A stretch of 64,000 nt of DNA from Phycisphaerae bacterium. GTDB taxonomy: Bacteria; Planctomycetota; Phycisphaerae; UBA1845; Fen-1342. Of the stretch, positions 1-64,000 are shown piece by piece. Positions within the stretch are counted from its first letter, which is position 1. Each line of letters opens with the position of its first letter. Made by a program: the position numbers and the translations under genes. The stretch is from the NCBI GenBank assembly GCA_963675745.2, contig CAXXWX010000003.1:160001-224000 (forward strand), written 5' to 3'. Below the pieces are notes generated by a model. That model worked only from the letters and a program-made list of their open reading frames with translations, was not told the DNA's origin and searched no databases.

Positions 1-276
1 ACGGGCAAAGACGTGGATTTCGAGGTCAGCAAGACCGAGACCTCTCCGTTCGCCTGCCCGGAAACCGGTGAACGGTGCGTGTTTCCGTGGTATTTTGACA
101 AGAGCAACGGCAAGCGTTTTGTGCCGCCGCCTGTAAAGCGCGCGGACGGTTCGTGGGGGATGCCGACCATTCCCATCAACCCAAACACGGGCGCGACAGG
201 GAGCATGTGGATGCCACCGCTCCACCAGGACCAACACAAAGGCGACGAACCCCTCCCCGCGTGGCCGCCGAAGTAG
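1..276 (+). CDS. hypothetical protein, C-terminal part (cut by window edge)
   Basis: Frame is open from base 1 to TAG at 276; contains CPETG...C motif; no recognisable family. Confidence 0.55.
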   Translation, partial: TGKDVDFEVSKTETSPFACPETGERCVFPWYFDKSNGKRFVPPPVKRADGSWGMPTIPINPNTGATGSMWMPPLHQDQHKGDEPLPAWPPK

Positions 277-404
277 CGGCAGCGCGCGCAACGAGGGGAT
301 AGACACTCGAGATCGCTGTACGGGCGACGATGTGAGCCGCCCCGATTCCACGATCCCGTCGCCCCGCAACCCAACACAATCGCGAGACGCCGCTGCCGCG
401 CCCC

Positions 405-450
405 TGCCTCGTTGCCTTGCTGCCTCGCTGCCTCGTTGCCTTGTTACCTT
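405..450. repeat. octamer tandem repeat (TGCCTYGY) x5
   Basis: tgcctcgt tgccttgc tgcctcgc tgcctcgt tgccttgt at 405-444, between two convergent genes. Confidence 0.8.
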
Positions 451-457
451 CCCCCCC

Positions 458-1102
458 CTACAACCTCGTCAGGAACCGCGTCAGCGCCACGATATGCGCC
501 CGCAGCGCCTTCAGGCCTCGATGACAGAGCATGTGGACCGCCGCTTCGCTCTTGTCGAGTTTCTCGGCTATCTGCCTGACCGAGTATGACTCGAGGAACC
601 GCAGGCGGACCACTTCGCGCTGGTCGTCGCACAGGCGCGCCAGGCTGGACATGACCGCCGCGATCGCTTCGTCGCGGGCCAGCCGGCGGCTGGGTGATGT
701 GTCCGGCGCCGTGAGGTGGCCGACCAGGCCGGGATATGACGTGCGCGGATCGACGCGCAGCCGGGCTTCGCGGCCGACATCGCGCTTGTGCCGCCGCAGC
801 TTACGCTGCGCATCGCTGAGTTGGTTCAGCGCAATGCGCTCCAGCCACTTGTAGAAACCGCCGGGCGAATCAAAACGCGCGTCGGCGACGGCCTTGACGG
901 CCGAGATGTAGGCCTGCTGAAGCACGTCATCCGGGTCGAGACGATGGTGCAAAGCCTGGTCCACGGCCGCGGTCAGCCGTATGCGCAACGGACGGTGATA
1001 TTCCACGATCAACCGCTGAAGGGCATCCTGATCGCCGTCGCCGAGCCGTTCAACGTCGGCCTGGCGCTGCTGCTCGTCCATTCGTTGGCGAATCGCTGAC
1101 AC
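458..1102 (-). CDS. ECF-type RNA polymerase sigma-70 factor (planctomycete type)
   Basis: Region 2 (LDPDDVLQQAY...FYKWLERIA), linker TSPSRRL, region 4 (LCDDQREVVRLRFLESYSVRQIAEKLDKSEAAVHMLCHRGL). Confidence 0.92.
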   Translation of the reverse strand: MSAIRQRMDEQQRQADVERLGDGDQDALQRLIVEYHRPLRIRLTAAVDQALHHRLDPDDVLQQAYISAVKAVADARFDSPGGFYKWLERIALNQLSDAQRKLRRHKRDVGREARLRVDPRTSYPGLVGHLTAPDTSPSRRLARDEAIAAVMSSLARLCDDQREVVRLRFLESYSVRQIAEKLDKSEAAVHMLCHRGLKALRAHIVALTRFLTRL

Positions 1103-1133
1103 CGGAGTGCGCTCCTGCGTGGAAAGACGTGAG

Positions 1134-1353
1134 CAGTTCTCAGTTCTCAGTTCTCAGTTCTCAGTTCTCAGTTTTCAGTTCTCAGTTCTCAGTTCTCAGT
1201 TTGCAGTTTGCAGTTTGCAGTTTGCAGTCTTGGGATTCGGCGCTCAGATATCCCACGGCCGCAACGACTCCTCCCACCACCAACACTATCTACACCAACC
1301 ACGAAACGCCAAACCCTGAAAACTGAAAACTGAACACTGAAAACTGAAAACTG
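1134..1353. repeat. inverted pair of heptamer tandem arrays: (CAGTTCT/CAGTTTG) x14 and (AAAACTG-like) x6
   Basis: 14 units at 1134-1231 and 6 reverse-complement units at 1312-1353, separated by ~80 bp. Confidence 0.9.
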
Positions 1354-1628
1354 GTTGCAACGGGGCGAACCTTGCGGTCCGCCCCACAGCCCCGGGCCGT
1401 TGCGCCGAACATTGCTCTGCTCCTACGAACGACGTTTGGCGGCGTGTCTAACGCGCACTCGTGAGACTATTCCGACGGCCCCTACCGATCCGTGCCGGCG
1501 CGGCATAAACCCGGGCCTGTCACTTGGCAGTATGCAACGCCGTTATGAGCCGTGCTTGTCCCGCCGTTGCACAGCACGGCTCACAGAGCCGTGGCACGCC
1601 GGATCGTCTGCCGGATTGCGCTGGCGGC

Positions 1629-3543
1629 TTACTCACCCATCCACTTGTGAGCCGCCTCGACCAGTTCGGCCGGATAGCCTTCCAGTTCCAGAATGCGCAA
1701 CGCGTTTCGCGTGAGCGCCGGCCCGTCGTGCAGCGAGTAGTCAAACACCAGCTCCGCGCTCTCGAGATTCTCGCGAAAGTGGTGGTTGCGCGCGGAGTTT
1801 CCGTCGGCGAGTTTGGTCAGATGTGGATCGTGAGTTGCGAGCAGAAACAGGTTGTCCGAGCCGAGCAGGTGCTGCACGACCGCCACGCTGGCCGCCGTCT
1901 GGTCGTGCGAATTCGTTCCGCGGAACGGCTCGTCGATCAAACCCAGTATCGGTCGCGCCCCCGCCGGCGGCAACACCATACGCCGCAGGTGCCGGACCTC
2001 GGCCAGGAAGTAGCTTTCGCCGTCGGCGAGATTGTCGCGCGCGCGCAGGTCGGTGATCAGGCGCAGCGGCGACCAGCGCATCTCGTCAGCCGTGGCCACG
2101 CACCCGATTTGCGCCAGGAGCACGTTGATTCCCACCATCCGCAGAAACGTGCTCTTACCGGCCATGTTCGAGCCGGTAATCACCCAGAGACGCTCTGTCG
2201 GCGAAAGTGCGGCGGTGTTTGGAACGACGCGCTCGGGCGACACGAGCGGGTGGCGGCCGGCGGTGACCCTCAGCTCGGTTGCGTCAACCGGCACGGGATA
2301 GCACCTGACGGGTTGTTCGGCGGCGAAGGCGCCCAGGCAACACAGCGCGTCCAGCTCGGCCAGGGCCGACAAGGCGGCCAGCAATTGCTCGCGATGCGGA
2401 CTGGCGCAGGTCGAGGATGGCCTGGGCAATGTGTACGTCGGCAAGCGTCACCAGATTGACCAGCTCCCACAAGCCGCCACCCGGGTCCGCCCAGGCAACT
2501 CGCCGGCGCAACCTTGGCAATACGTCGGGCGCCGCGACGGCGGCACAACGCTCGCGCAGCGCGGCGAGTCGGCCGGCGTCGGGCAGATCGTCGGCGGCCT
2601 GCCACGCGGCCACCAGGAACGCGCGCGCCGGCCAGCCGATGCCCTCCCAATCACTCTTGCACTCGACGACCCGCGCGCGTCCATAGCGCAGCATCAGGAA
2701 ATTGACGAACAGCAACAGGATGCCCCAGACCGCCCAGCGCAAGTCGCCGACCGCGAGCCGAGCGATCACAAACGCAGTGAACATGGTGCTCAAGAGCGAC
2801 CACGCTTTCATCACCGCCGGCGGCAGCAGCAGTTTCAGCGGCTTGGCCTTGTCGACAGCGGTGATCAGCTTGGACAAACGCCGATCTTCGCCGCGCAGCG
2901 CCGCAAGTGCCGCCATCAGGCGCAGCCGGTGTTCGTCGTGCTCCGCCAACCACCTGACCATCTGCTGGCGCGCCAGGATGTGCTCGGCATCGAGAGCGGG
3001 CCGCACGAGCGTGTCGCGCAGCCGTCGCGCGCCGAGCGCCGAAGATGTGCGATTCAACAAGCCGAAGATGCCGACGGGCGCGGCGAAGATGTCCAGATCA
3101 TCCTGCTCTTGCGCGGACAGCGGCCAGGTCTCCCCTTCCGGGAAAACGGCTGGAAGGACCGAATCCTCGTCCGCGTTGTCGGCGGGACGGTGCCAATCGC
3201 GGACGCATGTCACGGCGCCGCCGGCGCGTTGCAGAGACTCATCGACGGCCAGCAGCAGTCGATCGCCCATCTCGCGCTGCATCTGAGCGTGGTGGTGTTT
3301 CCTGACTGCAAGGATGAATAGCCCGGCCGAGGCCAGGATCACCGCCACCGTAAAATACGGCTGAGTCGTCATGACCAGCAGCGAGGCCAGGGCCAGCACA
3401 AACAGCGCCAGACGCGTCCACGACCAGCCGGACTCGCGCGCGGCCCACAAGTTGCGCTGCCGCTGATACTGACGCCGTAGTCCATCCAGCGCAGTGGCCG
3501 GGCGTTCGGGTGTAGTGCCTGATGTCTGTGCGGTCTCGGTCAA
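1629..3543 (-). pseudogene. membrane-anchored MutS domain V (ATPase) family protein, frameshifted near 2410
   Basis: ORF 2284-3543 gives the N-terminal TM part (DLDIF...GLLNRTSSALG). ORF 1629-2444 gives Walker A GSNMAGKST, ESYFLAEV, Walker B LIDEPFRGTN and ATHD. Removing one base at 2409-2410 joins them. Could be a sequencing error. Confidence 0.8.
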
Positions 3544-3614
3544 CCGTCATCGCCCCTGTCGCGGCCGCCGTGAAATCCGTAGCGGCCACCCCCCGAGTCG
3601 GCCGTTGTCGCAAC

Positions 3615-5012
3615 TCAAATCTCGACGCGCATCTCGCGCTGTACCGTGCGTACCTGCTGGAAACCGAGCGCCCGCGTTTTCTCCGCGAGCGCTTCGCTCT
3701 GATCAGGCTCGCCATGCACCAGGAACAATTGCTTGGTGTCACGCGCGCGTGGCTTGAGCATGCCGATGAGCTCGGCCTGGTCGGCATGGCCGCTGAATCC
3801 GTGAATCTGCACAACCTCGGCCCGCACCGTATAGCTCTCATGAAACAGGTTGATCCGATCGGCGCCGTCAGCCAACCTCCGCCCCAACGTGTGGCCGGCC
3901 TGAAACCCCGGGATCAAGATGGTGTTCTTCGCCTTGCGGATGTTGTTCTTGATGTGGTGGCGGATGCGGCCGAATTCGCACATGCCGCTCGCCGAGATGA
4001 TCACACACGGCCGACGACGGCGATTCAACGACTTGCTTTCTTCCACATCGCGAATGTACGTGCAGCAGTCGCCCCCCAGGATGTCACTGGTGACACTCTG
4101 GAAAGCGCGCGCCTCGGCGTCGTAGCACTCAGGGTGCAGCCGAAACACCTCGGTGGCGTTCACGGCCAGCGGGCTGTCGACGAACACGGGAATACGCGGG
4201 ATGGCGCCGGCCACCATCTGCTGATGCAGGAAATACACAATCGTCTGGGTGCGTCCGACGGAGAACGCCGGGATGATTATCTTCCCGCCGCGCTTGACCG
4301 TGCGGTTAACCACCGCCGTCATCGCCTCCATGGCGTCGTCGACGGTCTCGTGGAGCCGGCCGCCGTAGGTGCTTTCGCACAGGATTACATCCACGGGCGG
4401 AATCGGCTTGGGGTCGCGGAGAATGGGCTTTTCCGGACGCCCCATGTCGCCGGTGTAGAACAACCCGGGGGCGTGGCCGTTACGCTTGGCAAACTCGACC
4501 TGGACGCTGGCCGAGCCCAGCATGTGCCCCGCTTCCTGAAAGCGGGCGATCATCCCCGGCACCACCTCGAACCAGCGGCTATACGGCACGGAGTGCATCA
4601 GCTTGACGGCCGCGACGGCGTCTTTGTAGTTGTAAAGCTCGTCGATCGGTTCGAGGCCTTTGCGCTTCCGCTTCTTGTTGACGTACTTGACATCCTCCTC
4701 CTGAATGTGGGCGGAGTCGGCCAACATGATCGCACACAGGTCGCGCGTCGCCGGTGTCGCGTAAATCGTCCCCTCGAACCCGTCGCGGACAAGACGCGGC
4801 AGCCGGCCGGAGTGGTCAATGTGTGCGTGTGACAGCACCACCGCGGCAATATCCTTGGGCGGCACGGGCCACGCACGGTTCTTCTGTTCCGTTTCCGCGC
4901 GCCGACCGTGGTACAGTCCACAATCAAGCGCCACCCACTTATCATCGATGCGCAGCATGTGCATCGACCCGGTCACCTCACCGGCGGCACCGTGGAATAC
5001 AAGTTCAGGCAT
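3615..5012 (-). CDS. MBL-fold metallo-hydrolase, beta-CASP RNase (YSH1-like)
   Basis: GAAGEVTGS, LSHAHIDHSGRLP, AGHMLGS, ESTYG, SASGMCE, FSGHAD, LVHGE motifs. Confidence 0.93.
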   Translation of the reverse strand: MPELVFHGAAGEVTGSMHMLRIDDKWVALDCGLYHGRRAETEQKNRAWPVPPKDIAAVVLSHAHIDHSGRLPRLVRDGFEGTIYATPATRDLCAIMLADSAHIQEEDVKYVNKKRKRKGLEPIDELYNYKDAVAAVKLMHSVPYSRWFEVVPGMIARFQEAGHMLGSASVQVEFAKRNGHAPGLFYTGDMGRPEKPILRDPKPIPPVDVILCESTYGGRLHETVDDAMEAMTAVVNRTVKRGGKIIIPAFSVGRTQTIVYFLHQQMVAGAIPRIPVFVDSPLAVNATEVFRLHPECYDAEARAFQSVTSDILGGDCCTYIRDVEESKSLNRRRRPCVIISASGMCEFGRIRHHIKNNIRKAKNTILIPGFQAGHTLGRRLADGADRINLFHESYTVRAEVVQIHGFSGHADQAELIGMLKPRARDTKQLFLVHGEPDQSEALAEKTRALGFQQVRTVQREMRVEI

Positions 5013-5258
5013 GTCGGGATCTCCACAAGGCTGTGAAGCCGATGATCCTACGCGGATGGACGCCGCATCGCAATGAAACCGCGAAACGGCGTGATGTGGT
5101 TGAAAGGCGCCGGCGGCATCGTGGAGAGGCGCATTGAACCTGGAGCGCGAGCGCTCGGCGGGTGTAAAACGTGATTGAGTATGCCTATACCCCTCACGCG
5201 GTTCGAACCGCGCGCAAACGGTCGAACGGTACTTGCATTGGTGGTGACCTGTGTCGTG

Positions 5259-6284
5259 CTACTCCCAGGCGGCTCCGTCGGGAAGCTCCGGATTCGGATT
5301 GACCGTCCCGGGGAAACCATAAAGCAGCACGCGATTGGCGTACTTCAGCTCTTTCGATGTGACCGGCTCCGCGTGCCCATCAAAGAACGCCGTGTTCGTA
5401 CGACCGTCCATACGGCCATCGCGCGCCTTGGAGCAGGCGCTGCGGTGCGCGGTGTCATCATTATTACCGTACACGGCGTACGCCTTGAGTTTCGCGAAGT
5501 GGGGCGCGAAGCACGGGAACGTGCGGCCCGACCAACGATACTGATATGGGCCTTCCTGCTGCAAACCCGGGGCAAACGAATTGCCGTCATACGGTCGATA
5601 CCACGCATCCGCAATCATCCACTCGCGTGATGGCGACGCGACCTTTGTCACCGGCAAAGGCGGATGTTTCTTCTCAAGCGCGAGCAGGTCGGGGTTGGTG
5701 CTGCTGTATGAGCTGAATCCGAAGTAGTACGGCGGATTAGTAACGCGGACCTGGTCTGTGGGGCCGGCCTGGTCACCTTCGGCACCGATGTTGTTGATCA
5801 CGTAGTGCGTCGGTTGGACGCCGTTGCCAACCTGGGCAGCCGCGATAAAGTGCGAATCCGGCGTGATCTTGAGCATCGAGGGGCAAGTGCTGACGCGGTC
5901 AGTCATGCTGCCGGCTGCACTCGTGCTGTCGTTGAACGATGACCGCAGTTTAAATGTCAGGAATCGGTTTTGCCACCAGATGGCTTGGTCGTATGTGCGC
6001 TGGGGGAATGGGTCCGGCGGGTTCATGAGGGCGTCCAGCCCGGTGTTACGGTACAACGCCGGGTGTAGCCCGCCGGGTAGGCGTTCCTCCCAGTCGTTGG
6101 TGTAGATCAACACGCCCTGGCCGATGGTGCGCAGATTGCTTAGACACACCATGGCTTTGGCCTGCTCGCGAGCACGGCCGAGCGACGGCAGAAGGATCGA
6201 TATCAGCAGCGCTATAATCGCTACGACGACGAGCAGCTCGATCAGGGTAAACGCTGCTTTGGTGTTCTGCTGAGCGTGTCGCAT
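5259..6284 (-). CDS. prepilin-type N-terminal cleavage/methylation protein, DUF1559-like, with H-X9-DG-type motif
   Basis: [33 protein letters not shown]-terminal [19 protein letters not shown] before ATG at 6284. Confidence 0.9.
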
Positions 6285-6460
6285 CGTTCGTTTCACCTCA
6301 CGTGAAGACATCCGTGCCCGGCACAGGATTCCCAATGAACAGGTACAAATCGTGCAACGCACCGCCACCTACAATGCACATCGGTTAGGCTGCGGTTCGA
6401 GCCTCACAGGAAGCGCACCTATTAAATACGAAACTGAACATAATTAGAATATACCCCATT

Positions 6461-8671
6461 TCAGTGCGGGCTGCAATGATAATTTGCGGGTTCGTCCGGC
6501 TCGCTGGACCGCCCGCAGCCGGGCACGACCAGCGGCGGCAAACCGCTCTCGCCAAGCCGCCTCGGGCCGGTGGGCGGAACCAGCGAATACGCCCCGGGAT
6601 CCCGCTGAAGCTGGCGTGCCGCCAGGCAGAGACAGTCAAGACTGGCCACTGGCAGCGGGAGCCCGGGATTGACCCGGCAACCCAGCCTATGCCAGCGTGA
6701 CACGCGGCTGGCGTCACTCCCGGTGCCCACCAGACGCTCAAACCGCACGCCCGTGTCCGACAGACTGGCCACCGTACGCGTTTCGCCGGGACCGGGCATG
6801 ACCAGCAGGCCACCACGCAGCCGCGCGGCGTCCGCCAGCACGACCGCGTGGTCAAACGCGAAGCGCAGTGCGCGCGTCTGACGCGCCAGAAAACGCGTTT
6901 CCCGGGTGTTCGGTGCGGCCTCCAGGGCCGATGCGAGCTGATTCTCCAGGCTGGTGACCGCGCTTTCGTCACAGCCACGCAGCAGGGAGTTGCGGCGGTC
7001 GATCCGCGCCGCATATTCAGCGGCGCCAACGCGACCGGCGCACGGTCCAGGGCAAACGTGCTCCTGATACCGCCGGCATGTCCTGCCCGGGCCAGCGCTT
7101 GGCAACAGCGGTAGGTGCTCCGTGAACGACTCCTCCGGGCAGGCGGCCAGCCCAAAGCACGCGGCCGCGGCTTCGCTGATGTCCGCCGCCAGCCGGCGAC
7201 TGCGATACGGCCCAAAGACACTGCCATGCGTCGACGGCACGCGGCAGACGTCCAGTTGCCCATGCGGCTTGCCGTTCTCGGCCAGGTAGCAATAGCCCGC
7301 CCAGCGACGCATCTGCCGGTTGAAAGGCGGCCTGTGTACGCGAATCAGCTCAGCCTCTATCAGCAGCGTTTCCAATGCGCTATCGGCGGGCCGCAGCTCG
7401 ATCGACCCAATGTCGCGGCCCCAACCGCTGAAGAAGTTGGCGCCGCTCTTGCCACGAACATGTGCGCGAACGCGGGTCCGGACATGCCCCGATTGTCCGA
7501 CATACAACAAACGACCACCATTGTCGTAAAGCGCGTACACGCCGCGAATGTCCGGCAGAGCGCCGAGCTGTTCGGCTGTCACACGCGTCGGTGCTTTTGG
7601 CGGTGCCTGGAGAACATCGAAGACGGAGATCGCGTCTGTCGGCGCGCGGATCACTCGCCGCGGTACAAACTCGATGGCCTGGGTCAATATCGTGCACAGA
7701 ACGTCAGGGCGACGCGCCCGCACCCGCGCGGTTAATCTCAACCCGCGCAGTACGGCGCGCGTCGTGTTGCCGGTCAGACGAATCTGCGCGACCGCCCTAT
7801 CCGGCAGACCCGTGACGATCTCGTCGATGCGCGAGACAAGCGCGCCGGGTGACAGCCCCGTGACGTCAATCGGCCAAACAGACATCGGACGGACCGGGTG
7901 TTCCACAAATTCGTAAGCGAGCCCGTCTCGGCCGGCTTCGATTATCACGGCGCCCTTGGGCTCCGACAGCTCGGCAAATGAAATCCGCTCCGGCGAGCCG
8001 GCATACACTATCGGGGGACCGTCCGGAGTCGCTGGTGACAGAGTCTGCTGACGGTGAATGTGGCCGGCGGCGACATAGTCGAATTCAGCCGGAATCGCCG
8101 AACGCTCGACGACATCATCACCGCTGCGGAAGCGATAGCCGGCCGGACCACAAACCGACGATTCAAAGGTCTCGTGTACCGCCAGCAAACGAAGGTCGGC
8201 CTCGGCACTGGGCCACTCGGTGGCGGCCAGCGCGTCGGCGAATCGCTTGTCAGCGGCGTTGCGCAGAGATGGAAATCCGGCAACCGCCACCCGCATGCCG
8301 TTCAACGCGAAACGGATGGTCTGTGGATGGGAGAGGATGTGGATGTTCCGGTGGGCCAGGAGCAAGGTCGCGGGAATCCGGCTGCGCTCATGGTTGCCGG
8401 GGACGATGACCACGGGGATCCCCCCCGCCGCCAACTTGAGCAACGATTCAGCCCCCGCTGCCAGCGCCCGGCTGCTTGGATCGGGCGAATTGAACAGATC
8501 GCCGGCGTGGATCACCAGATCACACGACCGTTGATGGGCCAGCCGCAGCACACGTTCGAAGCCGTTCACGAAATCATCGCCACGCCGCGGGCCGCCATTC
8601 CGTGGGCGCGCCGGCAACTGCGCCCCGATGTGCGAGTCGGCGGTGTGCAGGATGCGTATCCGCGCGGCCAT
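6461..8671 (-). CDS. SbcD/Mre11-like metallophosphoesterase fused to UvrC-like GIY-YIG nuclease domain
   Basis: LHTADSHIG, HAGDLF, PGNHE, DYVAAGHIH, YAGSPERISFAE in the N-half; RGVYALYD...LLYVGQS...RVRAH, E...I..HRPPFN and CPGPC in the C-half. Confidence 0.85.
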   Translation of the reverse strand: MAARIRILHTADSHIGAQLPARPRNGGPRRGDDFVNGFERVLRLAHQRSCDLVIHAGDLFNSPDPSSRALAAGAESLLKLAAGGIPVVIVPGNHERSRIPATLLLAHRNIHILSHPQTIRFALNGMRVAVAGFPSLRNAADKRFADALAATEWPSAEADLRLLAVHETFESSVCGPAGYRFRSGDDVVERSAIPAEFDYVAAGHIHRQQTLSPATPDGPPIVYAGSPERISFAELSEPKGAVIIEAGRDGLAYEFVEHPVRPMSVWPIDVTGLSPGALVSRIDEIVTGLPDRAVAQIRLTGNTTRAVLRGLRLTARVRARRPDVLCTILTQAIEFVPRRVIRAPTDAISVFDVLQAPPKAPTRVTAEQLGALPDIRGVYALYDNGGRLLYVGQSGHVRTRVRAHVRGKSGANFFSGWGRDIGSIELRPADSALETLLIEAELIRVHRPPFNRQMRRWAGYCYLAENGKPHGQLDVCRVPSTHGSVFGPYRSRRLAADISEAAAACFGLAACPEESFTEHLPLLPSAGPGRTCRRYQEHVCPGPCAGRVGAAEYAARIDRRNSLLRGCDESAVTSLENQLASALEAAPNTRETRFLARQTRALRFAFDHAVVLADAARLRGGLLVMPGPGETRTVASLSDTGVRFERLVGTGSDASRVSRWHRLGCRVNPGLPLPVASLDCLCLAARQLQRDPGAYSLVPPTGPRRLGESGLPPLVVPGCGRSSEPDEPANYHCSPH

Positions 8672-9005
8672 GTGCCTTACTTCGACGGTCTCCGATATTT
8701 TCGGGTTTTGTTCGGAACAAGCCAGCTTAGGTTGATGCGGGCACGGCGTCAAGGCGCGTGTCTCAACACATGATGTACGCGTCGCCCCGCTCCATGCCGA
8801 CTCGGCACACGCGCGCTGCCCGGTGGGGCACTTTGGGGTTGGCTGTCAATCGCGATTCGCTGCCGGTGCCACCCGATATGGCCGGCGTGACCCACTACCC
8901 ACTTTGTGGATGGGGGCCGGCAAGACTTGGCGCCACCTTTGGTTTGCGATTAGACTCCCGCGATTGATAGCCAAACGCACCGCAGCCTTTACGGGAGACC
9001 AAGAC

Positions 9006-9224
9006 ATGCTGAACTCATCTCGCATTATGCGTATCAAACTGGCACTGTTGACAGCCGCCGCGCTGTCCGGCAGCACGCTGTTTGCGTCTTGCGGCCTCAC
9101 GGATATTCGCAAGAACATCGTCGAGGGGTCGTTGGATTTCGTCGAGTTTTACACAGAGGCGATTCTCACCGGCGCGGCTCCGACTCCGCCCGACGTATTC
9201 CCCGAGGACTGGCCCAAGGACTAA
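9006..9224 (+). CDS. small exported/lipoprotein-like hypothetical protein
   Basis: RBS GGGAGA, hydrophobic N-terminus ending LFASC, stop at 9224. Confidence 0.55.
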   Translation: MLNSSRIMRIKLALLTAAALSGSTLFASCGLTDIRKNIVEGSLDFVEFYTEAILTGAAPTPPDVFPEDWPKD

Positions 9225-9491
9225 CACGCCAATCGCAACCAGCGCCGCGAGCAGTTGTAGAGGTTCGGTGACCGAATCGTCGTATGCGGGCCCGTACACC
9301 TGTCTGACGCGGATCGCTGCGCGTACATGTAACAGCCGCCAACGCCCTGAGCTGCGGCCGGGCATCGGCGGCTGTTGCGTGTTCACGCAGTGCCGGTCAC
9401 CGTCCCCCCCCCTGCCGGCACCATACTTACAAACTCGCGCTTCGCCACCGGAGGCGTTTCGATTGTCGAATGGCCCGAGTATCATCCGCCC

Positions 9492-10502
9492 ATGCCGCGC
9501 GGCTCCCAGCACGATTCGGATTTTGACGCGACGCGTATGACTGTCGGCGAACACCTCGACGAGCTGCGCGGCTGCGTCGTGCGCAGTCTGGTCGCGCTGA
9601 TTGTGGCCTGCGTTCTGCTGATCTGGCCCGCCAAGTACATCCTCGAACTGACCGTGCGCCCCGTCGTGCTGGCCTTGCGCCGGCACGGGCAGCCGGAAAA
9701 CCTGCTGCAAACCAGTCCGACCGAACTGATGGTGATCTACCTCAAGGTGATCCTCATCTCGGGCATGGTCGTCGCCTCACCCTACATACTCCACCAATTC
9801 TGGAGTTTCGTTGGCAGCGGGCTCTACCCACGCGAGAAAAACTGGATAAAGCGCCTGCTGCCGTTCAGTGTCGGGCTGTTTCTGGTCGGCGTGGCCTTCA
9901 TGTACTCGCTCGTCCTGCTGGTCAGCCTTAATTTCCTGGTGGGCTTCAGCGGGTGGATCGGGCTGCCGGAGCCGCATCCCGGCGTGATCGAGCGCGCTCT
10001 GCTGCGCACGCCGGCCATCGAGGTCCCCGCTGATCAGCCAGAAGTAGGTGACGCGCCACAAATACCCCTGCTCGCTGACGATCCAACCGCCCCGCCGATC
10101 GGGCGGGTGTGGTTCAATTACACCGAGCACAAGCTCAAGCTGCGCCTGCCCGATCAGACCTATTCGGTCCCGCTGGTGGCCGATGAAAAACGCCCGATCG
10201 TCACGACGTTCTTCAAGATCGGCGATTACCTGACATTCGTGTTGACCATGACGATCGCCTTCGGCGTGGCGTTCCAAATGCCGCTGGTCGTGATGGCCGT
10301 GGTCCGCATCGGCCTGGTCTCGATCCAGACATTGCGCAAGTCACGCCGATACGTGCTCTTTGTCATCCTCATCGTGGCCGGCATTCTGGCACCGCCCGAG
10401 ATTATCAGCCACCTCCTGTTAGCCGGGCCGATGATCATCCTGTTTGAGACGGGCCTTTTGCTTGCAGGCCGGCACGCGGCCCGCGCCAAACCCGCCAAAT
10501 AG
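9492..10502 (+). CDS. tatC: twin-arginine translocase subunit TatC
   Basis: MTVGEHLDELR, SPTE, QFWSFVGSGLYPREK, FGVAFQMP, AGILAPP motifs; long loop insertion. Confidence 0.92.
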   Translation: MPRGSQHDSDFDATRMTVGEHLDELRGCVVRSLVALIVACVLLIWPAKYILELTVRPVVLALRRHGQPENLLQTSPTELMVIYLKVILISGMVVASPYILHQFWSFVGSGLYPREKNWIKRLLPFSVGLFLVGVAFMYSLVLLVSLNFLVGFSGWIGLPEPHPGVIERALLRTPAIEVPADQPEVGDAPQIPLLADDPTAPPIGRVWFNYTEHKLKLRLPDQTYSVPLVADEKRPIVTTFFKIGDYLTFVLTMTIAFGVAFQMPLVVMAVVRIGLVSIQTLRKSRRYVLFVILIVAGILAPPEIISHLLLAGPMIILFETGLLLAGRHAARAKPAK

Positions 10503-10563
10503 GAGCGCCCGGGCCGTTCGGTCACCGCGCGACAAGTCGGCTGGCGACAGTCATGTTCCAGGC

Positions 10564-10592
10564 TTGACGCACTCCTCGAATTGGCCTAGTTT
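10564..10592 (+). promoter_or_regulatory. sigma70-like promoter for the tRNA pair
   Basis: TTGACG-17 bp-TAGTTT upstream of tRNA-Phe. Confidence 0.55.
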
Positions 10593-10646
10593 ACATGGCT
10601 TGCGGGGCCGGCGCCTGGTGGCGGCTTTGCAAGCCGAGCTGTCTCA

Positions 10647-10719
10647 GGTGGGGTAGCTCAGTTGGTAGAGCAACGGATTGAAAATCCGTGTGTCGGCGGT
10701 TCAAATCCGCCCCTCACCA
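10647..10719 (+). tRNA. tRNA-Phe (GAA)
   Basis: Acceptor GGTGGGG/CCTCACC, D-arm TAGCTCAGTTGGTAGAGC, anticodon arm ACGGA-TTGAAAA-TCCGT, T-loop GGTTCAAATCC. Confidence 0.96.
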
Positions 10720-10744
10720 CTTGGCGTGACAACCTGGACGCGAT

Positions 10745-10817
<73 letters not shown>

Positions 10818-10818
10818 A

Positions 10819-11319
10819 TCATAAGCCCCGCGACCCTGATGGGTTAGCGGGGCTTTTCATTGGGGGGCACCCTGCATCGGCTGACGGCATCGCTTCACGC
10901 GCCATCCCACATTCAGGGCAACGCTGGATGTCGTCGCCTAATCCTCGCAGCCAGTACCCGCACCTAACGCACACATCGAATCCGCGCTGGCGCGTAGCCC
11001 GGTAGACGCACGGCGCAAAGCGAATCCGCTGCAACACGGCACCGCCCCCGACGAAACACATCACGAAGAGGGCCACTGGAGCCCCGGCGCGAAACAGCGT
11101 ATGGATCAAACCGCCCGCGCCGATCAGCGAAGCGACCTTCCCCCCCACGTCGCTGGCGAAGAACACCGTGGCCAAATAAACGGCGGGCACAGCAAGATAG
11201 AGCGCGATGTTCCATTTGCTCGCCCACCACAGCTTCCACGCGTTGCGATGAATCGCCCGCCGATCCTGCCTGGTCAGCGGCAGGTCGCGATGGACATACT
11301 CGGGCCATACCCAGCTCAT
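10819..11319 (-). CDS. membrane protein with C-terminal zinc ribbon
   Basis: Two hydrophobic segments, CVRCGYWLRGL...RCPECG; ATGA overlap with the upstream gene. Confidence 0.75.
   Translation of the reverse strand: MSWVWPEYVHRDLPLTRQDRRAIHRNAWKLWWASKWNIALYLAVPAVYLATVFFASDVGGKVASLIGAGGLIHTLFRAGAPVALFVMCFVGGGAVLQRIRFAPCVYRATRQRGFDVCVRCGYWLRGLGDDIQRCPECGMAREAMPSADAGCPPMKSPANPSGSRGL
10823..10857 (+). terminator. hairpin/terminator after tRNA-Ala
   Basis: AAGCCCCGC...GCGGGGCTTTT stem followed by a T run. Confidence 0.65.
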
Positions 11320-11816
11320 TCCGTCTCTTCGCTCAGCTTCCATGCACAGCCGCATTCGGGGCAAAGCGTAGCCCCATCATCAGCATCCAACGGCAGCATA
11401 CGCAAGTCATACCCGCAGTGCGGGCAGCGGCGGTGCTCAAGCATCGCCGCGGCGATATGCCCAAAGCGCCTGCGCTTGACCACGTACCAGATGATCCATG
11501 GAACGGAACAGAGATAAAGCAGACCAGCGGACTTCGCATATGGGGCATCGCGGATGTCCCCAGTGATCAACGCGTGCGTAAAGAGACCGATCACGAGCAG
11601 CGCGCAGCAAAGGCCGCATATCAACGCCGCACGTTCCACGCCCTGAATGCGTACGCCTTTCTTATTCGCGATGGCTTTGAGCGTATCGGCTTCGATGACA
11701 TCGTGTCGGCGCAATAGGTGGAGGGCTACCGGATCAAGTTGCGTCACTCGGCGACCGCGGGCATCCTTGATTCTCCCGGCTTGCCGGACCGACAGTTGTT
11801 CGCGCTCATCCATCAT
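11316..11816 (-). CDS. membrane protein with C-terminal zinc ribbon
   Basis: Two TM segments, CPHCGYDLRML...CPECG. Confidence 0.75.
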   Translation of the reverse strand: MMDEREQLSVRQAGRIKDARGRRVTQLDPVALHLLRRHDVIEADTLKAIANKKGVRIQGVERAALICGLCCALLVIGLFTHALITGDIRDAPYAKSAGLLYLCSVPWIIWYVVKRRRFGHIAAAMLEHRRCPHCGYDLRMLPLDADDGATLCPECGCAWKLSEETE

Positions 11817-12175
11817 GTTCTCAGTGAAGGCGCTCCGATGATCCCGCGGCGAGTTACACGGCACGATCACTCTTCGTCGCGCGGAGCATCAACGTTCGCA
11901 TTGGCCTCCCGGGCAAGACACCGCGCGAGTCAACAGGCGATACCCCACCGTAATCGGACGTTCGCGTCAAGCCGGTTCTCGAATACGCTTGGCGTCGTGG
12001 GCGAGTGTTTAAAACCGGCCCGAGGATGTTCGGTTTACGCCGGATCAGCTCGTAGCCCCACGGGTACGACGCTTCGCGAGAGCCTGGGCGATCCTGCAAG
12101 CATATTGCACAAACCCGTTGCAGTTGCGGCGGGCAAACGGATAGGATTGAAGAATCCTGATACGGAGGGTTTACC

Positions 12176-13591
12176 GTGACCATGCGTTGTACGAACTTCG
12201 TTTCCGCATGCTTTATTCTCGCGCTACCAGCGGCCGGTCTGGGTGATGCGCATCAGCTCGAGAGGAGCGCAACCGCCCCCACGGCCTACATCGACGTGGC
12301 AACAGCCGCGGTTGTCGCGCAGCGGCACCTCGCGCACAGCGGTGCCGCCGACTCGTTTGGCGTGACCGGCATCCAGATGGTGCGCGATGCGGCGGACTCG
12401 GCCGTGCTGTGCTACTGCTTCGATCTCGCGCCGGCCGGATACGTGATTGTGGCGGCCGATGCGGCGTTGCCGCCAGTGGTGGCGTATTCGTTCACGAGCC
12501 CTGCGCCCTGCGACCTGGCATCCGGCACACCTATGGTTGATCTTCTCCGCTGGGACTTGGGGCGGCGCCTGGCACACGCCGAACTGGTGCGTGAAGACGT
12601 CGCACGCGAGATTCGCGACGCCTGGGTGACCAAGCTGACACCGACACCCACGGCCGGAGGTCGCGCGTTCGAGCAGTGGCCGCCGGCGGGCACGACGCCA
12701 ACGGGCGGCTGGCTGGAGGAGACCTGGACCCAGAACGCGCCGTACAACAATCTGTGCCCGATGGATCTAGCGGCGGGAGCGCGGAGCGTCGCCGGCTGTC
12801 CGTCGGTGGCGATGGCGCAGATTCTGGATTACCACGGCCGGCTGAATGCCACCAACTTCGACGATGGTGACGACTACTACCACAATTACGGGAGCAATCG
12901 GTTCTGGATTGACGACGCATACGTTGCACGCGACTTCCCTTCCTTCCCCCAACTCAACACGCACCTCGATGCGCTGTTTGATGACTACTTCCATGGCGCG
13001 ACACCATCGGACACGCACCGCGCGGCGCTCGTGTTCGCGTGCGGCGTCGCCGCGCGGCAGGTGTACAGCTCTTCCGGATCGGGTACCTTCGGCGTCAGCC
13101 AGGCCCTGGACGCCTACCAGAAGTTCAATTGCGAAACCGCCACCCTGCTGGACGACAGCGATCCCAACGTGTACTCCCGGCTCGCGCAGAACATGATCGC
13201 TGCCCGGCCCGCGCACCTGGCGGTTGTCGATCCGGGCTGGTCATACGGCCACAACCTGGTGGTCGATGGCTACAACACCGATGGCTACTTCCATCTGAAC
13301 TTCGGCTGGGGCGGTAGCTACAATGGCTGGTACATCATCCCGAGCGGGATGCCATACGGCCTGACGGTACTCGAAGGTCTCGTGCTGGACATCATGACAA
13401 TGCCGTGCGCGGCGCTGGACTGCACATGCGACGGATCGGTGAACCTGCAGGATTTCGCGTATTACGAGGGCTGCCTTTCGGGCCCCATGAGTCCGTTCGT
13501 CTCCCCAGGTTGTGTTGCCTTCGATGCTGACGACGATACGGATGTCGACCTGCTCGATTTTGGCCTGTTCCAGGTTGCATTCGATGGCTGA
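12176..13591 (+). CDS. C10 family cysteine peptidase (streptopain-like) with propeptide and dockerin-like tail
   Basis: Signal peptide; GYVIVAAD...VVAYS propeptide; WTQNAPYNNLCP, AGCPSVAMAQI, GHNLVVDGY, HLNFGWGG; tail DADDDTDVDLLDF. Confidence 0.9.
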   Translation: MTMRCTNFVSACFILALPAAGLGDAHQLERSATAPTAYIDVATAAVVAQRHLAHSGAADSFGVTGIQMVRDAADSAVLCYCFDLAPAGYVIVAADAALPPVVAYSFTSPAPCDLASGTPMVDLLRWDLGRRLAHAELVREDVAREIRDAWVTKLTPTPTAGGRAFEQWPPAGTTPTGGWLEETWTQNAPYNNLCPMDLAAGARSVAGCPSVAMAQILDYHGRLNATNFDDGDDYYHNYGSNRFWIDDAYVARDFPSFPQLNTHLDALFDDYFHGATPSDTHRAALVFACGVAARQVYSSSGSGTFGVSQALDAYQKFNCETATLLDDSDPNVYSRLAQNMIAARPAHLAVVDPGWSYGHNLVVDGYNTDGYFHLNFGWGGSYNGWYIIPSGMPYGLTVLEGLVLDIMTMPCAALDCTCDGSVNLQDFAYYEGCLSGPMSPFVSPGCVAFDADDDTDVDLLDFGLFQVAFDG

Positions 13592-13763
13592 TTTCGGCCT
13601 GTCGCGCTGGTGATTCCACGGGGATCGCCAGGAAATCAAATCGAAACGCCAAACTCACTTGCCGAGCACCGATTGACGCCGGTATACCTGTCCTTTGGCG
13701 GCCGGGACCAGGTCTATGGTGACGCTCGGCCACGGCAGAGGTGGCGGCAACGCGGAGGCGTTA

Positions 13764-15071
13764 GTGACATCGCGATTGCGAGTGCGACAGCGGTTGGGCA
13801 AATACCGGATCGATCGGCAACTGGCCGAAGGTGGCTTTGCCACCGTCTACCGGGCGTATGACACGATCGCCGGCATTCCGGTGGCGCTCAAAGTGCCGCA
13901 CCCGGGTCTGATTACCAAGGAGACGCTGGAGGGTTTTCGCAGAGAGGTTCGGCTGACAGCCGGCCTCGACCATCCCAACATACTCCAGGTAAAAGACGCC
14001 GGGTTCATCGACAATCAGTTCGTCATAGCCTACCCACTGGGCAAAGAGACGCTCGGCGATCGCCTTAGCCGGCGCACATCCGCCCGTACGATGATCAGCC
14101 TGGCTGAGCAGATGCTGGAGGCGGTGGCCTGTGCGCATCGGAAGCGTATTCTGCACGGTGATCTCAAGCCGGAGAATTTCATCCTGTTCCCCGGAGACCA
14201 ACTTCGCCTGGCCGACTTCGGGATTGCCCGGGTGGCCCGCAGAACACTGGCGGCGTCCGGATCAGGCACCGTCGGTTACCTGGCCCCCGAGCAGGCCATG
14301 GGTAAGCCGTCACGCCGTTCGGACGTGTTCTCACTGGGGCTGGTTCTATACCGGATGTTCTCCGGGTATCTGCCTGAGTGGCCGTTTGCCTGGCCGCCGC
14401 CTGGTTTCGACCGCGTGCGCAAGAACCTGCATGCCGACCTGGTCGGATTCCTGCGACGCTGTTTGGAGCTTGACCACCGCAAGCGCTTTGCTGATGCCAC
14501 GCGGATGCTCGCTGCGTTTCGCCGCCTCAAGCCGCGCGCTTTGCGCGGAACTCCCGTGCGACGCCGGTCGAAGTCCGCGAAGAAGCGCGCGGACTGGAAG
14601 ACTCTTCGGACGCGGGGTTTCCTGAAGGAGTACCGCTCGGTGCTGGAAGTGCGCGGGACCTGCGGCCGCTGCCACAACCCGGTCTCCGCAACCATGCAAT
14701 TCTGTCCGTGGTGCGGCTCAAAACGCCGGGTGACGGCGGACGAGAACCGCTTCCCCAAGCGGTGCCCGCGCTGCAAACGGGGGATGAAGACCGATTGGCG
14801 ATTTTGTCCGTGGTGCTATGGTGCCGCCGTGAACCCGAATGCCGCACGACCGCGTTCGGACGTTCGCTACACGGGTCGGTGTACCAATCCCCGCTGCGAG
14901 GGCAAGGATCTCATGCCGTTCATGCGCTACTGCCCCTGGTGCCGGCGCAAGGTCCAGCGCGTCTGGAAGATTGAGGGTGCGAAGGACAAGTGTCAGCGGT
15001 GCGGTTGGGGCGTGCTGCGCGACTATTGGGACCACTGCCCATGGTGTGGCAGTTCCATAAGGCGCGGCTGA
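13764..15071 (+). CDS. Ser/Thr protein kinase with C-terminal multiple zinc ribbons
   Basis: LAEGGFATVY, VALK, HGDLKPEN, DFG, GTVGYLAPE, DVFSLG; four CxxC...CPWC repeats; GGAGG RBS before GTG 13764. Confidence 0.9.
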   Translation: MTSRLRVRQRLGKYRIDRQLAEGGFATVYRAYDTIAGIPVALKVPHPGLITKETLEGFRREVRLTAGLDHPNILQVKDAGFIDNQFVIAYPLGKETLGDRLSRRTSARTMISLAEQMLEAVACAHRKRILHGDLKPENFILFPGDQLRLADFGIARVARRTLAASGSGTVGYLAPEQAMGKPSRRSDVFSLGLVLYRMFSGYLPEWPFAWPPPGFDRVRKNLHADLVGFLRRCLELDHRKRFADATRMLAAFRRLKPRALRGTPVRRRSKSAKKRADWKTLRTRGFLKEYRSVLEVRGTCGRCHNPVSATMQFCPWCGSKRRVTADENRFPKRCPRCKRGMKTDWRFCPWCYGAAVNPNAARPRSDVRYTGRCTNPRCEGKDLMPFMRYCPWCRRKVQRVWKIEGAKDKCQRCGWGVLRDYWDHCPWCGSSIRRG

Positions 15072-15130
15072 ACAGCGGCGAATTCGCGCGTGTATCGAGC
15101 GCATCGCGCGCGGAATGTATGATTACCTGA

Positions 15131-15487
15131 ATGCCCGGCTTGTTTGATGGAACACCGTTGGAACGCCCCGTTACCTGCGAGGTTTGCGGCCGCGCTTTGA
15201 CGGAGTGCGCCTGCCCGCGCGACGAATCCGGCGCGGTCCTGCCCCCCAGTGCACAAGCCGCCCGCGTCGGCCTTGAGAAACGCCGCAAGGGTAAGGTCGT
15301 GACCGTTGTCTCCGGGCTCAACCCGTTTGCGTCAGACTTGGCGGCCATGCTGGCTCGGCTGAAGTCCGCCTGTGCCGCCGGCGGCACAATCAGCGCTGGG
15401 AAAGTCGAGATCCAAGGTGATCATCGCGAGCGCGTCTTGTCGATTCTGCGCGATCTCGGCTACCCGGCCAAGCTGAGCGACGGCTAG
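15131..15487 (+). CDS. yciH: translation initiation factor SUI1/YciH family with N-terminal Cys cluster
   Basis: EKRRKGKVVTVVSGL, LKSACAAGGT, VEIQGDHRE. Confidence 0.88.
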   Translation: MPGLFDGTPLERPVTCEVCGRALTECACPRDESGAVLPPSAQAARVGLEKRRKGKVVTVVSGLNPFASDLAAMLARLKSACAAGGTISAGKVEIQGDHRERVLSILRDLGYPAKLSDG

Positions 15488-15751
15488 GGTGCTGGCGACG
15501 CTGCGCTGCGCGTGGCGGCCTGACGGCTGGGACTATGCGGCACGCTCGTCGAGCGACTGTCGGTCCGGGCCGCCCGTCCCGCGACGATTATGGCGACACG
15601 ACGGGTCGCGTTAGTCCCCCGCCCCATCGCTCACGTATCGCCTGCCACAGTGCTTATTGTCCCGGGCCCACCGGCCGATAAGGACATTAGGCCCAGCGTG
15701 CGGCCCACTCCGTCGCCACGGAACAGGCAACCGCAGTCAAGGGGATTTGCG

Positions 15752-16387
15752 ATGGTCGGTATCGGAACCGGATGTTTCATGCAGCTTCCTGGCAACTCCA
15801 AGCAACGCGTTCTGCACCCTGTGCGTGTGATCGGGTTGGTCGATGAGACCTATACCGTCGAAGCGCAGGAAGACGACCTTCTGGTCAAGCCGAACATGGA
15901 CGTTGTGCTGTACTTCGAGCAGAACCGCGAGTTCATGCAACAACCCGGGCGGATCGAGGCCGTTGATGATGCCGCAGGCGGGGGCGGATCACAGTCTCTG
16001 ATCAGCCTCAAGGTAACCGGCACGCCGGTCTCAGCCGAGAGTCGCCAGGACTATCGTGTCTCGAGCGTGATCACAGGTTACCGGGCGGATGTGAACGCCG
16101 AGAAGGCCTGCCAGGTATTGGATGTCAGCAGAACCGGCTTGTCCGTCGTGTGCACGGCCGGCTACACGATCGGCAGCCTGGTCGATGTATCGATCGTCGA
16201 GGATGGCAACACCCACTCCGGCAGCGCCTGCGTACAGAGTGTCCGTGACCTGGGCAAGGGGCAGACGCGTTATGGTCTTTACTGCGTAGACGACCGGAAA
16301 TCACAAGGCACGCTGGCCGAGGGGCTTCAGCAGGCCAGCATGCGCCTTCAGCGCGACCAACTCCGTCGCCTGGCAGGTATCGTGTAG
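15752..16387 (+). CDS. PilZ domain-containing protein
   Basis: ESRQDYRV (RxxxR) and DVSRTG (DxSxxG) motifs. Confidence 0.78.
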   Translation: MVGIGTGCFMQLPGNSKQRVLHPVRVIGLVDETYTVEAQEDDLLVKPNMDVVLYFEQNREFMQQPGRIEAVDDAAGGGGSQSLISLKVTGTPVSAESRQDYRVSSVITGYRADVNAEKACQVLDVSRTGLSVVCTAGYTIGSLVDVSIVEDGNTHSGSACVQSVRDLGKGQTRYGLYCVDDRKSQGTLAEGLQQASMRLQRDQLRRLAGIV

Positions 16388-16579
16388 CCCTAACACGCGG
16401 CGTCAACACGGCCGGTGGTTCGCCTCTGACGACCGCCGCTACATCGTCTGCAACAACGACTTGCCAGACGCGGGTCCCGTCTTGCGGCGTTGACTCCTAG
16501 CGCGGCGCCATCTCTGCTTCCGAATCATCAGCCAACCGCCGGTGGCTTGTGTCGTCGCCGGCCATTACGATGCCGGGCT

Positions 16580-17155
16580 ATGAGCAGAAAAGCCCGCGTA
16601 AGACGCCGCCGCTGGTTCTATGTCTGGATGCTGCCCCTCGTGTGGACGCTGGCAAGCTTCGCCGGGGTGTACTATCCGGGCGATGAGTACGGACTCTGGT
16701 GTATCGGATCTTTGGCTGGTATCTGGATCATCTTCGTTGTAGAGAACCTCGACCGCGGCTGGCGCCTCCTGCCGTGCGTGCTGGCGGTGGGCGCGCTCAG
16801 CGTGGCGCTGGTTGGGTTGCTGCTCGACCTGCTGAGGACTCCCCGCCGCTGGTGGCTGATTCTGTGGCCTGTGACAGCGCTTGCAATCTGCACAGCGTCG
16901 ATTGCATCATTTCCATCCTACCAGCGCGCAATGAGCAAGAACGGTTCCTTACAGGCATACGTCTTCTTCTCCATGAACGCGGGGCTGTATGTCACCTGCG
17001 CGATCCTGCTGCTCGTTATGCCGGTGTGGCGGCTCCTGCATCGGCGGCCCCCGCCGGGGCACTGCGCGAACTGCGGCTACAATCTGACCGGCAACGTCAG
17101 CGGCCGTTGTCCCGAGTGCGGTCAGACACTGCCCGGCGAGGTCTCGCAGACATGA
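16580..17155 (+). CDS. multi-pass membrane protein with C-terminal zinc ribbon
   Basis: About five TM segments; PPGHCANCGYNLTGNVSGRCPECG. Confidence 0.75.
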   Translation: MSRKARVRRRRWFYVWMLPLVWTLASFAGVYYPGDEYGLWCIGSLAGIWIIFVVENLDRGWRLLPCVLAVGALSVALVGLLLDLLRTPRRWWLILWPVTALAICTASIASFPSYQRAMSKNGSLQAYVFFSMNAGLYVTCAILLLVMPVWRLLHRRPPPGHCANCGYNLTGNVSGRCPECGQTLPGEVSQT

Positions 17156-17176
17156 CGAGGTTGCGATGAGAGATCC

Positions 17177-18988
17177 ATGGCCACACTGTTGAACTGTCGC
17201 GCGGTCGCGAAGTCCTTCGGTGCGCGCGCACTCTTCGAGGGTCTTTCGATCGCGTTCTCCGACGGCGAGCGCATCGGCTTCTTTGGGCCCAACGGGGCGG
17301 GCAAAACCACGTTTCTCAGGATTCTGGCCGGGCTGGAAGCCGTCGACGGCGGCGAGGTCAGCCGGCGCAGATCGGCACGCATCGCTTATCTCCCGCAGGA
17401 AGATCGATTCGAACCCGGTGCGACGGTGAGAGCGGTGCTGTCCAAGGCCATCGCCGACGAGTATCCGCAGCCGCACGAGCGCGACACCCAGGTCAACATC
17501 ATGCTCAGCCGGTTCGGCTTTCAAAAGGAGCATGAGTCCGTCGAAGATCTGTCCGGCGGCTGGCGCAAGCGCACGGCACTGGCCCGCGAGATGATTCGCA
17601 AGCCGGACCTGCTGCTGATGGACGAGCCAACGAATCACCTCGATCTAGAGGGCATCGTCTGGCTAGAGGAAATGCTGCTCGCGGCCCCGTTCGCTTTCCT
17701 GGTGGTCAGCCACGACCGTTATTTCCTCGAACGCGTTTCGAATCGGGTGGTTGAGCTAAATCCGATCTACCCGGACGGCTTTTTCAGTTCGACCGGGTCA
17801 TATGGGATGTTCCTCGAGAAGCGGGCCGACTTTCTCGAATCACAGCAGGCCCAGCAGGCCACACTCGCGAACATCGTCAGGCGCGAAGCCGCCTTCCTCA
17901 AATCACACGCCAAGGCGCGCCGGTCCAAGTCAAAGTCTCGTATCGACCAGGCCTACCGCCTGCACGACGAGTTGCAGAGCCTGCAAGAGCGTACCGGCCA
18001 GACCACGGCGGCCGGGATCGACTTCGCCGGCACGGGCCGCAAGACGCGGAAGCTGATCGAAGCCAAGGGCCTTGCCAAAACGCTTGGCGGACGCCAGCTA
18101 TTCAAGGACGTTTCGCTGCTGCTCTCACCCGGTACGCGCCTGGGCCTGCTTGGCGCGAACGGCAGCGGCAAGACCACCTTGATCCGTGTGCTGGCCGGCG
18201 ATTTGCCGCCGGATGAAGGCACTACAAAGCGGGCTGAAGACCTGCGCGTGGTCGTGTTTGACCAGCGGCGTGAGGAGCTTCCGCAAGAGGTCACGCTGCG
18301 GCACTCCTTGTCGACCGACAGCGAGTTTGTCGATTTTCGCGGGCGTCCCATCCATGTCACGGCCTGGGCCAAGCGGTTCCTGTTCCGCCTCTCACAGCTT
18401 GATATGCCGGTCGGCGAGCTGTCAGGCGGCGAGCAGGCCCGCATCCTGATCGCGCGGCTGATGCTCCAGCCCGCCGATGTGCTGATCCTCGACGAGCCGA
18501 CCAATGATCTCGACATCAACTCGCTCGATGTGCTCGAAGAGAGTCTGAACGAGTTCCCTGGCGCGATCGTGCTGGTCACGCACGACCGCTTCATGCTCGA
18601 CCGGATCTGCACCGAGGTGATCGGGCTCGACGGCGCGGGTCACGCGGGGTGGTACGCCGACAGCGCCCAGTGGCAGGCAGCCATGGCGCGCCGTGGCCAG
18701 CCGCCGGAGAAGGACAAGGCCGGGCCCAAGCCAGCGAAGAAGAAAGTCAGTCGCGATGGCCTGACGTCCAGCGAGCGGAAGGAGCTGAAGGCGATGGAGG
18801 AGACCATCCACCAGGCGGAAGAACAGGTGGAGCGGTGTCGCCGGGAGTTTGACGAGTTGGAAGACGCCTCGGACCACGTTGAGTCACAAAAGCGCTGGGC
18901 CAAGTTGGAAGCGGCCCGTCAGCGCGTAGCCTCGCTTTACACCCGCTGGGAGGAGCTGGAAACCAAGGCAAACCAGGTCACCCTGTGA
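17177..18988 (+). CDS. uup: ABC-F family ATPase (Uup-like)
   Basis: Two ABC domains (GPNGAGKT/LSGG/DEPTNHLD; GANGSGKT/LSGGE/DEPTNDLD), no TM, C-terminal coiled coil ending RWEELE. Confidence 0.85.
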   Translation: MATLLNCRAVAKSFGARALFEGLSIAFSDGERIGFFGPNGAGKTTFLRILAGLEAVDGGEVSRRRSARIAYLPQEDRFEPGATVRAVLSKAIADEYPQPHERDTQVNIMLSRFGFQKEHESVEDLSGGWRKRTALAREMIRKPDLLLMDEPTNHLDLEGIVWLEEMLLAAPFAFLVVSHDRYFLERVSNRVVELNPIYPDGFFSSTGSYGMFLEKRADFLESQQAQQATLANIVRREAAFLKSHAKARRSKSKSRIDQAYRLHDELQSLQERTGQTTAAGIDFAGTGRKTRKLIEAKGLAKTLGGRQLFKDVSLLLSPGTRLGLLGANGSGKTTLIRVLAGDLPPDEGTTKRAEDLRVVVFDQRREELPQEVTLRHSLSTDSEFVDFRGRPIHVTAWAKRFLFRLSQLDMPVGELSGGEQARILIARLMLQPADVLILDEPTNDLDINSLDVLEESLNEFPGAIVLVTHDRFMLDRICTEVIGLDGAGHAGWYADSAQWQAAMARRGQPPEKDKAGPKPAKKKVSRDGLTSSERKELKAMEETIHQAEEQVERCRREFDELEDASDHVESQKRWAKLEAARQRVASLYTRWEELETKANQVTL

Positions 18989-19307
18989 CGAGCGAAGATA
19001 GCCCAATTGGAGTGTTGAACTGGTTGCGTAACGCCCATGGCGGCATGCATGGCATGTGATCGCCGCATCGGGCTGGCCGGTCGGCTTCAGCCGACCAGAC
19101 CTTGCCACCAACTTCAGTTGGTGGACCGAAGGATTCTCTGGTTTTCCTCGACAGAAACCCGGCTTCAGCCGGGCTTCCGACGGCCCGGCGCGAAGCGCGC
19201 GGGAGCCAGCTAACTGAACCGCCGCCAGTTTGTTTCCAACGTCCCCGGCAACGCCCGTCACGCGTCCCACGGGCATGCCACGCCTGCCAGCACAACGTCC
19301 GCCGGCC

Positions 19308-20285
19308 CTATCCCGCGCTAAACGCCTCGCGCAAATAGCTCACGTCTTCACCGCTCAGCGGCTTGCCGGCGGCGGCTATGTTGCACGAAACCTGCGTGGT
19401 GTTACGGAAGCCGGGGATGACGCAGCCGACGTTGTCGTGGGCCAGGATGTATTGCAGAGCGACACGCGCCAGTTCGTTGGTCGTGGAATCAAAGCGCTGT
19501 TTGACGCGCTCTACGCCGGCGTTGGCCTTGCGGATGCCGTCCGCCGAGAACATCTCCCGGCCGCGACGAAAATCGCCCGGCTCGAAGTCCGGCGGGTTGT
19601 CCGCATCGTACTTGCCCAGCAGCAGACCCTGGGCCAGCGGGCTGAACGCCACAAACGACATCTGGTGCTCGGCGAGCAGATTCGCCACCGGGCTGTCGGG
19701 GCGAATGAACTGGTCGTCCATCATGTGCGCCCAGCTTTGCAGCACCGTCGGCTTGACTTTCGGTACCAGCCGGACAAAGTCGTCCGACGAGTACGCCGAC
19801 AGGCCGACCAGCCGGATCTTGCCCTCATCCCGCAGGCGTGAAAACATCTCAACGGCCTCGTCGAGATAGCAGTCGTCGGGGCCGAAGTTTCCGTGGTGGA
19901 AGTAATAGATGTCGATCGTGTCGGTCTTGAGGTTCCGCAGCGACTGTTCGCACTGATGGCGGATGTGCAGGGCCTCATAGGCATGTTCGGCGGTGCCGCG
20001 GAAATGGCCGACCTTGCTGGCGATGATCACGTCTTTGCGCCGCTCGCCGAGCGCTTTGGCCAGCATGCGTTCGGCGCGCCCGTTTCCATAAACGTCGGCG
20101 TTGTCGAAGTGGTTCACGCCGGCGTCGATGGACATGTGGATGGCACGAATCGCCTCATCTTCATCGACATCGGCCCATCCATTCGGCATGCCATCGACCC
20201 AGTTCAGTCCCCCGAGCGTCCAGCAGCCCAGGCTGACCTCAGACACGCGCACATCGCTGGTCCCCAGACGTCGGTATTCCATCAT
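19308..20285 (-). CDS. aldo/keto reductase
   Basis: YRRLG, LGCW, FDNADVYGNG, SLRNLKTDTIDIYYFH, FSPLAQGLL, VIPG. Confidence 0.93.
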   Translation of the reverse strand: MMEYRRLGTSDVRVSEVSLGCWTLGGLNWVDGMPNGWADVDEDEAIRAIHMSIDAGVNHFDNADVYGNGRAERMLAKALGERRKDVIIASKVGHFRGTAEHAYEALHIRHQCEQSLRNLKTDTIDIYYFHHGNFGPDDCYLDEAVEMFSRLRDEGKIRLVGLSAYSSDDFVRLVPKVKPTVLQSWAHMMDDQFIRPDSPVANLLAEHQMSFVAFSPLAQGLLLGKYDADNPPDFEPGDFRRGREMFSADGIRKANAGVERVKQRFDSTTNELARVALQYILAHDNVGCVIPGFRNTTQVSCNIAAAGKPLSGEDVSYLREAFSAG

Positions 20286-20400
20286 TGATCTCCTTTACGC
20301 GCCACGGCGCAGCGTGGCGTCATCGTTCGCGAGCGCCAGCAAAGCGCCACCGCCGCGGCGTGTGCCGCTGCCCTTGAGCAGTGCTTTTCCAACACGAACC

Positions 20401-20931
20401 TCACGGCTTCACAGAGCCGTGGCACACTGCCAAGCGACAGACCTTTCCTGAAACCGCTCCAGCGTTCGCGAGCGCCGACAAGCCGCGGTTGCCACCTTGG
20501 CTGGGGTCGTTCAGTCCGACAAGCTCCATGATCAGCCGCCAGCCGTGATAGACGAACTTCACGTCGGCGACGGTCTGCCACTGCTGCTGAGCCGCATTAT
20601 ACTCCTCGACCAGCTTGCGCACACGCCGACCGAGATGGTCGTACGTGAAATGCAGACGCAGATCTCCATCCGTCGGGTCGCCCACCGGATCGACGGCGAT
20701 CAGCCGATTCTCGGCGTCGTAGGCGAACAGCCGATCGAGCACGCCACTGCCGCCGGTGGCGGTGCCGATCAGCGTGAGAAACGCGTCGATGTCGCCGTTG
20801 TTGACATAGCCGTCGCCGTTGATGTCGGCCCGCAGACGATCGCAATTCGGGTATTGCTGTTCATAAGCGGTCGGATTGTTGATCGCCAGCAGAAACGGGT
20901 CGATATCGCCGTAGCCAATATGTTCCGGCAC
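20401..20931 (-). pseudogene. Rhs fragment with dockerin-like double EF-hand, lacking the core end and toxin tip
   Basis: GDIDPFLLAINNP...ADINGDGYVNNGDIDAF followed by FAYDAENRLIAV...YDHLGRRVRK, near-identical to the other two cassettes; ends in palindromic repeats. Confidence 0.8.
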
Positions 20932-20983
20932 GTGTTAGACCTACCGCGTGCTCACCGGCAACGCGCATTTTAATAAAATACCG

Positions 20984-21466
20984 TCATGTCCCGAACCACT
21001 CTAGATGCACGACAACCACCCCTGTGTCATCGTCTTCAATTAGTACATTCAGGTATCTGGCATCTGGCAATCGCACTTGCGTTGATTTGTACGAACCGCC
21101 CTCGTGCCCCCGTGCTCGGGGTGGCTTCACGAATCTGTGGTCGTCTCGCCATTCTGCGCCCAATAAGGTCGTCGACGCAAGGAATGAGGTGGCTCCATCG
21201 TCATTAAGTTCAAGTATTATAAAGTACGCGCAGCCGTCCATCCCCTGCTCCGTGACACACTCTCTGATCGTAGCGTCGTGCGGAATGCAGAGTCCCACAT
21301 CGTTCGTCAGGTGCTGCAGCACCGTTGCGGAGTCCGGTGCGTTCGTGGCACGCCCGTTGTCCCAGCCGAGGTACCACAAGGCGCACTCCTCGCCGAAGAG
21401 CGCCAGTGGGATGAGTATCAACCCGCCAACGAACAAGACCGCAACTCCCACACAGATGTTCCGCAT
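20984..21466 (-). CDS. putative immunity protein (N-terminal membrane anchor/signal)
   Basis: Directly downstream of an Rhs toxin tip; lower GC; hydrophobic N-terminus. Confidence 0.65.
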   Translation of the reverse strand: MRNICVGVAVLFVGGLILIPLALFGEECALWYLGWDNGRATNAPDSATVLQHLTNDVGLCIPHDATIRECVTEQGMDGCAYFIILELNDDGATSFLASTTLLGAEWRDDHRFVKPPRARGHEGGSYKSTQVRLPDARYLNVLIEDDDTGVVVVHLEWFGT

Positions 21467-21500
21467 GTCGAGCTCCGCGTTGGTTAGAAAGACGCATCGA

Positions 21501-22865
21501 TCATTTCCGTAGCGTTCCGGTGCCATCAAATCGCTCGCCAGCGCACCATTCTACGGCCTTCTTGCAGAAGCCGTACATCTCGAACTCCTGCGCGATGCCT
21601 GCCTCGTGCAGCGCCCCCAAGGTCACGTCCTTCACAGTCTCGCCCGCGATTGTCACAGCCTTGTTCTTGTCCCAGTTATACTTGTCACTGAACATGAAGT
21701 AAAAGGCCATCTTGTATCGACATCCCGAGCCCTTGTGCTTGGTCACCGCCGCGCGACCGCACGCGGAGTACCCGTGAACGGCATAGTACCAATTCCAATT
21801 CTCAGACATTGGGTTGCTTCCTCGCGTCCATGTGCCGACAATCCAGAAAAACGGCTTGTCTAACACGCTTTCCGCGAATGTCATGGCATGGTTCATCTCT
21901 TGATACAGGTGTTTCTTTGCGCTAGGAGACTCGCTGACCATTCCGCAGACATCTACTCGATACTTCTGCCCCGTGTTTCCGAGATAGTGACGCATGTGGG
22001 CGGCTGCGTCGTCCATCGAGAGGTCGGCGGCGCGCGAAGCATTTCTGAACCACTCAGAGCGTGCACCATGGTCGTCAAGCGTCGCCGGCCGCGAACCATG
22101 TGGTCCAGAGCCTTTGTCAAACGGCGGCTTGGGGTATAGATCCCTACCAACGCGATAGGTCCCCAACCCAGGGTAGTCGACGCCCTGAAGCGGTCCGTTG
22201 CGGAGAAAGACATGCACGTTTGGCGAGTCATTCTCCCCAATCGGATCCCGATTCAACCAGCGCCCCAGCCACGGCACGTAATACCTGAAGCCGAAGTACA
22301 CGAAGCCGGTCTCGTCGTCGTGGTACTTCGTGCTGAAGCGGAAGGGGTTCTCTTCGGCGTAGTCGCCGGTCATGCTCAGCACGGTGCCGTAGGGCGAGTA
22401 CTGGTAATGGGCCTTGGTTGACCAGTAGAAAGTCGTGGGCGTCGCCTGGTAGTTCACCACCTGGCCGACGTTGCCGTTGGCGTCGTAGAAGTAGAGGTAC
22501 TTCTCGTCGTCGCTGGTTGTGACGGTGCCCTGCGTGTCGTACGTGGCAAGGAGGCCGCCGATGCCGCCGGCGCCGTCGAGGCTTGACCGGTTGGAAACCG
22601 GTCCCACAAGGCCGGACAGGTCCGGGCCCCAGGTGTAGCTGCGGATCACAGGCGGGACGCCTGTGCCACCCTCATTCATCCCGTCACGCTCCATCAACAG
22701 CCGCCAGCCGTGGTAGACGAACTTCACGTCGGCGACCGTCTGCCACTGCTGCTGAGCCGCATTATACTCCTCGACCAGCTTGCGCACACGCCGACCGAGA
22801 TGGTCGTACGTGAAACGCAGACGCAGATCTCCATCCGCCGGGTCGCCCACCGGATCGACGGCGAT
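21501..22865 (-). CDS. orphan Rhs core + C-terminal toxin (colicin M-like motifs)
   Basis: YDANGNV, YSPYG, FRFSTKYHDDETGFVYFGFRYY, GRWLNRDPIGE, VDYPGL, then a divergent tip; no convincing start, so probably a silent cassette. Confidence 0.85.
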   Translation of the reverse strand: MAVDPVGDPADGDLRLRFTYDHLGRRVRKLVEEYNAAQQQWQTVADVKFVYHGWRLLMERDGMNEGGTGVPPVIRSYTWGPDLSGLVGPVSNRSSLDGAGGIGGLLATYDTQGTVTTSDDEKYLYFYDANGNVGQVVNYQATPTTFYWSTKAHYQYSPYGTVLSMTGDYAEENPFRFSTKYHDDETGFVYFGFRYYVPWLGRWLNRDPIGENDSPNVHVFLRNGPLQGVDYPGLGTYRVGRDLYPKPPFDKGSGPHGSRPATLDDHGARSEWFRNASRAADLSMDDAAAHMRHYLGNTGQKYRVDVCGMVSESPSAKKHLYQEMNHAMTFAESVLDKPFFWIVGTWTRGSNPMSENWNWYYAVHGYSACGRAAVTKHKGSGCRYKMAFYFMFSDKYNWDKNKAVTIAGETVKDVTLGALHEAGIAQEFEMYGFCKKAVEWCAGERFDGTGTLRK

Positions 22866-23587
22866 TAGCCAAACCCTGAGTCTGCTAGATCTTCCGACAG
22901 ATGGTCGAACACTGTGAGCATTTCAGGGTTTGCCGTGACAATCTCATCAAACAGTGACGGCCACCTCCCATTTGACGTGCCGAGCGACCCATCCTGAAAG
23001 CGCGCCTGCGTCTCATCGCTGGGATCTGCAATGATCTTGTGCCACCACTGCACACCAGCCAGTGTCCGCGCAAGCAATAGCGAGATCGCGATGCAGTATT
23101 CACTAGAGTCCATGGCCGTGTCTTCGTTCGGATAGTTGAGCGCGTGCCACGCAAGAAACTGAGCCGCCGGCAACGACCAGTAGTGCTCCAACTTGCAGCA
23201 GGCCGCCACGAAGAAGACAATCTGCTCATCCGGAAAGCCTCCTATGGGACGCACCCCCTGTGTGGTCAACTGCAGGTACCAGAGTTGAGCAAACAGAAAC
23301 AGCTTCTGCTCGTCCTCCGATACGCCAGTCCCCAGATATGCCAAGTTGTATTCGCTCAGCGTGTTCAGCATTATCCGTCGACCTTCCTCGTCGGGGAGCA
23401 CCGGGAATGCTGGGACGTCGCCGCTGAAGAATGAATCAACGCACTCGATTTCTGAAAAAGGCCTGTCTATCAACAGGTAAAGGTTGTTCAGCAACCGCAG
23501 GATGTCCGCCCGCTTCACATCACGTACCAACATCGCTAGGAGAGCGGTTTCGTTCGATAGTATGCTGAGAATGTCCGGCACGATCAA
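22865..23587 (-). CDS. putative cytoplasmic immunity protein
   Basis: Follows an Rhs toxin tip; lower GC; acidic and helical; GAGGAG RBS near start. Confidence 0.65.
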   Translation of the reverse strand: MIVPDILSILSNETALLAMLVRDVKRADILRLLNNLYLLIDRPFSEIECVDSFFSGDVPAFPVLPDEEGRRIMLNTLSEYNLAYLGTGVSEDEQKLFLFAQLWYLQLTTQGVRPIGGFPDEQIVFFVAACCKLEHYWSLPAAQFLAWHALNYPNEDTAMDSSEYCIAISLLLARTLAGVQWWHKIIADPSDETQARFQDGSLGTSNGRWPSLFDEIVTANPEMLTVFDHLSEDLADSGFG

Positions 23588-23662
23588 CTCCTCAAGCGAT
23601 GACAGTCATTCACCTCGGCGATGATACGCCCGCACCCGCAGCCTAGTTGCGCGCGAAGGACG

Positions 23663-25156
23663 TCATCGCGAAATACCGTACATCTCATTAATATACTCGT
23701 CCCTCACTTGTTTGGACAGCCAGTCATTTCGGTCGCTGTTTATGAATGTGGTCGGATCGATGGGGCCTGGGACGAGTTCTCGATGATCGCACCAGCACTC
23801 GTTAAACAAGCGCTCCCAGCAGTGCTCGGCGCGCCGCAAAGCCATGCCTGCCTGATCTATGTGTCCTCTTAGAACCCGCATAAGGGTGTTGATATCATAT
23901 CCACCCGATGCTCCAAGGCAATTCTGGTCCCACTCGTACCGTCGGCGCAAACACTCCAGGTTCCGGTCAAAACGGTGGCGCAGTTCGCCGCACTCGGTCC
24001 TCGGCACGCGTGCTGTGAGTTTCTCCTTCTTACAACTCACATCGCCGTCACAGGCGTTCTTGTATTGATCGTAGAGTGCGTCGCAGCGTTTGGCACTGTA
24101 GCCCGGACCGTACTTACGCAATGGCGGATGGGGCAGAGGCTCTGGGAGAGGATCTGGCTGCGGCCCGAAGACTATTTGGGGCTCCGGTCCCGGCCCCATA
24201 ATGACACACCAGAACGGACCACAGACTAACACTTGTGATGAAGCGGCGGCCGGCGCGGCCCACGTCCATAGGGACGGATCCAGATAGGGCGAAGGTGCCG
24301 GGCATGGCTCCGGAACCGGCGGCGTCCACGGTGCGTACTCGGGCGGGAGTGGCAGGGGAGACGGTCGTAGCAAGGGGGGCAGAAGGTCAAATCCCGGGCG
24401 GTGCCCAAACGGATCTATGCCATTGACTGGGCGTCCCTCCACGAAAGCGTACAGATGCGCCCCACCCTCCTCCCCAATCGGATCCCGATTCAGCCAGCGC
24501 CCCAGCCACGGCACGTAATACCTGAAGCCGAAATACACGAAGCCGGTCTCGTCGTCGTGGTACTTCGTGCTGAAGCGGAACGGGTTCTCTTCGGCGTAGT
24601 CGCCGGTCATGCTCAGCACGGTGCCGTAGGGCGAGTATTGGTAGTGGGCTTTGGTTGACCAGTAGAAAGTCGTGGGCGTCGCCTGGTAGTTCACCACCTG
24701 GCCGACGTTGCCGTTGGCGTCGTAGAAGTAGAGGTACTTCTCGTCGTCGCTGGTTGTGACGGTGCCCTGCGTGTCGTACGTGGCGAGGAGACCGCCGATG
24801 CCGCCAGCGCCGTCGAGGCTTGACCGGTTGGAAACCGGTCCCACAAGGCCGGACAGATCCAGGCCCCAGGTGTATTTGTGCGTGACCACGTCGTTGTTCG
24901 TCCCGTCGCGCTCGATCAACAGCCGCCAGCCGTGGTAGACGAACTTCACGTCGGCGACCGTCTGCCACTGCTGCTGAGCCGCATTATACTCCTCGACCAG
25001 CTTACGCACACGCCGACCGAGATGATCGTACGTGAACCGCAGACGCACGTCGCCGTCCGTCGGGTCGCCGGACGGATCGACGGCGATTAGCCGATTCTCG
25101 GCGTCGTAGGCGAACAGCCGATCGAGCACGCCACTGCCGCCGTCATGCGGGCGCAC
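23663..25156 (-). CDS. orphan Rhs core + C-terminal Cys-rich toxin (Ntox16-like)
   Basis: Same Rhs core, PVNGIDPFGH cleavage motif, Pro-rich linker, Cys-rich tip with GG...GH motif. Confidence 0.85.
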   Translation of the reverse strand: MRPHDGGSGVLDRLFAYDAENRLIAVDPSGDPTDGDVRLRFTYDHLGRRVRKLVEEYNAAQQQWQTVADVKFVYHGWRLLIERDGTNNDVVTHKYTWGLDLSGLVGPVSNRSSLDGAGGIGGLLATYDTQGTVTTSDDEKYLYFYDANGNVGQVVNYQATPTTFYWSTKAHYQYSPYGTVLSMTGDYAEENPFRFSTKYHDDETGFVYFGFRYYVPWLGRWLNRDPIGEEGGAHLYAFVEGRPVNGIDPFGHRPGFDLLPPLLRPSPLPLPPEYAPWTPPVPEPCPAPSPYLDPSLWTWAAPAAASSQVLVCGPFWCVIMGPGPEPQIVFGPQPDPLPEPLPHPPLRKYGPGYSAKRCDALYDQYKNACDGDVSCKKEKLTARVPRTECGELRHRFDRNLECLRRRYEWDQNCLGASGGYDINTLMRVLRGHIDQAGMALRRAEHCWERLFNECWCDHRELVPGPIDPTTFINSDRNDWLSKQVRDEYINEMYGISR

Positions 25157-25366
25157 TGACGTTGGTACGCCGTTTGCGCAGGCCGTGCAACAACACGAAC
25201 CATAGCATGGCGTGCAGGCTGTGCCTCGGCAGACTTGATGCGAACAGCGCGTGACTGTTTCAAGCGCACCAATCGCATGTCAATGGTGGTGTGCGTCTTG
25301 CCGGACCAACAACGATGCACGCAAAGGCGAATCAGCGCGATGAGTCAGGACGCCACCTGCGCCGGA

Positions 25367-25891
25367 TCAGTTGGCGAACGTCGTCCCGGTTGTATAGACG
25401 TATTCGACGTCGGCTTCCCAATCCGGCGTCACACGCGTCGCCGTGACCAGGAATTTCGCGTAGCCGTCAACGCATTTGACGACGTATACGTGACCGACCT
25501 GCAAAGCCGGCAGATCCTGCCCGGGCCCGCCGTCCCAAGTCGTGGGAATGGTCGTAACCGAGCTGAGCGCGACGGCGCCCATGTCTGAGATGAAGTTCTC
25601 GGTGGTGGTGTTCAGGCTGGGTCGGAACCAGACTTCCGTATCCGAGCCCACCCAGTTGTTCGGCGACGGCGCCCAGCCGATCATGTCGCCGTCGCTGTCG
25701 GCCAGGTCGCCGGTGGTCATATCGCCCGCCGTGCCGGCGGAAAAATCAACGCCCGCATGCGTCAGCGTCAACGTCGCCGTCCCCGCCCCGCCGTCAAGTC
25801 CTCTGTCCAATGTCAGGGGACAGCCCCCGGTTGAAAGCAATACGCATCCCAATGCCATAAGCAAAGTAACCGCGGACAATCTGGTGCTCAT
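25367..25891 (-). CDS. secreted/lipoprotein-like hypothetical protein
   Basis: Signal peptide ending TGGCP; beta-rich acidic body (GHVYVVKCVDGYAKF). Confidence 0.7.
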   Translation of the reverse strand: MSTRLSAVTLLMALGCVLLSTGGCPLTLDRGLDGGAGTATLTLTHAGVDFSAGTAGDMTTGDLADSDGDMIGWAPSPNNWVGSDTEVWFRPSLNTTTENFISDMGAVALSSVTTIPTTWDGGPGQDLPALQVGHVYVVKCVDGYAKFLVTATRVTPDWEADVEYVYTTGTTFAN

Positions 25892-26179
25892 GTAACTTCT
25901 CCTGGGAATATTCCTGTAAAGCGCGTCATAACGAACTGCCACGCCGCGATATTGTCGTTATCGGCCTGATGCACGCCGTCGCGCCAAGAATAACTCGCCG
26001 GGTGCCGCTGCCGTGTCAGCAGCGCTGGATAGACGGGGACAGCGTGGCTGTTGAGGAAAAACCGCAGGCTTGTGGGTTTATGCCGCGTGTCGCGTTGGCG
26101 CTGCTTGCCTGTCGCCTTGTTCTGAAGTAAACTTGGCTGCCACGACGGTTTACGTCGATGTTAACCGTCGGTTTGACAA

Positions 26180-26269
26180 GGAGAGGTGGGTGAGTGGCTG
26201 AAACCACCGGTTTGCTAAACCGACGTACGCTTTAACGGCGTACCGCGGGTTCGAATCCCGCCCTCTCCG
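26180..26269 (+). tRNA. tRNA-Ser (GCT)
   Basis: Acceptor GGAGAGG/CCTCTCC, anticodon loop TTGCTAA, long variable arm GTACGC-TTTAACG-GCGTAC, T-loop GGTTCGAATCC. Confidence 0.95.
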
Positions 26270-26402
26270 TTGGTCTTACGGCCTGTTGGTCCTAAGTGCT
26301 GGGCTGGCAGGCCGTTAGCGTTCCGGGATGGTCCCGGAGAATCCCGTTTGTGGCGTTGTTTGTGGCGTTTTGTAGCGCCAGGATTCTCCGAGGAGCACAC
26401 CA

Positions 26403-26603
26403 ATGGCACGCAAGATCCGATCGTTCCGTGTGGGTAAGGTCGCCGTCTATCTGCGAGGCAAAATCTGGTATCTGTGCTACCACGAGAACGGGCAGCGCCG
26501 CCGGCCGCGGGTTGGCGGCGACAAAGCCGAGCCGAACAAAAGCTACGACGCCAAGGCTGAGGAATGGAGGTCTCGGCTCGACCAATGGCGTGAACGACAG
26601 TAG
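26403..26603 (+). pseudogene. truncated tyrosine integrase (N-terminal arm-binding region only)
   Basis: RBS GAGGAG; MARKIRSFRVGKVAVYLRGKIWYLCYHENGQRRRPRVG resembles integrase N-termini; sits next to attL; no catalytic domain follows. Confidence 0.65.
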
Positions 26604-27128
26604 CGTCGGCGCCGTGCTCGAGTCTACCTGGCTGTGTGATGACGTCATAGCGACAGCCGCACGCAGACCACGTGAGAGAAGAGGAATACATGGGTAGCCG
26701 ACGGCCCGTCGCCGCACGGGAGTAAGGAGGTGGTCTGCGCCAGTCCGCCGGGCACCCTCGATACGCCCCCAAAAACACGCCCAGCAACACGCACACCCCC
26801 AACCAAAGGCATGCGGATGAACAATGCGGGCCAAGTTGATGCAGCTCGGTAGCCGCCGGGAGACTCTGCCGCCGGCGTACACCGGTGATGCAGGCCCCAA
26901 TCATCGGAATCGCGATGATTTCGCCACGATCGCTCAGTTCGGGTCGCTTAGGGGTGAATCGTAGTGGGTTGCCCAGGAGAGCACGAAACGCATCACCCGT
27001 TGTGAATCAACGAGGACGGAGTTTTCCGAAGGGACAGCTCCTCCGCGGCCCGGTCGCGCGAATCAGGGTTCCCTCGGCCCCGTCCGACGTGCTAGAATGC
27101 GTACTGGGAAATCAGGCCGCCGGAGCGG

Positions 27129-29432
27129 ATGCGCTGGAATGCAGATTGGGTGACCCGGATGATGTTGATGAGTTCGCGATTGCAAGCGTTTTCAGACTGT
27201 AGGCGAGGATGGTGGCTCATGGGGCTGCTGTTGACGCTCGCGATTGGGTTCAGCCCTGCCGTCGGCATTGAGACGCTGGTTGCCAGCTATGAGCCCACCG
27301 AGACGCAACTCACGGTGTCACCGGGCGGCGCGGATGCCGGGCTCACCGTGACGCGGGTGTTGGGTGGTGCCGGCGGCGCGCCAGCCGCCACGCATGGCGC
27401 ATATGTGCTGAAGGTCGCGTTCGAGGACGAGGATGGGAAGGTCGAGTACCGACAGGACTGGTTGACGCCCGCCTATTCGCTGGCCGGCTATGAGGCCTTG
27501 CTGGCCGACGTGTACATCGAGACCCCTTCGGCGCTGCCGGGCCTGATGGGCATCTGGTCGACCAACTGGAGTCCACCCGATGCCTGGGAACAAGCGACCG
27601 ATATCCCGACCACGACCGGGCAGTGGACGACTATCTCCGTCGACGTTTCCGACCGGGAGCAGATCGGGTTGAGCCAGATCTGGGCCTTCATCTTCCAGGA
27701 CATGCCCGGCACCGACGGTGTGGCGTATGTGGACAACCTGCGCCTGTACGGCGTCGCGCCAGATCCCGTGCCGGTGGAATTGGCTGCCAACGCTTTTGAG
27801 ACCCACACGGAATTGGTGTGGAAACTCAGCGCCGGCCCGCAGCCCAGCGGCTACAACATCTACCGTGCCGATAGCGAGGCCGGCCCATTCGTCAAGCTCA
27901 ACGCGACGCCGCACGGCGATACGTTCTATTCCGAGAGCATTGGTAGCCGTACGCAGCGCTACTACTACCGCGTGACGGCCGTATTCGGCGAGACCGAGAC
28001 CGATCCGTCAAGCACCATATCGGCCCGTTTCAATGGGCTCGAGGATGACGAACTGCTTGACTTGGTGCAGCAGGCGGCGTTTGGCTACTTCTGGTTCCAC
28101 GGTCACCCGACCTGCGGCGCGGCGCGCGACAGCTATAACGGCTGGGGCGACACCATCGCCAGTGGCGGCACGGGCATGGGCATCATGTCGATCATTGTCG
28201 CGGCCGAGCGTAACTTCATAACGCGTGCCGACGCCGCCGACCGCGTCCGGCTGATCTGTGAGTTCCTCGAAGACACCTCCGACCGTTTTCACGGCGCGTG
28301 GCCGCACTGGATCAACGGCACAACCGGCGCGACGATTCCGTTCAGCACGCATGACGACGGCGCGGACCTGGTCGAGACGTCGTACGTCGTACAAGGGCTA
28401 CTTACCGCCCGCCAGTACTTTGACGGCGCTGGCGCGGTTGAGACCGAGATTCGCACACGCGCCACGCGCATGTGGCAAGCGGTCGAATGGGATTGGTTCC
28501 TGCGTTACCCCGGCGGGCAGGTGCTCTATTGGCACTGGTCGCCGAACCACGGCTGGACGATGGACATGCCGATCACGGGCTACAACGAGGCCATGATCGC
28601 GTACCTGCTCGCGATCGCCTCGCCGACGCATCCGATCCCCGCGTCGGCGTACTACAACGGCTGGGCGAGTTCGCCCTGGTACGCCAATGGCAACGAGTAT
28701 TACGGCTATAAGCAGTGGGTCGGGCAGGCGCTGGGCGGGCCGCTGTTCTTCACGCATTATTCGGCGTTGGGGTTTGATCCGCGCTTCTGGCGTGACGCGT
28801 TCTGCAACTATTACGACAACAGCCGCAACATCTCGCTCATTCACCGGGCTTACAGCGCCGACAACCCGTCGGAATACGAGGGGTACAACCGCTGGGCGTG
28901 GGGGCTGACCGCGAGCGAGTCGCCGCCGCCGACGTGGTACAGCGCGCATTCGCCGGCGAACGACAACGGCACAGTTTCGCCGACCGCGGCGCTAAGCGCC
29001 ACGGCCTATACGCCAGACGAATCGCTGGCGGCGATGCGGTACTTCTACGACGTGTACGGAAGCGCCGGGCTGTGGGGGCCATACGGGTTTGTGGACGCGT
29101 TCAACCCGACGGAGAATTGGTACTCCACGAATTACCTCTCGATCGACGAGGGGCCGATCGTCATCATGATCGAGAACTATCGCAGCGGGTTGTGCTGGCG
29201 ACTGTTCATGTCCAACCCGGAGATCAAGTCGATGCTGGAGGCGATCGGCTGGACGCTCGACGGCGATCTCGACAGCGACAGCAACGTTGACGCGGCCGAC
29301 CTGAGCCTGTTCGCGGGCTGCATGACCGGCCCCGACGGAGTGACCGGCTGCCCGGCGGCCGATCTCGATCTGGACGCAGATGCCGATATGCTCGATTTTG
29401 AGCGTATCCAACGGGCCGTCGGGCAACCCTGA
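27129..29432 (+). CDS. secreted GH144-like (glucoamylase family/DUF3131) endo-beta-1,2-glucanase with N-terminal CBM-like and Fn3-like domains and dockerin-like tail
   Basis: DGADLVETSY, LYWHWSP, GYNEAM, GGPLFFTHYS, WGLTAS, WGPYGFVDAFN, YLSIDEGPIVIMIENYRSGL; true start may be 27168 or 27219. Confidence 0.85.
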   Translation: MRWNADWVTRMMLMSSRLQAFSDCRRGWWLMGLLLTLAIGFSPAVGIETLVASYEPTETQLTVSPGGADAGLTVTRVLGGAGGAPAATHGAYVLKVAFEDEDGKVEYRQDWLTPAYSLAGYEALLADVYIETPSALPGLMGIWSTNWSPPDAWEQATDIPTTTGQWTTISVDVSDREQIGLSQIWAFIFQDMPGTDGVAYVDNLRLYGVAPDPVPVELAANAFETHTELVWKLSAGPQPSGYNIYRADSEAGPFVKLNATPHGDTFYSESIGSRTQRYYYRVTAVFGETETDPSSTISARFNGLEDDELLDLVQQAAFGYFWFHGHPTCGAARDSYNGWGDTIASGGTGMGIMSIIVAAERNFITRADAADRVRLICEFLEDTSDRFHGAWPHWINGTTGATIPFSTHDDGADLVETSYVVQGLLTARQYFDGAGAVETEIRTRATRMWQAVEWDWFLRYPGGQVLYWHWSPNHGWTMDMPITGYNEAMIAYLLAIASPTHPIPASAYYNGWASSPWYANGNEYYGYKQWVGQALGGPLFFTHYSALGFDPRFWRDAFCNYYDNSRNISLIHRAYSADNPSEYEGYNRWAWGLTASESPPPTWYSAHSPANDNGTVSPTAALSATAYTPDESLAAMRYFYDVYGSAGLWGPYGFVDAFNPTENWYSTNYLSIDEGPIVIMIENYRSGLCWRLFMSNPEIKSMLEAIGWTLDGDLDSDSNVDAADLSLFAGCMTGPDGVTGCPAADLDLDADADMLDFERIQRAVGQP

Positions 29433-29602
29433 TTTACTCGACGGAGCGCCCCCCCCGCGTGGCGGCAGTTGGACGCGGCGACACATTCAGAGCCCGAGCG
29501 CACGGGCCAGGGCCACGGCGTGCGCGACCTCATAACTCGTTTTCGGGTGCGTGCTTCCGTCTGACGCTGTCGGCCTGAAGCCTGCCGCCGACACCGCGTT
29601 CC

Positions 29603-30619
29603 CTACGTTCGCGCGGCATGGCCGCATGATTCGCGTACGATCAGTTTGGGTGGAAGCGACAAGCGGCGCGGCGGCCGCTGCATGTCGCCGATGCGTCCGC
29701 AAAGCAACTCGATCGCCGCGGCGCCCATTTTCGACATCGGGACGCGCACGGTTGTGAGTGGCGGATGCGTCATGCGCGCCACGCGCGTGTCATCGAAACC
29801 GACAACCGACAACTCCCGGGGCACCACGATTCCGGCCGCGTTCGCGGCCGCAAGAATCCCCGCCGCCATCTCGTCGTTGGCGGCGAAGACACAATTACCA
29901 TCCCCGACCCAGCGCCGCACGTATCGCGTTCCCAGCTTATAGGCCGTTTCATATTCGTAATCGAGATGAAACACGTCGTGCGGATCGATTGCCAGGCCGG
30001 TCTCGGTGAGCACCTGACGATAGGCCTCGAATCTGGCAATCGTGTCCACGTTGGTTTCCTGCCCGCCGATGAACACGACCCGCCGCGCGCCGCACTCGTG
30101 GACGACATGACGCATAAGCGCCGCGGCCCCCTGGCGCTGGTCGATCACAACGTTGTCATGCGGCCTACCGTTGACATCGCCATCCAGGACGACGATGGGC
30201 AGGCGCACCTGGGCGAGCACCTCCTGCATACGGTCGGTCAGCTCGGACACCATGACGGCCATTCCGTCAAGCAGGGTGTGTCGTTGGATCGCATTCAGGA
30301 GCGGTTGGCTGTCATCACGGTCGCGGGCCGAGAAGACGACGAGGTTGTACCCAGAGTCGCGCGCCTGGATATTCGCCCCGCGGATGATCTCCGAATAGAA
30401 CTCGCCGTGCAGATCCGGGAGCACGAGGCCGACGATCTCGCTGCGGCGAAGCATGAGGCCGCGCGCGAAGGCATTGGGCCGATAGCCGAGCTCATTGATC
30501 GCAATTTCGACGCGGGCGCGCGTCTTCTTATTCACCAACTCGCTGCGATTGACCACACGCGAGACGGTGCTGATGGATACGCTGGCTCGCTTGGCAACAT
30601 CCGCGATCGAGACTGTCAT
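29603..30619 (-). CDS. LacI family transcriptional regulator
   Basis: SIADVAKRASVSISTVSRVVN, YRPNAFARGL, NDEMA, SVVGFDD, PPLTTV. Confidence 0.95.
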   Translation of the reverse strand: MTVSIADVAKRASVSISTVSRVVNRSELVNKKTRARVEIAINELGYRPNAFARGLMLRRSEIVGLVLPDLHGEFYSEIIRGANIQARDSGYNLVVFSARDRDDSQPLLNAIQRHTLLDGMAVMVSELTDRMQEVLAQVRLPIVVLDGDVNGRPHDNVVIDQRQGAAALMRHVVHECGARRVVFIGGQETNVDTIARFEAYRQVLTETGLAIDPHDVFHLDYEYETAYKLGTRYVRRWVGDGNCVFAANDEMAAGILAAANAAGIVVPRELSVVGFDDTRVARMTHPPLTTVRVPMSKMGAAAIELLCGRIGDMQRPPRRLSLPPKLIVRESCGHAART

Positions 30620-30656
30620 GGTGCGACCTCATGCCCATCCACGCTGACGGTGTCGT

Positions 30657-30670
30657 TGACAGCGCTTTCA
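30657..30670. promoter_or_regulatory. LacI-type operator 1 (TGACAGCGCTTTCA)
   Basis: 14-bp palindrome between divergent lacI and GH144 genes; matches sites at 32190 and 42439. Confidence 0.75.
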
Positions 30671-30692
30671 TTCAAGGATACAGTCCCGGCCC

Positions 30693-32162
30693 ATGAAGTG
30701 TCAACTCCATGTCATCCCAGCACTTGTATCCACGGCACTCCTCTCGGCGTCATGTGTCGCCTCAACGCCGCCCGCCGATATTGTCGCGGCCCCAGGATCA
30801 CAAAACCCGGTGCCGCATACCTTCAGTCCCGCGGACGAGGCGTTGCTCGACGAGGTCCAGTATGCGTGTTTCCAGTACTTCTGGAAAGAGGTCGGCCATC
30901 CCGCCCAACTTGCCAAGGATCGCTACAAGGGTTCGGTTGGCAGCATCGCCTCCACTGGCTTTCAGCTGTCGGCATTGCCCATCGGCGTCGAGCGCAAATG
31001 GATCACGCGCGCCGCTGGCGAACGTCGGGCGCGTACTGTGCTCCAATCACTCATCGGGCGCGATGACAACAAGCGCTTCGGTGTGTACATCCACTACCCG
31101 GATTTGAATACCGGCGGGATGTCGCACGAAGGGTATGAATTGCTTGCCAGCACCGTGGACCACGCGCTACTCATGGCCGGGGCGATCACCGCGGCGCAGT
31201 ACTTCGGCGGCGAGGTGCGGACGCTGACCGATCGTCTGGTGGCGGAGACGAACTGGAAGGCCTTCGCGGTCGCGCCCGGCGGGTTCCTGTCGATGGGTTG
31301 GAAGCCCGACGATCCCACGCGGATGCAAGGGCCCGGCAAGTTCCACAAGGCAATTTGGTCGTGGGCCAGCGACGAGGAGCTGCTTGTGTACTTCCTCGCG
31401 GTGGGCGCGCCGCGTCCGGCGTACGCCGTCGAGCCGGAGAAGTACTACCGCCTGAAGCGGCTTGTGAAGGGCCACAAGGACATGCCACCCTATGTCGTAT
31501 CGTGGGGCGGATCGCTGTTCAACTACATCTTCGCCCACTGCTGGATCAACTATCGCACGCTGGGGCCGGATGATCCAACGCGGTTCAAGGTCGATGCGCC
31601 ACGCGTGGATTGGTATGAGAATTCACGGCGAGCGGTGCTGACACATCGGCGGCGCTGCGTCGAGCAGGCGGCGCGGTTCGCGACGTTGGCCGCGGATCGC
31701 TGGGGACAGAGCGCGTGCGCGTCGCACAAGGGCTACCTGGTGCCGCAAGTTCGCCCGAACGGCAGCGACAAAGATGAGTGGTTCGGAGGCACGCTCGCAC
31801 CGTATGCCGCCGCGTCGGCACTCATGTTCACACCGGCCGAGAGCATGGCGGCGATTCGGGCGTTCCGCGAACTGCGCGGCGTTGATGGCAAGCCGTTCGC
31901 CTGGCGCGACCCGGCGCAAGGTGGCTACGGTTTTGTCGATTCGTTCAACCTCGACGAGCAACAGGCCAGTGACGACTACGTGGGGATTGACCAGGGGCCG
32001 ATGCTGCTGGGGATTGAGAATGCCCGCACGGGGCTAATCTGGGAATTATTCATGTCAGACCGGAACGTGCAGCGCTCCGTTCAGCGGCTGCGCCTCGGGG
32101 GAAGTAGCGTGTGTTATCGGTCGGTGGGCGGCGGCCACGGTCTAATCGTAGTTTGCAATTGA
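30693..32162 (+). CDS. GH144-like glucoamylase-family protein (probable lipoprotein/exported)
   Basis: YFWKE, SIASTGF, STVDHALLMAG, SLFNYIFAHCWI, YGFVDSFN, VGIDQGPMLLGIENARTGLIW. Confidence 0.85.
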   Translation: MKCQLHVIPALVSTALLSASCVASTPPADIVAAPGSQNPVPHTFSPADEALLDEVQYACFQYFWKEVGHPAQLAKDRYKGSVGSIASTGFQLSALPIGVERKWITRAAGERRARTVLQSLIGRDDNKRFGVYIHYPDLNTGGMSHEGYELLASTVDHALLMAGAITAAQYFGGEVRTLTDRLVAETNWKAFAVAPGGFLSMGWKPDDPTRMQGPGKFHKAIWSWASDEELLVYFLAVGAPRPAYAVEPEKYYRLKRLVKGHKDMPPYVVSWGGSLFNYIFAHCWINYRTLGPDDPTRFKVDAPRVDWYENSRRAVLTHRRRCVEQAARFATLAADRWGQSACASHKGYLVPQVRPNGSDKDEWFGGTLAPYAAASALMFTPAESMAAIRAFRELRGVDGKPFAWRDPAQGGYGFVDSFNLDEQQASDDYVGIDQGPMLLGIENARTGLIWELFMSDRNVQRSVQRLRLGGSSVCYRSVGGGHGLIVVCN

Positions 32163-32203
32163 CGTTCCGCAACGCGTGGATTACAATCATGAAAACGCTT
32201 TCA
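32159..32203 (+). promoter_or_regulatory. sigma70 promoter with LacI-type operator 2 (TGAAAACGCTTTCA) over the start site
   Basis: TTGACG (32159)-17 bp-TACAAT (32182); palindrome at 32190-32203. Confidence 0.8.
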
Positions 32204-32266
32204 ACCGACATCGTCCCGACCTAAGCCGTCCTTGCGCGGCCCCTTGCACAATCAGGATTTCGCGGT

Positions 32267-34690
32267 ATGAGTAGCATCGTGAGGGCGTCACGTGAATCGG
32301 ATGACCGTCTGGCTCGCCGCGCGGTTCGGAACCCGTATGGCGGATTCTCCATTGAGGGCAACGAGTTCCACATCACCGATTTCCGCACGCCACGTCCCTG
32401 GGTCAACATCATTGCCAACCCGCGCTTCGGACTGGCGGTAAGTCAGACCGGCAGCGGTTTCAGTTGGGTGGACAATGCCCAACTCGCGGCAATCACGCGC
32501 TGGGAGCAGGATCTCGTCCGTGACAACTCCGGCAAGTTTCTATACGTCCGCGACACAAAAACGGGCGAGGTCTGGTCGCTGTCGCCAGCCCCCACATGGC
32601 CGCGCTACGACGAGTACACGTGCCGGCACGGTATGGGTTACACAACCTTTGAGACGCGGTACGCTGACATTCGGGCCACATGGACCCTGTTCTGTCACGC
32701 CAGCGAGCCGGTGGAGTTCTGGCGGCTGACGCTCGAAAATCACAGCGGCAGACCGCGGCGACTCGAGCTATGCGCATACCAGGAGTGGTGCTGCGGTGTC
32801 GCACCCTCGCCGCGACGGGAATTCCACAAGCTGTTCCTGGAGACCGAGTTCGACGCCGCGCGCGGGGCAATCTTCGCATGCAACCACATGTGGGAGGTCC
32901 CGACCGAGCACCATGGCCATTGGAACACGGGCTTTCCGTACGTCAGCGCGCTAGCATGCACCGACGCGGTGCTCTCCGCGACCGGCGACAAAGGGGCGTT
33001 TCTGGGGCGCAATGGCGACGCGCGCTCGCCGGAGGCGCTCGCGCAGGATCTGTGGCGGCCCAAGTTCGGACGCCACGAAGATGCGGTGGCGGCGCTGCGC
33101 CTGGAGGTCGAATTGCGGCGCGACGAACGGCATGAGCTGGGATTCGTGTTGGCAGTTGGCGCCTCGCGCGCGGACGTCGAGCAAACACTGTCGCGGACGC
33201 GCGACGTGGCCGTGCTCGATCGGTCGCTGGAGGATGTGCGGGTTCAGTGGCAGGCGCGTTTGGCCCACCATCGCGTCGAGCTCCCGGAAGCGTCGCTCAC
33301 CTACCTGACGAACGATTGGCTGCGCTATCAGGCGATCGCGGGTCGCATCTGGGGGCGCTGTGGCTACTACCAGCAGAGCGGCGCGATTGGCTACCGCGAT
33401 CAGTTGCAGGACGCGCAGGTCTGGCTGACCATCGATCCGTCCCACTGCCGCACGCAGATCAACACCCATGCCGCCCACCAGTTCGCCGACGGATCCGTGT
33501 ATCACTGGTGGCACCCACTGTCAGAGCAGGGCTTGGTCACGCGCATGACGGACGATCTGCTCTGGCTGGCGTTCGTGACCGCCAACTACATCCGCGAAAC
33601 TGGCAAACTCGATATTCTGTATGACGAGACGCCCTTCCTCGACGACAAGACGCCGAGTTCGCTGCTCGAACACGTGCGCCGAGCATTCGCGCGGGCGTTC
33701 CAGCGGACGAGTTCGCGTGGGTTGCCGCACATTGGGGCCGGTGATTGGAACGACGGGCTCAGCGCCGTGGGCCTTCACGAGCGTGGTGAGTCCATCTGGC
33801 TGGGGCATTTTCTTGCGGGCCTGCTGGCCGACTGGGCGGGAATCTACCGGCGCGTCGGTAACGAGCGGGGCGCCGCCGACCTCGACGCGCGCCGGGCGGC
33901 GCTCGTCACCGCACTCAACACGCATGGCTGGGACGGGCAATGGTATTTGCGGGCGACGCTGGATGATGGTTCGACGCTGGGCAGTTCCGAAGGCGAAGCC
34001 GGACGTATCTTTCTGAATGCGCAGACGTGGGCAATCTTGAACGACGTCGCGCCGCCCGATCGCGCCCGGGCCTGCTGGGACGCGGTTTGCCGGCATCTGA
34101 TCAGTGAGGCGGGGGCCCTGCTGCTGGCCCCGGCGTTTGAAGCGCCCGACCGGCGCGTCGGCTACATCACGCGCTATGGCCCGGGGCTGCGCGAGAACGG
34201 CGGCGTCTATACGCATGCGGCGACATGGGCGATAGCGGCGGCGTGCAAGATGCGTGATACACAGCGCGTGGGCGAATTGCTGACCGCGATCAATCCCGCA
34301 CTCAAGGACCCCGAGCGGTACTGGGCTGAGCCGTACGTCCTGCCCGGCAACGTTGACGGGCCGCAGTCGCCGCACCACGGTCGCGCCGGGTGGACCTGGT
34401 ACACCGGTTCGGCGGCGTGGCTACATCGCGTGATCAGTGAGTGGGTGCTGGGTGTGCGGCCGGAATGGGACGGGCTGCGGATCGCGCCGTGTCTTCCGCC
34501 CGGGTGGAAGCATGCCAGCATGCAGCGTCCTTATCGCGGTGCGACGCTCGACATCACGATCGATCGACAGGATGGCGCATCGGCGGACCGCAACGTGTCG
34601 GTGACGCTGGATGGCAAGACGCTGGATGACAACCTCGTACCGGCGGCGAGGTTGATACCGGGGGCGCACACGATCGCGGTGACCTACTAG
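32267..34690 (+). CDS. GH94 glycoside phosphorylase
   Basis: TPRPWVN, RHGMGYT, YQQSGAIGYRDQLQD, DDLLWL, GDWNDG, GESIW, RENGGVYTHAA, WTWYTGSA. Confidence 0.92.
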   Translation: MSSIVRASRESDDRLARRAVRNPYGGFSIEGNEFHITDFRTPRPWVNIIANPRFGLAVSQTGSGFSWVDNAQLAAITRWEQDLVRDNSGKFLYVRDTKTGEVWSLSPAPTWPRYDEYTCRHGMGYTTFETRYADIRATWTLFCHASEPVEFWRLTLENHSGRPRRLELCAYQEWCCGVAPSPRREFHKLFLETEFDAARGAIFACNHMWEVPTEHHGHWNTGFPYVSALACTDAVLSATGDKGAFLGRNGDARSPEALAQDLWRPKFGRHEDAVAALRLEVELRRDERHELGFVLAVGASRADVEQTLSRTRDVAVLDRSLEDVRVQWQARLAHHRVELPEASLTYLTNDWLRYQAIAGRIWGRCGYYQQSGAIGYRDQLQDAQVWLTIDPSHCRTQINTHAAHQFADGSVYHWWHPLSEQGLVTRMTDDLLWLAFVTANYIRETGKLDILYDETPFLDDKTPSSLLEHVRRAFARAFQRTSSRGLPHIGAGDWNDGLSAVGLHERGESIWLGHFLAGLLADWAGIYRRVGNERGAADLDARRAALVTALNTHGWDGQWYLRATLDDGSTLGSSEGEAGRIFLNAQTWAILNDVAPPDRARACWDAVCRHLISEAGALLLAPAFEAPDRRVGYITRYGPGLRENGGVYTHAATWAIAAACKMRDTQRVGELLTAINPALKDPERYWAEPYVLPGNVDGPQSPHHGRAGWTWYTGSAAWLHRVISEWVLGVRPEWDGLRIAPCLPPGWKHASMQRPYRGATLDITIDRQDGASADRNVSVTLDGKTLDDNLVPAARLIPGAHTIAVTY

Positions 34691-34867
34691 CAGCGAGCAC
34701 ACAGTCAGAGCCCGAGCGGATGCGCGGGCGTATTCGCGGTTGGTCTGGGACATTTTGCCACCACCTCCAAAGGACTTGCCACGATTCTTCGCTGATAGCT
34801 GACAGCTGACAGCACTGTGCCCGCTTGCTTCTGCTCGGGCTCAGACCTTCCTTCCGCGAGGTCGCCG

Positions 34868-36709
34868 ATGATTTCCCTTCGTAGTCGACTGGCGTCTCTG
34901 ACCATCGTCTCACTCATGGTTGCCGTGGGATCGCGTGGAGGCGCCACACAGTGGCCGGTCGTGCAGGCGGAAGATGAGGAATATCTGCGTGGCGTGGCGG
35001 TGGACACTTGGGCGTGTATCGCGCACTTTGTCGAACCGACCACGGGATTGCCATTCGACAGCAGCAAGCGCGCTGAGCACAGCTCGGTCTCGAATCTCGG
35101 CTATTACGCGGCAAGTTGCGCCGCGGCGGCGGAGATGGAGCTCATGTCGCGTGAGGAGGCCACGCGGCGCGTCCGGCGCGTACTCGATGGATATCGCCGC
35201 TTCCAGCACTGGAACGGGTTCTCGCAGTCATGGAACAACGTCCACACGCTTAAGCCGGCACCACATGACACGATGATCTCGCTGTTGGACTCGGCGAACA
35301 TGGTGGCCGGCTTCGTGGTCGCGGGGCAGCTTCTGCCGGATGTGCGTGCGGATGTTGGTCAGGTTCTCAGTGCGATGGACTGGAAGCCCTTTCACGATGC
35401 GGCGGACGGTCGGCTGTTCGGCGGGTATGACATGGCGCGGGGGCGGATCGATCGCGGCTGGCACATCGGAGACTACGCCGGCGACGGGCGCTTGGCGGCG
35501 TTCTGGGCGATCGCGGTGGGCGCCGCGCCGCCCGGGTCATGGGAGAAGCTCGGGCGCGAGACCGAAACGCATTTTGGACTGGAGATCTACAAGCCGGCGT
35601 GGTTGGGTGGTGGGCTGTTCATGCAGGTGCAGGATGGTCTGTTCCTGGATGAGCGTTGCACGCCGGCGGGTCGCTCCGCAGCCGATTTCGCGTATGTACA
35701 AATGCTGTTTGCGCGGCAGCAGAAGTTGCCCGCGTGGGGTTGGTCAGCGTGCTGCGCGCCGGATGGCGAGTATCTTGGGTGGTGTGGGTTGAAGGTGTCC
35801 GTGGTCACGCCGCACGCGGCGGGGATGGCGGCGAACTTCTATCCGCACAAGGCCGCCGAGTGTTTGCGCGAGTTGGAGAAGTGGGGCGCGCGAACGCCGT
35901 TTGAGGAGCACGGCAGGCAGCTCAAGCTCGGCTTTCGCGATTCGATCGACCTCGACAGCGGTGTCGTGTGTGATCGCTACCTGCCACCGCTGGATCAGGC
36001 AATGATGTTCCTCGCGCTGGCCAACGCGCTCGAGGATCGCGTTGTGCAGCGGGCGTTCATGTCGCATCCGGTGGTTCGCACGGGCTGCACGCGTATCGCC
36101 GAGTATTCGAAACAGGTGGATGACGCGTGGCTAGCGGAGCTTCAGCGGCGCGATATTAAGCCGCTGCGTGTTCCCGACGCAGGCGGGCGCGGCGGCCCGG
36201 CGCGCGTGGTCATCGATGACTTTGAGCGGGCCGAGGCCACGACTAACCTGCTTGGTGCGGCGAACAGCGTCTGGACGCGCGACGCTGACGATGACACGGT
36301 GACAATCGGGATGCGGCACGAGACTCTCGAGCAGGGTGGCAAACGCTCGGGCTGTCTGCGTGTTGATTACGACGTGGAGTCGCCGAACCCGGCGTACGGC
36401 GGCGTGACGCTGAGTCTCGGGCATGCGAACGGCTCCGGATGCAATCTGCTGACGCTGCGGGCACGCGGGTTGCCGGATCGGACAAAGGTCGAACTGCATG
36501 GGCGTGGCGGATCGGGGGCGGTCCGCGTGCGTGTGAAGGATGCGGGGCAATGGACGGACATCGAGCTGCGCTACCGTGACTTCGGCATGATCACAGACTG
36601 GTCAGATCTCGATCGACTCGTCATCGTGTTCGAGGACAACGTGTCGAAGCCAAAGGTCGGCACCGTCTGGCTCGACGATATTGAGTTGATGCGTGGTGAA
36701 TCGAAGTGA
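34868..36709 (+). CDS. exported GH144-like/DUF3131 protein with C-terminal CBM11-like domain
   Basis: Signal peptide; TGLPFDS...SVSNLG, ISLLDSAN, WLGGGLFM, VVTPHAA, GFRDSID, LDQAMM; C-terminal VIDDFE...GTVWLDDIEL beta-sandwich. Confidence 0.78.
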   Translation: MISLRSRLASLTIVSLMVAVGSRGGATQWPVVQAEDEEYLRGVAVDTWACIAHFVEPTTGLPFDSSKRAEHSSVSNLGYYAASCAAAAEMELMSREEATRRVRRVLDGYRRFQHWNGFSQSWNNVHTLKPAPHDTMISLLDSANMVAGFVVAGQLLPDVRADVGQVLSAMDWKPFHDAADGRLFGGYDMARGRIDRGWHIGDYAGDGRLAAFWAIAVGAAPPGSWEKLGRETETHFGLEIYKPAWLGGGLFMQVQDGLFLDERCTPAGRSAADFAYVQMLFARQQKLPAWGWSACCAPDGEYLGWCGLKVSVVTPHAAGMAANFYPHKAAECLRELEKWGARTPFEEHGRQLKLGFRDSIDLDSGVVCDRYLPPLDQAMMFLALANALEDRVVQRAFMSHPVVRTGCTRIAEYSKQVDDAWLAELQRRDIKPLRVPDAGGRGGPARVVIDDFERAEATTNLLGAANSVWTRDADDDTVTIGMRHETLEQGGKRSGCLRVDYDVESPNPAYGGVTLSLGHANGSGCNLLTLRARGLPDRTKVELHGRGGSGAVRVRVKDAGQWTDIELRYRDFGMITDWSDLDRLVIVFEDNVSKPKVGTVWLDDIELMRGESK

Positions 36710-36829
36710 TGGTGCCGCGCGTGACGCAGCCACACTTAGCGTCAGGCCTCTGCGCCTGACGTTTCGCTGTAGTGCCGACGGAAGACGTCGGGCACGGGGC
36801 CTGACGCTACAGGGGGGTTTGATCGGGGG

Positions 36830-37678
36830 CTACCCTTTCAAGCCCGTTGTCGAGATGCCACGGATGAAAGTACGCTGGGCGAAAAGGAACAGGATCACGA
36901 CGGGCAGGATGATGAGCGTTGCGGCCGCCATGAGTTGATTCCAGGGTGTGTCGCCGGCTCTGCTCTGGAGGAATTGCAGACCCAGCGCCAGCGTGAACTG
37001 CTCCTGGTGCGAGAGGTAGATCAGCGGGCCGACGAGGTCGTTCCAGACGGCGAGGCAGTGGAACAGGGCGACGACCGCCAGCGCGGGGCGCGAGAGCGGC
37101 AGGATGATCAACCAGAAGCAGCCCCAGCGTGAACAGCCGTCGAGCATCGCCGATTCCTCGAGGTCCTTCGGGATGCCCATGAAGAATTGCCGTAGGAGAA
37201 AGATGTTGAACGCGGCGCCGAACCACGCCGGCACCCAGAGCGGCAGAAACGTCCCGACCCAGCCGAGCTTCTGAAAGATTATGTACTGCGGCACCATGAT
37301 GACGGGGAAGGGGATCATCATCGTCGCGAGGCATATGCCGAACATCAGGTTGCGGCCGCGGAACTGAATGCGCGCGAAACCATAGGCGGCGATGGCGCTG
37401 GCGAGCACCATGCCGACGAGGCTGAGGGCCGCGATGATGAGCGTGTTGCGGGCGTAAAGCGCGAAGTCGAAGCTGTCCGAGCGCACCACCTGCTGGTATG
37501 CCAGCAGTTGCGGATTCTCGGGGATGATATTGGGGTGGCGCAGTTCGTCCGGCGGCTTGATACTGACGCTGAACATCCAGACCAGTGGAAGCACGAACAG
37601 GCCGGCGACGATGCACAGCAGTGCGTAAACCACCAGCCGGCTGCGCAACTTGCGATAACGTGTCTGCCTCGTAGGCAA
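36830..37678 (-). CDS. carbohydrate ABC transporter permease (MalG-like)
   Basis: EAA motif IPKDLEESAMLDG, WNDL, FIRGI. Confidence 0.93.
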   Translation of the reverse strand: MPTRQTRYRKLRSRLVVYALLCIVAGLFVLPLVWMFSVSIKPPDELRHPNIIPENPQLLAYQQVVRSDSFDFALYARNTLIIAALSLVGMVLASAIAAYGFARIQFRGRNLMFGICLATMMIPFPVIMVPQYIIFQKLGWVGTFLPLWVPAWFGAAFNIFLLRQFFMGIPKDLEESAMLDGCSRWGCFWLIILPLSRPALAVVALFHCLAVWNDLVGPLIYLSHQEQFTLALGLQFLQSRAGDTPWNQLMAAATLIILPVVILFLFAQRTFIRGISTTGLKG

Positions 37679-37681
37679 AAT

Positions 37682-38656
37682 CTATGCTCCGCGGTAGTGA
37701 ACCGCTCGCCGGCTGACGAGGAACACCAGCCCGGTCAACCCGACGATGATCAGCAGTTGAATCCACGCCATCGCGCTCGCATAGCCCATCCTCAGATAGC
37801 GGAACGCGTTGTCGAACAGGTACATCGTGTAGAAGTACGTCGAGTCGTTCGGGCCGGAGCCCGTGCGCCACATCACGTACGGCAGCGCGAAGATCTGCCA
37901 TGTACCGATGATGCCGACCACCACGTTGAAGAGGATCACGGGGCTGAGGCCGGGCAGGGTCACGTGCCGGAAACCTTGCCAGCGCGAGGCGCCGTCGAGT
38001 TCGGCGGCCTCGTAGAGCGTCTCCGGGATTTCCTGCAAGCCGGCGAGATAGATCACGACGGGCGACCCGAGCAACCACATGCTGATGATGACCAGCGCGA
38101 GCATGGCCCAGCGCGGCTGACTGAGCCAGCCGGGGCCCTCGGCGAGATCCTGGCCCAGGCTGGCGATGGGCTCCGTAAGTTCGCTCTTGCCCGTGGCGTC
38201 GTGCAGGGCGCTTGTGACGGGCTCCACGAGCTGTCCGAGGGGCCGGATCGCCTGGTTCACCAGGCCGGCCTCGGGGCTGAGCATCCACATCCACATCACT
38301 CCGACGGCCACCAGCGGCACGATCGTCGGCAGGAAGATACAAGCCCGGAAAACGGCCTGGCCGCGTGCTTCCTGGTTGAGCAGCACCGCGAGCAGGACGG
38401 CGACCATCGTCCCGAGCGGGATCGCGATGGCAGCGAAGAGCAGCGTATTGCGAATCACCGCATGGAACTTGGCATCCTGCATCAGATTGCTGTAGTTCTC
38501 GCCGCCGATGAAGACCGGCGATTCGAGCAGTGGATAGTCGCAGAAGCTGATGTAGAGCGAGAGTCCCATCGGTAGCGCCAGGAACAGCAGGAAGCCCAGC
38601 CACCAGGGGGCCGTCCACAACAGACCGCTGAGCCAGGCTGGCCAGGATTGCCTCAC
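37682..38656 (-). CDS. carbohydrate ABC transporter permease (MalF-like)
   Basis: YLAGLQEIPETLYEAAELDGA, GYASAMAW. Confidence 0.93.
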   Translation of the reverse strand: MRQSWPAWLSGLLWTAPWWLGFLLFLALPMGLSLYISFCDYPLLESPVFIGGENYSNLMQDAKFHAVIRNTLLFAAIAIPLGTMVAVLLAVLLNQEARGQAVFRACIFLPTIVPLVAVGVMWMWMLSPEAGLVNQAIRPLGQLVEPVTSALHDATGKSELTEPIASLGQDLAEGPGWLSQPRWAMLALVIISMWLLGSPVVIYLAGLQEIPETLYEAAELDGASRWQGFRHVTLPGLSPVILFNVVVGIIGTWQIFALPYVMWRTGSGPNDSTYFYTMYLFDNAFRYLRMGYASAMAWIQLLIIVGLTGLVFLVSRRAVHYRGA

Positions 38657-40014
38657 GGCGTTGGGCTCCCGACTTGCTCGCCGCGACGCAGGGCGGCCAT
38701 GCGTTGATGTTCGGCAACGATGGCGTCGACACGGCGCTGGGCCGCGCTGACCTCGGCTCGGGGGTCGAGCCGGCCGCCCAGGATGTTCTCATGCATCTTC
38801 TTGAGTTCGTCGGTGGCCATGGGCCAGGTCGGCATCTGCGGATAGCCGAAGGCCTGGGGCGATGAGGCCAACTCGTCGAACACGCGGATGAACGGATTGG
38901 TGTGCGCGGCGTGGAAGTCGGCGCCGGGCGTGCGAAACGGGGAGATTTTGCCATGCTCGCGGCAAAGACGCTCCAGGACGTCCTGCCGCAACACGTATTC
39001 CAGGAAGATCACCGCCTCGTGTGGGTGGCGCGCACCGGTCGGGATCACGAAGAGATCCGTGCTGGCAAACGCGCGGTGCAGGTCGGCGCGGACCGAGGGG
39101 AACGGCGCGACGGCGTAGTCCAGGTTGGGCGTGTACTTGTTGATCCAGTTCGAGAGCCAGGGGCCCTGGAAGACCATCGCCAGGCGCTCGTCGAGAAACG
39201 GGTTCTGCGCGCCCTCAATTGCGCCCATCGTGCCCTCGAATCTCAGAACGGCGGGCAGGCCCAGCGCTTGGCGTCGCTGCGCCAGCCAATCCGCCGCCCC
39301 GCGCCCGGCGTCCGTGTCAATCATGAAGTGCCGGCCGTCCCACATGTGGGCGTCAAAGAAGCAGGGCCAGATCCAGTGCCACCATCCCAACATGCCAGGC
39401 GAGGTGGTGAAGCCGAGCTGCACGATCCGTTCGCGTGTCTCGGGGTTCTCGTAGCGCGTCAGGCAACGGGCGTATTCGTTCACCTCGGCCGTCGTCCGAG
39501 GCGGCCGGTTTGGGTCGAGACCGGCCTCGCGGAACAGTCGGCGGTTGTAGTACAGACCGATGGTGAACGGCGTGCTCGGCAGCGCGTAGAGTGTGCCGTC
39601 GTACCGCCCGATCTGGAGCCAGATCGGTTTGAAAGCGTCGAGGTCGATCGATGTTCCGGCGATGACCTCTTCGAGTGGCATCAGGGCGCCGCGGTCGGCG
39701 AACTGCGGGATGATGTAGTCGAACAGGCCGGCGACGTCGGGCGGGTCGCCGCCCGCGGTCGCTATCAACATGCGTTGGTCGACGTTGCTGACCGAGTTGT
39801 AGTCGACCCAGATGTCGTGTTCGGCGCCGACAGTCGCGTTGAATTCATCAACGATGCGCTGCATGGCGAGCGCCTCGACGCCCGACCATTTTTCCCAATA
39901 GTGAACGACTGTCCGGTGCGGAGGTACATCAACCTGCCCGCGCGGTCCAAACAACAAAAGCCCGGCGGCGGGGATACCGAGGATGATGAGCAGAATTGCG
40001 CCTCGCACACTCAT
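38653..40014 (-). CDS. carbohydrate ABC transporter substrate-binding protein
   Basis: AGGDPPDV, YDGTLYALP, LYYNRRLF, AMVFQGPW; N-terminal hydrophobic anchor. Confidence 0.9.
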   Translation of the reverse strand: MSVRGAILLIILGIPAAGLLLFGPRGQVDVPPHRTVVHYWEKWSGVEALAMQRIVDEFNATVGAEHDIWVDYNSVSNVDQRMLIATAGGDPPDVAGLFDYIIPQFADRGALMPLEEVIAGTSIDLDAFKPIWLQIGRYDGTLYALPSTPFTIGLYYNRRLFREAGLDPNRPPRTTAEVNEYARCLTRYENPETRERIVQLGFTTSPGMLGWWHWIWPCFFDAHMWDGRHFMIDTDAGRGAADWLAQRRQALGLPAVLRFEGTMGAIEGAQNPFLDERLAMVFQGPWLSNWINKYTPNLDYAVAPFPSVRADLHRAFASTDLFVIPTGARHPHEAVIFLEYVLRQDVLERLCREHGKISPFRTPGADFHAAHTNPFIRVFDELASSPQAFGYPQMPTWPMATDELKKMHENILGGRLDPRAEVSAAQRRVDAIVAEHQRMAALRRGEQVGSPTP

Positions 40015-40046
40015 GGTCGTCGTAACCCAAGGTACCGCACTATGCG

Positions 40047-40099
40047 TGGCACGGGCATCCTGCCTGTCAGGATCCAAGGGCAAGATGCCCGTGCCGCCC
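40047..40099. repeat. REP-like inverted doublet
   Basis: GGCACGGGCATCCTGCC ... GGGCAAGATGCCCGTGCC, intergenic. Confidence 0.65.
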
Positions 40100-40157
40100 A
40101 GAATGCGGCCCACCCTAAACAGAACTCAAACGGCGCGGGCAACAGCGCGCGCCGACA

Positions 40158-42149
40158 TCAGCTTCCACAGCCCGGGTCGGCCGGAACTTCAGGGCCGCTG
40201 GCACTGAGGCAGTCGAAAAACGCGTCCAAGTCGTCGCCGCCGATCGCGCGGTCGCCGCCACGGTCGAAGCACATGCAAGCCTCTGGATTGGCGGCGTCGT
40301 CGGCTGGACAGGACTGCAACAGCGTGAAATCGCCGAAATCCACGTCGCCGTCAAGGTCGGCATCGGCAAAGGGCAGCCCGCAATCACACGCGTCGCCGAT
40401 GCCATCGTCGTCCGTGTCCTGTTGCGCGCGGTTCCAGACGCCCGCACAGTTATCGTAAACGTCAGCGATGCCGTCCGCATCCGCATCAGACTGGAATGGC
40501 TGGCGGGCCTTGAAGAACAGCGGTTCGATGCTCTCCATCAGGCCGAACATCAGGAACGTGTGATCGACCAGGCCGGCATCGTTTGGCAGCCAGTTGGGGT
40601 CCTGGGATGAGACACGCGTCGCGCCGTAACGCAGACGGGAGTCGCTGGTTGGCGGCTGGTCCTCCAGGAACTCGAGCACAGAGTGGATGTCACCCCAGGC
40701 ACCGACAGCCTCGGGACCGAACACGTTTTCGTGGTCGTAAATGCGGTCGGCGCTATAGCCGCTCGGATTGACCCCCGCCGTCAGGCCATAGCGGTAGGGC
40801 TGGCCGAGCTGGTAGGCGCAATAAAGACTGTCCGCGTACTGATGGTTGCGGAGGAACTGCTCGAAGTCCGCGTTGCGCGCGAAGTCGGAGTTGAAAAAGT
40901 GGCTCTGGTGGACCCAGAAGGCCGGTGCGTATACGGAGGTGTTGTCCGTCAGCGTGGGGATGCCGCGGTATGATTTTGTGGGCGCGTTTGCGGGATCAAG
41001 CCACAGGTGTGCGATCGCGGGGGCGCGTGTCGCGCCGGGTTCGCGCAACGCCAGGCTCACAACCAGCACATATTCGTTCCATGGCGGCAAATCACCTGGG
41101 GCACCACCCCCGCCGGCGGCCATTCCCAGGTAGACGCGTCCGTTCAGGCTCGGGTTGATGGCCGCTTCGAAGTTCGTCGTCGCGAACATCTCGTCGGCGT
41201 AGGAGGCAATTGTCGCGTTGTCAGGAAAGTGGTTCTTGGCGAACAACGCCCCACTCACCAGCAGCGCCGAGCCGATCGTCGTATACGTGCCATCCCATCC
41301 GCCAGCATAGGCGCCGGTGTTGACATCCATGTAATGTACCCAATGGCCATCGGCGGAACGCTCGGGCGTGACTCCCGGTGTGTGGCCTGAGTACGCGCTT
41401 AGGATGCTCTCGACCAGGGACTCGCTGAAACCGATGATCTCGAGTTGATCGACCGCACACAGGCCGAGCAACGCGAAACCAGCCGCGTCCGGCGTCGCTG
41501 GGTGGTAGGGTTCGACGGACGGTGAGAGTGGCAGTGAGTCGCGCACCATGCCGGTCGCCTGGATGGCGTCCATGAGGTAGAACGTCGCACGCTGGAGTTG
41601 GTTGAATCGCGCGGACTCGACGGTGCCGCTGACGACCGTGCGACTGAGCGACCACCGACTCCACTGGATGCCCGTCGGTAACCCTTCGCCGACCTGTACG
41701 CCCACGCCCTTGATCCGAATCCAATTCGTCTGTCCCGGAGTGAAGCGGTCGAGGGGGATGGTGGCGGCGTAGACGCGCGCGCTGTCGACGAACTCGCTAT
41801 GCACCTGCTCGAGTTCGCCGAGCGTGGGGCCGGCCCATAGGGTAAGGTCGAAGGTCTGCTCCATGTGCAGCGAGATGACGATGCGGAAGCGATAATGCAG
41901 AGTATCGGCTGGCACGTTGGCGGGCAGATCGAACGCGATGTCGATCTGATCGCCTTCCCACCCCATTTCGCCGGGCCAGGTTGGTGTCGTGCCGACGGTA
42001 CCGACGAAACCATCGGGGTACTCGATGGCCCAAGGTGGGCTGGCGAAGTCGGTAACGACGAAGATATCGTCGGCGCCGCTCAGCGGCGGGCCGGCTCCGA
42101 GCGAGAGGAGAGTGCATATCCCAGCTAGGATTCGGCGTGTCAAGGGCAT
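40158..42149 (-). CDS. secreted divergent GH144-like protein with N-terminal beta domain, TSP3-like repeats and dockerin-like tail
   Basis: Signal peptide; TIGSALLVSG, WNEY, YGLTAG, GLVDHTFLMFGL parallel the GH144 motifs; DADADGIADVYDNC...DTDDDGIGDACD; ADADLDGDVDFGDF. Confidence 0.68.
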   Translation of the reverse strand: MPLTRRILAGICTLLSLGAGPPLSGADDIFVVTDFASPPWAIEYPDGFVGTVGTTPTWPGEMGWEGDQIDIAFDLPANVPADTLHYRFRIVISLHMEQTFDLTLWAGPTLGELEQVHSEFVDSARVYAATIPLDRFTPGQTNWIRIKGVGVQVGEGLPTGIQWSRWSLSRTVVSGTVESARFNQLQRATFYLMDAIQATGMVRDSLPLSPSVEPYHPATPDAAGFALLGLCAVDQLEIIGFSESLVESILSAYSGHTPGVTPERSADGHWVHYMDVNTGAYAGGWDGTYTTIGSALLVSGALFAKNHFPDNATIASYADEMFATTNFEAAINPSLNGRVYLGMAAGGGGAPGDLPPWNEYVLVVSLALREPGATRAPAIAHLWLDPANAPTKSYRGIPTLTDNTSVYAPAFWVHQSHFFNSDFARNADFEQFLRNHQYADSLYCAYQLGQPYRYGLTAGVNPSGYSADRIYDHENVFGPEAVGAWGDIHSVLEFLEDQPPTSDSRLRYGATRVSSQDPNWLPNDAGLVDHTFLMFGLMESIEPLFFKARQPFQSDADADGIADVYDNCAGVWNRAQQDTDDDGIGDACDCGLPFADADLDGDVDFGDFTLLQSCPADDAANPEACMCFDRGGDRAIGGDDLDAFFDCLSASGPEVPADPGCGS

Positions 42150-42438
42150 GCTTGTGTCCACGGTTGGCCTCCGGGTGGGCACGGATTGCTGGAAACGCGT
42201 CGATGAACCGCCGGGTTGTGGGTCGTGCAGAGGCCCATAACAGGTTACTGGCCCGGGAGTGCATCAGGGGCCGTGTTCCGTAACAGATTGATATCACAGA
42301 GCTTATCGATAGTTCCGTCCACTGCGTTGGGCTATGCGGCCGCGCGGCCAATTCCTGGCACGGCAGTTGGCTACGCGCGTTCCGGCGTACCCGGGTTCTT
42401 CCCCAACTCCTGTCGCCATGCGCCAGCATAGCAAAGAC

Positions 42439-42476
42439 TGAAAACGCTTGCAAAGAGATTCGTTCCAGATTACACT
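42439..42476 (+). promoter_or_regulatory. sigma70 promoter with LacI-type operator 3 (TGAAAACGCTTGCA) overlapping the -35
   Basis: Operator 42439-42452; TTGCAA (42448)-17 bp-TACACT (42471). Confidence 0.75.
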
Positions 42477-42567
42477 ATACGTACTGGGGCCTGTCCCTGG
42501 GCACGCTCTGTGCAGAGCGGAGGCATGTCGGATTGATAAACATTTCCTTGGAGGATGGAGAAGACTC

Positions 42568-43338
42568 ATGAAAAGGACACTGGGAACCAAGGCGCTAATC
42601 ATCGCGGCGGCGGTCGCCATCTTGGCGATTCCGGCGCTGGCGGATGTGACGGACATCAACGCCGTCAAGATCCAGGAGCGCCGCTTCAACGACTTCCCGC
42701 TCTCATCACTCACCACCACGAACAACTACCCCACACTTGTCAGCTTCGTTGAGACCGACTTCGGCGCCGGTGGCTGGGCCAACCAGCATGTCGCGCGCTT
42801 CTCCGCCGACGCCGGCGCTACCGATCGCCTGTTCAACAACAACGAAGCCTTCGACATCAGCTTCGAGATCATGTTGGATGCCGGCTCCGTCACGCCCACT
42901 CAGAAAGAGGCGGGCTTCCGGATGGACAGCTTCGTCGGCGGCGAGGGCTTCTTCCTCGCCAAGAGCGGCGGCGAGGTGGCGGCCTTTGGTGGACCGTTCC
43001 CGTTCTATAGCTTCGGCGCCAGTGCCTACACACCCGGGACCGTGGCCACCATGGAGATGATCTACACCCCCGACGATGACGCCGACCCATGGGATGGCGA
43101 CGCCGCCACAATGGAATACATCTACAACGGCCTGTCGAGCGGCCCGCTCGATTTTGCCAACCTCGAAAACGGCATGATCGACGGTTCGGACCTGGGAATG
43201 TACCTCCAGAACGTCGTCGACACGAGCAACCCGAGCGATTTCGGGATGGTCGAATACACCAACTTCAACGTCGCCGTGCCGGAGCCCGGCAGCGCGTTGC
43301 TGGTGTTGTTGGGTCTGGCGTGGCTGCGGCGGCGATAG
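42568..43338 (+). CDS. PEP-CTERM sorting domain protein
   Basis: Signal peptide; C-terminus VPEPGSALLVLLGLAWLRRR; RBS GGAG. Confidence 0.92.
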   Translation: MKRTLGTKALIIAAAVAILAIPALADVTDINAVKIQERRFNDFPLSSLTTTNNYPTLVSFVETDFGAGGWANQHVARFSADAGATDRLFNNNEAFDISFEIMLDAGSVTPTQKEAGFRMDSFVGGEGFFLAKSGGEVAAFGGPFPFYSFGASAYTPGTVATMEMIYTPDDDADPWDGDAATMEYIYNGLSSGPLDFANLENGMIDGSDLGMYLQNVVDTSNPSDFGMVEYTNFNVAVPEPGSALLVLLGLAWLRRR

Positions 43339-43483
43339 TCAGACACCGTGAATCAGCCGGCATGGAGCCGGCGTGTTGAGATGTGTGCAGCGAGGTGGGC
43401 TGGCCTCGGCCGGTATAGCCGGGGCCAGTCGACACTCGCGGCCACTTACTGAGACGGGGCCGGCGATCGGCGGAGCGCAGATC

Positions 43484-44326
43484 ATGAGTCGGGCAGATAA
43501 GGACATTCGATTCCGCACGGGCGCGTTTACGCTGATCGAGCTTCTGGTGGTCGTCGCGATCATCGCGCTGTTGATCTCGATCCTGCTTCCCTCGCTCAGT
43601 GCGGCACGCGAGCACGCCAAAGCGGCCGTGTGCAAGTCGGGTCTGCACCAGTTGGCCCTGGCGACTACGTACTACAGCGAGGATAACCGCGAGCACCTGC
43701 CCTACATACTCGGGTCGCCCGATACCCTGGGCAATCCGACCAACGCGCCATTCTACCAGTTTCACCAGATCTTCCTGTTCTGGAAGTACCAGCAGAACTT
43801 GAAGATCTACCAGTGTCCCAGCGCCAAGAATGAGAACTCCGTCAAGAAGTACTTCGGTTCGGTCGGGACCACCGAGTACTACAGCTATTACTACGTGCAG
43901 AAGTCAGACCCGTACTATATCGATGCCTATCTCGACCGGCGTTGGCCCGAAATCGACCCGACCGAAGTCAGCGGCGAGGAAATCCCGCAGCTCTTCACCG
44001 AGTATTGGTTCAATGACTGGAGCACGGGCGCCAAAAACGGGACGCGCGACGTGCCGGCTATCAACGGCGGCGCGATCTCCAAGATCCCGCTGCCGAACTT
44101 GGCCGTGATAATCAGCGATGCCGTTTGGGAGTCGCCGGACCCTCGCCATCGCGGGGGCAGTCAATTGGCTTTCCTCGACGCGCACGCGGGCTGGTACAAG
44201 CGTGACCGCTACCTCGACCCAGAGGGTTCCACCGGCGATCATTCGCCCAACGACTATGACGCGTGGGGCAATCGCCCGTTCTACGCGTGGGGATTGACGA
44301 AAGAGGGATTCGACGCACTGCCGTAA
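43484..44326 (+). CDS. prepilin-type N-terminal cleavage/methylation protein, DUF1559-like
   Basis: [47 protein letters not shown]. Confidence 0.9.
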
Positions 44327-44433
44327 CCGTAATGGCTTGTCGCACGGCGGGCGCCACGCGACGCCGCCGTGGTCAGCGCCAGCGGCGTTCCGCATCGAAG
44401 ACCCGTGGCGGAGGTTTGAAAGGAAAAGCAGAC

Positions 44434-46224
44434 ATGAGACGGTGCCTAACGATCGCTGCGCTTATCAGCGTGGCCCTGATGCTCTCGACAGCCAGTGCCG
44501 AGCAGAACATTGTGGCGAACGGCAGTGCCGAGGCCGGTGGTGGCGCGGGTGGCCCCGACGACCGCATCGCCGAGAGCTGGACGTTCTTCGGCGGCGACAC
44601 CATCGAACGCAGCAACGAAGAGAACCTGGAGCCACTCGCCGGAAGTTGGTCGCTGAAGATCTTCGGCGGAGAGGGTACCGTCGGGGCTTACCAGGATATC
44701 TCCGTGGCGGAGGGCGCGAACGTCACCATCAGCGCGCAGCTCTACACGCGCGACGGGGATGCGATCGACGGCGATGCGCAGGCCAAGATCAAGATTGAGT
44801 TCCTGGATGCCGCGTCGCAATCGCTCGGTGCCACGGAGCTGGTCGTGCTCGATGCCGGATCCGCGACCGACACCTGGACGCCTGCTTCACTGGGCCCGAT
44901 CGAGGCACCGGCCACCACCGCTGTCGCACGCATGGTCTGCGTGTGGACCTACAGTGCAACCTCGTTTGGCTCGGCGTACTGGGACGACTGCACATTGACG
45001 GTCGGTGCCGGGGGCAACTTGCTGGACAACGCCGATTTCGAGATCGCTGGTATCAGCGGCTCGTCACCGTTCGGTATTGACGAATGGACCGGCTTCGGGA
45101 CTCAGGAAAAGTCCTCGGACGCCGCCTATGACGGATTGAACAGCGCATTCGCTCAGGTTGGCGGCGCGGCCGGAGAGTACTCAGGCCTGTACCAGGATAT
45201 GGCCGAGTTGGCCGCTGGCGACCGACTCTTCTTGCACTGCCGAGTCTGGATCCCGGCCGCGACACCATTGACCGGCACGTCGGCGGCGGCGATCAAACTC
45301 GAGTTCTATCCGACCAGCGGCAGCTCGACGCCGCCCCCGGAGGAGGCGCTCGACTTCGACGCAAACGACCCGGCTGACTCCTGGGAGCTCGTCAGCTACT
45401 CCACGATTGTTCCGGAGGATATTTCGCTGGCGCGCGTGGTGTTGCTTTCATTCGATGAGGATCCCAACAACGGTCCGGTCTACTTCGAGTCCGCCTGGGC
45501 CGAACGCAGTAGCCAGGTCGGCGTGAATCAGCTCGATAACCCAAGCTTCGAGCAGGGTACGAGCGGCGCTAACGGCCTCATCAGCTGGACCGAGTTCCGT
45601 GGCTTGGGTTGCTCGGCACGCAAGAACGCATTTGAGGTTCCCGCGATGGATGGCGTCTCCGTGCTGAAGATCGTGGGCGACTGCGTGGCAGGCGTTTTCC
45701 AGGACATTGAAGTTGCCCCCGGAGAGACACTCACGATTTCAAGCTATCTACGCTCAAATTCCGCTGAACCGTACGCTGCTCCGGGCGTGATGGCCGGCGT
45801 CAAGGTCGAGTGGGTCAGTGGCGTCGTGCCACCCTGGATCGACATTGGCGGCGCGCCGAACAACACCGCCGAAGAGGGGACGCCGACGGATCAGTGGATG
45901 CCGCTCTGGATCGACTACACCATGCCCGCCGGCACCGCTGCCTTGGTCCGTTACACCCTTATCGTGGCCCAAGGTGATGCAGCCGAAGCCGCGGCCTACT
46001 TCGACGCCTGCGAGGCGGTCGTCATGAACCTCTATGACGGCGCGGACATTGACGCAGACGATGATGAGGACCTGGGCGACTTTGTCTGGCTCCAGCGGAC
46101 TTTCCGCGGCACCGGCGTGACATCGCTCGAATGGAACAAGTACACGTACGACTTCGATGAAGATGGAGACGTCGACATAACGGACTGGAACTTCTTCGAG
46201 CCGCGTCTTGTCGGGCCGAATTAA
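44434..46224 (+). CDS. secreted non-catalytic protein with three tandem galactose-binding/CBM-like domains and dockerin-like tail
   Basis: Repeats start NIVANGSAE / NLLDNADFE / NQLDNPSFE and end AYWDD / VYFES / AYFDA; tail ADIDADDDEDLGDF...DFDEDGDVDITDW. Confidence 0.8.
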   Translation: MRRCLTIAALISVALMLSTASAEQNIVANGSAEAGGGAGGPDDRIAESWTFFGGDTIERSNEENLEPLAGSWSLKIFGGEGTVGAYQDISVAEGANVTISAQLYTRDGDAIDGDAQAKIKIEFLDAASQSLGATELVVLDAGSATDTWTPASLGPIEAPATTAVARMVCVWTYSATSFGSAYWDDCTLTVGAGGNLLDNADFEIAGISGSSPFGIDEWTGFGTQEKSSDAAYDGLNSAFAQVGGAAGEYSGLYQDMAELAAGDRLFLHCRVWIPAATPLTGTSAAAIKLEFYPTSGSSTPPPEEALDFDANDPADSWELVSYSTIVPEDISLARVVLLSFDEDPNNGPVYFESAWAERSSQVGVNQLDNPSFEQGTSGANGLISWTEFRGLGCSARKNAFEVPAMDGVSVLKIVGDCVAGVFQDIEVAPGETLTISSYLRSNSAEPYAAPGVMAGVKVEWVSGVVPPWIDIGGAPNNTAEEGTPTDQWMPLWIDYTMPAGTAALVRYTLIVAQGDAAEAAAYFDACEAVVMNLYDGADIDADDDEDLGDFVWLQRTFRGTGVTSLEWNKYTYDFDEDGDVDITDWNFFEPRLVGPN

Positions 46225-46663
46225 CTGTCCGTTTTGCTGATTCCGTCCTCTGTCCTGGCCTGTCGAATCTCATGCGCCGCCCATGATGCGTAACGGCCTC
46301 CCGTCGATGCCGTTATGGTCGCTGGTGGCGTGGTGGGTAGGCAAAGTGGCCAGGCACCAGAATCCTCCAGGAATCCCCCTGCCGCAGCGTTGGTCGCGAC
46401 GCGTCAGGTCGGCCATGAACGCTGGGCGAAAAGTGCTGCGCCTGCGGGGCTGCCGAGGGTCGGTTAAACGGTGCGGCGACCGACTATCTGGCATGCCCGG
46501 CCAGGCGCGAAGCGACGGACAGAGTCACCGGGCATGCGTACCTGTCCCTGCCGAAAAGCTAATCCTCCTTATGCAACAAGGACTTGCGTGTTTCGAGTGC
46601 GGTGGCCGGATCGGCTGCGATGAGCCCTTACAGATTCCGATTTGAGGAGTTGAGACGGGCCTC

Positions 46664-46810
46664 ATGACCGGTGGCATATTGTTCGTCCGCGTCATGGTTG
46701 CCGGCCGCGCGGCGATTGTGGCCGAGAGCCTGGCGATGCGTCATCAGCTTGGCATCCTCCTACGCCGCGTGAAGCGTCGCGCGCTATGGTTGTGCAATTC
46801 ACCTGTATAG
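46664..46810 (+). pseudogene. transposase/integrase-core-family N-terminal remnant
   Basis: AAIVAESLAMRHQLGILLRRVKRR resembles the ENLALRHQL..L.R..KRPRL N-terminus of integrase-core-domain IS proteins; truncated after ~40 codons. Confidence 0.55.
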
Positions 46811-46990
46811 ACGAGCCAAACGGCAATCCCGTTCTTTATTCACCAAGACTATCGTGAAACTCTCGGGTTAACGCGTTACGAACACAGGGCCAACCTGAAG
46901 ATCCCAGATCTGCTGGACGAACTCGCCCCACAATCGCTCACCATCCCCGTGATGTCGCGTCGTACCTCCTCCTGGCTCCTCGACTTTGTG

Positions 46991-47466
46991 TTACTTCCAC
47001 TTCTGGATGACATCACGGCGGCGCGGGCCGCCAATCGGTGTGACGGGGTCGACGTCGATCCTCATTCGCGGCACATCGACTTGGTCGGCGAGGACGTTCG
47101 CCGCTTCCGCGAGGCCCACGACAGCTTCAGCGTGGGAAACGGGCGGGCAGTTTGCCACCCTCCGATGGTCACCTTGTCGAGCATCTCGCGGAACAGTCGA
47201 TGGCCGTACAGCTTTGGGTTGGCAATGTCACTTCTGTACCGGGCGACGGCCGCAATGCGGGCGAGTTTCTCGGCGGGAATTGAGTTGGCCCGCTCGGTGG
47301 GGAGTCCGGCTCGGGCATCTTTCCAGGTTCTGAATTCCTGGCGCCTCCCATCGGATCGGATAGTGTAGAATCTGCGCCGTGCTTTGTTGGAGAAAATGGC
47401 GGCGTTCGTCCTGACGGGTCTTCCGTGCCGGTTAACCCGGATGCGAGGACGTGCTGCACGTGACAC
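46991..47466 (-). pseudogene. frameshifted basic-protein remnant near the island right end
   Basis: ORF 47062-47466 reads plausibly to ~47150, then a shifted frame continues HAEAVVGLAEAANVLADQVDVPRMRID...DVIQKWK*; family not recognised. Confidence 0.35.
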
Positions 47467-47616
47467 TCAGTCCTTTTGTCCTGGCTCTCAGTACGGGAAC
47501 CGCCACGGGCCGCCGCCACGGTCGCCCCGCGGATTGCCAGCGAAAGAAACCGCGGCAGGCAGCCGGTGCGAATGCAAGTTCAATTCTGACAGAGCGTTAC
47601 GAGAGTAGAAATGAGG

Positions 47617-47662
47617 TTCGCATCCCGCCCAGTATACGGTCGTATACTGGGCGGGATGCGAA
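47617..47662. repeat. 46-bp palindrome (perfect 22-bp arms, 2-nt centre)
   Basis: TTCGCATCCCGCCCAGTATACG-GT-CGTATACTGGGCGGGATGCGAA. Confidence 0.95.
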
Positions 47663-48168
47663 TGCCCTTGCCGCCCGAAATCAGACCCAGCAGCGCGTAG
47701 TCAAAATCGGGCAACAGCGCGGCTTCGGTGTTGCGTTGTTGGAAACTACCAACGCGGAGTGCGTAGGAGACTGAGGCCCGGTGGTGCGATCGAGCCTCAG
47801 GCAAAACCGGTAGCGGCCAGTTTCCCACGTCGCCGGCACGTCACGGTTGATGGTTGCGGCCGGGCAGGCTGCCTACGCCACGAGCGCAAGCAACTGTCCG
47901 GCCGCTTCGTTCCCTTCGACGCGCGTCAACTGTCCCTTTCCCGGCCGGGCGCGCCGGCTTTCACGGCCAGGAGGGCACATCGGTTTACATGCGGACATCC
48001 CAAGAGTTTGTGGCGGTTTTGTGGCGGCAGTGCCGGACTCATCCGCGCGTGGTGCCGACCGGCGGTATGATTGACAGAAGCGTAAGGAATGGCTATTTAG
48101 GCACTTACGTCAAGCGGGATCTGGGTGACTGACGGATGGCGGAGAATCCCGCCCTCTCCGTTACGTGC

Positions 48169-48210
48169 AAGGGTTGCGGCAGCTCATGATTCGAGTTGCC
48201 GCAACCCTTT
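48169..48210 (+). terminator. hairpin terminator after attR (likely the original tRNA-Ser terminator)
   Basis: AAGGGTTGCGGCAGCTC/GAGTTGCCGCAACCCTTT. Confidence 0.7.
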
Positions 48211-48275
48211 CTCGTTTGGTGATTCATGGCCGCGCGGTCGCGAGTTTCGTGCGGAAGATGGCAGGCCGATTTGCG

Positions 48276-49538
48276 TTAGCGACAACGCTCGGCGAATCTC
48301 TCGCGTGCCTCTGTCGCCGTCGGGAGCAGGTCCTCGCCGGTGTTGAGCCAGCGGCCGTCTTCGAGCGTCAGCGAACGCAGGTCGAATTGATGCTCGCCGG
48401 TCGGCTGGGTCAACCGGGCGACGACCGCCACCGTCTCATCCCCGCAGTACAAGACCTCGACGATCTCCGCGCTTCGCCACATGGCGGCCGCCGCGGGCGT
48501 AACCGTGTACGCGGGTTCATCGTCCGGCGGAAACGCGTCGCGCAGCGAGCTGGCGGAGACGCGCGCCCACGCGTTGTTCGTGGCGGCCACGCACGCCCGA
48601 TTGATGTTCGCGTAGGCCGCCTGGGGCGTGGAGAAATCCTCCACGTCGGTGAATTCGGCCACCGATCGGCCAACCGGAACCGCGCGTATAGACTGCCCCG
48701 CCGCTAGTGTCTCGCGCTTGCCGTCGTCGGCCCCTCCCGGTGGCTCGACGTGGGCCGGCGGACTACCCGCGCCGGCTGTCGGGGGTTGCAGCGCATAACC
48801 CTCCGGAATCGCTAACTCGAACAGACCATCGTCGAGCGGCACGTCAAAGCGGATGTCCCAGGCGACCGCGCGCTCGTCGTCGGTCGTCTCGCCTCGGTCA
48901 ATGCGCACCGGCAGGCCGGTCGGTGCATCAACCCAAACAACGAATTCCGCCGACCGCGAACCGTCTGTGGCCGGAATAGGCGCCGTTACACGAAATCCGA
49001 GAGCCGTCCGCCCGTCGACGAGATTGTTGCCAATGCAGCGCGAACCGCCGCTCGGCAAGTCGCGCAGCCACGAGTAGATGTCAAACCCGGTCCACGCCTG
49101 AGCCGGGACCAGGCGGGCGCTGTGCTCGCGTGCATCCAGCATCAACGCGCGGTGGGCGTCCTGGTCGACGATCATCACATCGCCGGTGTCGGATTCGAGG
49201 CGCATCCCATCGCCGGCCTTCACCATTACCCGGGCCGTACCCCAATGCTCGCGGAACTGAAAGACAACGGTCTGAGTTTGCAGCGTGCGTTGTGTCACGT
49301 CGGCGAGCGCCAATTGCTCCAGCTCCGCTGAACCGCGTATCACGTACGCCCCGACGGCAACGACGGCAATCACCGCCGCCGCGGCCCACCGTGTGTAGTG
49401 AATCCGCCGATACCGCGGGCCGGCGGCCTGTTCGTGTCGGCGCAGCGCCCGCACAGTGTCCGCATCCAGTGCTGCGCCCGGCCCCGCCGGCACCGGCGCC
49501 TCACGCAAGGCGCGCATGCAATCGTCGACAGGTGGCAT
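48276..49538 (-). CDS. putative anti-sigma factor (single TM, periplasmic LolA-like beta domain)
   Basis: Follows an ECF sigma remnant; RWAAAAVIAVVAVG TM, then ALADV...VWVDAPTGLPVRI...FELAIPEGY. Confidence 0.7.
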   Translation of the reverse strand: MPPVDDCMRALREAPVPAGPGAALDADTVRALRRHEQAAGPRYRRIHYTRWAAAAVIAVVAVGAYVIRGSAELEQLALADVTQRTLQTQTVVFQFREHWGTARVMVKAGDGMRLESDTGDVMIVDQDAHRALMLDAREHSARLVPAQAWTGFDIYSWLRDLPSGGSRCIGNNLVDGRTALGFRVTAPIPATDGSRSAEFVVWVDAPTGLPVRIDRGETTDDERAVAWDIRFDVPLDDGLFELAIPEGYALQPPTAGAGSPPAHVEPPGGADDGKRETLAAGQSIRAVPVGRSVAEFTDVEDFSTPQAAYANINRACVAATNNAWARVSASSLRDAFPPDDEPAYTVTPAAAAMWRSAEIVEVLYCGDETVAVVARLTQPTGEHQFDLRSLTLEDGRWLNTGEDLLPTATEARERFAERCR

Positions 49539-49547
49539 AATCAGTCC

Positions 49548-49740
49548 TCAACGCCCCCCGCGCGTGATTTCGGTGTCCAGTATCCGTGACAGCCGCAGGC
49601 GCGATTTCTGCAGGAGCACGCTCACGGCTCCAACACGCAGGTGCAGACAGGCGGCGATCTCTTCGTACGACAAGCCTTCCAAGTACCGCAGCGCGGCCAC
49701 TTCGGCCTGTCTCCGCGACAATCCGCGTCCAATCGTGCAT
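49548..49740 (-). pseudogene. ECF sigma factor with internal deletion
   Basis: RBS AAGGA + MHDWTRIVAE fused out of frame to region 4 LSRRQAEVAALRYLEGLSYEEIAACLHLRVGAVSVLLQKSRLRL; region 2 is absent. Confidence 0.8.
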
Positions 49741-49994
49741 CAGTGTCCTTGTCGGCGTGCGATCGTACGTCTACACAATATTGTCGCCCGCGGACGGCAT
49801 CTTGCTACCGTGAAATGCACAGGAACACACGACCCGGCCACCGGCGTCAGGCGACGACCGGGACGCCCGAACGAAAATGCCTGCTCACGCCGTTTGCATG
49901 CGCCACTTGCCCGGCGCGGCCGCGAGATTCGCAACCGCGGTCAAGAAGCGCCGGTCGGCGGCGGATACGATCCGGAAACGGAAGTGGAGAACCG

Positions 49995-50900
49995 ATGCTG
50001 ACGCAGTGGGACAAGATCAGGGCCGCGGAGCGGATGCAGGCGTATATCGAGTCGCACCTTGGCGACCGGATCACCATGGCCGCGCTGGCCCGCGCGGCGC
50101 GCTACTCACGCTGGCATGCCGCGCGGCTGTTCAAGGACATCACGGGCAAGACGCCGTTCGAGTACATCCGGTTGCGTCGCCTGTCAGCGGCCGCCGCTAA
50201 GCTCCAGACGACGCCGTGCAAGGTGATAGACGTCGCCCTTGATTTTGTCTTTGACTCGCACGAGGGCTTCACACGTGCCTTCGCCCGCCAGTTCGGCATG
50301 CCGCCGGCCCACTTCCGCAAGACCGGAGCGACCGTCGAGCTGTTCCTGCCTCCGCAGCTTCGAGACTGGTACACACGGAGGCAACGAGGAGGATTCGCCA
50401 TGACCGAAACCCGGAAACCCGAGACCGTTTTTGTGCAGGTCCTCGATTGGCCCGCCCGCAAAATGATCGTCAAGCGCGCCACGAAGGCGACGCACTACTT
50501 TGAGTATTGCGAAGAGCTGGGCTGCGACGTCTACGACCAACTTGCGGCCATCCCGGATACGCTCCAGGAGCCGATGGGCATGTGGCTACCCGAGGGTCTC
50601 CGGTCACCCGGGACGTCGCAGTATGTCCAGGGCGTCGAGGTCGCCGCCGACTATGACGGCGACGTGCCCGACGGCTTCAACGTCACCACGCTGCCCCCCT
50701 GCAAGATGATGATCTTTCAGGGCCCGCCGTACGACGACAAGGACTTCGAGAGTGCCATCGCGTCACTCTGGGACGTGATGAACACCTACCAGCCGGAAAC
50801 CTACGGCTTCAAATGGGCTGATGATGACGGACCCCGTTTCCAACTTCGGCCGGAAGGCTACCGCGGCTACATCGAGGGCCGCCCCGTCCGGCCGGTATAG
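49995..50900 (+). CDS. AraC family transcriptional regulator with C-terminal effector-binding (GyrI-like) domain
   Basis: MQAYIESHL...YSRWHAARLFK...FEYIRLRRL...FDSHEGFTRAF; RBS GGAG. Confidence 0.9.
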   Translation: MLTQWDKIRAAERMQAYIESHLGDRITMAALARAARYSRWHAARLFKDITGKTPFEYIRLRRLSAAAAKLQTTPCKVIDVALDFVFDSHEGFTRAFARQFGMPPAHFRKTGATVELFLPPQLRDWYTRRQRGGFAMTETRKPETVFVQVLDWPARKMIVKRATKATHYFEYCEELGCDVYDQLAAIPDTLQEPMGMWLPEGLRSPGTSQYVQGVEVAADYDGDVPDGFNVTTLPPCKMMIFQGPPYDDKDFESAIASLWDVMNTYQPETYGFKWADDDGPRFQLRPEGYRGYIEGRPVRPV

Positions 50901-50931
50901 ACCGGCACGCCGCAATGCCCGCCCGGCCCGC

Positions 50932-51087
50932 GACATCGACAACTACATCATGCCGCTGATCAATGCGATCACCGAGACGGAGTGCGTCTGGCACGATGAT
51001 GAGCAGGTTGATCCCCTCCTGATCGGGCGACAGCACGACAGCAATGCAGACGCGACCGCGATTGAGTTGGAGATCGATGTGATATGA
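50932..51087 (+). pseudogene. RusA-like Holliday junction resolvase C-terminal fragment
   Basis: DIDNYIMPLINAITETECVWHDDEQV matches the RusA pattern D.DN..K...DA......W.DD.QV with substitutions; no N-terminus. Confidence 0.55.
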
Positions 51088-51177
51088 CGGAAACACGCCA
51101 TCGCCGAGCCCCCCCGGCGGCTGTTTGGCTTTACGGGATGCGGTCCGCGCCACGCACAGCGTACGCTACAATGCCGG

Positions 51178-52896
51178 GTGACCCGGAGTAACTTCTTGCG
51201 ATACGGAGCAATCCTCCCGAGGCGACTCATGCGTTCGTTCAGTTCTTGTCCAGTGAAGCAGAACCTCGCGGTCGGTTTGCTATGCGCCCTTGGCAACCTG
51301 CAGGCCGAGGCGACGGGGCCTGCTTACGAGACCGATTACCAGCTCGCGCAATATCCACTGATCGTCGTCGCGAAGTGGAACAAGGCAGAGCTGACGCCGC
51401 ACGAGCTCGTTCGAGGAAACGTCCTTGAGAAGTTCGAAGTCTTCACCGACCTTGAAGTGGAACGCGTGATCAAGGGCGATCTGAAGCCCGGCCGGCACAG
51501 GATCATGCAGGGCTGGGGGATAGGCTGGCTGGAGGATGGAACCGGGCTGGCAACCTGGACGTCCACACATATTCTGGGGGACGTGGACGACGTCACCAAG
51601 CCCAATCTGTGGTTTCTCGACCGACAGCGGAGCTGGGACGCCAGCGACCGCACAGAATACCTGCACGTTCCACACTACCGCGCGATTCAGCCGCTCGTGC
51701 TTGAGCCCTACTTTCGCGCGGTTGCGAGTGAGGATGGTGATCAGAAAGTGCCACCCCTTCTCTCCTCGCGCGAGCAGTTGATCGTGCGCCGCGCCCTCGG
51801 TTACATCTGCGGTTACATCCTGCCGTGGCCGTATGAGCCACCAGCGTGGGACCTCTGCGAGCACCCCAAGAAGCGTGAGCGGCTACTTGTCGATGCCGCT
51901 CCTAATGTGGAGGGCGTGATTGCCGGTGGCCTCGAGGAGGTGCGTCCGCTGGCAGTCGCCGTGTACGCAGAACTGACGCAGAGCGATGGCCGCACACGAC
52001 TGCGCAGACTGCTGACCGACCAGAATCCGACCGTGCGCGGCGTTGCGCTCGGATTGCTCGCCCGGGAAAAGGACGCTTCACAGCTCGACGCGATGATCAA
52101 CGCGGCCGCAGGAGTGCGCGATGCGGAAATCGCATGCAAGATCGCGGATGTCCTTCAGGCCTGGGCGGAACCTCGAACCGCGCCGATTCTGATCGACTTT
52201 CTCGATAATGACGAATTCGCGTACCGCCACGGCGACGACGTCGGGATTCCGGCAATCAAGGCCCGCACGACCTTGCACAAACTGACGGGCTGTTGGTTTC
52301 CGTACGATTCTGCCGCAGCCTCGGAAGCGTGGTCCACAACTGAGCGTATCGGCGAACCCGAGCAGCGCCAACGGCACTTGGCGGAGTTGTTGCCTGATCC
52401 AGAACTCCCCGTGCTTGCGGAGCTGGTTGGCAAGCCGCGCACGCCCCCAATCGCTACGACACAAAGCAGTCTACCCGCACTGGCGCGCGCTATATCCGCC
52501 GGTATCACTGCGGGTCTGTTTGGGCACGAAGAAGGAGACGTCCTGGCCACGGTGCGGGTCCGTAATGTCGCCGGTCATCCGGTAACCATCGCCAGGATTC
52601 CCTCCAGCATCGAGCAGGATTGGCCGGCCGGTAGCTCCTCGCGACGGCTGCGGCCGCGCTGCGGCGAAATAACGCAGGCCGATTGTCTCACCCTCGATCC
52701 GAACGAAGGACTGGATCTGGAGATTATGCTCGACGGCAGCTTCCTGCTTGCAAAACCAGAGACCCGCAAGCTCACGCTCATGTACACCGAATTCGGACCA
52801 GCCCGGGGGCCGGGCAGATGGATTGGAGCACTGCCGGTTCGGTTCGGTGCACTGTGGAACGAGGAGCGGAAGCTCGGGCGCGTCGAGGAACGCTAG
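51178..52896 (+). CDS. exported hypothetical protein with HEAT-like repeats, probably prematurely terminated
   Basis: LRRLLTDQNPTVRGVALGLL-type helical repeats; sequence after the TAG continues PNGNLHAAG. Confidence 0.65.
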   Translation: MTRSNFLRYGAILPRRLMRSFSSCPVKQNLAVGLLCALGNLQAEATGPAYETDYQLAQYPLIVVAKWNKAELTPHELVRGNVLEKFEVFTDLEVERVIKGDLKPGRHRIMQGWGIGWLEDGTGLATWTSTHILGDVDDVTKPNLWFLDRQRSWDASDRTEYLHVPHYRAIQPLVLEPYFRAVASEDGDQKVPPLLSSREQLIVRRALGYICGYILPWPYEPPAWDLCEHPKKRERLLVDAAPNVEGVIAGGLEEVRPLAVAVYAELTQSDGRTRLRRLLTDQNPTVRGVALGLLAREKDASQLDAMINAAAGVRDAEIACKIADVLQAWAEPRTAPILIDFLDNDEFAYRHGDDVGIPAIKARTTLHKLTGCWFPYDSAAASEAWSTTERIGEPEQRQRHLAELLPDPELPVLAELVGKPRTPPIATTQSSLPALARAISAGITAGLFGHEEGDVLATVRVRNVAGHPVTIARIPSSIEQDWPAGSSSRRLRPRCGEITQADCLTLDPNEGLDLEIMLDGSFLLAKPETRKLTLMYTEFGPARGPGRWIGALPVRFGALWNEERKLGRVEER

Positions 52897-53108
52897 CCGA
52901 ATGGCAATCTCCACGCGGCCGGCAAGAAGATGTTCTCGCCACGTACGGACGAGCACGGACGACGGTGCTACCTCGCCGTGCGTTGGTCTACAAACGCCAG
53001 CACCTCCGCAGTTGCGTCGATTTCCACCCGCTGGAACGACCCGTTGCCGCGTGGGAGTCGCATCCACTGATGATCCATGCCCATGCACGGCGTACCGCGA
53101 ACCGCGGG

Positions 53109-55214
53109 CTAGCCACCCGCCAGCAGCGCGACAAACGGATCGACGTCGCCATTGTTGATCGTGCCGTCGTCGTTGATGTCAGCCGCCGCGGCGTCGCAGT
53201 CCGGGTACGCCAGAGCATATGCATCGGGATCGGTCAACGCCAAGACGAACGGGTCGATGTCGCCGTTGTTCACCGCGCCGTCGCAATTGAGGTCGCCCAA
53301 CTCCTGCGGGTCGCTCGTGATTGCCTCTCCACCGCCGAGCAGACACACGTCATCGATTTCGATGTCCGAGATCGGGCCATCAACGCCGAGCAACTCGAAG
53401 AGCATGCTGACCTGCGAGAGATCGACCGCGTCAGAGATGTCGGTCATGGGAATCTCGACCACGTGCCACTGTCCGTTACGAACGAAGCCGTACGGGTCGT
53501 TCCCGTTTTCGAACTTGATCCACTTCTGGCCAATATCGTCGACATTGCCGCTGCGCATACCAAGGAAGAACGGGGCCGTCGAACTGGTCTTCATCGCCAG
53601 GTGCAGCGTGCTTTCCGGGTAGCGAAAGGCCGTGAGGTTGTACTTGATCGTGGGTGTGAACGCCGCGCCAAACCAGGTCAGGCCCGGCGTCGAGTAGTAC
53701 GACAGACTGGCGGAACCCTCGAAGGGGGCTTGAACACCCGGCTGTAATGTGTTCTCCCAGATGTAAAACTCCCCGTCCACGCCGAGCGCGTATTCGCCGG
53801 CGGTCTTGTGGCTCGGATCTTCGGTGAAGATGCCGAAACTCCCATTCTCCGGCGTCGCGCGCGCCACGCTTGGCGACCAATACACATTGTCGATCCCAAA
53901 CTCGAAGGTGGCCGGCGGAGCATCGCCCGCGATCATGAACAGTTGATGGACGGTATTGAAATCGACGTTGAGGAACGCGTTCAGCGGGATGACCACTTCG
54001 TGCCAGTTACCGTCGCGCACCAGGCCGAACGACTGTTCGCCATCGATGAACTGTACCCAACTCTCACCCGCGGCCGAACTCTTGATGCCGATCTTGAATG
54101 GCGCCGTCGAGCTTGTCTTCATGTGCAAGTGCAGGTGACCGTCGGAGTAATTCTGCATGTTACGATCGATGTGTGAAAACACGCCCATGCCGAACCAAGC
54201 GCCGGCCGCGGCGGTCATGTTCCACGCCTCACTACCCTCATACGCATCAACCGGCCCCGCGGTCAGGTTGTTCCATAAATACAGCGACGCATCAACATCG
54301 TACGTGACACTATTGTTGACCGTAGTAGTTTCTGTGAATACACCGAAGTTCTCTATCTCGGCGACATCTTCCCCGAAATACAGCTCCGTATCACCGTTGT
54401 CGTACAGACGTATGTAGTCAACGTACATTCGGCCCGGGAACGGGGCCGTGATCAACGCCGGATCAGTAATCTCGACGAAGTTCCAGCCACCAACCGATAC
54501 ATTGGCGATGATGTACATGGGCGCGTGGAATTCCTCGAGCGAGTGGGTCTCAATATCGCTGATGTCAATCTCCCAGAATTGGGTACCATCGACTGACGTG
54601 CGGATGTGCGTCGGTGTCCACTCCACGGCGAAGATGTGGTAGTCGTCATAGAGATCCACGGGCCAATCGATCGAGCCGCCGAAGTCAGCCTGGCTGCCCT
54701 CAAAATCCCAAAACACGTGCGCCCCCACACGGCGGTTGACCACACCCGCAAGGAACGCGGCCCGACTGCCCACTTCCATAATGTCGAGCTCGCCGCAGCC
54801 CGGCCACGGAATCTGACCGACGTTGTTGCCCAAGAGCCAGAAAGCGGGCCACATGCCATTGTCCACGTCGGGCAGCTTTATTCGCGCCTCGAGCGTGCCG
54901 TATTTGAACGCCATGCGCCCATGCGTCACCAGGCGTGAGGAGGTGAACTCCTTGCCACCCAGGAAGTTTTCGCGACGCGCTTCGATCACCAGATTGCCGC
55001 TTTCGATATACGCGTTTTCGGGGCGGGCGGTGTGATATTGCAGTTCACCGTTGCCGAAGCCGCTACCACCAACGTTGTACGTCCAGGTTGAATGGTCGAT
55101 GTTGGGATCGGTGAACTCGTCAGACCACACCAGCGTCTGGGCGCCGGCCAACGGCGAACTCACCAACAGTGCGGCGATCCCCAAGCCACACCACGCTACC
55201 TGTTGAACCTTCAT
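53109..55214 (-). CDS. secreted GH16 (laminarinase-like) with two accessory beta domains and dockerin-like tail
   Basis: LVWSDEF, GNGELQ, SSRL, WPAFWLLG, WPGCGELDIME (ExDxxE); duplicated FGVFTE/FGIFTE...GLVRDGNWH/GFVRNGQWH domains; GDLNCDG tail. Confidence 0.92.
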   Translation of the reverse strand: MKVQQVAWCGLGIAALLVSSPLAGAQTLVWSDEFTDPNIDHSTWTYNVGGSGFGNGELQYHTARPENAYIESGNLVIEARRENFLGGKEFTSSRLVTHGRMAFKYGTLEARIKLPDVDNGMWPAFWLLGNNVGQIPWPGCGELDIMEVGSRAAFLAGVVNRRVGAHVFWDFEGSQADFGGSIDWPVDLYDDYHIFAVEWTPTHIRTSVDGTQFWEIDISDIETHSLEEFHAPMYIIANVSVGGWNFVEITDPALITAPFPGRMYVDYIRLYDNGDTELYFGEDVAEIENFGVFTETTTVNNSVTYDVDASLYLWNNLTAGPVDAYEGSEAWNMTAAAGAWFGMGVFSHIDRNMQNYSDGHLHLHMKTSSTAPFKIGIKSSAAGESWVQFIDGEQSFGLVRDGNWHEVVIPLNAFLNVDFNTVHQLFMIAGDAPPATFEFGIDNVYWSPSVARATPENGSFGIFTEDPSHKTAGEYALGVDGEFYIWENTLQPGVQAPFEGSASLSYYSTPGLTWFGAAFTPTIKYNLTAFRYPESTLHLAMKTSSTAPFFLGMRSGNVDDIGQKWIKFENGNDPYGFVRNGQWHVVEIPMTDISDAVDLSQVSMLFELLGVDGPISDIEIDDVCLLGGGEAITSDPQELGDLNCDGAVNNGDIDPFVLALTDPDAYALAYPDCDAAAADINDDGTINNGDVDPFVALLAGG

Positions 55215-55728
55215 CTTTCGCCGTCCTTATGTCGCGTAGTAAGAGACACGTGTGTTGTCGTGGCTATACCACGACACCTATCACATCGTAGTCAAAGCCG
55301 GGATTGAACACAACGAAACCGTAGGCTAACGCCGCCGTCCGTAACTGTTACGTTTTGCATAAAAGAGCCACAAGCGTGACTGGTCCTCTTTGGAGTGAAA
55401 CAGTTACATTCCAGCACTGACGCCGGACCATGCCACGTCCCCACTGTCCAGTCCTTGCTCGGAACCGTCCCCTATCGCGGCCTGCCCTGGATCGGCGTAA
55501 CGACCATGGGCGACCTGATTCACCAGACGTCGCGCGGTCGGCGAAGAGGCGTGTGGCTGCGCCAGATCACATGTTGCCCGGTGAATGCGGGCGCTCGGCT
55601 TCCTCACCCGCCGGATCGCCAATGCCCAGCACAGCGGCATCGTGCTACAGCTATCGGGGTTTGGGCTATGCCCCGCAGTTCTGTAAAATGAAGCACGGCT
55701 GTTGATGAAGCGCCTGAGGAGCGATCTG

Positions 55729-57177
55729 ATGCGGCGGTACATTCTGCACAGCACGGCGGCAATCCTGGTCAGTATCGCCACGACTACGGGGGCGAGGGCC
55801 CAGTGCCAACTCGCCAACCCGAGCTTCGAACTGCTCGGACAAGACGGCACCAACTTCGCCGGCTGGGAGCAGTACGGCAACGTCGAAATATCAACAGCTC
55901 TCGCTCCCCATGGCCAGTACTCCGCCAGGCTGTCCGGCAACTTCACCGGCGCCTGGAATCTCTCAGCATACTGGCAACCACTCGACTCAGATCCGGGGGA
56001 GCGCTGGCGCGTCGCCGTGCGCGTCGGCCACAACTCGTCCAACCCGCTGACAGGCGATACGCGGGCCATCCTCAATGTCGAGTGGCGTGACCAGAATGAT
56101 GACCTGATCGACTACGAATCCCATGTCATCGCCGACGCATCGACACCACCCGACACGATGCTTCGCATTGAGCTGGAGACCGCCGCCGCACCCGCCGGCA
56201 CCGTGTCCACGCGCCTGCTGCTGGGCGTGCTTCAGGGGCCGACAAGTGACCCAGGCGCGGCGTATTACGACCTCGCCGAGTTCAACAGCCTGACCACGCC
56301 CACAATCGATGACATTCAATGGAACGACTTCCCGGGTGGACGCATGCTGACGTTTGCTGACCACGTGTGGCGTGTCAAAGGGCCCGGCTACTACGGCCCC
56401 GGCCCCAGCCTGTTCGCCGACTCCGCCAGCCACATCTGGGTCGACGCGCAGGAGCGCCTGCACATGACCATCAAGCGCGTCAGCGACTCGTGGTACAGCA
56501 CCGAGATTGCGACGGCGGAACCGCTTGGATATGGCGACTATATCTTCACCACGGTTGGCCGCCCGGACACGTGGGACGATAACGTCGTGCTCGGGCTGTT
56601 CACGTTTCAGTATCCCGTGTGCTGGGACCCGGCCAACCCGTGGAATCTGCACAACGAGTTTGATATCGAACTCAGCCGCTGGAACTCGCCCGGCAACTCG
56701 ATGGGCCAGTTCGTCGCCCAGCCGTGGGACTACCCCGGCAACATGAGCCGCTACAACATGGATTTCAGCGGCGGCGGGCTGACCAGTCATGCCTTCCGCT
56801 GGCTGCCAGACCGCATCGAGTGCCGAGCCTGGTACGGCGGCCCGACCGACGAGTCAGCGGAGTCGTTGGTTCACAACTGGGCGTACTACGGCCCGCACAT
56901 TCCGCGCCCCGAGCAGCCGCGCGTACACATCAACTTCTGGCAGCTCAACGGCCCACCGGCAAGCGGCGCCGACCACGAGGCGATTATCGACACGTTCACT
57001 TTCATACCATCCTGCGACGACAGCAACAGCGAAGTCCCCTGCTTCGCGTTCTGCCTGAGTGGCCCCGACACAGCAATCCCCACCTCCTGCGCGGCGTTCG
57101 ATCTTGCCGGCGACAACGACACAGACCTCCACGACGCCGCCCTGTTTCAGCGATTCTTCGCGCCGACAAATCCGTAA
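55729..57177 (+). CDS. secreted CBM-like + GH16-like protein with dockerin-like tail
   Basis: QLANPSFE module, then LGYGDY, VLGLFTF, NEFDIELSRW (ExDxE), VHINFW; RBS GAGGAG. Confidence 0.75.
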   Translation: MRRYILHSTAAILVSIATTTGARAQCQLANPSFELLGQDGTNFAGWEQYGNVEISTALAPHGQYSARLSGNFTGAWNLSAYWQPLDSDPGERWRVAVRVGHNSSNPLTGDTRAILNVEWRDQNDDLIDYESHVIADASTPPDTMLRIELETAAAPAGTVSTRLLLGVLQGPTSDPGAAYYDLAEFNSLTTPTIDDIQWNDFPGGRMLTFADHVWRVKGPGYYGPGPSLFADSASHIWVDAQERLHMTIKRVSDSWYSTEIATAEPLGYGDYIFTTVGRPDTWDDNVVLGLFTFQYPVCWDPANPWNLHNEFDIELSRWNSPGNSMGQFVAQPWDYPGNMSRYNMDFSGGGLTSHAFRWLPDRIECRAWYGGPTDESAESLVHNWAYYGPHIPRPEQPRVHINFWQLNGPPASGADHEAIIDTFTFIPSCDDSNSEVPCFAFCLSGPDTAIPTSCAAFDLAGDNDTDLHDAALFQRFFAPTNP

Positions 57178-57272
57178 CCCGCGCCCATCCCATCTCATGC
57201 GGCATATTATAGGACGTGTGGGCAATATCCGCCCGACGAGCAGAATCTTCCGCAAAAAGTGCTGGAACGAGT

Positions 57273-57347
57273 TTGACGTGTGCCCGATACAATGTTACAT
57301 TGTTTCGTAATAGTTACGGTAACAGTATATGCACTTGTTACCGTCAG
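57273..57347 (+). promoter_or_regulatory. promoter and putative operator of the second LacI gene
   Basis: TTGACG (57273)-17 bp-TACATT (57296); palindrome GTTACGGTAAC 57313-57323 and similar GTTACCGTCAG 57337-57347. Confidence 0.6.
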
Positions 57348-57362
57348 TGAGGAGTTCATTTC

Positions 57363-58478
57363 ATGGCGTCAGTTCGTGATATCGCCGAGCAGGCGGGCGT
57401 CTCAATCGCCACAGTATCTCGCGCGCTGAACAATGATGCCGGCGTGAGCAGTAGTACGCGAGAACGCGTGCTCTCGATCGCCAATGGCGTTGGTTATGCG
57501 GCAACCGTTGGCCGGCGCGCGGCCAGCCATATTGGATTCGCCTACACCGGTGAGCAGAACTTCACCCATGCCTTTGAGGCCGCCGTACTGGAGGGTGTCG
57601 CCAAGGCCCTCGGCAGCAGCGGCCACAGCATGGTGCTGATGAACCTCAAACGTTCCAGGATGCCGGGTGAAAACTTCACACAGATGTTCATGCGCAACGG
57701 GGTGCGCGGCGTGATCTTGCGCGTGACGGCCGAATCTCGCGATCTGTGTCATGAGATCGCCGCCGAGCGCTTTCCGCATGTAGTTCTTGCGGAGCGATTC
57801 GAATCGCCCGACGTCTGCTGCATTGACTGCGATTCAAAGCCGGACAGCTTGCGAGCGGTCGAACACCTGATCGCACTTGGACACCGACGGATCGCGTTTG
57901 CGGTTCATAACGTACCAGACCGCGACCATCAGGACCGTTTTGAGGGCTATCGCGAGGCGCTGGCGCTGCACGACCTGCCGTTCGAGGCCAACTGGGTGTA
58001 TCGGCAACCGGCGACGCTGTCCGGCGGCGCTACGGCGTTCAAGATGATCATGAGCGAGCCGAACCGCCCCACCGCGATCTACTTCGCCGACTGGCTGCCC
58101 GCGGTCGGCGCGATCAAAGCCGCCCATGAGTTGGGCGTACGTGTGCCCGACGGCATTTCGATTGTGGGGTTTGACGATGCGCACATGCGGCACACGGTGC
58201 ATCCGCCGTTGACAGCCGTATGTCAGAACGCCATCCAACTGGGCAGCGAGGCAGCGTTGCGGTTATCGCAGATGCTGGCCGGACGTCGTCGCGCGCCGTT
58301 CCAGATTACACTGCCGAGTTTCTTCGAGATCAACGAATCCAGCGGCCCGCCCCCGGCCAGGCCGGAGCGCGTGAACCCCAACGGTCACAGCGCCGCGTAC
58401 CGGCCGAGCGCGGGCGACGTCGCCAGGGACACCACAGATTCAGCGGCTTCCGATGGTGCCGCTCGCCGAGACCCGTGA
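57363..58478 (+). CDS. LacI family transcriptional regulator
   Basis: SVRDIAEQAGVSIATVSRALN, LGHRRIA, SIVGFDD, PPLTAV. Confidence 0.94.
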   Translation: MASVRDIAEQAGVSIATVSRALNNDAGVSSSTRERVLSIANGVGYAATVGRRAASHIGFAYTGEQNFTHAFEAAVLEGVAKALGSSGHSMVLMNLKRSRMPGENFTQMFMRNGVRGVILRVTAESRDLCHEIAAERFPHVVLAERFESPDVCCIDCDSKPDSLRAVEHLIALGHRRIAFAVHNVPDRDHQDRFEGYREALALHDLPFEANWVYRQPATLSGGATAFKMIMSEPNRPTAIYFADWLPAVGAIKAAHELGVRVPDGISIVGFDDAHMRHTVHPPLTAVCQNAIQLGSEAALRLSQMLAGRRRAPFQITLPSFFEINESSGPPPARPERVNPNGHSAAYRPSAGDVARDTTDSAASDGAARRDP

Positions 58479-58494
58479 CACCAGGAGCACAGCC

Positions 58495-59631
58495 ATGTCA
58501 TCAACCAGACGGATTCACGCCATGGCGCGACGGCGTTGCCGATTGCACCGACCGGCGTTCACCTTGATCGAGTTGCTAGTCGTTGTCGCAATCATCGCCT
58601 TGCTGATCTCGATTCTGCTGCCATCACTCGGCCGCGCCCGGGAGCAGGCGCGACTGGTGACCTGTCTTGCGCACATGCGCGGCACCGGGCAACTCGTCAT
58701 GCTGTTCGCCAATGACCACGACGGCCGCATGCAACTGACGTCCACGGAGTTTGCGGTCCAGAACGCCGACGCGTCGCGTTCGAAGTATGCCTACGGCGAC
58801 AGCGGCGAATTGCTGGCCTGGCCGGTGGCGCTGGCGCAGGCCAACGGCCTGCCCATTCGCAACAACTGGGACTGGGGCGTGCGCGCCGACAACTACTTCT
58901 ACGCAAAGGAACGCGAGAAATTCATCTCGAAACAATTCAAGCTCATGCAATGTCCATCGGACCGGGCGCGTATTGCAACGCCCTTCTTCTCACGCGGTGA
59001 CGGTCTGCGCGGGGCAGGTAATCCGGACGACGATCACTCACAGGACAACAGCCCCGGGCCACGCACCGCTTATTGGGGCCTGTTGAGCTTTGCGATCAAC
59101 GAGGACATCACCGGAGCTGAGTATTCGAGTCTGAATGCAACCTGGGGTTCCTGCTGGCGCGCGGTGTACAACGATGGTGAGTGGACTGAGTGCATCGGCG
59201 AAGAGCGCTATGGCCCCAGCAGCCCCTGCTTCGGCCGAAACGGCTTTCGCCTGCGCGGCGAGCTGGACAAGATCGAATCATCGGCAAACCTGATGCTGCT
59301 CGTCGATGCGGGTCCGGAAAACGACGCGATACCGACACAGGCGGAGGACGAGTGGACCCACGTGAACCTGATCCACAGCGGCGCGGGAGCCGAAGGTCCG
59401 TTTCTCGGCCACTCGCTGCAGGCCAATGCGTCAGCCACAGGGACGCGCGTACCCATGCGGCGGCACGTGGACGGCAATGTGAACGTGCTGTATGTCGACG
59501 GGCACGGCGCCACCGCCAAGATGGTCGAGACAAGTTCCGAGAACGCCTACAACGTCGAAGTACCGAAAAGATACGCCCCCCGCGTACGTGTGTCGCCATA
59601 TTCGATGGGCAACATCAATGTTGACGATTAA
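58495..59631 (+). CDS. prepilin-type N-terminal cleavage/methylation protein, DUF1559-like, with H-X9-DG motif
   Basis: [56 protein letters not shown]. Confidence 0.9.
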   Translation: MSSTRRIHAMARRRCRLHRPAFTLIELLVVVAIIALLISILLPSLGRAREQARLVTCLAHMRGTGQLVMLFANDHDGRMQLTSTEFAVQNADASRSKYAYGDSGELLAWPVALAQANGLPIRNNWDWGVRADNYFYAKEREKFISKQFKLMQCPSDRARIATPFFSRGDGLRGAGNPDDDHSQDNSPGPRTAYWGLLSFAINEDITGAEYSSLNATWGSCWRAVYNDGEWTECIGEERYGPSSPCFGRNGFRLRGELDKIESSANLMLLVDAGPENDAIPTQAEDEWTHVNLIHSGAGAEGPFLGHSLQANASATGTRVPMRRHVDGNVNVLYVDGHGATAKMVETSSENAYNVEVPKRYAPRVRVSPYSMGNINVDD

Positions 59632-59898
59632 CCCTGGTGAGGGCGCGATGTTTGCTGGGATGGAGAGTTAAACCCTCGACGCAGGACACTGAATAACGTG
59701 ACCCCAATCTCGCCAGAGGTGTGATTCGGCGGCCTGATGGTGGGCACGCGGGTCGCGAAATCAGAAGGAGGAAGGGAGTCTCAGAGAGCTTTCGAGCACC
59801 GGAGATGGCGAGCCGCGCCTTTGGGTTCGCACAACGAGTGAAGCGCCGCCGGGTCGCGCCACAGCGCGGCGGACCTGCGGCCTGGAAAGGGATCAGGA

Positions 59899-62800
59899 GT
59901 GTCTGACATGTCTCATACCTTAACATCCAACTGGCGCAGCGCAGCTATTACCGCCGCACTGCTATCGCTGGCCTTCGGAGTAACCGCCGGGGCCGATTCC
60001 TTCTTCGAGAACTTTGATGCGGCTACCGGCACGGGGGGCGGCATCTTTCTCGACGGCCGCGGCTTCAGCGCGCTGGAGGACTGGGACGACGGGCTGCTCA
60101 ACGAGACGGCGTTCGGATCGACTTCCGGGCATGCCAACGCCATTCTCTCGGCGCAGGGCGCGCCGGGCCTCGGCGTCAGCGGCGGCGCGGGACTCCTCGA
60201 GATTATCGACGTCAATTTCAACTTCATCGATGAAGACTTCAGTTCAGTGACCGGCACTGGTGGCGGTGTGTTCCTGATCGGAGACGGAAACACCCCCGAT
60301 CTCACCGGTTACACCGGAGCCTGGGATGACGGGCTCGGTGATGAGTTCGCGTTCTTCGGCACGGCCAACGGCGCGATTCTCGTCGGTGATGTGTCGGCCC
60401 AGGGCATTCCCGGTGGCGGCGCGACAGACGGCGGCGGACAGATGATCGTCAACAACGTCAATGTCACCGCCGGTGAGTGGTATGGCGGCCTGGCCTGGAC
60501 GGTGCCCGGATTCCCCGCCGGTGCCGCTCCCGTGCTCGTCAACGGCGGATTCGATGTTGACGGGACCATCCCTCCGGGTGGCGACCCCACCATCACGGGC
60601 TGGACGCTGGGCGGCGACGCGATGTGGTTCCAAGGTGGGCCGAGCTGGGAAGGCAGCGTGTACCTTGAACCCAGCCAGATGCCGCCAATCAGCCCGGCGC
60701 ACGCGCTGAAGATCTGGTGCGCGTGGCAGGTTGGCTATCCAAATGAGTCGACGGTGTACCAGGACCTGGCCGCCACGGAAGGACAGACCTGGGAACTGGA
60801 TTGCTTCGTGGCGAACTACAGCGGCGACCCGTTGGCGACCAATAACACGGCCGAGATGCGGATCGAATTCTACGACCCCAATGACAACCTGCTGGGCACG
60901 CCCGCCGTGGCGACAATCCTCACTGTCTCTGACCCGATCGACACCTGGATCGACGTGACGCCGCTGAGTGCGGTGGCTCCGGCCGGCACAGCCTACGCGC
61001 GCGCCGTGCTCGCTTACGTCGCGCCGGTCGCACCGGCCGGCAATTGTGGTGCGGCGTTCATCGAAGATGTGACATTCGAGGTCACGGATGGGCCGCCGTC
61101 GTTCAATTTGGGTGACTTCAGCCTGACGGCCGATGTGCGCGGCGAGGCGCTCGGCGCCGGCGAGCAGCTCGGCCACTACCAGTTGCGTCTGGAAGACTCG
61201 TCCGGTGGGCGCCTGGTCTTCACGTCCACTGCGGTCGCCGATCCGAACGCCTGGACGCCGATCGGCGGCACGCTTGATCTGGCCGATGAGCGTGATGCCA
61301 ACGACGTGCCGACGCCCGGCGCGTTCGACCCGTCGTCCAGCAACTTCACGGTCGTGGTGGCGTTTGACAACAACCGCGCGACGACCTGGGGCACAGGCGG
61401 CACGCTTGAGGTCGACAACATTCTGATGCCGAACACGGTTCAGACCGGCAGCGGCTACGTCGCAGGCCTGTACTGGGATGGCATCCCGGCCGAGGCCGAG
61501 GTCGATCCGCGCAACCTGCAGCTCACAGCCGATCTGCTCGGCGACGTCGCCGGCGGTGACTACCAGCTCCGCATGGAGGTCTTCGGCGACATCCCATACG
61601 TCAACGAGAACTTCAGCACCCTGACCGGCGAGGGTGGCGACCAGCTCAAGGCCCCGAACGACGAGAACGGCTATGTCGAGACGGGCGACTGGGATACGGG
61701 CATCGACTTCGAGTTCGGCTTTGCCGGTACGTTCGAAGGGGCCGTCGTGACGACACCCGCCGGCGGCATCTGGATTGAAGGCGACTTGGCCGAAGGGGCG
61801 GCGAAGCTCGAAGCACACGAGATCGCCGTCGGCGGCCTCGCGGGCTGGTATGTCGGCGCGGGGTGGCGCGATCAGGCGCTGGCCTCGACCGATCCGAATC
61901 TCGTCACGTTGACCGCCAGTATCAAGGGTGATGCCAGCGGCGCTCTGGAGTCGCTAGGCACAGTCCAGCTTCGCATCGAAGACCCCGATCTCGACTACAT
62001 CGGATTTGAACAGATGGCGACAACTGGTTGGCAGCCCATCGGTGGCGCGCTCTCGACGACCAACGCTTCCGGCGCACTCGGCAGTGGCGACGGTGTGTTC
62101 GACTGGAACGCCGAATCCTACACCGTTGCCGTCGTATTCGAGGGCACCGACTCCAACTGGAACTGGGGAGGCACGGTCTGGGTCGACAACGTGCAGATCA
62201 CCGAACCCGCCAATCCGGTCCGCACGCAGCGCGGCCAGATCAGCTTCAGCGGGTCGGCCAACGGTTCTACATACGATAGCGTCGGCGGATTGCTGATCGA
62301 CGGCGATTCGAGCTTCCCCCCGGTCGGCGGCGTGATCCAGGATGGCAACGCCAACTGGGAGCGCGGCATCGAGGGTGAGGCGGCGTTCTTCGGCGGCTGG
62401 CTGGCATCGATCGCTCAGGTTGAGGCACAGGGCTGCACGGATTGCGGCATGTCCGGCACTGGCGGCGCACAACTGATCGCCACCGGAATAACGCACGACG
62501 ATCCGAACGGCACCTACTGGGCCGGTCTGGCCTGGCACAACATCCCGATCGATATCAGTGACCCGAACCTGGTCCGCTTCACCGCGGATGTGAAGGGCGA
62601 GTGGGACACTTCGGGCGGCACGCTCGCCGGTTACACGGTCATCCGCCTCGAGGATGGCAACGGCGGTAACTTCGGCTTCGAGTTGCAAGCTGACGGTGCG
62701 TGGCACGCCATTGGCGGCACTATGAACACCGCCATTGACTACAACGGCTTTAACAAGGCCACCACGCAAGTCTCAGTCGTGCTGATTATCTACACGCACG

Positions 62801-63249
62801 ATTCAGACGAGGGGCCGAACGCCACTATCTCGCTCGACAACCTGCGCCTTGAATACAACGACCCGGTCAACGGTTGGACCGATGTGCTCTACGAGAACTT
62901 CGATACAGCCGTCGGCCCGACGCCGGGCTATCTCGACGACGCGGGATCGTTCGACACGTACACGCTGGTGGCCACCATGGAGAATGGCCTGACGACGTGG
63001 CCGGCTGGTGGTTCGCTGCTGATCGACAATCTGTCGCTCGGTGGCCTGCCTCAGTACGAGTTGGGTGATCTGAACTGCGACGGTTTCGTCAACAACGGCG
63101 ATATTGACGCGTTCGTTTTGGCGCTCAACGACCCCGGTGTGTATGCCAGCGCATATCCGGATTGCGATATCAATCTGGCGGACATCAACGACGACGGGTT
63201 CGTCAACAACGGTGACATCGACCCGTTTGTCGCATTGCTCAGTGGTTGA
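59899..63249 (+). CDS. large secreted multi-beta-sandwich protein with nested repeats and dockerin-like tail
   Basis: Signal peptide; four homologous ENF/WDxG/LTAD/QLRxE/IGG/xDNx domains plus one CBM-like domain; GDLNCDGFVNNGDID tail; no catalytic motif recognised. Confidence 0.85.
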   Translation: MSDMSHTLTSNWRSAAITAALLSLAFGVTAGADSFFENFDAATGTGGGIFLDGRGFSALEDWDDGLLNETAFGSTSGHANAILSAQGAPGLGVSGGAGLLEIIDVNFNFIDEDFSSVTGTGGGVFLIGDGNTPDLTGYTGAWDDGLGDEFAFFGTANGAILVGDVSAQGIPGGGATDGGGQMIVNNVNVTAGEWYGGLAWTVPGFPAGAAPVLVNGGFDVDGTIPPGGDPTITGWTLGGDAMWFQGGPSWEGSVYLEPSQMPPISPAHALKIWCAWQVGYPNESTVYQDLAATEGQTWELDCFVANYSGDPLATNNTAEMRIEFYDPNDNLLGTPAVATILTVSDPIDTWIDVTPLSAVAPAGTAYARAVLAYVAPVAPAGNCGAAFIEDVTFEVTDGPPSFNLGDFSLTADVRGEALGAGEQLGHYQLRLEDSSGGRLVFTSTAVADPNAWTPIGGTLDLADERDANDVPTPGAFDPSSSNFTVVVAFDNNRATTWGTGGTLEVDNILMPNTVQTGSGYVAGLYWDGIPAEAEVDPRNLQLTADLLGDVAGGDYQLRMEVFGDIPYVNENFSTLTGEGGDQLKAPNDENGYVETGDWDTGIDFEFGFAGTFEGAVVTTPAGGIWIEGDLAEGAAKLEAHEIAVGGLAGWYVGAGWRDQALASTDPNLVTLTASIKGDASGALESLGTVQLRIEDPDLDYIGFEQMATTGWQPIGGALSTTNASGALGSGDGVFDWNAESYTVAVVFEGTDSNWNWGGTVWVDNVQITEPANPVRTQRGQISFSGSANGSTYDSVGGLLIDGDSSFPPVGGVIQDGNANWERGIEGEAAFFGGWLASIAQVEAQGCTDCGMSGTGGAQLIATGITHDDPNGTYWAGLAWHNIPIDISDPNLVRFTADVKGEWDTSGGTLAGYTVIRLEDGNGGNFGFELQADGAWHAIGGTMNTAIDYNGFNKATTQVSVVLIIYTHDSDEGPNATISLDNLRLEYNDPVNGWTDVLYENFDTAVGPTPGYLDDAGSFDTYTLVATMENGLTTWPAGGSLLIDNLSLGGLPQYELGDLNCDGFVNNGDIDAFVLALNDPGVYASAYPDCDINLADINDDGFVNNGDIDPFVALLSG

Positions 63250-63518
63250 ACACGCTCAGCCTGAATGAGCGGATTCTGACGACCGCGCCCGGGGCAGCGC
63301 CCGGCGCGGTCGTCTGTGTCTCCGATGCACGGAACCGCTGAACTGTTTTGAAGGGCCGCCGCCGGGTGTTAAACTGGAGGTAATCTCTTGTGGCGGTGGC
63401 AACGGGCAGTCAGAAGTCGTCGCCGGCGGGAAGACGCAGCACCGCCATAACGTGCTGGTGAACACACTCGCATTGCCGCGCCGTGCGGCGGGCCACGCGA
63501 CACTCGATGGAGTCCGAC

Positions 63519-64000
63519 GTGCATATCACTCGAATAACCGCGTTCATCCTGCTAACCGCGGCGCTATTACCGATCGCGACATCTCTGGCGGAGTACACGC
63601 TCGTCTGGTCGGACGAGTTCGACGGCCCGGACATCGATCCGGCCAACTGGGAGTTCATGTACGGCGACGGGAGCGACTACGGCAATCCGGGGTGGGGCAA
63701 CAATGAGTGGCAGTGGTACACGGACCGTTCGGAAAACTGCTATATCTCCGGTGGGCAGATGCACATCGCCGCCCGGCGTGACTACTGGCAGGGGCATGAG
63801 TACACCTCCGCCCGGCTGCGCACGCTATATCGCGCCGACTTCCTCTACGGTCGTATCGAAGCGAGTATCAAGCTGCCATCGACGCAGGGCATCTGGCCGG
63901 CCTTCTGGATGCTGCCGACCGACTCGCCCTACGGCGGCTGGGCCGCCAGCGGTGAAATCGACATCATGGAGTCGATCAATACCGCGGACCGTGTTTACGG
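63519..64000 (+). CDS. GH16 (laminarinase-like), 5' part, runs off the window
   Basis: GTG start after GGAG; signal peptide; LVWSDEF, WGNNEWQWY, YTSARL, GIWPAFWML, SGEIDIME. Confidence 0.9.
   Translation, partial: MHITRITAFILLTAALLPIATSLAEYTLVWSDEFDGPDIDPANWEFMYGDGSDYGNPGWGNNEWQWYTDRSENCYISGGQMHIAARRDYWQGHEYTSARLRTLYRADFLYGRIEASIKLPSTQGIWPAFWMLPTDSPYGGWAASGEIDIMESINTADRVY

Follow-up and report, generated by a model that had tools for sequence, protein, structure and literature searches.

In the SusC/SusD loci of Bacteroidota, a regulator, hydrolases and non-catalytic surface binders are clustered substrate by substrate. In ComP-dependent DNA uptake, a minor pilin sets the choice of substrate, and retraction through a secretin imports the polymer. 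The type IV-like pilus of the MUL2 locus in Akkermansia, a PVC bacterium, has been implicated in glycan attachment and uptake (PMC13174399). Planctomycete fibres are reported to bind dextran, which reaches the periplasm (PMC5394234); the portion of that report on fibre or crateriform uptake used here assigns no genes and concerns Planctomycetia, not Phycisphaerae. Players in the passage of polysaccharides across the planctomycete outer membrane are still called unknown in the consulted section of a 2025 review (PMC12673574). The SBP_bac_10 prepilin-like family is described, in the part of PMC8567305 on which we draw, as expanded and flanked by genes for secreted proteins. The article texts searched gave no link between the DUF1559/H-X9-DG family and sugar or B12 regulons or a cognate partner.

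The window analyzed here is a 64,000-nucleotide stretch from a Phycisphaerae genome that is 91% complete and 6% contaminated. A preliminary description had read two of its loci as each encoding a substrate-specific pilin-like subunit and surface glycan-binding partners in the role of SusC/SusD, an interpretation that our analysis partly supports. The beta-1,2-glucan locus (locus 1) has the following features.

27219 to 36709, plus strand: three Glycoamylase/GH144-type genes and a GH94 phosphorylase (PF10091, PF17167; operators at 27181, 30657 and 32190)
29603 to 30619, minus strand: LacI repressor of locus 1 (PF00356; operator 30657 in its divergent promoter)
36830 to 40014, minus strand: ABC sugar-binding protein and two permeases, the inner-membrane step (PF01547, PF00528)
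40158 to 42149, minus strand: secreted beta-1,2-glucanase-clan protein, divergent from the cassette (match to 8XUK, E=5e-19)
42439 to 42452: LacI-type operator TGAAAACGCTTGCA with a zero-mismatch core, fronting the cassette and the divergent gene 40158-42149
42568 to 43338, plus strand: PEP-CTERM surface protein, 256 aa, with conserved aromatic residues (TIGR02595)
43484 to 44326, plus strand: pilin-like protein 1, 280 aa, with N_methyl and H-X9-DAH (profile matches, model, motif)
44434 to 46224, plus strand: secreted protein with three CBM4/16/22-type beta-sandwiches and a C-terminal dockerin-like tag (model, fold matches)

Coordinates, profile matches and model agree on the order first described for 42439 to 46224, namely an operator-like site followed by PEP-CTERM, prepilin-like and secreted triple-CBM genes. 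The ABC binding protein and permease genes, absent from that description, are present in 14/20 orthologous loci. Beta-1,2-glucan enzymes lie near pilin 1 in 17 of the 20, and GH16 in none (0/20). The hydrolases are secreted: they have signal peptides and, like the triple-CBM protein, bear the C-terminal tag. The structure matched by the divergent protein, 8XUK, is given as PgSGL3 in the part of PMC12102758 consulted. The PEP-CTERM gene exceeds the TIGR02595 cut-off (18.1 bits versus 16), and its orthologue adjoins pilin 1 in 15/20 orthologous loci; a search with the protein body returned no PDB sequence match.

A pattern search placed four operator copies in locus 1, at 27181, 30657, 32190 and 42439. 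When scored with a matrix derived from 20 sites in other genomes, the three best sites genome-wide all fell inside this locus, that at 42439 ranking second. Because the cassette's operator is one of the four locus copies and is kept in 19/20 orthologous loci, the cassette belongs to the hydrolase regulon. On the placement of these sites, one operator type can be taken to control hydrolases, phosphorylase, ABC system and cassette. A relaxed pattern (two mismatches or fewer) was uninformative, occurring also in 9/30 TetR control loci, a control that covered the relaxed pattern only. A sigma-70 scan found no promoter, and terminators were at chance level.

The protein encoded at 44434-46224 is modelled as three beta-sandwiches matching CBM22/CBM16 plus a helical C-terminal tag, with no catalytic domain seen. 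Its gene lies directly 3' of pilin 1 in all 20 of 20 orthologous loci, although flanking gene order varies, and in the reverse test the CBM gene adjoins pilin 1 in 18/18 other genomes that have it; these pairs come from two families only, the sampled genomes being relatives. By this comparison, pilin 1 and the triple-CBM protein are inherited as a fixed pair. The proposed prediction of the pilin-partner complex gave 0.58 versus 0.00 for the best control, with contacts agreeing by at least 83% between runs and a partner pLDDT of at least 83. The mark for this score is met by 116/157 solved and 2/215 mismatched pairs, but at scores of 0.60 or below by just 18 solved pairs and both mismatched ones, so the prediction weakly suggests direct contact between pilin 1 and its partner.

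The dockerin label first given to the partner is marginal: the C-terminal tag is dockerin-like, yet 44434-46224 has no match to Dockerin_1 (PF00404), and the motif is found on 201/3773 genes of the genome, C-terminally in 177. A cellulosome reading was rejected, since the only cohesin match genome-wide is weak and partial.

The DUF1559 label is likewise marginal. Pilin 1 matches PF07596 at 23.9 bits against a cut-off of 23.3, over 39/268 positions, and pilin 2 of the second locus has no PF07596 match in a Pfam profile search; TIGR04294 matches neither, although both have the motif (H-X9-DAH in pilin 1, H-X10-DGH in pilin 2). Two other paralogues of the genome do match TIGR04294, and homologues are named DUF1559/SBP_bac_10 or H-X9-DG type in databases, many carrying PF07596 in precomputed data. 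Pilins 1 and 2 resemble the PF07596 and TIGR04294 families in N_methyl and in C-terminal H-X9/10-D(G/A)H, and differ in their marginal or absent profile matches. As noted at the outset, they share their termini and differ in between: they align over the first 65 residues only, at 51% identity, and BLAST finds no alignment between their variable parts at E≤10. A third pilin-like gene in the window, 5259-6284, is without such context.

Pilin 1 exceeds the cut-offs of N_methyl profiles PF07963 and TIGR02532 (class III signal peptide, F+1, E+5). Its model (pLDDT 90.1) has a type IV pilin core, a long N-terminal helix on an antiparallel sheet, with large insertions. The best fold match is PilA4 (122/125 aligned, rmsd 3.4, Z 5.0, which is low in absolute terms); the best 14 rows are all pilins or pseudopilins, the pilins bacterial. 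ComP is among the fold neighbours (Z 4.1). Foldseek gave no pilin match to the model at E≤0.001. The variable part forms a single-copy clade in 24/401 genomes. Pilin 1 is a predicted minor pilin, modelled as keeping the type IV core.

The GH16 locus (locus 2) comprises the following features.

53109 to 55214, minus strand: secreted GH16 with a dockerin-like tag (PF00722)
57363 to 58478, plus strand: LacI repressor of locus 2 (PF00356)
58495 to 59631, plus strand: pilin-like protein 2, with N_methyl and H-X10-DGH, from a clade that occurs in glycan loci of several types (profiles, motif, clade)
59899 to 63249, plus strand: large secreted repetitive protein with a dockerin-like tag that matches no family (CBM-like features, only a lead)
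63483 to 64000, plus strand: second GH16, extending past the window end (profile match)

This locus had been said to repeat the layout of locus 1. The succession of LacI, pilin, large secreted protein and GH16 does so; an adjacent PEP-CTERM gene and a shared operator do not recur. A PEP-CTERM gene lies beyond the window at C3:227147, where the locus continues with LacI, GH17, an ABC system, a GH161 phosphorylase and another pilin-like gene. No shared operator emerged when the stretches upstream of 13 orthologous LacI genes, together with 8 own regions, were searched for palindromes; a TGTAACGTTACA-type candidate was rejected because it is missing from the locus itself. The CBM-like lead for the 59899 protein scores 0.85, below the tool's mark of 0.9, and the protein has no PDB sequence match; a gene of its type lies within 10 kb of a pilin-2-clade gene in 10/14 other loci. 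Gene 55702, whose EFDIE motif we take to resemble that of GH16, has no Pfam or PDB match.

Substrate-specific pilins, as envisaged earlier, fit the first clade; the second, with members in GH16, GH13 and GH5-like loci, does not bear the idea out. That clade is only partly sorted by substrate: 5 changes are required to account for the GH16 label, one pilin from a GH13 locus falls within those of GH16 loci, and pilin 2 of the window clusters with GH5-like loci. These mixed-substrate loci led us to reject a strict rule of one pilin clade, one substrate for clade 2. Since the clade spans several glycans, specificity more likely resides in the partner, and probably lies mostly there and in pilin insertions that recognize the partner. 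In starch loci, partners carry starch-binding modules, CBM53 in 2 loci and X25 in 2 loci of this genome.

The enrichment of pilin-like genes beside LacI and CAZyme genes foreseen in the preliminary description is seen across the class. In 20 genomes of 8 other families, LacI neighbourhoods contain a pilin in 9/20 cases versus 0/20 for TetR (p=0.0012), and a PEP-CTERM gene in 13 versus 2 of 20 each. LacI count tracks pilin count (rho 0.85, n=53; family means 0.83, n=19), with TetR at 0.11 (n=30). Within the source genome, 3/7 LacI genes directly adjoin one of the 30 pilin-like genes (p=1.3e-4, against an expectation of 1.6% per gene), and for 7/30 pilin-like genes a PEP-CTERM gene and a dockerin-like gene are both no more than two genes away (baseline 1.6%). 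About 7/30 of these paralogues lie in glycan loci versus 1/14 random neighbourhoods, a difference that is not clearly above background and has low power; the phylum-wide LacI test is thin (2/10 loci, both from one genome).

As originally stated, neither locus has a TonB receptor or porin family, none being found among the 27 window proteins scanned. The genome, as far as its 91% completeness allows, has no SusD match (PF07980). Its sole TonB receptor, encoded on C26 with a histidine kinase and an ABC-type binding protein as neighbours, lacks the locus 1 operator that had been sought there, and the median number of TonB receptors per genome across the class is 0. Locus 1, with co-regulated CAZymes, a regulator and a predicted non-catalytic surface binder, and the starch loci thus resemble SusC/SusD loci. 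Unlike those, they have neither a SusD match nor a TonB receptor, whether inside the locus or linked to it, a pilin-like gene stands in that slot, and the surface proteins bear PEP-CTERM and dockerin-like tags rather than lipoprotein anchors.

A restriction to polysaccharides did not hold. A B12 riboswitch precedes such a pilin in 24/30 loci, and of the 22 genomes with riboswitch-pilin loci that were searched, 12 lack a TonB receptor match. Porins do not admit a molecule as large as B12. Across 20 regions, the riboswitch is followed by a pilin cassette or a TonB receptor, never both, and the proposed SusC/D-like role gains support from this alternation, now as that of a general nutrient cassette and not a polysaccharide one. 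Comparison shows equivalent units of pilin and secreted partner in beta-1,3-glucan, alpha-glucan and B12 loci. The C23 pilin is preceded by a His-rich leader that looks like DUF2946 but has no Pfam or NCBIfam match, so a metal-uptake reading is unsupported.

The reading that we favor, at somewhat below an even chance, is that the cassette is a repressor-linked capture module whose minor pilin carries a glycan-binding partner and delivers glucan via a secretin, in the place of SusC/SusD or other TonB receptors. One operator type would switch on hydrolases, phosphorylase, ABC system and cassette together; the predicted minor pilin 1 would touch its cognate partner and display it on the cell's shared type IV filament; and the triple-CBM partner and PEP-CTERM protein, judging from their folds, would bind glycan. 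Filament assembly and PilT-driven retraction may then bring the cargo past the outer membrane by way of a secretin. Once it is in the periplasm, binding protein and permeases would import oligomers for cytoplasmic phosphorolysis. ABC import with GH94 phosphorolysis is established logic. The genome encodes 5 secretins and 5 PilT ATPases. None of the secretin or motor genes is linked to a cassette, and the 22 best operator sites include none that belongs to such a gene. The scheme recalls ComP, a fold neighbour of pilin 1, but with glycan or B12 as the proposed substrate, a separate secreted binder paired with the pilin, and LacI or riboswitch control. MUL2, by contrast, is one four-gene housekeeping locus with PilM (MUL2B) and an archaeal-type pilin (MUL2A); here, many clade-specific bacterial-type pilins are embedded in individual nutrient regulons that include binding partners and lack assembly genes, and a profile search found no PilM-type gene in the cassette.

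Pilin and partner might instead only tether the polymer on a filament, with enzymes cutting it outside and oligomers entering via porins. This would account for all the glycan-locus co-occurrence data; the hydrolases are secreted and share the tag, the genome has one OprB porin, and the MUL2 pilus of Akkermansiaceae is described as mediating attachment (PMC13174399). The OprB gene, however, lies in an unrelated locus without the operator, and tethering leaves the 24/30 B12 riboswitch cassettes unexplained, which occupy the slot of a TonB receptor in 2 other regions. We consider it unlikely, though with an appreciable chance of being right.

That pilin 1 is invariably paired with a single secreted neighbour, which it is predicted to contact, would fit equally well if it were a type II pseudopilin that recognizes this neighbour and pushes it out through a secretin, leaving capture and uptake to others; five PilB/GspE-type ATPases and several secretins are present. 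Such an adaptor is not generally needed, given that only 18/201 dockerin-like and 10/53 PEP-CTERM genes of the genome have a pilin-like neighbour. Partners are mainly non-catalytic binders, the B12 outer-membrane step is left unexplained, and a secretion adaptor is on the whole improbable.

Less probable again is an inner-membrane-anchored periplasmic receptor or sensor, its N-terminal helix an anchor, that serves the ABC system or signalling without a filament. Ala rather than Gly precedes the cleavage site in 23/55 homologues (Gly in 29/55), and several paralogues adjoin ECF sigma/anti-sigma or two-component genes. PEP-CTERM partners are surface-sorted, locus 1 already encodes a binding protein of the classical type, the FTLIE motif including Glu5 is nearly invariant, and the model keeps the pilin sheet. 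The family is called a solute-binding one in the part of PMC2754498 consulted, but proteins with N_methyl and SBP_bac_10 are reported, in the part of PMC8567305 drawn on, to occur partly in the SDS-soluble fraction, unlike plain pilins. That an expanded family merely hitchhikes in conserved operons, as its roughly 30 paralogues per genome, over half without telling context, might suggest, is very improbable, being largely refuted by operator conservation, the 20/20 and 18/18 pairing, the 9/20 versus 0/20 neighbourhoods and the 24/30 riboswitches.

Pilus-linked capture is our preferred reading. The parts have known folds, and their arrangement and putative function are without match in the literature searched. 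The recurring unit is likely an undescribed pilus-linked way of catching nutrients in relatives that are mostly poor in TonB receptors. More tentatively than for locus 1, we propose that in Phycisphaerae, and probably in other H-X9-DG-expanded lineages, interchangeable minor pilins, each with its own secreted binder and under the regulator of its nutrient, load glycans or B12 onto one retractile type IV filament that draws them through a secretin, independently of TonB. The cassette makes the question directly testable, since it points to particular genes and an operator, to beta-1,2-glucan oligomers as the class of inducer, and to two proteins predicted to pair. If true, this would assign a function to a gene family that is the largest in planctomycetes still to lack one and that numbers from 7 to more than 117 copies in a genome, and would identify genes behind fibre-associated polysaccharide uptake. 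It would also provide a marker for calling substrate loci in planctomycete genomes, and porins and TonB receptors would be joined by another general route for nutrients across the outer membrane.

Contig C3 of a 5.2-Mb genome (completeness, 91%; contamination, 6%) carries the window; a custom hexamer model called 3,773 genes in that genome, and relatives of its proteins are labeled Phycisphaerae. Gene calls and profile searches confirm the two glycan loci of similar layout recognized in the preliminary description. Locus 1 contains three GH144-type genes, a GH94 gene, lacI, and genes for an ABC binding protein and two permeases, and one of its secreted products matches the beta-1,2-glucanase PgSGL3 (E=5e-19; consulted part of PMC12102758). 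Based on this enzyme set and match, its substrate is very probably beta-1,2-glucan. It includes the following cassette:

42568-43338, PEP-CTERM gene, first cassette member
43484-44326, pilin-like gene (pilin 1), second cassette member
44434-46224, secreted partner gene (triple-CBM protein), third cassette member

Locus 2, with its own LacI, pilin (pilin 2), and large partner, extends past the end of the window, where it also holds GH17, ABC genes, a GH161 phosphorylase match (E=4e-182), and another pilin-like gene; this content points to beta-1,3-glucan. The third pilin-like gene of the window (5259-6284, minus strand) sits between nuclease-like and metallo-beta-lactamase-fold genes, without cassette partners. 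An array of three RHS-repeat core fragments lies at 20401-25156 (minus strand); their C termini are variable, a small gene comes after each of them, and the first is fused to a dockerin-like stretch. Interbacterial toxin/immunity cassettes usually have this layout.

The cassette carries a signature of coregulation. Between 26000 and 64000, the LacI-type core occurs three times without mismatch (27181, 32190, and 42439), always in intergenic sequence of locus 1; a fourth site (30657) has one mismatch, and motif searches upstream in locus 2 found no operator. A zero-mismatch operator precedes the cassette in 19/20 orthologous loci. When a matrix made from the orthologous sites of other genomes was scanned over this genome, the three zero-mismatch sites ranked highest and the fourth site ranked fifth. 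Judged by sequence, the copies, conservation, and matrix ranks of the operator place the cassette in the hydrolase regulon. Consistent with the SusC/D-independent capture first proposed, the TonB receptor encoded elsewhere is not under the same operator, its upstream region scoring 2.9 versus 22.5 to 23.2 for the top three sites. This sole receptor (C26:333416-339488) has a hybrid histidine kinase and a substrate-binding protein of the ABC type as neighbors, which suggests signaling rather than glycan import. SusD has no match in the genome (91% complete), and the one OprB lies in an unrelated locus.

Pilin and partner form a fixed pair. The variable part of pilin 1 retrieved 55 proteins (38 to 100% identity), with single-copy matches, spread over two families, in 24/401 genomes of the class. 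Across 20 of the 23 nonself loci, the triple-CBM gene directly follows pilin 1 every time (20/20) and flanking order differs; a PEP-CTERM orthologue occurs in 15/20, beta-1,2-glucan enzymes in 17/20, and GH16 in 0/20. In a reverse search over 90 other genomes of the order, 18 had the CBM gene, adjoining pilin 1 in 18/18. The pilin 2 clade is broader (21/401 genomes of the class). Among its 20 neighborhoods, covering 21 of 29 nonself matches, LacI occurs in 13, the large partner in 10, GH16 in 7, and GH144 in 0. GH13 marks six other loci of the clade, and in two of these a large protein bearing CBM53 is encoded immediately downstream. In the clade tree, sorting is good for GH13 loci (2 changes) and poor for GH16 loci (5 changes), and pilin 2 of the window itself groups with GH5-like loci, so that the substrate specificity originally ascribed to the pilins does not strictly hold in this clade.

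The pilin 1 model (pLDDT 90.1) has an N-terminal helix of 51 residues and a sheet, which the H-X9-D strands close. Foldseek returned no match for it; a wide structural search ranked type IV pilins first, with PilA4 as the best match (Z 5.0; rmsd 3.4). With 122/125 residues aligned over model residues 15-269, pilin 1 is, as modeled, a pilin core with interrupting insertions. The partner's predicted fold (pLDDT 89.1) comprises three beta-sandwiches and a helical tag and matches CBM22 (E=1.7e-9) and CBM16 (Z 12.6; rmsd 3.1; 131 aligned), a likeness of fold that need not mean binding. The complex prediction scored 0.58, versus 0.00 for the best control (contact agreement, at least 83%; partner pLDDT, at least 83). 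The benchmark mark was reached by 116/157 solved versus 2/215 mismatched pairs, scores up to 0.60 comprising only 18 solved pairs plus both mismatched ones, and the tool grades 0.58 as weak. Taken with the prior from fixed adjacency, this score modestly favors the predicted contact.

Enrichment of pilin-like genes beside LacI and CAZyme genes, as anticipated, was also found across the class. Among each genome's best matches to either regulator family (n=30 each), a pilin-like gene lay within 1.5 kb of LacI in 6/30 versus 0/30 for TetR (p=0.024). In a 20-genome subset from eight families outside the order, which overlaps the first test and is not independent of it, one lay within 6 kb of LacI in 9/20 versus 0/20 for TetR (p=0.0012), and PEP-CTERM genes were near LacI in 13 versus 2. 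In the nine LacI-pilin loci (36/59 genes scanned), GH or CBM families occur in 6/9 and TonB receptors in none; two loci repeat the PEP-CTERM, pilin, and 1,000-aa partner next to GH13 genes. Per-genome LacI and pilin-like counts correlate (rho 0.85, n=53; family means, 0.83, n=19; TetR control, 0.11, n=30), the pilin-like counts being at least 117 in three genomes, including some secretion pseudopilins, and coming in part from kin genomes that are not independent. TonB receptors are scarce, with 0 matches in 27/53 genomes and a maximum of 7; three genomes with 56 to 61 LacI have 1, 2, and 4.

Within the source genome, 30 core pilin-like genes were found, with PEP-CTERM genes within two genes of 9/30 (baseline, 4.8%), dockerin-like genes within two of 13/30 (16.9%), and both within two of 7/30 (1.6%). 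About seven lie in glycan loci, one downstream of a riboswitch, and about five in ECF/two-component contexts, the rest having no telling context; random neighborhoods contained a GH-like gene in 1/14 (44 of their genes scanned, strict E value). At C24:4003-14734, C26:34387-45854, and C17:57417-61792, pilin-like genes lie within loci that encode an ECF sigma factor together with a kinase or a FecR-type anti-sigma factor, a setting that TonB receptors typically occupy elsewhere. Probable alpha-glucan cassettes lie at C3:12174-16867 and C19:227403-230919: there, the pilin-like gene adjoins an X25 protein (starch-binding type) of the dockerin-like or PEP-CTERM kind, and a GH13 or a sugar ABC system is close by. 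Small proteins (100 to 140 aa, one N-terminal membrane helix) paired with pilin-like genes at C21:18864, C26:809600, C3:159872, C3:12174, and C10:56327 are a second class of partner. The C23:69167-71866 cassette (His-rich short leader, pilin-like, His-rich PEP-CTERM, and dockerin-like genes) resembles a metal-uptake version, a reading that no family match backs.

Pilin cassettes also occur at B12 riboswitches. The source genome has a cobalamin riboswitch at C22:12191, upstream of a run of PEP-CTERM, dockerin-like, pilin-like, and PEP-CTERM genes (C22:12191-16817). A riboswitch at the end of C2 scores identically and follows a duplicated PEP-CTERM pair, which suggests assembly duplication. Class-wide, the best 30 riboswitch loci include a pilin in 24 (14 within 1.5 kb; 10/13 extended ones within about 4 kb), the remainder comprising one with a TonB receptor, two with neither, and three at a contig edge. 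The 20 extended regions have a pilin in 15, a TonB receptor in 2, neither in 3, and both in 0, and 14 of those 15 pilins match the variable part of the genome's own B12 pilin. With a pilin after the riboswitch in 24/30 loci, capture limited to polysaccharides, as in the preliminary description, is too narrow.

We propose, giving it close to an even chance, that the cassette is a capture-and-import module: pilin and secreted partner would capture a nutrient at a shared type IV filament, by which it would then be imported. The data themselves show the coregulation signature, the fixed pairing, the enrichment, and how few TonB receptors there are; the folds and the pilin-partner contact are predictions, and binding, filament assembly, and transport are inferences. 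The genome encodes 5 secretins and 13 T2SSE-family ATPases (5 above the PilT cutoff), none linked to a cassette. A 2,385-aa secretin (C24:57518-68178), preceded up to the contig end by 125-aa and 1,067-aa frames with similar-looking N termini, is a candidate giant outer-membrane channel. Pure adhesion by the cassette is unlikely, since pilin cassettes occur at B12 riboswitches, the cases that weigh most against it. A role purely as secretion adaptor is more doubtful still, because tagged secreted proteins seldom adjoin a pilin (18 of 201 genes with the dockerin-like tag). In 177/201 tagged proteins (enzymes, peptidases, and binders), the calcium-loop motif is at the very end; the genome has only one weak cohesin match, and some orthologues carry another variant in its place. 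The tag may itself serve as a signal for sorting or anchoring.

No link of DUF1559/H-X9-DG/SBP_bac_10/PF07596 pilins to sugar or B12 regulons was found in the literature searched, which consisted mainly of open-access papers: neither in PMC13174399 nor in the consulted parts of PMC8567305, PMC5394234, PMC2754498, PMC5352709, PMC11131199, PMC11685898, PMC12673574, and PMC12102758. The module is real, conserved, and embedded in a regulon, in an arrangement undescribed in that literature, and uptake is its proposed and likely function.
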